Shown here: positions 1 through 42,749 of the stretch, piece by piece | Layout: every line of letters starts with the position of its first letter | Position numbering within the stretch: position 1 is the stretch's first letter | Origin: Catajapyx aquilonaris | Lineage: Eukaryota | Direction of reading: 5' to 3' | Assembly (NCBI GenBank): GCA_000934665.2 | Contig: JYFJ02003375.1 | Span: forward strand, 1-42,749 | DNA length: 42,749 nucleotides | Position numbers and translations under genes: made by a program | Notes under the pieces: model-generated | What the model was told of the DNA's origin: nothing | The model's input: only the letters and a program-made list of their open reading frames with translations | Databases searched by the model: none

Positions 1-218
1 ACTCCGCTTGCATTACTCACCATCTTAGTACATATCTGCTTCAAAATAATAGGCTGTCTTTTGGAGCCACGCCATTTCCATCACTTGCTAGTCCTTCTCC
101 AGCTGCCATTTCAATACATTTTAAAAATCACTACAAATAATACACACATTTAAAAAATGTTATTATGTAACAATTTATTACTTTCTCAATAATTTTGACG
201 AATTCGAATGCAGACTAT

Positions 219-2742
219 TTACGTGACTGCCTTATTGGGTGCACATGACTGGCTGATAATATGGTGCTTCTTCAAGTCATCGTCAGTGACGAATTCATCA
301 CCACACACCAAACATGACACACACTCGATGTACTCCATGTCTGATGAAGAGTCCGTGCTCGAATCAGTGTCCATTTGCACTTGCTTTGAGCTTCGTTTCT
401 CCTCGACCAAACACCAGGCAACTTCCGGCTCTTTGGCCTGCGTGGCCTGTTCTTTCTCTTGTTTATCCTGCCCTGTCCCTGCTTTAACGTCGTTGTTAGA
501 TGTGAAGAAGAAGGTGAACACCTGCGCTTCCTCGGACTTCACCTGATCAAAAAAAAAAAAAAATGACCACGGCACAATATTTTACATCTGTACAAGTAAA
601 TTATTTTAAAAACTAGTCTCATTAATTTTTGAAAGGGAAATGTTTACTTACACTTTTGCCGAAATCAAAAGGTCCGGATTTTTTTTCTGGCAATGACAGC
701 ATTTGACTGATTTTTTGGGATGTGAATTTTTTCATTAAAACAGCAATGGATGAGTCCAAAGCAATGGATGAGCCCACAGCCAGGTCAACCACTTCAATTC
801 AGGGAATGACAGTGACTCGACCGTTTATTGTTTTATTTCAAAAAAATCACTCGCATACTGTAGGTGTACAGTGTACACACTATCCTGCATTAATGGCCAT
901 GCACAGCCAGCGCCTTGAGACAGGAACAGGAGGAAATACGTAAATGGCCTGCGGTTGTGTCCAAAATACTTGGGACAGCTCAAGACTGCTCATGACACAG
1001 GCTCAACACGCTCAAGATATCACGGTGGCTAGGGCCATGCAGTTATTGAATTTGGAAATAGGTTATAGGTTATTGAAATAACCTTGGTTATAACCAGTTA
1101 GCAGCTAATTTAGAATAACCAGTTATATTACATTAACTGGTTATTTTAGATTAACTGGTTATTTTAGAGTAACCAGATATTTTCACCGGAGAATTGGTAA
1201 ATAACACACGAGATCAGAGCTGCAAGTGTGTAACACACGTAACCAGTAACTATGGCAAGTAGGCTACTGCGCAAGCGTAAATGCGTAAACCCCTACTCGG
1301 CCAAGTAACTCGCAACGTGCGTAGCACACCATAGTACCACACCGCTCTTTACATGCTCATAAACTGGTAATTCTGAAATCCGATCACAGAGACCCATTAA
1401 CAGGTTAATCGGACAATACAGGTTAGTGCAATAACCGGTTATTTCATAAAAATTAACCGGCTAACCGCTTAATGCAATTATTGGACCCACCCAACCTCTC
1501 CAAATGCTGACCTGATTTGGCACATCAATAGTTGGCTGGTGCACCTTGTCCTCTCCCTTGATGTGTACATCCAGATGATCAGCAACAGCGCTCACTTCTC
1601 GGAACATCTGATGACAGACTGGGCACTGCAAGTGGGCTTGGACCCACTGCAGGTGGGACTTCAGGGAAGGCCTGGACACCAAATGCTCTCCACAGCAGAG
1701 AGGACACCTCACGCTGCCTTCCGCAACTGAAGTAGGCTAAATGGGAAAAATAAATGTACCCCCCAATCCAGAGTATATAACATGCTCCACAAATCGAAAC
1801 TGAGAGCGAGCATGCTTTGACAATTATTATCAAGTAACATCATATGAAATTCCATCTTGCGACTGGCGTCATAGGTGTCCACGCTACAAAATGGGGAGTG
1901 GCAAGATGGCAAGTCATTCAGAGTTTCAACTAGTAAATCCTAAATCCATAAATCAAAATGACCGATGAGATTTACAGCACTCCCGTGTAATTACATCACG
2001 TCAATATTTTTGTGAAAGAAGTTACCTCTTCGGGTGAAGTCAGCTTCTCCGGAGAATCCTAATGTGAAAGAAATAAATAAAAATTGAAATATATCAGTTG
2101 TAATCTGTTACTACTTCCAATTACTTACCGGTAATTCAGTAGATCTTTCCTCAGAATTGCTTTCCTGAATAACTTCCTCTACTGAACATACAGATTCTAT
2201 TTCAAGTCCCTTTGATTTCTTCCCCTTTGAAGATCTTTTTTGCAAGCCATGTTGGTGACTCTGTAACAATAAGGAATAAATGAATACATCTGCTCTGGGA
2301 TGAGACAGCAATCATTCCTGTATACATGTTTTGATACGTGAGCACTCTGCGTACTCACAATTCTTACCATGCAATACGTATTGCATGTGATTTAGTGTGT
2401 ATGAAGTATACCTGAGCCACATAGTCAAAAATGGATGGAACAGCGCCAATTCTGAGGAAACACCTCCCATTGCGCTGCTCGAAATCCTCCCTCTTGAAAT
2501 GCTTGCTGCATAGCACGGTCGTGCGCGAGGGATTCCAAACCTTCCCTCGCTTGATTGCCCTCAGCCACTTGTCCCTCTGATCACCCGTGTTTGGAATTCT
2601 GCCAACGCAACAAAAACAAACTTAAATCCGCTGTTAACATGGACCACCAGTTTCCGCCGTTATTTGCTTGCCTGTGGAAAGTGACGCCGCTTCCTGTCTG
2701 ATGGCGGCTGCCACAACCCAACGCACAGCATGCTAACGGCAT
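219..2742 (-). CDS. THAP-domain protein with C-terminal C2H2/C2HC zinc fingers (multi-exon)
   Basis: Exons 2742-2672, 2598-2412, 2260-2129, 2058-2026, ~1939-~1811 (donor uncertain), ~1736-1512, 542-219. Spliced N-terminus [33 protein letters not shown] matches the C2CH THAP signature. Later exons encode [21 protein letters not shown] and [18 protein letters not shown]. The last codons could instead splice 222->131 to end ..AVTDF*. Confidence 0.85.
1033..1490. repeat. Intronic tract with repeated TAACCRGTTA-like palindromic motifs (possible degraded non-autonomous DNA transposon)
   Basis: Many taaccagtta/taactggtta/taaccggtta motifs clustered at 1070-1180 and 1398-1470. No clean TIR or TSD seen. 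Confidence 0.35.
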
Positions 2743-2984
2743 CCTCTGAAATAAAGAATAGAACACTGCATGACTGCGGAGTGTGTCCAGTTCACGGTTT
2801 GCCCCCAATCAGTACCAACGTGAACGTGCATGCAACATGCGGACATCATCCTGACCACCTTCCCCAACCAGTCCTCACCTTCACGACGTCACCGACGGCA
2901 GGGCAGCCAAGGCGTCGTCGACATTAGGAAAAGCGACGCCTGAATTATTATTCTTTTTTCTTCTTTCCTTGGCCTCCTGTTCCT

Positions 2985-3052
2985 TCCAAGATGGCCGACG
3001 CGGGCGCATTCCCACGCCCGCTTCCGCAGAACTGTTCTCAACATGGCCGACA
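2985..3052. promoter_or_regulatory. CpG-rich putative promoter region of the THAP gene with two YY1/Pho-like motifs
   Basis: caagatggccgac (~2987) and caacatggccgac (~3039) in a GC-rich island upstream of the first coding exon. Confidence 0.4.
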
Positions 3053-3947
3053 CAAAAGCGCCACCTTCAGACGCCTGAACTTCAAGGGCGCGAATTACCT
3101 CACACGTGAATAATTGTGGCTAATTAATCATAGTTTCCACTCAGGAGTCGCGGAAGCTTCCTTATAAATACAATGACTGCCTGCCTTGAGGGTGGTCAAC
3201 TCAAGACCTTGGCGCCACAAAGGTCGATCATGAGAGCTGGTGACCTACCCACACTGCTGTTTATAAATGGCTAAATTAATTTGAATTTCTTTTTTCTTTT
3301 TGGAAATAGTTTTTATTGACATTCATATACTAAATAATACAGAAAAATTTCAATTGATTGGCCCTATAATTATTGCACATGTGGATACAACCTGAAGTTT
3401 TTTTAAAGCAGAAAAAAATGAAAATCATGCAAGGTGATTAGATGATGGCAGAAATAATGCAGAGATTCTAAAAACTATTAAACCAGGAAACTAAATGTAG
3501 CCTATCAGTATGCACACGGGTAAATATCAATTAAGTAAATTAATAACCTCTATTATTTCGTTCTGCCAACCTTCTTCTTCCTAAGCACCTCGAATGTAGG
3601 CTACATTGTGCAATGTGCATACTTATTACTAGATAATAAATTAATGGATTTTTTCTCCGTCCATCAATGTAAGAGGAAGTTGGAAAGAAACAAATGATGC
3701 ATAAAACACATGGTTTACTCAAAGTACATTATTAATTGCGAGTCCCTAGCTACAACCTTGAAGTTTTTAAAGCGCAATGACGCGATTGAGTAGAAGTTTC
3801 CCCGATCATAATTATCATCCCGTACGTATACTCCCATCCCCCACGTGCCCCCAGTACCGCTCAGCACTTTGCCGCACTTACTTCCTGTATTACACTCAGA
3901 AGCAACCTGCACTGCAAGTATAGATGAGCCTATAAGAAGAGGCTGCG

Positions 3948-6900
3948 ATGGGAACTTCAGCAGAGGTATGGTCAAACAGACTCGCTCTAAAGTTACCAGG
4001 CCTAAGTTAGGCTATACACATATACTGTACTAACAAGTGTTGTGTTTACATAAGGAAAGTTTTAAGGACTATTTGTAATAATTACTATGAAACCAAAAGT
4101 AGCCTACTTGTGAGTAGTGACAACACCAATGATGAAATGCTGTACTAGTACAGAACCTTGCTTTGACGCTGAAATAGTAAATATTACAGTAGAAACCAAT
4201 AATGAAGGAGTACGGTATTACTTGAAAGCTCTCACTGACATATAGAAAATTATTTCCCAGACTTGACAGCCAACAGCATCATGAAAGAGTAGACTCTTAA
4301 CAACGTTATAATATAGCATTGTTAAGAGTAGTCTACTCTTTGATGATGCTGTTCTTTGACAAGTGAATTTGCAAACGAAATATTCTCTAAAACATGCTCA
4401 AGATGACACCCTATTTATAAATCAAGTCATAAGTACACGTATCTAATTCGTCAAATTATAATTATATCCCTATGTCACTTTTTAACCATTCCTTTAAACT
4501 ATTTAGAGCTCTGCAATATTGCATAGATGTTGATAAAAAGGTAATGTATACCTGACTGGCAAGCGGTCTTGCGAAATAGGAATGTTGGCCATTAACATTT
4601 CTTTTTTCTGTGTTTCTATATCCCAATGTTGAATCCTGCATTGGTAACAGAATATAGCATAACAAGAAAGCGTGCTCCCCCCCCCCNCCCCCCCGAACAA
4701 GCTCGTGGCTTGAACAAGTGGTATATAAAAACAAACATAATTACTGTATAAGCAAATTAATTAATTTAATAAACAATCCATCTAAGAGTGAATTGTACAG
4801 AATTATCGTTTATAATACGTAATTCACTGTCCCTGGATAGATTACGTATTATAAATATTATTATTATAAATAACAGGTGGATGATGCTACTGAGACTAAT
4901 TATTAGTCTCAGTAGCATCATCCACCTGTAATGCTGCGTAAAGAGGTTCCGTGCCTCATGCACCTACACTTCTCATCATAACTCACCTGAACTTCACAGA
5001 AAACAAATTAGCACCACGCTACTTATCTCTCTCTGACAGTGAGAGGCAATAAGTCAAATCTGAAAAATAAAAAATATATACTATATATAATTATGCGCCA
5101 CGGAAAAACCTTCAAACATGAATATCCTGGCCGGTATATTCAAACGCACATATGGCGCCACAGGCATCATGGACTGTGGACCCGTTTTCACAATATTATA
5201 CCTCCAGAAATTCTACTACCTTATTACGCAAAAAGCACACCTCTTAATAGCTATACTAATCAGTAATCACCCGGCAAGAGACAGGCTCCGTGCGAAAATT
5301 ATCGCGGAATTTCTCCCGTAATAGGCCTACATCAGGCGAGGTATTCCGTGCACAAAATTATGGATTAACCTTATCAGTATCCTTTACTCTGATAGGCAGC
5401 ACCGGTAAATGCAATGCGGTTGCGTAATTTACGACGCACCTGCGTGTGTGACTTGTATTTCCATAAGTGTTGAGCAAAACAGCAAAGACGTCAAATCCCC
5501 TTTTCGAGAAGCAAATTAAAATTGAAAAAAAAAACAGCAACATTGTTAAAATCCAACCAATATCGGCAAATCACGCGAGCGTGATTCGAGCAGACTTTTC
5601 CTCATTCCCATTAAGGAAATTCAAATTATGATGAGCCAAATAATCTGGGATCTTCTTCCAGGATTTCAAGACGGCCAAGAGACTGGCCACCTCGTTCAAG
5701 TATATGGACGTATCTCTTCGTAGAGAACAGCTGGAGGGACTGCTGAAACTTTATCTGGACAACCGGGACGCACTGGTGGACAGCCTGGTCCAAGAGCACA
5801 AATCGGTTGGCGGCACTGCTCTTTTTGACGAGAACCACGACCAGTTTAACAATTGTTACATTCAAGAATGTTAATTTCTGTCTTTGTTGAGAAGACCGAG
5901 CCAAAAATTGAAATTAATTTTCTATATCAGAATGAAGGAATTCCGTTGGCTTTTTACATTATACCAACAAAACCTACCCTCGTTGACGGAAATTGTGAAT
6001 TTTTGAGGAACGTGCTAGATATATACAAGGTGTTTCAACTTTTATGTCCGAACAGTTATCGGAAATATTGCACTTTGTAAGCAGTGTAGACTATGCCATT
6101 TCAACCTAAGATTCGCAGGGAATATTCCCCATTCCTCCGACAAACCGGTTGCAAGTCACTGCTTACAAAGTAGGAGCTTATAGTGCAATATTTCCGATAA
6201 CTGTTCGGAAAAAGTTGAAACACCCTGTATATATGTCAGCAACAGATGTGTACGCATGAGAATAATTAAATGCCATATAAATCCCCCGATATCCATCTAA
6301 CTCGAAGCTGGTACGCCTTTACAAAGTAGGCTACTGTGCAATGCAGTATTCTCGTAAATCGAGATTTTATTCTCTTACATTTTCTGGCTCAAATTATAAT
6401 TCACGTTGTCATTAGGCTACATACTCGTCACTAAGAACAGCTTCCTTACAATTCCGCCTACTGAACAGCCCAACTATGAAGCAAGAATAAGCGTCGGCTA
6501 CCTCATCCAAGACGTGAAGCACATCCTGCAGAGCCTGAAGCAATGGACGGAGGAAGAACATGTAAGTCATACTTCATAGATTCGTCACAATGTGGTGAAT
6601 AAGACGCTCCTCTGGAATCAAACATAAGATCCACACTGATTCATCTGCCGTGTTTGCGGCTTCTCGTTAATTTTATTGGAAAAGTACTAGCCTACTGTCA
6701 TTTCCAATTACGCACGCCCCTCCCCATCCATTGTTGATTGTGAACGTCTCTTTGCACTGACATTATTTAATAATGTAATGCATCATTCTTACTCCGATCA
6801 ACTAATCTGCATCTTTCGCAGATTCCGAAGTACATGCTTTGGCACCGAAACCGTGACACGATGATGAGGGTCCCATTTGGATTGGTTCTTTTGGTGTCTG

Positions 6901-8812
6901 CCGGATGCCACCCTCTTCATCTGGCATTGTTGCCGTTAGCAGCAGCCATCGCAGCTGGCAACTGCGCATTCGTCCATCCCTCTGGAATAGCACCAAACAC
7001 CACCAAGATGATAGCCGACATGCTGCCCAGATACCTGGACCAGGTGAGCTTTTCTGCGTCGTCGTGTTGCACCCTTCATGTATACCTTTGGTGTTGTGCA
7101 AGTTGTGTTCAAAACTTTTCTTATTCTTGCAATGAAGCAACAATCCTCAAGCGCGTGTTTGCATGCATTTAGGTTACTTATAGCCCACGATCTGGGGAAA
7201 AACCTTTTCTAACGTTTCTCGTACACGATTCAATTCTTGGAGTAGTAATTTTGTGATGAATGGATAATTGTTTCCAGGAGGCATATCGAGTCATACCAGG
7301 AGGAAGTGACGTGCTGACCGACCTGTTGCAACTTCCGTTTGATCACATCATGTACCAGGGACCAAGGATGACTGGTAGAGAAGTTTGTGATGCTGCTGCT
7401 CAACAAATGATTCCAACCACTCTCATCATGCACTCAAAGAAGTATTCTCTTGTTGACCCCAACGTTGTTGTAATAATTATTGTTCATTGTTGTATGCGGC
7501 ACCTCACTCACATGTACAATTTAGCCCAGTATACATTGACTCAACGGTGGACGTCAACGTGGCAACTCGGCGACTTCTGTGGTCCAAATGCGCTGATCTG
7601 GGCCAATCCTGCCTCTCCCCGGACTACCTGGTCTGCGATTCTTCCGTTCAGACGGACGTGATCCGTTGCGCACCGGACATCCTGAAAGAGTGGTTCGGAC
7701 AAAACTGGCGAGAGTCTCCCGACATGGGACGAATCAGAAGTGACGAACACTTCACGTACGTCGCAATGATATTCAAAGTGCTCGACATCATATTATTGGG
7801 AGAAGTTACACAGCACCGAGGAAACTCGAAACCGATCCACGAATAAAGTTGTATACCAACATTATCATTATCATTATATCTTTTAATGACATACAGTATG
7901 TTGTGTTTCTGAGTTATAGCAATAATGCTTCGCTCATAAGCCAAAATTGGACCGGTCCTAGACTAAGTTACATGGTGACACATATGTATAAATGAGCCCA
8001 CATTCTTGACGCTTGCAGGCGCCTGAAGAGTCTCCTCGAGCGCACCAAGGGTCAGGTGGTGGTCGGCGGTGACCTGGACGCATCTGACAGGTGGGTGTCA
8101 CCCACCATTGTTGCCAACGTGCCTGAAGACGACCCTCTGATGACCGAGGGTCCCATCATGGGTCCAGTGCTACCCATAGTGATCTGCCACAGCCACTTGG
8201 ACGCCTCCAGAATGACCAAAAATTGGTATGAAATGAACAATGAAGGGTAACTATTTCATGACGACCTTTCACTTTCTTTCTATTGTTGCAGCGACCCGAC
8301 TCACTTGGTGGCATATTTGTTCACTGCCTCGCGCATTAAGCAAGTGCAGAGCATGTACTACTGTGACAGCGGCACGCAGTATGTGAACGACTGCATGGGC
8401 CACGTACCCGGTAAGTTATGAGTCACGTTAGCTAATCTCTCTTTTAGGAAGAGGCGTTGCCAGTGTGGTGTAATTACAATGGGTGCGTCTAATATTGTTG
8501 GCGATTTCAGGAGAGGACGTGCCCTTAACGGCCAAAGGATGGAACGGCTGGGGCACCATCGGAGGCAAGCACACCTTCGAGGCCCTGTCTCGCAAGAAAG
8601 GCATCATCTCGAATCCGATAGATGCAAAGAGCGAGACTCGACGCAGCCACCGATACCCGCCATACTTCGACAGGAATCAGGACTGGGAGGCCATCTTGGA
8701 CCACCACAGCATCAGGCATCATCCATCTCTTCTGCTGCAGAGTGTTTGGGGAGCTGGAGTTGCTCTGGTAGCAGCAGCAGTCCTGATCGTTGGAATATCC
8801 ATGGCTGTCTGA
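3948..8812 (+). CDS. ALDH3/fatty aldehyde dehydrogenase-like protein, copy 1 (499 aa, degenerate active site, C-terminal membrane anchor)
   Basis: Exons 3948-3965, 5662-5805, 6469-6561, 6822-7043, 7278-7441, 7525-7755, 8019-8225, 8292-8410, 8511-8812. All introns GT-AG, total 1500 nt, open frame. ALDH3-like motifs AIAAGN, LPRYLD, FDHI, GQSCLSPDY, GPVLPIV, RYPPY, then a hydrophobic tail. Confidence 0.9.
4261..4364. repeat. Imperfect ~100-bp inverted repeat in ALDH copy 1 intron 1
   Basis: aacagcatcat..aaagagtagactcttaacaa pairs with ttgttaagagt..agtctactcttt..atgatgctgtt. Confidence 0.8.
4873..4929. repeat. Perfect palindrome, 28-bp arms with 1-nt spacer
   Basis: acaggtggatgatgctactgagactaat-t-attagtctcagtagcatcatccacctgt. 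Confidence 0.95.
6026..6227. mobile_element. Tc1/mariner-type MITE
   Basis: Long TIRs (caaggtgtttcaactttt..tccgaacagttatcggaaatattgcact / agtgcaatatttccgataactgttcggaaaaagttgaaacaccctg) flanked by TA on both sides. The paralogous empty site is at ~12167-12180. Confidence 0.85.
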
Positions 8813-9946
8813 GATGCTGAGTCAGGACCGAAATGGTGGGGAAGAGAGGAATTCGGCTTGAAATAATATTCTTCCTGAGTCATGTGAAATTCTCTGCTAC
8901 TACATTGGTCATGTATCGTAATGGTGTTATTACAATCCTCAAATGAAACGCACGTCAATAAAAGGTACGCTACTGGAATGTGCTTCTTGACAGGCCATAA
9001 ATATATTTATTACTTCCATCAGATATTATTATAGTGTATTACGACTTCCCTATATGGGTGTTGGGTTATGAGCAACTTCTGGACAATATAAAAGTTCTTT
9101 CATGAGGGAGCCGTTCTATAAGACTTTTTTCTTCGAAAAAGTCTAAAACGAGAAGTTTCAGATGGAGAACGAAAGGCCCACGATCGGAGATCTCTTAGAG
9201 AGATCTCTAATTATTAATATCTGGCAATCTGGCATAATAAAGTTTTATTTCTATTCTCTATTCTCAATGACAGCATTTGAATGCAATACGCAACTTTTGA
9301 AAAGGATTGTTGGAAAAAAATTAAAGCGCAAAATTATGGCAAGAAAAAGAATGACAGCCACCTAATCTGAAATATTGGTATTAGTCAATTTTTGTGGAAT
9401 TTTCACTCTCTAAATTTTTATTAAAGCTGAACACAAATCAGATGTTTTACAAGTAGGCTCTCTCCTTTAGAATAAATTTAACTTAAGTATCTTGGACACC
9501 ATATTACATTCAAAACGTTTAAAAAATTATATTCGGATTTTCATAATCCGTAACATAAAATCATCTGGACCTTGTATAGACGAGTTGTAGGAAGCAAAGT
9601 GAAAGTAAACGAATACAATGTTATTGAATAATTTTACAGACCTTCTACTTCTTCACGACCTTGAATGCGCAGTTAAATTTTCCCTCCATCCTTCAAAGTA
9701 GTCGGTAATTCGAAAAAAGCGAGAGAAAAGCATGAAGATACCGTGCTTACTCAAGGTACCACCGTTTATTACGAGTCCTACAACCCTGAAATTTGAAGAA
9801 ATTACGCATTAGCTCCGCCTCAAACCACGTACCCTGCCCAGATTGTTCTTCCATCCACCACTTGCCCTCAGTGCTTTGTCGCACTTACTTCATCAGAAGC
9901 AACCAGCAGTGAAAGCAGGTCAGCCTGTATAAGAAGAGGCTGTACG

Positions 9947-12900
9947 ATGGAGAATTTAGCGAAGGTATGGCCAATCACACTCCCTCTTATTACTTCCTCA
10001 AAATATCCTCGTAAAATCAGATTGACATTATCTTATGCAATTTTTGATTCTCTCCCAAATGTTTGCAGTAGTAAAAATATCTATAATGATTGTTGACACC
10101 TGTCCAGGGAATCTCCCTGCATCCGAAGGGAATTAAAAAAATAACTATGAACCAACTTGATAAATGGCAAAAAATTAGGCGAAAGTAAGAGAGTAAGAAA
10201 GCGAGAGACAGGGGGGAGGGAAACCCTCACCAGGCGGCAGCATCGAAGCGACATCCGACGGTGAAGTGCAGAAGTAAGAGAGTGTCCATCCAGGAGGTGG
10301 CGCCCGGAACGGCGCGCGCCGAAATTGGGAAGTAGGTGGAGCAGTAGTCGGCGATTTTTTTTTCGGTCTTTTGCGTTTGACAAAGTCCCTCGGCTCTTTT
10401 TCCAAAAGACAAAAGTGGTTTTCAAATCTAGAAAACACGGGTAAAATTTTGACACCCCTCCCAATGTTGTAGGCCGTACGGTGCGGAAGGAGTTTCCATC
10501 ACAGTCGGGTTTTAATAATATAAATTATATAGGGTAGTGCGGTAGTCTATCGCCTCTTAGTTGCTACATTATTTGGCAATGTGAAGCATAACACAAAATT
10601 CTAAAATATTGGTGTGTGTCTATACCAAAACTAAAATACACCCTGCCTCTTGAAGATTCACGCAAAGTTACAGGGTGCTGAGGTCCTGAGCATTGAAGAT
10701 CACACAATGGAGAGGTATCATTAATTTTCCTCTCCGCACTTCCTTGCCATAATAATATTAAGCAATTCTTAATACGAGTAATATATGAGATTTTGATGTA
10801 GTAAGTATCCTAACAAAGGCTGTATTTTTCATTCCGCAAAGTTAAAAAATGTAAAACGAAAGCTACTTGTGAAAACACCTAAGATGAAAATGCAGAACCT
10901 TGCATTGACGCTGAACAACTAAATGTTAGAAATCAAGTGAAAGATTGTAACAAATTGAGGAAAAGTGATTTGGCTTAGGAGAGAGGGGATTATGTTTTGC
11001 TAAAAATAAGTATACGAGTATATAGGAAATTGACAGAAACAAAAGGAGGAAATATTTTTAAAAGATTCTGAGACTAGTCTTTACGAGTCTTTATACTTTA
11101 AACCTCAAAATTCAGTGCACTGAATTCCTACACTTATTCCTACACGGCATCGCAAGCGTCATCGTCTGTCGTTCCTGGTTGTTCCATCAGCATTTCTCAG
11201 CACTGTACTGTACATTTTATAGGCATTTAGGGCCATATTGGGCCAACAATAAAATAATATTTTATTGCTCTTCCGGCTGGACTTCCCACTAGTAAAGAAG
11301 CTCCCTCGTAAAGGCTTCATGAATTGGACCTGTTTTCACAATAATACCTCCAGAAATTATTCTACAACTGTACCTTATTACCCAAAAGGTACCCCTAATA
11401 TAGGTACTTATCAACCGTATATAAGAGGCAGGTTCCGTGCGAAAATGATGGAATTTCTCTCAAAGGCGTATAGTAGAACTTGTATTTCCATGCACAGATT
11501 ATTACCGAGATCTGCTTATTTTTAATGCTTTGCTCCGACATGCAGCACCAGTACTAAAATAATGACATGAAAGCGGTTGAGTAATTTATGCCCCTTCACA
11601 TCGTAACTTGTTTATAAGTGCCAGAAAAATAACAGCTCATCCGGATACTAATATAGTGGCACATATAAAAGGTTCAAAACAATATCGTTTTTAAATATAA
11701 AACGGTAGCCTACTGCTTATATAATGAATATAATTTTTTCATAAATCAGTATACAGGGGTCTAGCATGTTGGCAATAGGGTATTTATTGAATCCACATTT
11801 TATACATAACGGACATAATCTATAATCTAATTAAAATCTTGTCCTAAGAATTATCGTACCCTTTGCATTGTTTATGACGAGCCAAATAATCTTCTTCCAG
11901 GATTTCAAGACGGCCAAGAGATTGGCCACCTCCTTCAAATATGTGGACATGTATCTCCGTCGAGAGCAGCTGGAAGGACTGTTGAAGCTTTATCTGGACA
12001 ACATGGATTCGCTGGTGGACAGCCTGGTCCAAGAACATAAATCGGTCTGCGACCCTGCTCTTTTTCGATTCGAAACCACGAACAGTTTAACATTTCGCAT
12101 TCCTTGCCAACAAAACCTTTCCGTATAAAAAACAATTATTGAGACTTTTTGAGTAGGCCTAATATGCTCGATATGTCAGAAACAATAGGATCAATCAGCT
12201 GTGTGCTTATGGAAATCATTTAATCCCATATTATAAATCCTCTAGTGAAGCTGCTGGTACTCCTTCAGCAGGTCTACTTTGCAATGAAAATCTCCTAAAT
12301 CATAATTTTATTCTCTTACATGAATTCATGGTGCATAATCACGTCAATCTTATAGACGGACGATTGTACCAATTTTTTCAACCGGTGCACTACTTAAACT
12401 TGAAAAATAATATCTCGAGTGGTAACACAATCATAATAAATATGCAGGGCACCTCAGGGACACCTCCAAGAATGTTTGAGGCAAAATAATTATTATTAAT
12501 CATAATGGCATTAAATGACCAAGTGAATGTACTAAATCCATCCTTGAAGATGCCATAAATTTGGTACTCGGTCGGGAAACATTTCTAGCATTATGCCTTA
12601 CACACTCGTCACTTCGTCAGAGACCTATTTTATATATTCCATCTTCGTCCATTCTAACAGCCCAAGTATGAAGTAAGAATTAGCGTCGGCTACTTGATTC
12701 AAGATGTGAAGCATATCCTGCAGAATCTGAAACAATGGACAGAAGAAGAACATGTAAGTCCCACACTCCCTATACGTAATGACTCATAATGTCACAAAGA
12801 AAGCGCCCCTCTGCCTCTGGAACCAGACATCAGACCCACAGTTACGCCTACTCCTCGGTGATGAACATTGCTTCTGGTTAAATTTATTAGACAAATAATT

Positions 12901-15267
12901 AATTTTATTCACGCCCCCCTCTCCCCATCCCATCCATTGTTGCACTTGCACAGTAAACTTCAGTAGGGCCTATACTCCCCTCCTCCTTTTGTAATAATAC
13001 CCAGATTTAATATGCCTTCGTAATTATAATTTTATTGATCATTCTTGCTTCGACAAACTAATCTGCATCTTTCGCAGATTCCGAAGTACATGTTTTGGCA
13101 CCGAAACCGTGACACGATGATGAGGGTCCCAATTGGATTGGTTCTTTTGGTGTCTGCCGGATGCCACCCTCTTCATCTGGCATTGTTGCCGTTAGCAGCA
13201 GCCATCGCAGCTGGCAACTGCGCATTCGTCCATCCCTCTGGAATAGCACCAAACACCACCAAGATGATAGCCGACATGCTGCCCAGATACCTGGACCAGG
13301 TGAGCTTTTCTGCGTCGTCGTGTTGCACCCTTCATGTAGGCCTATATATACCTTTGGTGTTGTGCAAGTTGTATTCAAAACGTTTTTTTAAATTCTTGCA
13401 ATGAAGCAACAATAACCCTCAAGTGCGTGTTTGCATGATGCATTTGGTTAATTAGCCCACGATCAGGGGAAAAACCTTTACGTTTCTCGTACACGATTCA
13501 ATTCTTGGGGTAGTTATTTTGTGATGAATGGATAATTATTATTGTTTCCAGGAGGCATATCGAGTCATACCAGGAGGAAGTGACGTGCTGACCGACCTGT
13601 TGCAACTTCCGTTTGATCACATCATGTACCAGGGACCAAGGATGACTGGTCGAGAAGTTTGTGATGCTGCTGCTCAACAAATGATTCCAACCACTCTCAT
13701 CATGCACTCAAAGAAGTATTCTCTTGTTGACCCCAACGTTGTTGTAATAATTATTGTTCATTGTTGTAAGCGTCACCTCACTCACATGTACAAATTAGCC
13801 CAGTATACATTGACTCAACGGTGGACGTCAACGTGGCAACTCGGCGACTTCTGTGGTCCAAATGCGCTGATCTGGGCCAATCCTGCCTCTCCCCGGACTA
13901 CCTGGTCTGCGATTCTTCCGTTCAGACGGACGTGATCCGTTGCGCACCGGACATCCTGAAAGAGTGGTTCGGACAAAACTGGCGAGAGTCCCCCGACATG
14001 GGACGAATCAGAAGTGACGAACACTTCACGTACGTTGCAATGATCTTCAAAGTGCTTCCCATATACTGGGAGCAGGTATATACACAGGGTGGATCAGAAG
14101 TCGGTACCTATTTTTATTTCCGAATAACTTTCCAACGAGTATACACCTACGGAAGTGAAATACACACCAATGAGTAAACTGTAGATTCTTTCTGGTTTCT
14201 TTTATCTGGTACCTGCAGAATAATTATCTATTGTTGACATACAGTATAGTTGCGTTTCTGAGTTAGCAATGCTTGGCTCAGAAGCCAAAATTGGACCGGG
14301 TGTATATAGACTAGTTTCGTTTACATTATTATATGGAGCCATAATTATTATGTAAATGAGCCCACATTCTTGACGGCAGTGAAGTGACTCTTGCAGGCGC
14401 CTGAAGAGTCTCCTCGAGCGCACCAAGGGTCAGGTGGTGGTCGGAGGTGACCTGGACGCCTCTGACAGGTGGGTGTCACCCACCATTGTTGCCAACGTGC
14501 CTGAAGACGACCCTCTGATGACCGAGGGTCCCATCATGGGGCCAGTGCTACCCATAGTGATCTGCCACAGCCACTTGGACGCCTCTAGTATCACCAAAAA
14601 TTGGTATGAAATTAACATAATCTGGGCAAATTAACCCGCATGGGGAAGTATTTAAAATGTTAGAAGTCAACAACTAGCACTACTATAGAATCCTTGCCCT
14701 GTAGTTGTGGATTCGCCATAGGTTGTATTAAATGCCGCTGGACAGATTCTACACAGTCTTTGTTGTTTCAGCGATCCGACTCCCTTGGTTGGATACCTGT
14801 TCACGACATCTAGGATGAAGCAAGTACAGTGCATGTACAACTCCAACAGCGGCATACAAAGCATGAACGACTGCATGGCCCATGTACTCAGTGAGTTATT
14901 TTACTTTCGTATACAGTATACGAAGGTTGCTGGCATCAGGCTTCTAATATTTCATGCTATTCCAGGAGAGGACATACATCTGACTGCCAACGGTTTGAAC
15001 GGATGGGGCACCATCGGAGGCAAGCACACCTTCGAGGCCCTGTCTCGCAAGAAAGGCGTCATCTCCAATCCGATAGATGCAAAGAGCGAGACTCGACGCA
15101 GCCACCGATACCCGCCATACTTCGACAGGAATCAGGACTGGGAGGCCATCTTGGACCACCACAGCATCAGGCATCATCCATCTCATCTGCTGCAGAGTGT
15201 TTGGGGAGCTGGAGTTGCTCTGGTAGCAGCAGCAGTCCTGATCGTTGGAATATCCATTGCTGTCTGA
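9947..15267 (+). CDS. ALDH3/fatty aldehyde dehydrogenase-like protein, copy 2 (499 aa, degenerate active site, C-terminal membrane anchor)
   Basis: Exons 9947-9964, 11901-12044, 12661-12753, 13078-13299, 13552-13715, 13799-14029, 14397-14603, 14772-14890, 14966-15267. Exon sizes and phases are identical to copy 1 and the frame is open. Confidence 0.9.
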
Positions 15268-15612
15268 GATGCTGAGCCAAGAGATAGGGAGGTGTCAGAA
15301 ATATTATATTCAAGGTTAACATACTACGCTGAATTGGAGAAATGCAATCATTTTGTGGTGAGGTCACAAATCCTGCCACCAACTATACCCCTATAGCTTT
15401 TATTCTTCCTCTCCTTCTCTGTATTGGTTACAATTGAAAATAGATCTACATTCGCTGCAGATTGACATCTTGTAGTTTATTCGCATTATATGGTCCAACT
15501 TACTGCACATACCTCATTACGGTATTAGCTTAAAAATATTCATGTAGGCCCTATATAAGTACAAGTAACACGCACCAACATTTTCATATTATTAACATGT
15601 ATTGCAATCATT

Positions 15613-15953
15613 GTAGGGAGACGGAGTGGCGCCGCGGTAACGCGTGTGCCCACGGAAGTTAAGGTCCCGGGTTCAATCCCCACCCGGGGTTCCCACCTTC
15701 TTTCGTGCAGAGTTGGGCCATCTCTGGCTTCGTTTCGGGTGGCAATTTCCGATAGACTAAGCCACCCGGGGGAGTTCACAAAATGACCAATTAACGACAG
15801 CGCACATGCACTTTGCACATCCCCTCCTAACTACCTTGGAGTATACTAATAAGATTATTCTTAACTCGCTCAAAAAAAACAAATACCAATAATGGTAATC
15901 CACCACCCCCTATAGACCTAAAAAAGGTCATCACGGGGTAAGTAAAAAAAAAA
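15613..15953 (+). mobile_element. tRNA-derived SINE with A-tail and 12-bp target-site duplication
   Basis: Pol III A-box-like tggcgccgcgg (~15628), B box ggttcaatccc (~15670), terminal poly-A. TSD attgcaatcatt at 15601-15612 and 15954-15965. Confidence 0.88.
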
Positions 15954-16708
15954 ATTGCAATCATTTAGGTCCCAGAAGCTGTTGATGCAGTTTTGTATTT
16001 CACTGTTTCAAATTAATGGCTCTTTAACAAATGTTCTGGTGATAAAACACATATACAAGTTATTCTAATAATTTTCCGCAAAAACCAATGGAAATATGAT
16101 GGTTCTGTACACATATTGTTGGCTACTACCAAACACAAACATATCTCAACTGATGAATAATAATGATGCCCCATTTTCTAAGCCTTTTCAGCACCATATC
16201 CTGGCATTTTCTATGGTCATGACACCTTAACATAAACCAGTCCAACAAGATAACCAACAATTGCGACACATGCAGTAGCCTATACTATTGTAGGTCGGTG
16301 AGTAATTAAACATGTCTTTAGCATGAAACATTTTATTATCACCAAGGAAGGTGATGCCAGTACAAAAACAAGACAATTGCTCAATGAGAAAGTAACAGCT
16401 ATTATGCATTCATAATATGGGCAACTTGAAGATGGTGGTGGTTAGCTCATTTTCACTGAATGATGCCAATGATCAAGACACGAACCTTTTCCAACAACTC
16501 CTCCCAACCACCACAACATATATAGGGTCGGAAATATTTCCTTTCATCTCAATTTTGTTTGGAATGGCTCACTTGCCAATTTGTATACCACTCTTTCCTT
16601 TTTCCGTTCTGTCCGCGAATACATAAACGCTCTTGTTCACAACCAGAGTTACAAAGATAATACTCTTCAAGATGGGTACAGTGACGGTATATCACAGATG
16701 ATTCGGCT

Positions 16709-19700
16709 CTATTCCTGGTTGGGGAACTGGAAGGTATCTTTCAGGAACTCATATCCGGCGTACTCCTTCAGGTCGATGCGACGCGACACGTTACGGGCTG
16801 CGTCCTGAGCGAAGTCTATGATCCGTCGCACGAGTGTCGGCTTCACAGTGTCGATCAGGCCTCGGGCGTTCTGGTTCAGGAAAGTCTCCGCGCCTTGCTC
16901 TGAAAATAAACGTTATAGGCATTACACACAACAAAAGGTATATTGGCAGTTCTCAAGTAAAAGGATGACGTACGAAGCACAGCGTTGTCAGGGAAGAGAT
17001 TGTTGAGCCTGATTGATATCTTTTCGTAGTCAAAGTCAGCGTCGGTGTCCACTGGCAGCACCCTGTACACTCCATCGGTGTCCTTGTCCACTGTGAACTC
17101 GCTCACACCCTTCACCAGAATATTCTCTGCAACAACATTGCACATTTATTATCTTTCTTTTTCTTCTCCTTTCATATCGAGAGCATATACCCAGTCGACC
17201 CCAGAAGGTTCCGTCTCCGTTGAGAGGCACGATGGCAAACATTGCGTCCATCTTGTACCTTCCTGACAGGAAGTACTCTGGTATAGTGGCTTCGTAAATA
17301 GCCTTGTGAGACGGATAGTCCACCCTGGAAATAAATAAGGCAAGAATCTATACATTTCCGTTGGCCATCTACGACGTCGGTTGGGGTCAAATGTGACGCG
17401 TACTTGAGCTTGGTGACCTGCAGGTCCTGGAGTCCCTTGACCCTCAGGTCGTAGAACCTGGCTCGGAGGTAGCTGTTCTCGTGGTCGTACTGGTCAATGT
17501 CGAACCGGTCAATCACCACGTTGCCCACAGGAGGGATTTCGAAATCCGGAATACCTTGTAGGAATCAAAATTAATAGTAACTAAATGTTTGCAAGTACGC
17601 AGCGTTCAATCAATTATTGCTAATTAATCCGCCGTCTAATTTTGTACAAGTTATCAGAATCCATTATTACCATTTTTATCAATTCGATCACAATATATTT
17701 TCCAAGGGGGTAATCACTCGACTGAAAAGTGTACACTGGAGGTACCAAATTAAAGGCGTACCACGGAGTAATAAAGAGTGAGGTGCCTGAGGAGTACCAG
17801 GGAGTACCACTCCCAGGTGTACACCGGAGTACCGAAGTGATTACCCCCTTGCAATTTTCAGTTCATCTGTCAATGTTTGTTCATTTTTTTGTCGGTAATG
17901 AAAACAGTCGATCCGGTTCTAGAGTCGATCTGGATCGAGTTGTAAGTATATGCAGTCCTACAGTGTAGATTAGTAATTACCATCTTCGTAATCAGGTTGC
18001 ACGTCCGAGATGAGTTTGAGCAAACACGGCTCCAGATCATCCCTGGTCGTCTTCTGACAACGCTTCACGATCTCATCTGAAATAGTAAAAGAATAAGTTG
18101 TTCAAAGCAAACATTGCATTAATTGAAATCCCAGAGAGTTACCTCAGAAATATATGCCGAATATTTTTCAATGATTAGTTAGTGAAAATGTTTAGAGTTA
18201 CTCAACGAAATGTTAACTTAAATTCACAACCAGCTATCGCCAATGTCAGCATATTCGGAATCCGTGATTTGGCGCAATAATTTTCTACTGCCTTTATTGT
18301 TGAGGTGGGTCGTGTCCAATATACAAATTAACAGCAATTTAAAATAACCTTGACCACGGCTGCGTCCTTTTACAATAATTTTGTGCTAATAATTATATGA
18401 CATGAAACGCCGCTCACATGTGTTGAGAAACTCAGTTAGCCTATTATATATATTTTTTCTGTCATTAGACATGCCGCCACACATTTTTAATGCGCGTTAC
18501 ATGCAATCTATAATTATATTCTGGACTTTACAGTCGTTACTTTTCGCAATTTCTTGAAACTTGTTCAACTTTTTATGGCTGTCATCATGACTCAAGTTGC
18601 CGGTTTTCAGGGGCAAATAACCATGAGGCTCATTGTCTATGGAAATTTTGTAGCGTCACAAACAGGTAAACAATTATTTTGAAAAACAACTCGAACAGGT
18701 TTTAATCACGTGAGAAAGCAATTACTAACTACCAAACAAAAACAAAAACAATGCTGATACTGAGAAAAATATCTCTTTTTATGGTATTCAGTTGTTACAA
18801 GTCCATACACAAAGTCATGACCTGCATAAACACATGCTGAAAGAGAACAGAAATGATGTCAGGCAGGTCAGTTTTTTACAAACATAAATTAATGGAGTTG
18901 CACAGACTCTTTTTAGAGTTTACAATGCTGCTCCTAAAATCCATTAGAGACTAGTTCATTACCTGAATAATACCTGCAAAAGGTACTAGAGAAGTGCTGG
19001 CCAAATGATTAGCTAATGAGATGCGCATAGCTAATGCGAATTATACGATTGCAAATTACTGTCACGCTTTCGATTAGGTCGTTACATGAAAAAATGTTTA
19101 AAAATTAGCAGCCAGAACTCCCATCAATAATTGCTGTAAATTAGCAGCAACATACATGGTTATTGCTGGTTGCTGAAGTGAGGCAACCAGCATATACTTG
19201 TAATAACCACCTTGAAAATTTGCACTCTCCTCTCACTTCTGCGTATTTTTACTTGCAGTAGTAGTTGCTGAATCACCCGGTATTCATGAAGCACAAGGGG
19301 GAAATGCAAAAAAAATTAGTAAAAGTAAACCCCCTCAATTGAATAAATGTTATGTAACTATTACAGTAGATGTTACTTCACATTACTCTCCAGTCGTGAT
19401 AATGAATTAGTGACCTTCAGTCCGTAATTAATCCACTCAAGCCTATATATGTATGTATTACTTAACCAATTCCGGCGCCTTACAAAACCCCTTGAGAACG
19501 GCTCTCAGCAAGAAGATAATCATATGTCTGCATGAACATGAGTAGAAATAGTTCTCATTGCCAATTAATTCATTCATTAATTGTACACTTGAACTACTCT
19601 TGTACCATCGTATGGCGTTCTTAAGCTAATTAGCTTTCATACCAAGTAGCACTTGCACAAAAGCAAATTATAAGGAGCAAATATCACATTAATTATTAGC

Positions 19701-20392
19701 TGAAGTATCGTGCCATTTGAAATCAGTGAACTATTTCTGAATCTGTAATAATTGTTAAATTAATTCACAATGAAGACCTTCGCTGAAATTAAATTACATT
19801 AAATAAAAATCAAAGTTACCGTGAGAGATTAAGATTCAAAGTAATTGTCTATATATGGCCGCAATAATTGTAGATAGATTAAAAGAATTGTCCAGTTACG
19901 TACAGGCGTTAATTTAATTTAATTTTAAATGAATTGATTGTAATAAACTCAAATAATAGTCGCTCTTCTGATCCTTGTAACGTTCAACAGGCTAATGCAT
20001 AATCTAATATTTTCTTCTATTTGAAATTAAATTATAAAGAGCAAATCGACAAAAAATCTTCAATTATATGTCACAATATGATTTTTTTTTTAAACTTCAA
20101 ATTTGTGAGACATAAATTGCTACCGGTTTCCCCGACCTTTCTTCTCATAACAATCGCAATTAAGCTCACGGTTGACCCTGAGAATCCGCGGAAGGTCCAC
20201 CAAACCGACACCGAATTTGACACTGACCACACTCTTGGTCCACATACACAACTTGGCCTCAATTAGTGTGGGTGGGTGGGTGGGCTGGAGAGGGTTTTCG
20301 ACCTTGTCGGGCAAGGTCACCGACTGACCTCTGGACATCCTGGCCTGGGCCACTACCGCCAGGCAGGCGAGCAGGACAATGCGAGGCTGCAT
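16709..20392 (-). CDS. Takeout/juvenile hormone-binding protein (JHBP) family secreted protein, gene A (262 aa)
   Basis: Exons 20392-20329 (signal peptide MQPRIVLLACLAVVAQA), 18076-17981, 17554-17404, 17324-17191, 17126-16974, 16899-16709; total 789 nt. N-terminal Cys pair (CQKTTRDDLEPC), GIPDFEIPP, G.Y...vPlnGdG, NLFPDNAVL..FLNQN motifs. Confidence 0.87.
17703..17851. mobile_element. Small MITE with CAAGGGGGTAATCACT TIRs and internal GGAGTACC repeats
   Basis: caagggggtaatcact / agtgattacccccttg termini; degenerate 8-bp flanks atattttc / caattttc; related copy at 41935-42040. Confidence 0.75.
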
Positions 20393-20477
20393 GGTGGAGA
20401 CTGATGCTGCTGGAGAGTGATGAAGATGTACCCTCGGTGGTGATGGACTGGACCCCTGGCCCTCGACGCCGCCTCTC

Positions 20478-20487
20478 TTTATATACA
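20478..20487 (-). promoter_or_regulatory. TATA box of JHBP gene A
   Basis: Minus strand reads gtatataaaga about 90 nt upstream of the ATG at 20392. Confidence 0.6.
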
Positions 20488-23400
20488 CACCCGTCGAACC
20501 CGGGACCTTCCTATTTGCACGCGCCAATCAGGGACAAGATAAAGGTCTCAAGAGTACAACCTTGCCAATTTTTTGTTCTTGCCGACCTCTCCTTTTTTTT
20601 CCCCTCCTTCCACCATTTGAGATGGACGCTCGCTGTAACATACCGGAGAGGGAAATTTTTCGCAAATCCACCTTGACACACAATGTTTTGACCGCGAATT
20701 ATTCAGCGTTGCCAAAACTCTGGTGTTTGATTCAGAACGTACACATTTTCATTAACTCGCGTCACACAATATAATAAAATACATTACAAAAACTGGTAAG
20801 TCAAGCAGGAGAGCAGAGCGTGGATTTTCCGCGGCGGGTATATGCGTCAGGTTCATGTTTACAACTGTCCTTGACCACTTCTTGCTGCCGTCATTGGCAC
20901 AGACATGCATTGCTAGGCTCAAGAATATGCCATAAACCTTTTTCTCTAACAAAAACATGATATATATTATGCACCATAATCTTCTCTAGCAAGTTCGTTA
21001 GACCACTTCCCTACCAATAGGAGCCACGAGATATTATCTGCATGCCCTTCAGGGCTGTGCAATATCAGGATATTAATATCGAAAATAAGTGTGGTTTAAA
21101 TGTGCATTGCAAATCTCAGAGTCCCATCTAATATTTCAAATGCCTTGCACATATTTTTATTTTAAAATAGGCTACATAAATCATATCAAATCTTGCTGCC
21201 ATATTAGATGATTGCATATAGGGCAGCCTTACTATTATCGCTGCTACCATACGTTTAATATTTATTGCTATCATGTTTTAATATATTACATTGCATTCTG
21301 CATTATTTGTTATTATTATTATTTGTCCTATCTAGCAATTTAAACAATGTTTGAATCAATTGTATAGGTGATTTCATGTATCATTTCCATGTTGCATAAT
21401 ATTTTCCATCTGCTCTTAAAGTACCTATACAATTTCTCCATGTTGGTTTCTGGGTTCTAATAAATATTATCTGAGTATTATAGAGCTAAGCAGGCGGAAT
21501 ATCCCCCTGAGTCACTCTGCGACAAGTTGTCCTTCAACGGATTCAATAATATTATAAACTGGATTTATATGACTACGTAGAAGCGAGCAGAATTGCAGAG
21601 AAAATGTTTTCATATGATTTTTTTCGCTCAGACCGCCAAACGTGATAACAATCTGGTGCGTATATTTTGCATGTATCCTTCCTAACATCCATCCTACATG
21701 CATCTCTGCCGAAATGAGAGCTACATTACATAACTACGAGTACGTACAAATTGTTGTAGATGATGAGTAGTGTATGAGAAAATGGAAAGATGATTACACG
21801 AAGGAAGTGTGTGCGTACAAGGAAATGCACTTTACTTCAGTATGAATTATGGCGATGTAAACAACGCAAGTCACAGTCACATCACAGCAGAGTGTCTTGT
21901 ACTGGAAATGCCATCAAATTTTTTTAACAGCGTGTTATGCAACTGCTGCTTGCTCATTGCAGTCACAAAAGTACTTCTAGGCAATTAACATGCAGCTGTT
22001 CCAGGTAAAAATAAAAGTTGTTTTTCAAACATTAATTATTGGAAATTCCGTGGATTTGAGGTCAATTAAAATTAATGGATTCAGTTATTGACAATGCCAC
22101 AGTGGAGTGTTTTATGGAGTAATTTCATACTAGCAGAAAAATATTTCTGAGAATTACATCAAGAAAGGCCTTTTCGAGAATTCAGACACCAGAAAAAATA
22201 TTGAATATTGAATTTAGAGTATCGCACTTTTCCTGGTGTCGTCCAAACTTTAAGCATAATCATCGTCAACATCACTATATCACAACTACCTAACATTTAA
22301 TTTTTGAGAAGTGAATTGTACAGTCGGTAGTGGAATATGCATAGAGCAAGTTAAATATTCACAACATGCATAACTTTATTACGTGATTATAATATACTGG
22401 ATGCTCTTTAGGTGGGGACAATATTTTTATTATTGTTTTGTACAGTAGTTCTTTCTGGAAAGTGTCCTTGATGGAAAAACATTTCATCCACTACAGAGCA
22501 GGGAAAATATATATGTTATGAGAAAATATATAGGATTATATATATAATCCTATATTTTCTCCTAACTTATATATTTACAACATTACAATATTTCGTAGGT
22601 AAAATGTCTACATTTTACGTACAAAATCTCGTAACTTTCCTCTACAAACAAGTGAAAACGAGCATTTTTCCTAAATTTTGAAACACGTGCAAAGGTTATT
22701 ATGCTGCAGGGAGAGTCACTGCAATATTACCCAGAAATTATTTCCAGGTGTCATAAAAAAACACTTAATGATAATGGGAACCTGTCAAATCATTTACCCG
22801 GAAAGGTCCTCATAAATTCAAGGGGATGTATTGTCCAGAAGTAAATAGAAAATCGTAAAAAAATATTCTTCGATGATATGCAAAAAAAAGGCAAGGAGGT
22901 ACTGGATTTTTTGCAATAAATGTGAATGTAGAAAAGTGCTGGAGCGCAATAGCACTTTTTCGAATATAAGATGAAACATATGCAGTCATAAGATCCTGGC
23001 AGAAAGTGCTGGTGGACGAAGAATTAATGAAACTGTGACGTAATATTTATTACCACTCTTAATTATTACAGACAGAGGCGACGAATACCCTTGATAGTGC
23101 GACTGTTTTCACACGTTAATTATTAGCGACAACTGGGAACATCACGGAAAATCGTGCCACAGCAAACTCGTCCCTGAAACATCACCAGGATTTCCCCCCG
23201 GAAAAGTTCTATAATTAGAATCTAGTTATCCGGCTATAAGTCGTGTTTATATGAGTGCAGAGCCCTGAACTAATCCAGTATAATTACTTTTTCTTGATAG
23301 ATTGCCCAATTTCTTGAGTTTATACGAACACTATAGATCACGATACTTACATGAGTACATGAACTCCGATGGCAGCAAAACACACCGTATAATCCAAACC

Positions 23401-24015
23401 AAAGGAGTAGTTTACAAGAGAGAAAACCGGATGTCACTATATAGCTGCCTATAAAAGTTTATTATTGAGTTATATATACTTCCACCCTATTATAATTACA
23501 TATATGTGTTGCCACAGTCATACCAAAACGCGGGGTGAGTATAATTATAATAACCTATACAAGGTTGTATTACCTGCAATGAAAATCCTACATAGTTACA
23601 AAATTGTAATATGCTCACACCGCGAAAAGTAAAATTATACCGTCTGAGCGTATTTTTTTGGAAAAATAATGTTCCACAAAATTCAACACAATCATATTAT
23701 GATGGCGTGTATCTTCATCTACATAAACATCATGGTGATCTAAACATTTTTACAGCCATGGTGGCTGATTTTGTGAGCTTCCGTTGTGCACTCTCGTCGC
23801 CAATTCAATTTCTTCGCCTCATGGACTCTCCCTGTATTTTAGGCCTCCGTATACATTATACAGTGTTTCCCGAAAGTTTAGGACGTACCACCCCCATCCA
23901 GAGGTTTTTAAATTTATTTTTCAAGCTTAAAGTTACAGAACAAATTGAAAGTGTGAGGCACCGTTGAAAGCGCCATGGAAAATGATGCAACTAAAGAAAA
24001 AGGATTGGTCATTCT

Positions 24016-24018
<3 letters not shown>

Positions 24019-24090
<72 letters not shown>
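24019..24090. repeat. (TA)36 microsatellite
   Basis: Uninterrupted TA run followed by poly-T. Confidence 0.97.
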
Positions 24091-24099
<9 letters not shown>

Positions 24100-25127
24100 T
24101 GCGAAACCCTACATTTTCAACTAACTGTAAGTTACGTACCGGTATGTTAATTAATAAAGGTGACTATCACAAATTGATATTTTCTCTGTGGAAAGAGTGT
24201 GATGGGAAAACTATAAAAATGACTACTTGAATTATAAGAATTTTTGCAATTTCCGGCACTTCTTATATTCACTCTACAAATATTATGATTGACATATCAT
24301 CAATAGCACCTTTCTTGAGAACCTGGGCTGTTACAGAGTTGGGGTTTGGACCTGCTGCTTTGAGAAGTCGTTCTCATTGTTTCTACATTGCGTACTTTTA
24401 AGTTGATGCTAAAGACCATAAACTATACCTGTATAGCCCCTAAGAGCACCACGCTCGTGACTGTCACATTTCAAGGGTCTTTCTGAAGCAACAATTATTG
24501 GGTTAAGAAGTGTAAGAACAACGACAAGTGGGAGATCATTAGTCTGTTGAAAACACAGAGCAGTCAATGGGAGATTACCAGAGTTGTAAGCATTTCGCTA
24601 ATTTCAAAGATGTGTGTTGCGAACACTGCCCCGAAGTGTTCGACATAATACTAACTTGTAGTCTTACAAGATGAGGTTCTCTCTTCATCCCTGCAAAGTC
24701 TACAAACTATGTAAGAGTTAAATCAAGTTGTTAAACGACTATAAACTATATGCGTCACCATGCAGGTAAGGTGAAATAACTAGCGATGGTCAATATCAGC
24801 TGTTTCTCAGCATCTGCTCATTATTTATTTCACACATGCATATGGCATCGACGAGTTGACTTCGGCTAAAATACTGCCTGTGCATTTTTATGAAGTGACA
24901 GTTCGCATCACCTGCACTTATGAATAATAGTAGCCTACTATTGAGATGGGTATTATTCAAACAAAACCCATTCAATAGCAGTTATTTCAACCACGCAATC
25001 TCAGGCAGCAGTATCTCTTTTTTAATGGAAGGGGTGTTATTAATAACAGCTATTTTCAATCAAAGTCATTGATGTTAAACAGAAAAATAATATCTTAAAT
25101 CACGGTCGTTTATAAGTGAGGTAACAA

Positions 25128-27338
25128 TCAATCCTGGATGTTGAAGGACTTCCTGAGGTACTCCTCTCCGGTCAGCCGGGTCAGCGGGATCTTGCTGGCG
25201 AAGTAGGCCGCCTTCTCGTTGGCCACTGCAGCCAGCTGGTCGTTGATGGCCGGAAGAACCTCGGACACCAGCTCGCGGGCGTTGCCGTTGATGAAAGCTT
25301 CCGCCGCTTGCTCTGTTGCACAGAGGAAAACACAGGCTCATTAGAAATGAGAAATTAACATGGCAGACTATATAGTTAACCCCTTGCCAAAACTTGGCAA
25401 CACTGCCCCCCNCCCCCCCCAACTGTCCACATAGTACCAATAACCGATAAAAGCTGTCAAATTGACGCGGCCGTCCGGTTTGTTTTAATCCAACATGATG
25501 ACGAAAATGTGTCTATAGCAACAATGGAAGGCTTACTCAGGAGCGGATTGTCGTCGTAGAGATTGTTGAATTTGGCCGAGGCGTCCTCGAAGTCCAGGCC
25601 CAGCTTGGAGTATGGGGCGGTCAGGAAGTAGTCGTTCCCTTCCTTGCGCATGCCCATCTGGGTCGTGCCTTTGATCACAGCATTGTCTGGGGGGGGGAAA
25701 TGGTGCCGATCAGAACGATTCCACACTCTTTGAACATGTTTACTCGAATCCAACACGAATCAGTTCTATTCAACATGTGACGATAAAGATTGCCAGATTA
25801 ACAAAGAAACATAATAAGAGCAGCATGTATTTTAAAAGGGTTAAATAATGTGCATCCAGATAAACTACACTCCTGCCCACACCAGGGAGAATGTAAGAGG
25901 CGCAAACTTCTGTCGGCGCCTTTGATGTCCGAGTCTCTCTGTTTGGGGCCGTTGCCAAGGCTGGCGGCCATTTTGAAGTGTGGGGAACGCCAACGAGGTA
26001 TAAATAGGGTACTGGCAAAAATATGGTCCGCCATCTTTGATGGTTTTGGCGGCCATGGCAACTACACTGCAAGAACACGCGCGAATCAAAAATGGCGGAC
26101 CATATTTTTGCCTGTACCCTATTTATGTACCTCGTTGGCGTTGCCCCCACTTCAAAATGACCGCCAGCCTTCGCAACGCCCCAAACAGAGAGACGAGGAA
26201 TTCGAATGTTTGCGCATCTTATGTAGTACAGTATATGCTCCCTGCCCGCACTGTACTGACAAAAACAAAGAGTCACTTACTCATCTGAGCCCAGTATGTT
26301 CCTTGTCCTTGCATACCCACCAGCAGCAGCTTGGCGTCCAGCTTGTACTTTCCGCTAATGTGCATGTAGGGCACCAGCACCTCCCAATCCACCAGCTTAT
26401 TAGGGTAATCAATCCTGAAACAACAACCGCGCATTAGCACAACTGCTTGGTGATAGGTGTCTCATTTACGCCTCAATTACTAGAGTAACAGTACATTCAC
26501 ATTGTGTGTCAAAAATAATTTAAACATATCCTGGGGATATGCAACCATCAGAACGTTACTTTTCGAACATGATGTTTGCCCAAAACATTTTTTGAAATGT
26601 GCAACATGAGACTGAAATGAGTCAACTTTCTGCGACCATAATTAAAAACAATAACCTGAGTTTGGTAATCTGCAGCTCGTCCAGGCCCTTGAAGAGTGTG
26701 TTGTACAGCTCGGCGGTCAGGTAAGAGTTTTCGTCCCTATAGTCGCTGAAGCTCATGTAGTCAACGGTCACTTGAGCTCCGGGAGGAATGCCGAATTCCG
26801 GGATTCCTATAGGAATAATTTTAAAAATTAAATCTCAAACGGAAAACCTGACAAACGTCACAGGGAAATAAGGAAGATGGGAGAACCAGTATGTACACAC
26901 ATCAATAATTACCGGTGTTGCAATGTCCGTAGTGGTTATATTGTAGCATTGTTGTCAAAAGCTATTGCGATGAGTCAGTCATCGTCCCTATACTATATGA
27001 CCAGGGGTCAGTTGTTGCCAAAGGAATGTGCTACGTCACTTGAAGCTACGTCCAAGACATGTTTGTTCACGAGTTGAAGGAATGGAAACATGCAACACTG
27101 GGGAGAGTGTGGCCTTGAGAATTGGGGGCGAAGGGGGAAAGTGACCATGTGTGGCAACGCTGCACGAACGCTCCCCCACAACAGGGGTTTCAGAAGCGTT
27201 AGTCAACCATAGCAAAAGAAATAAAATTGTGAAGAAACTTGCCTTCTTCTAGGGCACTTCCTGCGCTATTGATAAGGTTCATTAGACATGGCTCCAGATC
27301 TTTCCTCTCCACCTTGCGACAGGTTTCAATGAAGTCAT
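25128..27338 (-). CDS. Takeout/JHBP family gene body B (exons 2-6 intact; no private first exon found)
   Basis: Exons 27338-27243 (GC donor), 26806-26656, 26414-26281, 25686-25537, 25312-25128. Sizes 96/151/134/150/185 match gene C. Open frame DDFIETCRKVERKDLEPC..GIPEFGIPP..NNLYDDNPLL..AFINGN..SFNIQD*. Confidence 0.85.
25883..26244. mobile_element. Fold-back MITE (P- or hAT-like termini) in intron of JHBP body B
   Basis: Arms of ~160 bp (25883-26041 and 26085-26244), termini cagggag..ctccctg, near-TSD cccacac / cccgcac. Confidence 0.8.
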
Positions 27339-27542
27339 CTGCGAACAAAAAAAGAGAGATTGTTGCATTATTCTGTGTAATCGCAAGATCTTTTTACCGC
27401 CATTTTAATTCTACCTAGTAAAAACATAAAATGGCTGCAAGAAAATGGCAATTTCAAAGGAAGGGGGGAAAAAATATAGCAAATAATTTATAGGTAAAAC
27501 TTTATTTCTGTTTCTGATGCTGCAATAAATATATGACTTTAA

Positions 27543-28071
27543 CAGCGCCTTCTGGTGTTAATCATCTTTAACATTACGATGTTTTTCGTTTGTTTTTCGC
27601 TTCCAATATGGCCGATAAATTATTTCAATCGACAACAGCGACCACTAGTGCTCCACCTCACAGTTATTGTAGACAGTAGATATTATTTTGTAACAGCGTG
27701 GATTACAAACATGGCGACTGAAATCGACAGCAGCGCCAATAATTCGGGGGAAATCTGCGATTTTTTAGTCTCGGGTTTCAAAATATGGCCGACAAATGCT
27801 ACAAAATAGCAGAGGCCTCTGGTGAGCATTATCAGGTGAAATTTCATTTCTTGTGAGTATATTACAGTACGCCCTTTTACAGAAGAGCCCCCTGGTGATA
27901 GTCTCTGTGAAATATCACGTTTCTTTACAATTCTGCTTGCAAGAAAAGATTTACAAACAATATCGCCAACTAGTGTACTGCAATTGAAGCACTGATTTTT
28001 TTTGTCGAACTTTGGCTTACACAATAATATGGCTGCCAAATCACTTTTTCTCACATTAACGCCATCTGGAC
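27543..28071 (-). promoter_or_regulatory. Array of co-oriented CTCF-like motifs interleaved with YY1/Pho-like motifs
   Basis: Plus-strand cores cagcgccttctggtg 27543, cagcgaccactagtg 27636, cagaggcctctggtg 27810, aagagccccctggtg 27883, tatcgccaactagtg 27961, taacgccatctggac 28057. AA(T/C)ATGGC motifs at ~27605, 27708, 27782, 28026. Confidence 0.6.
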
Positions 28072-28829
28072 TTATTGGCCTAAACTCAATGTTTCTTTCT
28101 TTGCCATGGCTTACAAAGACGGCCATGAGTGGCTTTATTGCAGAGATTTATTACAGGTCGCTGTGATGCATGCGCATGCTAGACGATGCACATGGCAGCT
28201 GGTTACATGAAAAACTTGTGTAACACAATCATGTAATAGAGATTATATCGTAATCTGTGGATGATAATTATGCTTGCATCATAATTATTCAACTTCATAA
28301 CAACTGTAGAAGCCTTACATAATTTTGATTGCAAATGTTGATAAATGTGATTCACGTGAGAAAACGTGCGACACCTTCCCATCAGGCACCTTATAGCAGT
28401 GTTTGATTGCTGCTAATTATTATTATCAGTGGTAGATGACTGGTAACGACTTTAATTAAATTCGAGTCAAAGCATGACAAAGGGTCTTTCTGGGAACATT
28501 GTCTCGGAAACCTAGTTGTTTATTACTCGCACTGAGGGAAGGTAGGTATACTGAGTCAAAATCGGGTAGACTCTGCGAGAATTTATTTTGTATAATAACA
28601 AAAAGGGTTGGTGTCAAAATTAATGCGCAATGATAATCATTACGTTATCGTCGGTACGACAGTAGAAATTATTTCAGTAACAGTCAACAATATTGGTGAT
28701 AATCTCTAACAACAGCGACATTATAAATTTTATTTTTAGTAACAATCATATTAGCGACTGCTTTCAGGTATCAGTCAACAGTAATTTTCAACAACTGACT
28801 AGACACGGCGGCGGTTTAATGTATCTGAC

Positions 28830-31800
28830 TTAATCATAGACATTGAAGGCCTTTCTGAGGAACTTCTCTCCGGTCAGCCTGGTGAGAGGAATCTTCCTGG
28901 AGAATCTCGTCGCCATTTCGGATCCCAGTGTTGACAATTTGTCGTTGATGACTGGCAGCACTTCGTCGATTAGTTCGCGAGCATTCTCGTTGATGAACGC
29001 GTTGGCAGCTTGCTCTACTCGGAAGGAAAAAGAAAATTATATAATAATAAAAAAATAGCAGAGATCTTTCTCATTATTCGATCCATTGTTATTGTGACTT
29101 ACGAAGGATGGCATTGTCGTTGTAGAGGTTGTTAAACTTTGCAGACGCCTCTTTGTAGTCAACTCCCAGCGTGGACTCGTGAGCTTTCAAGAAGTAATCA
29201 GACTCATGCTTCTCCAGGCCAATCCTGGTCACACCATTGAGATGAGCGTCAACTGCAACAATCCAAGCACTTAAGTCATGGATTCTGATCCAACATATCT
29301 CATTTGTTGACCAGAATCATATATCATGCAACATACTGTCCTGTAGCTAACAATAGCCACGATTGCAAAATTACGTAAATACAATTTACAAGTTCTGTTC
29401 AGCTCCATCTGGACGAACTAAACTCGACATCTTCAGTCACTGCAGTTACGACTTTATTTTTAGGACTCACTCATTTTTGCCCAGAATGTTCCGTCACCCT
29501 GAAGAGGTACAGTCAACAGTTTGGCGTCCAACTTGTACTTTCCATTGACTTGCAAGTGCGGTACCAGAAGAGACCACTCGACCAGATGAGTGTCGTAATC
29601 GACCCTGGAGGAAAATCCGAATATATGATATGATATACTCTCCAGTCTATATTATTATATTTTGTAATATAGAATTATTCCACTCTTTATATAGATTCAG
29701 AAAAGAGCTCGAGATACGTATGCCGATATTCCTGGTTTTTGGCAGGCTATGCATTACTCACTTTAGACTAGTTATTATGAGCTCGTCCAGACCCTTGATC
29801 GTCGAATCAAAAAACTCGGCATTGAAGTACGAGTTTTCGTTGTTGTAATCGGAGAATTTCATGTAATCAATGGTGATCTCGCCTGCTGCTGGGATGTCGA
29901 ATTCAGGAATGCCTAAAAAATTAATAAAACATAATTCGGTATTTGGCCCACAGCTAAAGGATACGGAAGATATCATTTAGGATGTTTCATAATAGCTCCG
30001 ACTAACTTCTATGATTATTTTTATGTGCAAGTGTCATTTTGTAGACTTACATTTTTGATGGCAAAGTAAGGACACTCTTAGTTTAAAGACTATTATATTT
30101 GTAACGAGATTGCGAAAATTCACCTCACATATAAACTGTTCCTCTAGTGGCCAGTATGTTTAAGTCATTATGAAACAACCTGTATAGCAACATTAGTGAC
30201 TTACCAACTTCCAGGGTACTTTGAGCTGAATTGATTAGATCCATGATGCAGGGCTCCACTTCCTCTCTCTCCACTGTTCGGCACGCCTCAATAAAGTCAT
30301 CTTTAAAAACAGTTACAATCCACGAAATGAGCTTTATGTCGAGCACTGCAGAGAGCACACAATGCACCATACTTTATATATATAGACTTTAGTACATTGA
30401 CCGCCAGCATGATGAAACCTTACTTTCGATATGCTGTCACAGAGTGGACGCGTGGGCTATATTTTAATCAAATCACTTACCATCCAAAACCTGTATAGTG
30501 TTGCATCACCCTGTGTTATAGTCCCCCACGAGTATTGCCTTCAAGGTTAAGTACCCCATTTGGACGTAAATCCTTTAGGTTGAAAAAACCTATGCACGTC
30601 ATTTTCAAAGTGATTAATATTAATTAGCTGGAAATGACATGTTGTTTGTCCTGTGAATTATTGAACAAACATTATTATTGCTTAAGCTGAAGCGGATGCC
30701 ATATTATACATTAGGCAGAGGTTTGGGATAAATGCTAAAACTCGTGGAATTTGGCAAATAATATTTAGCAATTTATTGTAGATTCTGTCTATATAAGTTG
30801 CACGAATTTTGTCGGCTGCCCACCTTCAGCATCTGCCCCCTATGCTCGATTTCCTGAGGTATTTCGCATCAACTCTATAAAAATTGAATATAATTTTTGC
30901 AGACTTATATAAGAGCCCTCACCTTGTATGCTATAATTTTGTTCTAGGAATCGACGGGATATATACCTTTAAAAAAAATACCAAGGATTTTTTTTTTTCT
31001 GACCAGAAAGTTCTTTGTTACCGTACACCTAATGAGTCATTGCCCAACTTTTCTTTAACATATGCTTCTTCGAACCTGAAATGGCGCCCTGGGCATCAGA
31101 CTTGCTTCGATGAATTATAATTAATTTGGTCTTTGTCAGAAGAAGAACTATATTTTGATGTTAATAACCCAGTTTCTCGCGAAAGTATGTTTTTTTGTCT
31201 AGCCTTCAGATAAAGACAGTATGAATAACTTGGTGCTAGATATAACTGACGCCAAGTATGCGAGAAACTGCAAGATATCCGCAGATATAATTACGAATAT
31301 CAGATGACTTTCGACGTAACTTAATATGACAAAAGGGAGCACTTCTGCTGAATTTGATCTTTGTGCGAAATTGAGACGAAAATTGGCAATTTTTTAAAGG
31401 ATTCTACACTCTAGACTTCTAGAGAGTCTAGACCAGTGCTTCCCAATTTCTTTCGTTGGCGACCCCAAAAAATCGTCTCGTAAAATTTGCGACCCTCTAT
31501 ATGTGCGCATTTCGATCCGCCAACATGAAAAGACAGGTAATCAGTGAAATGACCTTACCTTATGCTGGTCATGAACTCATGATTTTCAAGAAAGATAACA
31601 TCATTTTGTGAAAATAATTATTTTGTTGCCCTCCCTCGCGACCCCGAATATTATTTTCGCGAAGCACTGGTCTAGACGATTGTTACCACAATCGCTATTG
31701 AATATATTAATATTACATCCAATTGCACCTGAAATCTATATCCTAAATTATTTGCATAAATGAAACATATTACATGCAAAAAATAATGCGCACAATATTT

Positions 31801-34218
31801 ACAAGACGTTCGAGAAAAACAATGATTAGCGCGAATAAACAAAACATGCAAAGTTATTGCGACTAAGTCAGGTTAATCTTGAACATCTAAAAACAACTAA
31901 ATGTAATTAAACTCGCAAAGTACACTACAGGCAAGGCGATATCAATTATTTGGCATATTCTGCGCATATCTTGCAAGGTGTAATTAGTTAATTGCGGAGC
32001 AGCAGGAATTCGCATGCGAATCCGATTGCTAGGTTGTTTTATTATTCAAACACAGAACTTTTCAGGCTAGTACACCAATTTGCGAGATATTTCTATAATT
32101 TTTTCACATTCTTCCAAGAACTCGTCCTTGGAAGATTTCGCAATTATTTTTTGTTAATGGCGCAGAAGAGTACTGCTACACATGAAACCTGCTGGCCTCG
32201 CATGGATAGATGTTATTCTTGCCAATCAGACATCGATGTGACGTAACTTTATTTGCGCAATTATTGTTGATCATCCTGACATCCGTCATCAACTCATGCC
32301 ATCGGCAAAGGCACATGGACATTGGACAGTAGTTTCGCGTGCAGAAAAGTGCAGACGTTGACGGGGCACGGAAGCAGCCATTTAATGATGATAAGGAAGA
32401 CATTTGCGTCATGCAACATGTTTTTCGAAATCGGTGAAAAACCGGTTCTGGTTACTACTTACTAGTGTTTAATGTATATTCGTTGCTAATAGATTTATGG
32501 TCCCATTCGCGTGACGTGACGAAAAATTATTCGCGAGACATGACGTCACAATTTGTAACATTAAATGACTGACATTACTCTGCAGATTTTAGCACTCTCA
32601 CGACATTAATATGGAGGTTGATGTGACGGACATCATGACGTTTAAATATTATTGCATGTTTATATATTTTTTTAAAAATATTTCCATATTGACGTCAGGC
32701 CACAATAATTGGGCAGTCAACATGACATAACGAAACTAATTAAACAATTATCTGGCATGACGTCATATATTCATTCCAATAAATCAATACACTGTTGCTT
32801 GCTTTTAAATTTTTGTAGCAGTAGATCCTGTGTCATTTTATTCGCCAATTAAGCAGCCGTTAGTTAGAACTTAAATGCTAGCTCTTAGCTGTCAGTTAAA
32901 GAGGTTGGAGAAACCGAGCATCATTAATTTGTTCATATATTTCAATATTTCTCAACACTATATTTAACCATTGTCAGAAATGACCTTCACGTGTAGCCTA
33001 CATATAAGTTAACTATACTTTTAGTTACTCAAGGTTAACATTAATGGTTTTCCAGCTTACGTTGCTACTCAACCAGGGGAAATTAAAGGGTCAGTAATCC
33101 CCCTCCCCCTCACCCAAGACTGTAAAGGTCAAATCATGTCCAAGGCTGTTTCATATGTACAAAAAAAAAGGATGTAAGTAGTTATGTATGCAAATGTAGG
33201 CGGAAGCCTCTCAGGCATAAAACTGCATTTTTCCAGGAAACTAATTATAATTAAAAACCAGCGCAATTTAACATATTTGTGAAAAATCTCACCGTCCTCG
33301 TAAGACTCCCTTCCCGCCAGTTACGCAACCTTGAATTTTTGCGATTCGTTCAATGACCTTTTTTGCAAAGCAGGAAATCATCTCGAAACAAGCCAAAATT
33401 ACACGTTAGACATGCCAGAGTGTCCTTTTCAATAAAAAAATAATAGAATTATTGTTTGTCACCAAATTTCACAGAAGAAGACATGATATGGGAAATAAAA
33501 ATTATGTCCTTAAAACAAGTTAATAAGTTTTAAAAATTACAATAACAGACGTTTATCATAATCAATCATAATTATTATGATAAACGTCTAAAACTCATTA
33601 CCTTGTTTTAAGGACATAATTTTTATTTCCCATATTAATATCCCATATGTACTTATGCAATCCGTAATTGTTTTTCAAGAGCATGCAGGATCTCCTGATC
33701 TTTTCAACAATTATCTGCAGTTGCTTATAATTGCTGTAAAAGGCTGTCAAGTTTGCATGTCCACTTCCAAGTAAATAATGAGCAAGAATAAAACAGGATT
33801 TCGCATATGATCCGACATTTAACAATTACCTGTAAACATCTTTACATCCATACATTCAGTGGCCTACACATTCATACGTATACTTTCAATCACAGCATAT
33901 TCCCAAGATGGAGTTACCTTAGTGTAATATTAATATATTATATTTGAACGATCTTACAGTTAAATGTAGTGTAAAATATTTCAAAATTTAAACAATACTG
34001 TTTAATTGCCAGTATTTCCATTTTTGTTCCTTGCTTGCCTAACAATATATGTAATGGCATAATTAGCTCAAATTAAATTTTGGGAAAATAAATTGGACTG
34101 ATTGTGGTTCCTAATTTCTGATTGGTGTCTCACCAGCTTTGAGCAGCTTTGTCGGCTGCGCAGTGACGTTTAGGAGGAGGGTCCAGGCTGCGCAGACTGC
34201 CACTAGTAGTCTCATCAT
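28830..34218 (-). CDS. Takeout/JHBP family secreted protein, gene C (266 aa)
   Basis: Exons 34218-34134 (MMRLLVAVCAAWTLLLNVTAQP signal peptide, phase-1 donor GTGAGA), 30300-30205, 29912-29762, 29604-29471, 29252-29103, 29014-28830; total 801 nt, open frame. Minus-strand AATAAA at ~28729 and ~28582. Confidence 0.85.
31434..31669. mobile_element. hAT (Charlie/Buster-like) MITE
   Basis: Termini cagtgcttc / gaagcactg, perfect 8-bp TSD gtctagac at 31426-31433 and 31670-31677 (NTCTAGAN target), subterminal gcgaccc repeats. Confidence 0.85.
33486..33635. repeat. 150-bp AT-rich inverted repeat in intron 1 of JHBP gene C
   Basis: atatgggaaataaaaattatgtccttaaaacaag pairs with cttgttttaaggacataatttttatttcccatat; inner stem agacgtttatcataat / attatgataaacgtct. 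Confidence 0.85.
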
Positions 34219-36303
34219 GTTGACTTATTCTTCCTCTTGGTCCGATGGAGAGTTGTATTCCTCGACTTCCAATCCTGGAGTGATCTCTTCTCCTTTACTT
34301 CCTCTCCCTTTTAAGCAGCATCTCAGGGCCTTCAAGGTGATCTTCTCATGCTCCCTTCCCTCCCCCCCTCCCCCCCACCCCAGCCCGCCCCATTTGATAT
34401 TTTGCTTATTCACAAGCATTTCCCAGGCTCCACAGGCGGCAGGCAATGGACGATAAGTGCATGGATACACGTGATCTCGTGGAGGGAGAGCACATAGGTC
34501 CTTATGTAACGTGGGGAAAATATAATGTTAAAAGAAGCCAGAGCATGGAAAAACAGAGAGAAACAACTTTGCTTTTATGCTCCTTTTTTTTGCTAAGATA
34601 CCTTGCGAAATACAAATGATGAAAGAGAGTCTAATTAATTCAACTCGATTCCAACACATGAAAGACGGCCCATTACATCCCATAGACAAAAGCGCTATAG
34701 ACACCATCATCACCCATCATCATTTTCTCGAGAACTGGCTGGCGGTCAATTAGCTGCAGTCACTTTGTGTTGTATGTCCATTGCGTTTATGTCATCTGTA
34801 TGGCTTTGGGGTGACTGCACCAGTCCCGTCTGGCTTGTGGCCCTGCCAGGCACGGCACGTCGCATTGCTGATGATTTTAGTTAATTGCGAGCATAGCGAC
34901 CTTGGCCCTTATTATTATTATTATTATTATCTGAATTTGATACAATTCATACTAATAATTCCATCCATTATACTTTTCCGAACAGTGACCTACACTGTTC
35001 ATACACGTAACTTGACAAGTGATGAGTATGATGTGAGATGAAGTATATTGCATTCTCTCACCCTTAGAAACACGTAAAAGCTGGAAAGGTCATCAGTTTA
35101 TAATGACTAATTACATCTCTAGGAGTCACTCATTGCCTAGGGCAAATGCCCTCATTGCACTCTGAGACAGCGTGGTTTGATTAATGAGCGGAGTTCATGT
35201 AATTACATTCTGATTAAGTATTTTACGTACATGTATAATCAATGAAAATGATGCTGATAATTACTATGAAATTAATTTTGTGGTGTCTCATGCGTCCACA
35301 TAATGCATATAATCTGCTTGAATAGATTTAGGCAATTATTTAGCTACTTGTTTGAAATATATTTTTGCTATTTAGAAAACAAATTTATAACTTGTTCCCG
35401 AACCATCTTAACATCAAGTAAGCCAACAAGCCAACAGTAACAATATATTCCATTTGGCTAATAACACTGCCACTGTGTGTTGCCAGCCATTATAGAAGAT
35501 AATATATAATTATTCATGCGTCGTTTATGCAATGCAATCTTTACTTATGCATCAGGGTATGAATTATCTGTGGATTAAGATCTATATGACGTCTTCTCAT
35601 GTACGAAAGTCTCACAGCCTGTCATTGAAAATGCAAATGGCTCTTCACTCAGAACATTTAATATTAATGTGCGCTACGCCAATCCTCACATTCATGTTAC
35701 AAGTTCGTTGAGCCAGTTTCACATATCCCAAACCTTGAGCTGGTGAATCACATGCAAAGGTGATGGCGGTGGGAGGAGCGGGAGGAATGACTAATTCACT
35801 TCACAATCGCACTTAATCACTAACAGCAAAAAATATGCATTATATTCCTAGTGGAGGTAGGTAATACGAAGCAACAAAAAAGAAGCAATGGCTATAAACT
35901 TTACGCAACATTAGAATCCTTCATTGCAAATATCCCTTACAGCTATATCTGGCTATAAATAATGACACATCTCGACTATGGTAATCTTCTTCTTCAATAT
36001 ATCCCAGAACAAAAACCGATAGTAAATTCTGCGCAGAATTCTGAAACTAATTTTAATCCAGATCCACACCATATCTTAGCACGCTGCCATGATTTGTAAG
36101 TGAATCTTACTTCACACGTCCCTGAAAACTTCTCAGAGAAAAAGAGTTCATGCTGGTAGATTCTGGTCAAAGTCATATTTATTTTTCAAGGTGACAAAAA
36201 GCATCAAAACTAATCTCCAGTAAACTCCAGCTTATAAATAAATAGACCAGGTCATGTGTAGTAGGAGAACGCAATTTTTTTCGTCTTTCTTCGCCAAAGG
36301 ACT

Positions 36304-39300
36304 TCATCTTGCATCGAAGACAATCACTGTGGATGATGAGTCAAGGACTGTTGGTATATATGGTACATGCATTACATGCACATGCACACAAAAAAGTGCC
36401 CTTCATGGCTGCTGCACCAGTAATGGTTGCCTATTGCTAGAAAATGTGTACTGTACTTCCCACATCTGCAAAAGAAGAGCACATAAATCGCCTCGGAAGT
36501 TACCACACAAACCTTGAAAACCTTGAAAACCTGGACAACCTTAGCCTGTCATTCTGAAGTTCCGTAGAATTTCATCGCTTTGTCCTAATGCACGATGACA
36601 ATGAGCTGATCTTGCCATTTCTAACTCGACCATGACATTACTCCATTCTACTGCTGCACAATATAATTGTGTGGCCTTGAATCATAGTCTGAGAGAAAAA
36701 AATTTGCTGTGCAGAAAAGTGAACATGCATATAGGATTTGGTTTTACACAAGGTGTTAACTTGTATCTAGTATGACTAGGCATTAATAATCTGAAAATGG
36801 CATAAGAGTGTTAACGATGTTACCAAACACTTTTTATCACAGGCAATAGTCTCAAATGAGAAGTAACAATAGGATCTGCACACAAAAAGATACTCCCACA
36901 ATAAATAATAAAAACTGATGAGACGAACGAGTTCAACAATAAGCACCAACAGAAAACATACTTTGTTATCAAAATAAGCAGAAAAGGCATATTCTGTGGT
37001 TACATGCAAAGGTCAAAATAAGATCTGAACAAATATTAAGGTCAGGTGAGCCAAAAATGCACGACATATATAAAATTATGACTGGTGACTTCATCTAGTC
37101 TGCCGTGAAGCAAGTCTATATTTTTTTCGCTAGAATAACTGCAGTGAACCAGTATTTCCAGTTTGCAGCCTCACCACACATGTTTATGTGACACGAACAA
37201 GTGTCCTTCACTCGTATGAGCTCCTGTCGTATTTCAAAAAAATTCGAAATTACATTCAATACCATCAGCAGCATGCATGCACGGTACAGTACACTGAAAG
37301 TGACTTCCCAGAGAGCCATAGAGCAACTACTAGAGTGAAACCTATCTATAACATAGTCACTCCACCCTGCAGATTCATTTTACATAATCTGTGCAGGGGG
37401 TAACACAATGGCACTTGTGCCTATGCCGCATTCTCTAGAAATTGCACCAACAATGGTTGTGAAATGGTTCGACATCACTCGCACATTTTTATTCCTTGAA
37501 AGAAATATTCAAGGTGAAATACGGTATATAATAGAACCTGTAAAAACACATACTATCACCAAAAAAAAAAAACACGTAATAGACTTAGGTTGCCTAACCA
37601 TGTGCCTGATTATAAAGCTGGATAGTCATTTGAATCATTTCAAAGCCTCATACTGCACAATTTTCACGTCGACTTGTCCAGAGTATTGGCAATCCTTTCC
37701 CAATAGCTGTTATTCAATCACTTATTTTATTATTAAGGGACCGAATAATGAGAGACAGGCGAAACACTTTTGGGATTGCCTGATGCCTAAATACACGGAG
37801 TTTGTGATATGTGAGGAGCCTGGCAAATTACTGCGGCTGAAAAGCGTATTGCACTTGAGGCACTGGCTTACTCCACAATAATTGAGAAAATTCTGAAATG
37901 AATAAGATAACCTTGACATTTTAAGGAAATCGGAGTTTCAGCTAGCCGTGGCCAACAATAAAAATACGAGCATGCTGTGTCGCGGTTGGACTGACAGTGA
38001 CAGGTACATGTATCATAATTGACATGTGGTCCTCTGGCTAATGTCCTATGCAAGTCAGGAAGGAAAAGTAGCCTGTATATTCCAGCCCAGCTGAGATTCA
38101 GCAGGTAACCTGACGCAAGCCTGAACGCAAGAACAGGAGACATATAGCTGTCCGTGTGTAAAAACTGCTTTTGCTGGAAATGAGTCCACAGTGGACTTCA
38201 TTACAGACACTTTCCAACAATCTGAGCACGCGACCCATTTGGTAGCACTGGCAAGACCTGCCTGAAATCGCCCCTGAGGATCATGAGTTTCCCTCAGCGA
38301 GGGCCACAGCGAGGACAATTTTTTGCTGGTTTTCAAAATGATTTATCAAAGTTTTGTAGAGAAACGTTTTGCCAGTTCCACCTGGGCCGTCAATCAAGAA
38401 AAGGTGCCAACCGGCCCAACCCTACCAATGACAGCTTCCCCACCTCGCTGTCTCTTGCGCCAACCACAATCCTTGCTGAACACGTACCCCGTGGGAATGT
38501 CTTGATAAAGAGTGTTGCTTGCCGTGGGATCATTCGAGTTGAGGAGGAACCAAGCAGTGAGAGTGGTGTGCATGGTGCTCTCCAGGCGCAAACGCTCCTC
38601 CTCCTGGCCCTCCTCAAAGAATATGCGCTGAGCGTCTTTCAGATGCACGGCAAGCTGAAGGATTGTGTGGGACTGGTGATGCAAACGGTTTTCTTCCAAT
38701 CGCCAAGCAGCCTCCGGTGGAGTGACACATCTGGTGTCGACAAAGTGATTTATTTCGTTCAAAGAGAAGACGCCGTCATTTTCCTTCAACGCAACTCGCG
38801 CTCTGTCGTGCCCCTTAGTGAAGTACTTGCATAAGTACTTGATTGCCAAGATGGTGTGGCACATCTCAACATTGATGTGGGCTTCGAACATGAGGGTAAG
38901 GAACGGGTTGTAGGGGACGACCCAGCCATTGTTGACGTGGACTTGGTCCGTGTTATCAGTACAGTACAGTATCAGTACTTGGGGTACCCATCCCCGCTTG
39001 TGTCGGTGGACTCTTGGAAAGTTTTCGGGAAGTGCTTCTTGCACTTTCCGTTTTCCATGCACACGCAGCGAGGGTTGAGTTCGCCGCATGGTCCGTGGAT
39101 GTTATTGGTCATAATTATGGTGTAAAGGCGTGGATTGGAATTTCCGCACTGATCACACGATCAACTCCCTCGGGTGTGCGTAAATGGTACTCCTCCTGAA
39201 GCCAGAAAAGTGAATGAAGATGTGGAAGACCGCGTTTTTGAAATTCAATCACATACACAAAAGCCTGGACTTTGCCAAAAATGTTGTCTTTGGTCATAAG

Positions 39301-41523
39301 ATTCATAAACTTCTCCACTTTCAATTGAAAGACACGTGAGACGATATCTGGCCGAGCACTGGCATGCCCTGAGGATCGTGAACCAAGGCGGGCGTTGCCA
39401 AGTGGTGAACCTCACCGCTGACTTTGAGTGTTAACGCAAACTCTAATTACTATAAACAATACTTTGACCAAATGATAATAATCAGACACCAACTGAACTA
39501 AGAACACGGGTACCGTACTTTGAACAATGCTATGGAAAAATAGCAATAGAACACCAACCAAACTCTTAATACAGTGAACAATACTGTGAACAAATAACAA
39601 TTGAACACCAAACAAACAATGAAAACTTTGAACAATGCTATGGAGAAATAGAAATCGAACACCAAACAAACTCTGAATACTGTGAACAAATTACAATGGT
39701 ACAAAATCGAATGTCGGAGGATGCCAGCAGGCAAGGTACGTGGTGAAGAAGGATGGGATATATGCAGTGGTGGCCATTGCCAGCTGACCTCAATCGACCC
39801 CAAACGATACTGCGACATGCACCAACACCTTCTAAGTTCACAGCCCTCGAAGGGAATGATGTAATGGGGATCTGACTGCACGGCAAGCTGGACAAACTTC
39901 AACCGAAGTAGCATACCAGCAGGCAAGGCAGGTGGCGATTAAGAGTGTGTCTATTGCCAGTGGACATCAATACACCCCAAACCAGATTGGGACCTGTACC
40001 TTTCAGAGCCCACGTAGGGAATGATAAAATGCGCGAAGGGATCTGATCGTTCGATTCTACGTATTCGACGGCAGTCAGTTTCCGACACTACACCGTAAGA
40101 TGTGCCTCGAAGACAGTGTACTGTACTTCCCATCTGTGAAAGCACCGCATGGGTAGGCCTACAGGCGCAGTTCCAAAGTAGTCCGATCAGTATTGGTAAC
40201 GTTCGAATTTCGAACTTACATTTCCACACCAGTACATACGGCCAATTTTCAATAACCAGCAACCCGCGGCGAAGGGGGGACAGGCAGGGTGGGTGGGGAA
40301 GGGGAAAAGGTCCAGGTGACATTGACGGTGGGAGAGGCGAAAAAAAGCGACCTTCATGCGCGGAGGTCAACATGTAACTGAACAGGTCCCACCCCTGTTA
40401 CACATGCTTGGAACAGGGGCCAATCGTAGGCGTCATGGTAACAATACGTTTTGAATACGTCGCAGTAACAATGGACGGGGGCCAATAGGAAGAGGTGGTG
40501 GCAACAATATGGGGGAGGACCAATCAGAGCGCTCGGTCAAAGTCCGCAAGCATTTTAATATTATAGATGTTGCCATGAAAGAACTTAACGAGCGATCTTA
40601 TGGGATGTGTCAGGCAATATGTGTCCTGGGCTGTATCCGTATTATAGAACACATTCATTTGAGTAATAATAATTTTCACAGAGATTGTGATAATGCTGTG
40701 CTAAAGAAAACCTTGCCTTATACCGGCATACCTCGCCCTATACCAGCATTCCCGGTATAGCCACCAGATCGCGCATTTCTAAAAACTGGTCACCTCGGCT
40801 ACACCGGCATGCCGCTTTTTGTGAGGTAAAATGGTAGTTACATTAATATAGAAAAGATCACTTGCGGGATCTATTTAAGCTCACATAGTAACAGCTTTTA
40901 ATCAGGTTGCTCCTAGTAATATTGGTGGAAAAGTGGAACTCATTCCTTGTCTAGTTACAGAGATTGATCAAATATTGGGCTTCAGGGCAGGGGGGACAAT
41001 TAGCACATGTTTTAGCTCAGATTAGTAGAAGCTGAAAAGTGACACGAGTCTTATAACTTATGCTAAGAATATTAACCCTTTTTTCAGCATTATAAATACG
41101 AAACAACTGTTAAAATTAATCAATCCCCATACGGCATCCAAGCTGCTTTTGAGGTTAAAAAAAAGGATACGCCTCTTGGTCCTCTTCTTGTACATGATGC
41201 GATATCCACACTCCCTGCACCTGATGGGGTCTCTCGCTCTCATCTCATTCTCATGGTGGCATTCTTGCGGAGATAAAGGGAAAATTAGTACCCGCAAAAG
41301 GCAGCAACAAAACAAGATAAAACATTTCCTGGTTCAGACACATGAACCCAACTTTCTGAAGTTGAAGCCCCCCCTTTCTCCTGCCTTATTAACATGACCA
41401 GAATAATGAATAACCTCCGCAGATGTAGACCATGGGCGTCTTGACCTGCGCCTGCTCCTTCCCTGGGGTTGCGCCAGGGGTGGACCCTCCTCCACCGCTA
41501 GTACCAGGCACCGGCGAGTCCAT
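36304..41523 (-). CDS. POLR2K: DNA-directed RNA polymerases I, II and III subunit RPABC4 (RPB12), 74 aa
   Basis: Exons 41523-41415, 41263-41171, 36326-36304 give ..[45 protein letters not shown], the RPB12 zinc ribbon with its conserved C-terminus. Confidence 0.95.
38055..39365 (-). mobile_element. Defective Helitron Rep/helicase remnant (element ends not determined)
   Basis: [12 protein letters not shown] motif [43 protein letters not shown] (Y2 motif) and PIF1 C-terminal VFTHGQLYV. Frameshifts and stops are present and most of the helicase is missing. Confidence 0.92.
39460..39700. repeat. Degenerate tandem repeat (~108-bp period, ~54-bp subunits)
   Basis: actttgaacaatgctatgga at 39517 and 39625; recurring gaacaccaa and actgtgaacaa motifs. 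Confidence 0.8.
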
Positions 41524-41639
41524 CTCTCTCCGGGAGTTCAGAAGCCGGCTTCAGACAGCACCTTTTCCGTCCTCAAACCCTGCAAAAGACTGCAAATCGG
41601 AAGAGGAAACGAAAAGCGTCGGATTTCGACAAGTTACGA

Positions 41640-41750
41640 AATGGACGCCATCTTGGCTGCTGCTCAATTCCGATGCACACTGCGCACTTCGGTAGGGCAC
41701 TAGGGGCTGCTGCTGAATAGGCTGACTTATGGCGCCAGATTCAAACCCTG
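41640..41750 (-). promoter_or_regulatory. POLR2K promoter / 5' region with YY1-like motif
   Basis: cgccatcttgg (CAAGATGGCG on minus) at ~41646, in a GC-rich stretch ~120 nt upstream of the ATG. Confidence 0.5.
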
Positions 41751-41934
41751 ATGTCAGGAATGACCGGTTTGTGTTCTGAACACGTAATTGCATAATTATT
41801 CTCCCATAATGCGTAATTTGATTTTATTCAACTGGCCTCAGATTGTACTTTATACTGTGGACTAAATAACTGAAAGATCGTGAAAGATAGTGCTGAAAAC
41901 CAGAGAACCGAGATAATGCGGAAAAATTACTGTA

Positions 41935-42040
41935 AAAAAAGTGTACACTGGAGTACCAAAATTTAAGGAGTACCAAGGAGTACCAAAGAGTAAGGTACCT
42001 AAGGAGTACCTGGGAGTACCGAAGTGGTTAACCCTTTGGT
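41935..42040. mobile_element. Truncated second copy of the GGAGTACC-repeat MITE
   Basis: aaaagtgtacactggagtaccaaa..ggagtaccgaagtggttaaccctttg aligns with 17725-17851; the left TIR is absent. Confidence 0.7.
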
Positions 42041-42749
42041 CAAATTGGTCAATAATTACGAGTAATTTTGTAATTTCAAGTTTAAAATGGCTCTAGTATA
42101 TTTGAAATTATTTTCGTGTGCTTTTTACATTGGTACGTATATTAAAAAGGTATTTTTGAGTCAAGCAATGTTCATTACAACTGTTGGTGAGATATGACAT
42201 TGTAATACCTCACAATTTGAAGGCATTGCAAAGAGTACTGCGCAATCGTCAAGTTCACTTTTTATATATGTCAATTTCACATTTTTAAATTCCCAACTTC
42301 ATGTCAAAATATGGAGTGATTATTGCATTTCAAGTTATCTGTAGCAATATGAACACCTTTAAAACGTTTAAAATCGCAAATCATAATCATTTTGCATAAA
42401 TAATTGGTTAAAATCCTAGTTCACTTTAACCAAATATTGTTACTCACAATATATTGTCATTATTGTAAAACACTAATTCTGAGTATTTTGCAATAATGAC
42501 TGAGCCTGGATAATTGATTAAAAAGGACACTATCCGTTTGAAACTTTTCGCATTTCACAAGCAGAGATATTAAAGGGGAATATCAATGAGTACAAGTACG
42601 TACATGGAGTGATCATGTATGTATCCTCCTGAGACCCGAGAAGAATTGAGTTACGCAATATCAGTTCCTATTGCATTTTCTGAACATTTTCCCAATAAGA
42701 AACGAGAAAAAAATTTTAGTTTTAAAATATCGACAAAAATGGCGACAAA

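Follow-up and report, generated by a model that had tools for sequence, protein, structure and literature searches.

Human ALDH3A2/FALDH (PDB 4QGK; PMC4109017) and the arthropod ALDH-III proteins are the closest described relatives of two tandem proteins, A and B, from Catajapyx aquilonaris, with which they share ALDH3 descent, the catalytic Cys241, an RYPP motif, a putatively gatekeeper-like Asp-Trp pair and a C-terminal membrane helix. According to the available portions of the FALDH study, each of the mutations N112A, E207Q, C241S and E331Q abolishes activity (PMC4109017), and the purified enzyme contained C16 and C18 acids, which were tentatively located in its funnel. Compared with the enzyme as described in these portions, A and B are devoid of Asn112, Glu207, Glu331, Trp111, Lys135, Glu138, Thr184, Phe333, PFGG, Tyr410 and His411.

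With respect to proteins that have kept the ALDH fold without catalysis, the available parts of three reviews (PMC12041015, PMC10650815, PMC8160307) name ALDH16A1 and crystallins. In the same parts, vertebrate ALDH16A1 is non-catalytic, as A and B probably are, and has a proposed binding or regulatory role, but it belongs to a different family, lacks the whole triad including the Cys and carries an extra C-terminal Rossmann-like domain. A and B, in contrast, are ALDH3-derived, membrane-anchored proteins of 499 aa that keep the Cys and come from an expanded clade. Omega-crystallin derives from ALDH1/2. The cephalopod protein is described, in the sections available, as an ALDH derivative that lacks enzymatic activity and may bind a hydrophobic pigment of small size, and the docking of xanthommatin to the squid form is the precedent for a dead ALDH that holds a ligand; unlike A and B the cephalopod protein is a soluble tetramer without membrane anchor, and the same source names a scallop crystallin ALDH1A9 in a reference title (PMC6397165). 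LuxC, ALDH18/ProA and ALDH20 resemble A and B in the loss of Asn and Glu and the retention of Cys, with His serving as the base in ALDH18 and ALDH20, but they are distant families described there as still using NAD(P)H (PMC12041015). In A, a His lies two residues past the Glu position, the cofactor site is dismantled and the nearest relatives are of class 3. No description of an ALDH3-derived, membrane-anchored dead clade was found in the literature searched, and a 2015 survey of dead ALDHs may cover such proteins.

Two maintained genes and a probable exchange between them

The window, i.e., the whole stretch of 42,749 nt that was analysed, is contig JYFJ02003375.1 of the C. aquilonaris assembly GCA_000934665.2, forward strand, and all positions refer to it. 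Each copy consists of a 1500-nt frame in nine exons separated by GT-AG introns, encoding 499 aa plus a stop without any internal stop, and the two proteins differ at 37 of 499 residues.

3948..8812, forward strand: copy A, ALDH3-derived gene, 499 aa (open frame, GT-AG introns, spliced alignment, ALDH3 and PF00171 matches)
3948-3965, 5662-5805, 6469-6561, 6822-7043, 7278-7441, forward strand: copy A, exons 1-5
7525-7755, 8019-8225, 8292-8410, 8511-8812, forward strand: copy A, exons 6-9
9947..15267, forward strand: copy B, ALDH3-derived gene, 499 aa (open frame; 92.6% protein identity to A)
9947-9964, 11901-12044, 12661-12753, 13078-13299, 13552-13715, forward strand: copy B, exons 1-5
13799-14029, 14397-14603, 14772-14890, 14966-15267, forward strand: copy B, exons 6-9
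3860..3965, forward strand: copy A, 5' leader plus exon 1 (18 nt of coding sequence), with 9867-9964 as the homologous region in copy B

When an outside, canonical ALDH3 (P0001) was aligned to A with splicing, exons 3-6 and exon 8 were found independently, as were the beginning of exon 9 and the donor of exon 2; this alignment placed the donor of exon 7 21 nt too far and did not reach exon 1. The introns of A, located after aa 54, 85/86, 159/160, 214/215, 291/292, 360 and 399/400, match those of a canonical paralog (C1549) in position and phase. The 5' leader region of the two copies matches at 73% of nucleotides over 133 nt and an in-frame stop lies shortly before the ATG of A, whose start codon most likely resides in the 18-nt first exon. 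Inspection by eye revealed no evident signal peptide at the N-terminus of A. A functional tie to the neighbouring JHBP genes, for which adjacency is the sole basis, was considered unsupported.

Both proteins belong to the ALDH3 family by descent. Exons 4, 6 and 7 of A match PF00171 (Aldedh), exons 4 and 6 find class 3 enzymes as their top PDB matches (4QGK, 1AD3, 3SZA), and A and B nest among arthropod ALDH3 proteins in a tree comprising 23 outside proteins. Their identity to the nearest canonical homologs of other species is about 35-36%. Exon 6 also matched RdRP_1, DUF6125 and UL34 weakly in Pfam and PDB, which was taken as noise.

A and B are intact and maintained, as the sequence-only reading had proposed, and they evolve under purifying selection. 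Between the two copies, dN and dS amount to 0.056 and 0.625 in exon 2, 0.055 and 0.838 in exon 3, and 0.187 and 1.125 in exon 8, i.e., dN/dS of 0.07-0.17 in the unconverted exons, and the excess of synonymous divergence in these three exons is significant (p 1e-6 to 1e-4). Between A and a paralog on a separate contig (C4791), dN reaches 0.33 for a dS of 1.33. Under simulated neutral decay, both frames stayed open in 0.0006 of the simulations, and ordinary pseudogene decay was rejected on these simulations together with a dN well below dS.

The middle of the two genes probably has another history. Exons 4-7 are 98-100% identical between A and B in most 100-nt windows, and two tracts can be delimited.

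6770..7782 of A, 13026-14056 of B, forward strand: homogenised tract, exons 4-6 with introns 4 and 5; 94.5% identity over 1038 nt
8016..8228 of A, forward strand: second tract, exon 7; 91% nucleotide identity to C4791, near-identical to B

Synonymous differences between A and B number 2 in 144 sites within the homogenised tract versus about 37 in 74 in exons 2, 3 and 8 (Fisher p ~1e-18), and the tract probably results from gene conversion. Exon 7, where dS between A and C4791 falls to 0.21 against 1.33 gene-wide, is a probable second conversion tract. An identity of 98-100% over most of exons 4-7 could also reflect collapsed reads, the assembly having overwritten the middle exons of one copy with those of the other, or the copies could be unexpressed relics; such an explanation is hardly credible given the synonymous-rich divergence of exons 2, 3 and 8, the open frames and conserved splice sites, the substitutions and indels by which A and B still differ in intron 4 inside the tract, and the occurrence of the same motifs on the separate contig of C4791. 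No RNA run was listed for positions 5600-15300, an outcome that speaks neither for nor against expression. Owing to the near-identity of exons 4-7, A and B do not count separately for the Cys or for six of the seven motif changes. The changes had been presented as seen in both copies, and they are indeed present in both, but for these exons the two copies make a single observation, and independent support comes from C4791 and the other members of the clade.

Dismantling of the catalytic and cofactor sites

The following features distinguish A and B from canonical ALDH3 proteins or link them to the latter; residues are numbered according to FALDH for the canonical state and according to A for the derived state, and all lie on the forward strand.

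6903..6914 (A), 13159-13170 (B): GCHP for WNYP; Trp111 to Gly113, oxyanion Asn112 to Cys114, Tyr113 to His115
6975..6986 (A), 13231-13242 (B): HPSG for KPSE; Lys135 to His137, Glu138 to Gly140
7353..7364 (A), 13627-13638 (B): YQGP for YTGS, followed by Ile192 (a listed cofactor contact) to Glu194
7422..7439 (A), 13696-13713 (B): LIMHSK for LELGGK; general base Glu207 to Ile209, Gly209 to His211, Gly210 to Ser212
7601..7612 (A), 13875-13886 (B): GQSC, with Cys243 (FALDH Cys241) kept, TGC codon at 7610-7612
8146..8166 (A), 14524-14544 (B): EGPIMGP for EEIFGP with a one-residue insertion; Glu331 to Pro336 (or Gly335) and Phe333 to Met338, in an alignment register ambiguous by one residue
8522..8533 (A): PLTA for PFGG; 14977-14988 (B): HLTA
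8651..8698 (A), 15106-15153 (B): RYPP and gatekeeper-like segment, aa 447-462, read by eye from the sequence
8753..8809 (A): C-terminal membrane helix, aa 481-499, reaching the last residue; mean Kyte-Doolittle hydropathy 2.56 over 19 aa
15208..15264 (B): C-terminal membrane helix, aa 481-499; mean Kyte-Doolittle hydropathy 2.70 over 19 aa

All the motif changes named beforehand, the 499-aa frame, the Cys243 codon and the membrane anchor were thus recovered in the spliced frames. Across 104 full-length homologs the positions replaced in A are 97-100% conserved, and of 95 near-invariant columns 63 are retained in A versus 88-92 in three complete canonical paralogs, which argues that the motif changes are not due to chance. 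Asn112 and Glu207 each occur in 104/104 homologs, where A possesses Cys114 and Ile209, and at 15 of 23 tabulated cofactor or catalytic positions the residue of A is seen in 0% of the homologs. Among the cofactor contacts Trp111, Lys135, Glu138, Thr184-Gly185, Val189 and Ile192, Gly185 alone is kept, and PFGG, Tyr410 and His411 are likewise missing from A. Three of the four residues essential in FALDH (Asn112, Glu207 and Glu331) are gone and Cys241 is kept.

The joint loss of these three residues and of most of the cofactor site makes it very probable, as had been suggested, that A and B do not function as NAD(P)-dependent dehydrogenases. The activity of LuxC, ALDH18 and ALDH20 with the Cys alone, as described in the available text of PMC12041015, calls for caution against over-reading the term dead, and A still retains Gly187, Lys213, Trp233 and Cys243, with Glu334 adjoining the one-residue insertion. 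That A is an enzyme of this Cys-only type, working slowly or in the reductive direction with NAD(P)(H), would nevertheless be very unlikely, since LuxC, ALDH18 and ALDH20 still use the nicotinamide cofactor and A also lacks Trp111, Lys135, Glu138, Thr184, Val189, Ile192, Gly209, Gly210, Glu331 and Phe333, the Lys192 equivalent being described as critical for NAD binding in the ALDH literature available. Automatic annotation would class proteins such as A and B as working dehydrogenases.

An expanded degenerate clade and its possible functions

The pair had been treated as isolated, which it is not: A and B sit in a single clade with other degenerate ALDH3 paralogs of the C. aquilonaris genome, at least 11 in total (support 100/99), again recovered with the 23 outside proteins (100 SH-aLRT), and about five normal ALDH3 genes coexist in the same genome. 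Glu207, Trp111, Thr184 and Gly209 are lost in 11/11 members, the Ile192 position is charged in 9/11 and a Cys occupies the Asn112 site in 8/11. Conversely, 25 scaffold positions (Gly, Pro, AIxAGN and PD types) and a C-terminal hydrophobic helix (hydropathy 1.85-2.72) are kept in all 11. The catalytic Cys is kept in five members and lost in six, so it is not what the clade is maintained for, and a Cys-based mechanism for the entire clade was rejected. The retained Cys emphasized earlier is therefore real in A and B but carries less weight, and covalent-carrier or esterase models would apply at most to sub-clades. The esterase model is weakened further, since the esterase and dehydrogenase activities of ALDHs are reported, in the source excerpts available, to share their catalytic residues and A and B have lost the base Glu. 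We infer that, after duplication of the arthropod FALDH-type gene, the base Glu and TGS disappeared once from one of the duplicates, which then expanded, Cys241 being presumably lost later, at least twice, within the clade.

The best explanation, held tentatively, is that A and B are tail-anchored, cofactor-less ALDH3 pseudoenzymes which bind or hold hydrophobic ligands at the membrane. Such proteins would adopt the ALDH3 fold as dimers at the cytosolic side of an internal membrane and bind no NAD(P), hence carry out no hydride transfer; their membrane-facing funnel would accommodate a long-chain aldehyde, acid or terpenoid, and the lipid would be held or handed on rather than oxidised. In A and B the ligand may in addition be gripped reversibly by Cys243 as a thiohemiacetal, a contribution that is optional across the clade. 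The funnel positions of A are mostly hydrophobic (Trp233, Leu119, Leu122, Met90, Leu91, Leu244, Met395, Val398, Leu405), with Tyr113, Phe399 and His411 replaced, and funnel residues are variable even in active homologs. In the gatekeeper-like segment, compared at the level of primary structure, Asp457-Trp458 are in register with FALDH Asp449-Trp450 and Ile461-Leu462 stand at Phe453-Phe454, Lys447 being lost. This segment is missing from C4791 and the more derived members, so the funnel argument is not valid clade-wide.

Residues of the dimer region also survive in A and B, namely Ser386 (FALDH Ser380), Lys429 (Arg423; Lys in 80% of homologs) and RYPP, and together with the active ALDH3 genes of the same genome they suggest that a dead subunit could heterodimerise with an active paralog, or dock on another membrane lipid enzyme, and tune or channel its activity. 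ALDH16A1 is proposed to work via protein interaction in the review text available, and a regulator or scaffold would not require the Cys, consistent with its retention in 5/11. Eleven diverging copies are, however, many for one regulator and RYPP is absent from 7/11 members, so this role is possible but rather doubtful.

Simple binding leaves unexplained the new polar residues Cys114, His115, His137 and His211 common to A and C4791. In the sub-clade of A, B and C4791, Cys243 with a His115/His211 base could form a cofactor-free esterase, thioesterase or acyl-transfer site, or Cys114, His115, His211 and Cys243 a metal or thiol-redox site. A and C4791 have Cys114, His115, His137, Gln186, His211, Ser212 and Cys243 in common at a gene-wide dS of 1.33, and exon 5, which encodes Gln186, His211 and Ser212, is close to saturation at synonymous sites (pS 0.75). 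Where invariant residues are replaced in both, the new residue is the same in 16/23 cases against a background of 79/179 (p=0.026). The Cys found at the Asn112 site in most members fits as well, and so does the replacement of the Glu base by His in ALDH18, other His serving in ALDH20 and a Vibrio enzyme, as described in the available text of PMC12041015. However, the excess within the core (aa 100-250) is not significant (12/17 vs 29/53, p=0.28), exon 4 is 82-83% identical to C4791 in nucleotides and may be an older conversion, the shared residues may be plain inheritance, and six members have lost Cys243. A rebuilt site of some kind is accordingly unlikely in our estimate, and somewhat more so its specific form, a cofactor-free Cys/His centre (Cys114, His115, His211, Cys243) that would hydrolyse or transfer acyl groups or bind metal, acting on membrane lipids. 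If true, it would represent an animal ALDH-fold enzyme with a new non-redox chemistry, born within an expanded pseudoenzyme family.

The scaffold type of the 25 invariant positions would also suit a structural or bulk protein, crystallin-like or membrane-shaping, of which the stable fold alone is used; omega-crystallins derive from ALDHs and are inactive, and ALDH3A1 has a second role as a crystallin of the cornea, according to the excerpts available. Since crystallins are described as water-soluble (PMC6397165, available sections) and all 11 members bear the membrane helix, such a role appears improbable. Whatever the function, a clade of at least 11 members whose losses are graded, with Cys and Asn each present in some members and absent from others, beside active paralogs in one genome, offers a series for probing the roles of dead ALDHs.

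Outside C. aquilonaris, no ortholog of A and B was found with queries of 68-74 aa, a length at which absence is weak evidence. Of 1266 candidates, exon 4 of A matched one, a fish ALDH3 of canonical type and not a degenerate ortholog, exon 7 matched 0/43 candidates, and ESM Atlas returned generic Aldedh clusters only. An exon-4 profile built from eight degenerate paralogs had 7458 matches among 1.84 billion proteins, the top one being a canonical chytrid double ALDH3; no degenerate relative occurred among the matches examined, as Asn112 and Lys135 are kept in all 148 examined of the best 150 of 7458.

The mayfly Cloeon dipterum possesses two automatically annotated proteins, XP_065344250 and XP_065344251 (P0246, P0272), which, like A and B, are tandem arthropod ALDH3 paralogs, here next to a canonical copy, with Glu207 replaced by Gln, TGS by TCS and Glu138 by His, a retained Cys and a hydrophobic segment at the C-terminus. 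Unlike A and B they keep Asn112, Lys135, EIFGP and PFGG, and their branch falls outside the degenerate clade (a long, loosely placed branch in a quick tree); a shared origin was therefore rejected, and the primary structures indicate a separate, milder loss. This suggests that arthropods made dead ALDH3 proteins more than once, perhaps for the handling of lipid aldehydes.

Organization and maintenance of the tandem ALDH3-derived genes

The two ALDH3-derived genes, copy A (3948-8812) and copy B (9947-15267), occur in tandem on the plus strand of a window that consists of one entire contig in a genome of 285.6 Mb. Each gene comprises nine exons with GT-AG introns, 1500 coding nucleotides and 499 amino acids with one terminal stop, and the two proteins differ at 37 residues. 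Most exon boundaries of A were independently recovered by spliced alignment with an outside canonical ALDH3, and the intron positions and phases of both copies are those of C1549, a canonical paralog from the same genome; from leader-leader homology between the copies we infer a first exon of six codons. Arthropod ALDH3 proteins are among the top named matches of one canonical paralog. The motif changes described in the sequence-only reading are all present in these models, and the Cys codon of A was correctly placed at 7610-7612. Taken as a real, selected and catalytically dismantled ALDH3 pair, A and B are well supported; they are ALDH3 genes by descent and do not qualify as active ALDH3.

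Depending on the exon, the two copies have diverged very differently. Over exons 4-6 and introns 4 and 5 the identity is 94.5%, with synonymous differences at 2 of 144 sites versus about 37 of 74 in exons 2, 3 and 8; near-identity is also seen in exon 7 and at the end of exon 9. Gene conversion is the simplest cause, the alternative being a collapse of the two copies during assembly. Exon 7 (8016-8228 and 14394-14606) also shares 91% nucleotide identity with C4791:12792-13004, in a degenerate paralog whose remainder is near saturation, which probably reflects conversion between genes located today on separate contigs. The changes had been presented as seen in both copies, and so they are; since exons 4-7 are near-identical, the copies are not independent for the Cys and for six of the seven changes, which count once.

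The overall dN/dS between A and B is 0.22, with dN and dS values, obtained by simple counting and imprecise close to saturation, of 0.056/0.625 in exon 2, 0.055/0.838 in exon 3 and 0.187/1.125 in exon 8. By the same counting, the comparison of A with C4791, which exhibits identical altered motifs, gives a dN of 0.33 at a dS of 1.33, so that selection went on after the loss of the catalytic site. Both frames were still open in a fraction of only 0.0006 of 5000 neutral simulations. With dN well under dS in these exons and against C4791, the view that A and B are maintained proteins holds.

Catalytic losses and the degenerate clade

Near-invariant columns (at least 95% conserved; n = 95) were defined on 104 full-length homologs, i.e., 103 of 120 listed proteins (17 of less than 430 aa being removed) plus the canonical ALDH3 P0001. 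Copy A keeps 63 of these 95 columns versus 88-92 in three complete canonical paralogs, and its losses are concentrated at catalytic and cofactor sites.

Residue changes in copy A, numbered after human FALDH (ALDH3A2) through the 4QGK alignment
Region 111-138: Trp111 to Gly; Asn112 to Cys; Tyr113 to His; Lys135 to His; Glu138 to Gly
Region 184-210: Thr184 to Gln; Val189 to Thr; Ile192 to Glu; Glu207 to Ile; Gly209 to His; Gly210 to Ser
Region 331-333: Glu331 to Pro or Gly; Phe333 to Met

In FALDH, N112A, E207Q, C241S and E331Q are each described as abolishing measurable activity (PMC4109017), and the equivalent of Lys192 is called critical for NAD binding in a review (PMC8160307). Because the residues tabulated above are lost all together, normal dehydrogenase activity of A and B appears very unlikely, which points the same way as the initial proposal that they are probably not NAD(P)-dependent dehydrogenases.

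Searches of the same genome with exon 4 and exon 7 each reached at least 16 places. The modelled loci correspond to about five canonical ALDH3 genes (three near-complete; the others as two N-terminal and two C-terminal halves located on different contigs) and to 11 degenerate genes. The paralog models lack the first exon and have their last three exons chosen by hand. The degenerate genes are A, B and nine further paralogs:

C4791:12253-14671, one gene, open frame, membrane helix
C853:53890-66629, four genes (a-d), open frames, membrane helices
C6514:1680-8565, two genes (a, b), open frames, membrane helices
C948:1600-8403, two genes (a, b), open frames, membrane helices

All 11 degenerate genes possess an open frame and a C-terminal hydrophobic helix, and they form a single clade (support 100/99). 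In a tree of nine members with 23 outside proteins, the nine are once more recovered as a single clade (100 SH-aLRT), whose weakly supported sister is the canonical paralog C1549 together with C2139 (88). Long-branch attraction is possible in this grouping; the shared losses agree with a single clade. Glu207, Trp111, Thr184 and Gly209 are missing throughout. The weight formerly put on the retained Cys is reduced, Cys241 being kept in only 5 of the 11 members, and apparently lost at least twice, versus 25 scaffold positions kept in all 11. The Asn112 site is occupied by Cys in eight members and by Asn, His and Asp in one each, suggesting either a single early change to Cys with later replacements or two separate changes, neither of which is favoured by a rough count of base changes. 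Cys at this site accompanies the absence of Cys241 in C853c, C853d, C6514a, C6514b and C948a; in four of these the Glu207 site is Cys as well.

Outside this genome, single-exon queries yielded no ortholog of the clade: one of 1266 candidates matched and was canonical, and none of 43 did in a second search. Such an absence is weak because the queries were single exons. With a single-exon profile, all 148 proteins examined of the best 150 matches retain Asn112 and Lys135. In the mayfly Cloeon dipterum, one match shows Glu207 to Gln, TGS to TCS and Glu138 to His, with Cys and Asn retained, and one gene model consists of a canonical copy followed by two altered copies in tandem. These paralogs (P0246, P0272 and P0270, i.e., XP_065344250, XP_065344251 and CAB3387938), annotated as ordinary ALDH, are probably a pseudoenzyme set; since they fall outside the clade, the loss there looks separate from that in Catajapyx aquilonaris. 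P0122 from the chytrid Gonapodya prolifera, of 1020 aa, contains two canonical ALDH3 domains in tandem and is possibly a fused gene model.

Candidate functions

In their working, A and B would be like pseudoenzymes, of which ALDH16A1 (PMC12041015, PMC10650815, PMC8160307) and omega-crystallin (PMC6397165) are the described ALDH cases, yet A and B are members of neither group. No report of a degenerate ALDH3 clade of such kind was found in the literature searched; a 2015 survey of dead ALDHs, outside that search, might lower the novelty. The family seems to be kept for a role in which fold and membrane are required, whereas NAD(P), the base and generally also the nucleophile are dispensable.

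The substrate funnel of FALDH is described as directed toward the membrane and its cofactor site toward the cytosol (PMC4109017). In A and B most funnel positions are still hydrophobic, and a gatekeeper-like segment lines up with Asp449-Trp450 of FALDH. On these grounds ligand binding is tentatively favoured: at a membrane, the proteins would hold or hand on a terpenoid or a long-chain aldehyde or acid, and Cys243 (FALDH Cys241) would provide a reversible but dispensable grip. Other clade members lack the gatekeeper-like segment, which speaks against this reading. A regulatory partnership with the active ALDH3 paralogs ranks next, as an unlikely reading. Rather doubtful, too, is a rebuilt Cys/His site in the sub-clade of A, B and C4791, which share Cys114, His115, His137, His211 and Cys243 at a dS of 1.33, the excess of shared new residues being significant over the whole gene (p = 0.026) but not within the core (p = 0.28). 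Residual redox activity is highly improbable. In its favour, LuxC, ALDH18 and ALDH20 are reported to function with Cys alone, but they use NAD(P)H (PMC12041015). ALDH esterase activity is reported to require no cofactor but to use the same catalytic residues (PMC8160307, PMC10650815), and an esterase built on A or B would therefore require a new base.

Neighbouring features

An array of JHBP/takeout-type genes begins about 1.4 kb beyond copy B and converges on it. In juvenile-hormone synthesis the farnesal dehydrogenase is ALDH3, but the array and the ALDH3 pair are linked by nothing more than adjacency.

219-1900 and 2364-2621, minus strand, C2H2 zinc-finger exons and a THAP domain, upstream of A and pointing away
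4261-4364 and 4870-4932, two short self-complementary stretches in intron 1 of A
6019-6234, MITE-like palindromic repeat of about 215 nt in intron 2 of A, with matches of 86-91% on 38 other contigs among 40 candidates scored
16700-30400, minus strand, roughly four to five JHBP/takeout-type genes in tandem (PF06585 on 8 of the tested exons)
38394-39411, minus strand, broken frames, presumably resembling Helitron Rep/helicase (no Pfam match for 38394-39101)
41058-41333, minus strand, RNA polymerase subunit RPB12-type zinc ribbon (PF03604, E 3e-13)

Follow-up and report, generated by a model that had tools for sequence, protein, structure and literature searches.

In Drosophila, lola and mod(mdg4) combine a common 5′ part with any one of many alternative cassettes on its 3′ side, and in CALCA (calcitonin/CGRP) both the terminal exon and the polyadenylation site are chosen from alternatives. 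In insect serpin genes, alternative C-terminal reactive-loop exons are described in the available text of PMC10513286. The takeout/JHBP tandem clusters of bumblebee and honeybee are presented in the accessible part of PMC4414376 as separate genes that each encode a signal peptide; two of the models there lack a predicted signal peptide, and that part of the report offers no shared-exon explanation for them. Here we describe a takeout/JHBP locus of Catajapyx aquilonaris (contig JYFJ02003375.1), in which all of the features lie on the minus strand of a 42.7-kb window, which is the whole stretch of DNA that was analyzed (Table 1). The evidence supports a locus in which a single leader exon is joined to one or the other of two JHBP bodies (B and C), both complete but diverged from each other, giving two different proteins that are predicted to be secreted. 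Its architecture is best read as being of the lola or calcitonin/CGRP kind and would be new for the takeout/JHBP family. The novelty lies in the family and in the extent of what is swapped, the architecture itself being already known from other genes.

A parallel with lola and mod(mdg4) was drawn when the locus was first noticed, and it is apt as far as architecture is concerned. As in those genes, one 5′ exon set is followed by alternative paralogous downstream groups, each with its own stop and 3′ end, which arose from tandem duplication; the C and B cassettes have their own stops and run on separate contigs into their 3′ UTRs, to 27506 and below 25000, respectively. However, lola and mod(mdg4) share the large BTB domain and vary a small zinc-finger or FLYWCH tail, whereas here only the signal peptide is common and the whole mature protein varies. 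Those genes have dozens of cassettes, whereas this locus has two, and mod(mdg4) works partly by trans-splicing, whereas the leader-B join is probably made in cis. The likeness to CALCA lies in the common 5′ exons that include the signal peptide, in a proximal acceptor and poly(A) site that are either used or skipped, and in the secretion of both products, which for B and C is a prediction. The CALCA products, however, are unrelated peptides cut from a precursor, whereas the B and C cassettes are paralogous copies with 60% identity and the same exon plan. As in the serpins, in the available text of PMC10513286, a secreted arthropod family has been diversified by within-gene tandem duplication and alternative splicing, but the serpins described there swap a single terminal exon and keep most of the protein common, whereas the present locus swaps everything after the signal peptide. 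The locus also resembles the bee clusters, as far as they are described in the accessible part of PMC4414376, in its tandem secreted JHBP-domain paralogs of about 250 amino acids, and the neighboring gene A is of this ordinary kind. In the takeout/JHBP literature on splicing, first exons, and gene structure, we found no description of a shared leader, which is consistent with the original prediction that such an arrangement is undescribed for this family; the available portion of PMC11215311 mentions takeout only in passing.

Table 1. Features of the takeout/JHBP locus in window coordinates
Feature	Position	Strand	Details
Shared leader exon	34134..34218	-	85 nt; begins at an ATG; phase 1 at its 3′ end, with donor GTGAGA; joined by contigs to 30300 and 27338
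Body C	28830..30300	-	Exons 30300-30205, 29912-29762, 29604-29471, 29252-29103, 29014-28830; stop TAA (28832-28830)
Transcribed stretch continuous with the last exon of C (3′ UTR of C)	27506..28829	-	At least 1324 nt; contig
Body B	25128..27338	-	Exons 27338-27243, 26806-26656, 26414-26281, 25686-25537, 25312-25128; stop TGA (25130-25128)
GC-AG intron after the first body exon of B	26807..27242	-	Donor GCAAGT; contig joint 26805/27242
Intron of the B form	27339..34133	-	6795 nt; contains all of body C and the 3′ UTR of C; ends CT..AC on the plus strand
Start of the 3′ UTR of B	25000..25127	-	Contig extends about 800 nt more, below 25000
Gene A, comparison paralog	16709..20392	-	Own leader 20392-20329; same six-exon plan

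Both leader junctions are present in RNA

The leader exon opens with an ATG and encodes a hydrophobic candidate signal peptide and then the mature protein's first few residues. Together with the five exons of body C, it forms a gene with exon lengths of 85 (leader), 96, 151, 134, 150, and 185 nt (801 nt; 266 amino acids), the introns of which are GT-AG throughout. Body B, which itself lacks both a start codon and a signal peptide, had been taken for an intact five-exon paralog of C that starts at a phase 1 acceptor, and it is one: all of its exons are open, and their lengths (96, 151, 134, 150, and 185 nt) and phases are exactly those of C. Joining the leader to 27338 gives, as foreseen, an open frame of 801 nt and 266 amino acids, the same length as C. 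The acceptors of B are all AG, and its donors are GT except for the first, which is GC. Gene A has a phase 1 leader of 64 nt and body exons of 96, 151, 134, 153, and 191 nt, which encode 262 amino acids.

Spliced RNA contigs covering the locus came from a single public run (X1) of one study, the sole run that contains the stretch; its library type is unrecorded, and it is possibly from the same project as the assembly. Such contigs show no transcript starts or ends, carry no junction read counts, and drop rare variants. The original prediction, that one leader exon serves two alternative bodies, named two junctions by which it could be checked, and the contigs carry both: the junction from 34134 to 30300 (C form) skips 3833 nt, the junction from 34134 to 27338 (B form) skips 6795 nt, and each has the canonical GT..AG ends on the minus strand. 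Every predicted internal intron of the two bodies is also spliced in the contigs, including all four of C, which were confirmed along with its leader join, and the GC-AG intron of B. The joint of the latter has 3 letters of leeway and thus four placements, among which GC..AG alone represents a known intron class, with the frame kept.

Contig record 1 (1663 nt, with 0 other letters) consists of 23 leader letters followed by the five spliced exons of B and overruns the end at window position 25000, which corresponds to its position 867. The leader-C junction lies on a separate second contig, and both junction contigs carry just 23 letters of the leader. The second exons of B and C begin with 7 identical letters, and a leader side of 23 letters (30 − 7) is therefore expected at a fork in a graph with k=31, which we take to be the value of the Logan contig graph; the leader path thus splits into C and B. 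A false assembly join would need a shared 30-mer, so that the B RNA would already have to carry the 23 leader letters. The last 12 to 30 nt of the leader occur once within the 42.7-kb window, in which uniqueness was checked, and a second genomic leader sharing at least the last 23 letters would look identical on the junction contigs.

Contig record 2 spans 29014 to 27506 with 0 other letters, which brings the C transcript to at least 27506, 167 nt before the acceptor of B. Because the C contig continues to this point, the gap between C and B is the 3′ UTR of C. The contig end at 27506 coincides with the first letter of an AATAAA, and the true 3′ end of C is only bounded by these contigs, which show no transcript ends. 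The gap (28829-27339) had been said to hold the poly(A) signals of C, and nine AATAAA/ATTAAA hexamers were counted in it. Contig cover is lacking for 27339-27505 and for most of the first intron of C, which by itself proves nothing.

A private start exon of B was not found in the window

Candidate private leaders were defined by an ATG with a phase 1 donor, a hydrophobicity above 1.8, and a donor score of at least 4.5. The scan recovered the phase 1 leader exons that had been attributed to both C (34218-34134; hydrophobicity 2.56 as a 9-residue maximum, with small residues next to it; donor score 6.5) and A (20392-20329; hydrophobicity 3.38; donor score 7.0). In the 1.5-kb gap (28829-27339), 0 of the 18 ATG-plus-phase-1-donor candidates passed both thresholds, which bears out the earlier failure to find an exon with an ATG, a hydrophobic stretch, and a phase 1 donor between the stop of C and body B. 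The sole candidate inside the first intron of C is a read-through into exon 2 of C, and the unspliced in-frame upstream extension of the first exon of B, which stays open for 18 codons, contains no ATG. No relic of either leader was detected in the gap at the nucleotide level (scores reached by 168/200 and 17/200 shuffles) or at the peptide level (96/100 and 27/100 shuffles), and neither the 147-amino-acid ORF in the gap (27683-28126) nor five other long ORFs matched a Pfam family. A private exon within 27339-28800 joined to B had been named as the result that would speak against a shared leader; the contigs contain none, the only joint entering 27338 being that from 34134.

It is conceivable that B is nevertheless an ordinary gene in its own right, with a promoter and leader that lie outside the window or went unsampled in the run, and that the leader-B RNA is a read-through by-product. 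Our view spans 42.7 kb, and the contigs reveal no starts and lose forms that are rare or alternative, so that a minor private 5′ exon of B might be missed; moreover, read-through chimeras of tandem genes are common according to the available text of PMC2953495. However, the B contig passes the exon border unbroken, 23 letters into the leader, and there is therefore no other abundant predecessor in the graph. The failure of all gap candidates, the lack of one in the first intron of C, and the identity of the gap as the 3′ UTR of C also argue against a private start, and a leader upstream of that of C would have to skip still more sequence. This explanation is therefore considered unlikely. The locus does resemble conjoined genes, in the available text of PMC2953495, in that an upstream 5′ exon is joined to the second exon of a downstream unit and the upstream 3′ end is skipped. 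Conjoined genes, as presented there, have two parents, each with a promoter and a first exon, whereas the window and run X1 yielded no first exon belonging to B alone; the leader join therefore appears to be the normal and only form of B. We think it quite likely that C and B constitute a single transcription unit that ends in either of two cassettes of five exons each.

A junction alone fits splicing in cis or in trans, and the B pre-mRNA might be made separately without a 5′ exon and gain its leader by trans-splicing, as in Drosophila mod(mdg4). A cluster of the motif GCCATDTT just upstream of the B acceptor (7 of the 18 window copies lie within 27399-28033) could mark a regulatory or promoter-like region, but an independent upstream start would give contig cover of 27339-27505, of which there is none. 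In addition, the leader and B are on the same strand, in order, and 6.8 kb apart, and cis-splicing is therefore the simple reading; trans-splicing is very improbable here.

Divergence, selection, and family membership

The bodies of B and C have 143 of their 238 residues (60%) in common, with identities of 0.71, 0.82, and 0.49 at the three codon positions. Over 237 codons, pN is 0.234 and pS is 0.659, giving a dN/dS of about 0.18 at a near-saturated dS of 1.58. As judged from these codons, B is under purifying selection; the dN/dS, the dS, and the third-position identity together indicate that the copy is old and constrained. A silent, neutrally evolving B, which had also been named as a possible refutation, is thus contradicted by both the spliced B RNA and the dN/dS of 0.18.

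The same data bear on the idea that the leader-B RNA is real but amounts to noise in the splicing of a partial duplicate, which is decaying and yields no useful protein. Most partial duplicates that lack the first exon are pseudogenes, as is generally known, but B has five open exons with the lengths of those of C, all of its splice sites are used, and a dN/dS of 0.18 at a near-saturated dS of 1.58 and a third-position identity of 0.49 is not that of a decaying copy. We therefore regard noise as highly improbable. Least probable of all is that the leader-B junction is an artefact, with the 5′ end of B elsewhere: the 7 identical letters that open both second exons are a possible point of template switching and the evidence comes from one run and from contigs only, but an assembly chimera requires a shared 30-mer and C and B have none beyond the 23 + 7 letters, the junction coincides exactly with a canonical AG acceptor, is in the right phase, and opens 266 amino acids with a candidate signal peptide, the contigs contain no other 5′ continuation of B, and the coding sequence of B, which requires a leader, is conserved.

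The JHBP profile (PF06585; cut-off, 29.2 bits) was scanned exon by exon. Exons 3, 4, and 6 of C scored 20.4, 34.3, and 31.3 bits at profile positions 48-95, 97-140, and 192-237, respectively, and the corresponding exons of B scored 21.6, 25.1, and 19.3 bits over those same profile positions; exons 2 and 5 gave no match to PF06585. Two of the C exons thus pass the cut-off singly, whereas B passes it only with its collinear scores summed. With collinear matches in both bodies, B and C are assigned to the takeout/JHBP family. A hallmark of this family is two conserved cysteines near the mature N terminus, and the first body exon of each of A, B, and C encodes two cysteines with 11 residues between them. 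Protein searches with exon 6 of B and with the A/B/C alignments of exons 3 and 4 found no relatives. A profile search with the exon 6 alignment against 1.84 billion representatives returned two matches, both of which were rejected: the first is an unrelated repeat protein, and the second, a protein of 3302 amino acids with short matched stretches only, was taken as a chance match. Two metagenome scans detected no relatives, and no Rfam families were found in the window. The atlas look-alikes of exon 6 of C are JHBP clusters, mostly from Arthropoda, which serve as a lead only.

Proposed splice choice and its implications

In the proposed mechanism, transcription would begin upstream of the leader, presumably at a single promoter for both forms, and the leader donor would be joined to one of the two phase 1 acceptors. 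Use of the proximal acceptor (30300) would yield a C mRNA that ends in C's own long 3′ UTR. The distal acceptor (27338) would be used after the polymerase has read through the 3′ end of C, and all of C would then be removed within the 6.8-kb intron, leaving a B mRNA that ends with the stop codon and 3′ UTR of B. Apart from the candidate signal peptide and a few residues at the N terminus, the two 266-amino-acid products would have nothing in common by way of exons, and the bodies, for both of which a ligand-binding role is predicted from the JHBP family, would differ by about 40%. The arrangement likely originated by tandem duplication of exons 2 to 6 without exon 1, and it illustrates how a partial tandem duplication can directly make a whole protein body subject to alternative splicing.

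With regard to annotation, B is an intact paralog, seemingly without a promoter and without a start codon, that is expressed by borrowing the signal-peptide exon of its neighbor. Such bodies would tend to be missed by gene finders and in family censuses, or to be labeled pseudogenes, and if the arrangement is general, headless bodies would be routinely misannotated as fragments or pseudogenes. With regard to regulation, two diverged ligand carriers would be placed under one promoter, and their ratio would then be set once transcription is under way, by the choice of splice site and poly(A) site.

In mutually exclusive splicing of the Dscam type, a docking site near the shared donor is complementary to selectors upstream of the acceptors. 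The first 500 nt of the intron were compared, ungapped, with the 500 nt upstream of each acceptor, and in this crude test of limited regions no such pairing was found for B (score of 25 against a shuffle mean of 26.3; reached by 22/30 shuffles) or for C (27 against 26.6; reached by 17/30 shuffles). The choice may be settled by competition, with a weaker proximal acceptor and the polyadenylation of C set against a stronger distal acceptor, and it may be regulated rather than a fixed mixture. More tentatively, and less likely than not, this competition could act as a regulated switch by which one promoter supplies a common secretory route with either of two carriers with different ligand pockets, for instance according to tissue, sex, stage, or time of day, and the gain of headless paralogs, which depend on the signal-peptide exon of a neighbor, may be a general but overlooked mode of growth of takeout/JHBP and other clusters of secreted proteins with phase 1 leaders. 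The pyrimidine content from −23 to −4 is 0.55 at the acceptor of C (aag) and 0.80 at that of B (cag).

Gene models of the three paralogs

The window is eukaryotic DNA with a G+C content of about 35-47% and carries, on its minus strand, three paralogs belonging to the takeout/JHBP family. The first exon of gene C (85 nt) begins with an ATG, encodes a hydrophobic N terminus, and ends in phase 1. The lengths of the five exons of body B (96, 151, 134, 150, and 185 nt) and their phases exactly match those of C exons 2 to 6; the two bodies are identical at 143 of 238 residues, and the C leader joined to B gives an open reading frame of 266 aa. Since A and C share a six-exon plan, a leader followed by five body exons is the ancestral arrangement, and B is the sole copy without a leader.

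Exon coordinates of the takeout/JHBP paralogs, in forward-strand numbering
Feature	Exons	Strand	Product
Gene C	34218-34134 (leader), 30300-30205, 29912-29762, 29604-29471, 29252-29103, 29014-28830	minus	801 nt, 266 aa
Body B	27338-27243, 26806-26656, 26414-26281, 25686-25537, 25312-25128	minus	
Gene A	20392-20329 (own leader, phase 1); exon lengths 64/96/151/134/153/191 nt	minus	262 aa

In an exon-by-exon Pfam scan of the window (JHBP cut-off, 29.2 bits), JHBP (PF06585) was matched on exons 3, 4, and 6 of C (20.4, 34.3, and 31.3 bits) and of B (21.6, 25.1, and 19.3 bits), at collinear profile positions 48-95, 97-140, and 192-237, and was not matched on exons 2 and 5. Every paralog has two cysteines, separated by 11 residues, in its first body exon, a trait of the family. 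The Atlas look-alikes of C's last exon, useful as a lead only, are JHBP clusters, mainly arthropod.

RNA joints of the leader and the region upstream of body B

X1, a single public run from one study, is stored as contigs with the library type unrecorded and possibly belongs to the assembly's own project; its contigs were aligned to positions 25000-34400. The contigs are spliced, and X1 therefore derives from processed RNA. Of its eleven joints, ten correspond to the ten predicted introns, nine of these with minus-strand GT..AG ends. The tenth, B's first internal intron (26807-27242), has a 3-letter leeway allowing four placements and fits only as GC..AG; this intron, with the donor GCAAGT, is used in RNA, whereas C has GT at the equivalent site. 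The eleventh joint lies on the opposite strand within a palindromic repeat. The original prediction, that C's leader exon is spliced to either body, is supported by the joints 34134->30300 (leader to C, skipping 3833 nt) and 34134->27338 (leader to B, skipping 6795 nt), and the shared leader is a real feature of the RNA. In addition, low-depth unspliced contigs across the C exon 2/3 borders (29884-30233 and 30272-30804) indicate retained introns or pre-mRNA, which is probably why the C contigs are broken at these borders and those of B are not.

The contig carrying the B joint (record 1; 1663 nt, 0 differing letters) starts with 23 leader letters, runs through the five spliced B exons, and extends about 800 nt below 25000. 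Exactly 23 leader letters are present on each of the C and B junction contigs, and the first 7 letters of the second exon are the same in both forms. At the Logan word size of 31 letters, graph contigs past a fork overlap the common path by 30 letters; as 30 - 7 = 23, the overlaps fit a leader path forking into C and B paths. An assembly chimera would need a 30-letter word common to two molecules; as C and B diverge past seven letters, B molecules would themselves have to carry the 23 leader letters. Template switching at this seven-letter identity is an improbable source of the B joint. Since record 1 is unbroken at the leader/B border, no other abundant exon precedes B's first body exon. The leader-B joint is supported by contigs, not reads, of one study through a 23-letter anchor whose uniqueness was checked within the window only, where the last 12-30 letters of the leader occur once; a private B leader lying outside the window and having the same 3' end as that of C is unlikely.

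A private start for B was sought on the minus strand by scanning for ATG-initiated open frames of 40-200 nt with a phase-1 GT or GC donor; the candidates were scored for hydrophobicity and donor quality, and the scan recovered the known leaders of C (2.56 and 6.5) and A (3.38 and 7.0, the top in its region). None of the 18 candidates in the gap between C's stop and B (28829-27339) combined a hydrophobicity above 1.8 with a donor score of at least 4.5. The sole match within C's first intron was rejected because it reads through into exon 2 of C itself. Traced upstream from 27338, B's frame stays open for 18 codons only and lacks an ATG, and the C and A leaders, as DNA or peptide, align to the gap no better than shuffles of them do (168/200, 17/200, 96/100, and 27/100 shuffles reached the observed scores). 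With scan, extension, and relic search all negative, the earlier observation of no start exon for B in the gap stands.

A second contig (record 2) is continuous from C's exons past the stop to 27506, 167 nt before B's acceptor. The gap has nine AATAAA/ATTAAA hexamers, of which this contig crosses seven before ending on the first letter of the eighth; no X1 contig covers 27339-27505. The gap is C's 3' UTR, and 27506 need not be the RNA end, as contigs cannot define ends. Little room is left for an independent B promoter; separate transcription of body B, with the leader added by trans-splicing, has a low probability.

The motif GCCATDTT, whose core resembles a YY1/Pho-type site, occurs 18 times in the window versus 6.9 expected (0/100 shuffles reach 18). 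Seven copies, six on the sense strand, cluster in a 635-nt part (27399-28033) of the distal 3' UTR of C, shortly before the B acceptor, three of them in a 16-nt direct repeat (27605, 27782, and 28026); further copies lie at 25967 and 26089.

Splice choice and comparable loci

C and B are best explained as one transcription unit with two alternative five-exon terminal cassettes. For the B form, the leader donor would have to go unused as the polymerase crosses 6.8 kb of DNA that includes C's acceptor, body, and poly(A) region. The pyrimidine share from -23 to -4 is 0.55 at the C acceptor, which ends in aag, and 0.80 at the B acceptor, which ends in cag, and by composition C's acceptor is poorer than B's. 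These values fit a model in which the weak proximal site, together with polyadenylation, competes with the strong distal one. No Dscam-like docking/selector pairing above chance was found between the intron start and the stretch preceding either acceptor. One promoter and cis-splicing are inferred, and the choice may be regulated.

Over 237 aligned codons, B and C show a pN of 0.234 and a pS of 0.659 (dN, 0.28; dS, 1.58; ratio, 0.18), with identities of 0.71, 0.82, and 0.49 by codon position and a GC3 of 0.60 in C versus 0.74 in B. By these comparisons, the duplication is old and each body has been retained as coding sequence; there is little likelihood that the leader-B RNA is functionless splicing noise.

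A shared 5' part with alternative 3' parts is the architecture of lola, mod(mdg4), and calcitonin/CGRP, and the locus has the same architecture. It is also close to the insect serpins with alternative terminal exons (PMC10513286). It resembles a conjoined gene (PMC2953495), but falls outside that definition because the downstream unit, B, lacks the defining first exon of its own. The locus stands apart from all of these by the extent of the swap, which covers a complete paralogous body of five exons and leaves the two products sharing no more than the signal peptide and a few residues. The architecture is thus already known in other genes, and this locus adds another case. No description of a shared-leader takeout/JHBP locus was found among the papers listed by literature searches, and the genome annotation may already list two isoforms. 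In PMC4414376, two JHBP models from bumblebee are noted to lack a predicted signal peptide, which is left unexplained. Protein, profile, and metagenome searches, the routes tried, found no relatives in other species.

Repeats and other features of the window

The B intron between 26281 and 25686 contains a nested palindromic element (25921-26206) whose arms measure 58, 42, and 29 nt (90%, 95%, and 83% complementary, respectively). It gives rise to a long ORF on each strand, at 25770-26276 (minus) and 25850-26437 (plus). The opposite-strand joint and several variant X1 contigs map to this element, and it is therefore probably a member of a transcribed repeat family. C's first intron carries two elements resembling small inverted-repeat transposons (33486-33635 and 31426-31677), one with 47-nt arms (96% complementary) and the second with perfect 17-nt terminal inverted repeats 218 nt apart and many variant low-depth X1 contigs at 31461-31512. 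The presumed promoter region includes a G-rich tract (34340-34400; minus-strand runs of 5-8 G) that precedes the leader ATG by about 120-180 nt.

A tandem segmental duplication (5650-8784 and 11889-15239; period, about 6.2-6.5 kb; blocks 77-98% identical) contains a pair of 133/135-aa ORFs (7260-7661 and 13528-13935) of no Pfam family. A 231-aa ORF at 38394-39089 (minus), also without a Pfam match, adjoins a 54-nt unit repeated three times in tandem (39517-39689). An 84-nt repeat composed of short GGTAC-rich units is present at 17725-17808 and 41937-42020 (85% identical), one copy sitting in gene A's intron after 17981.
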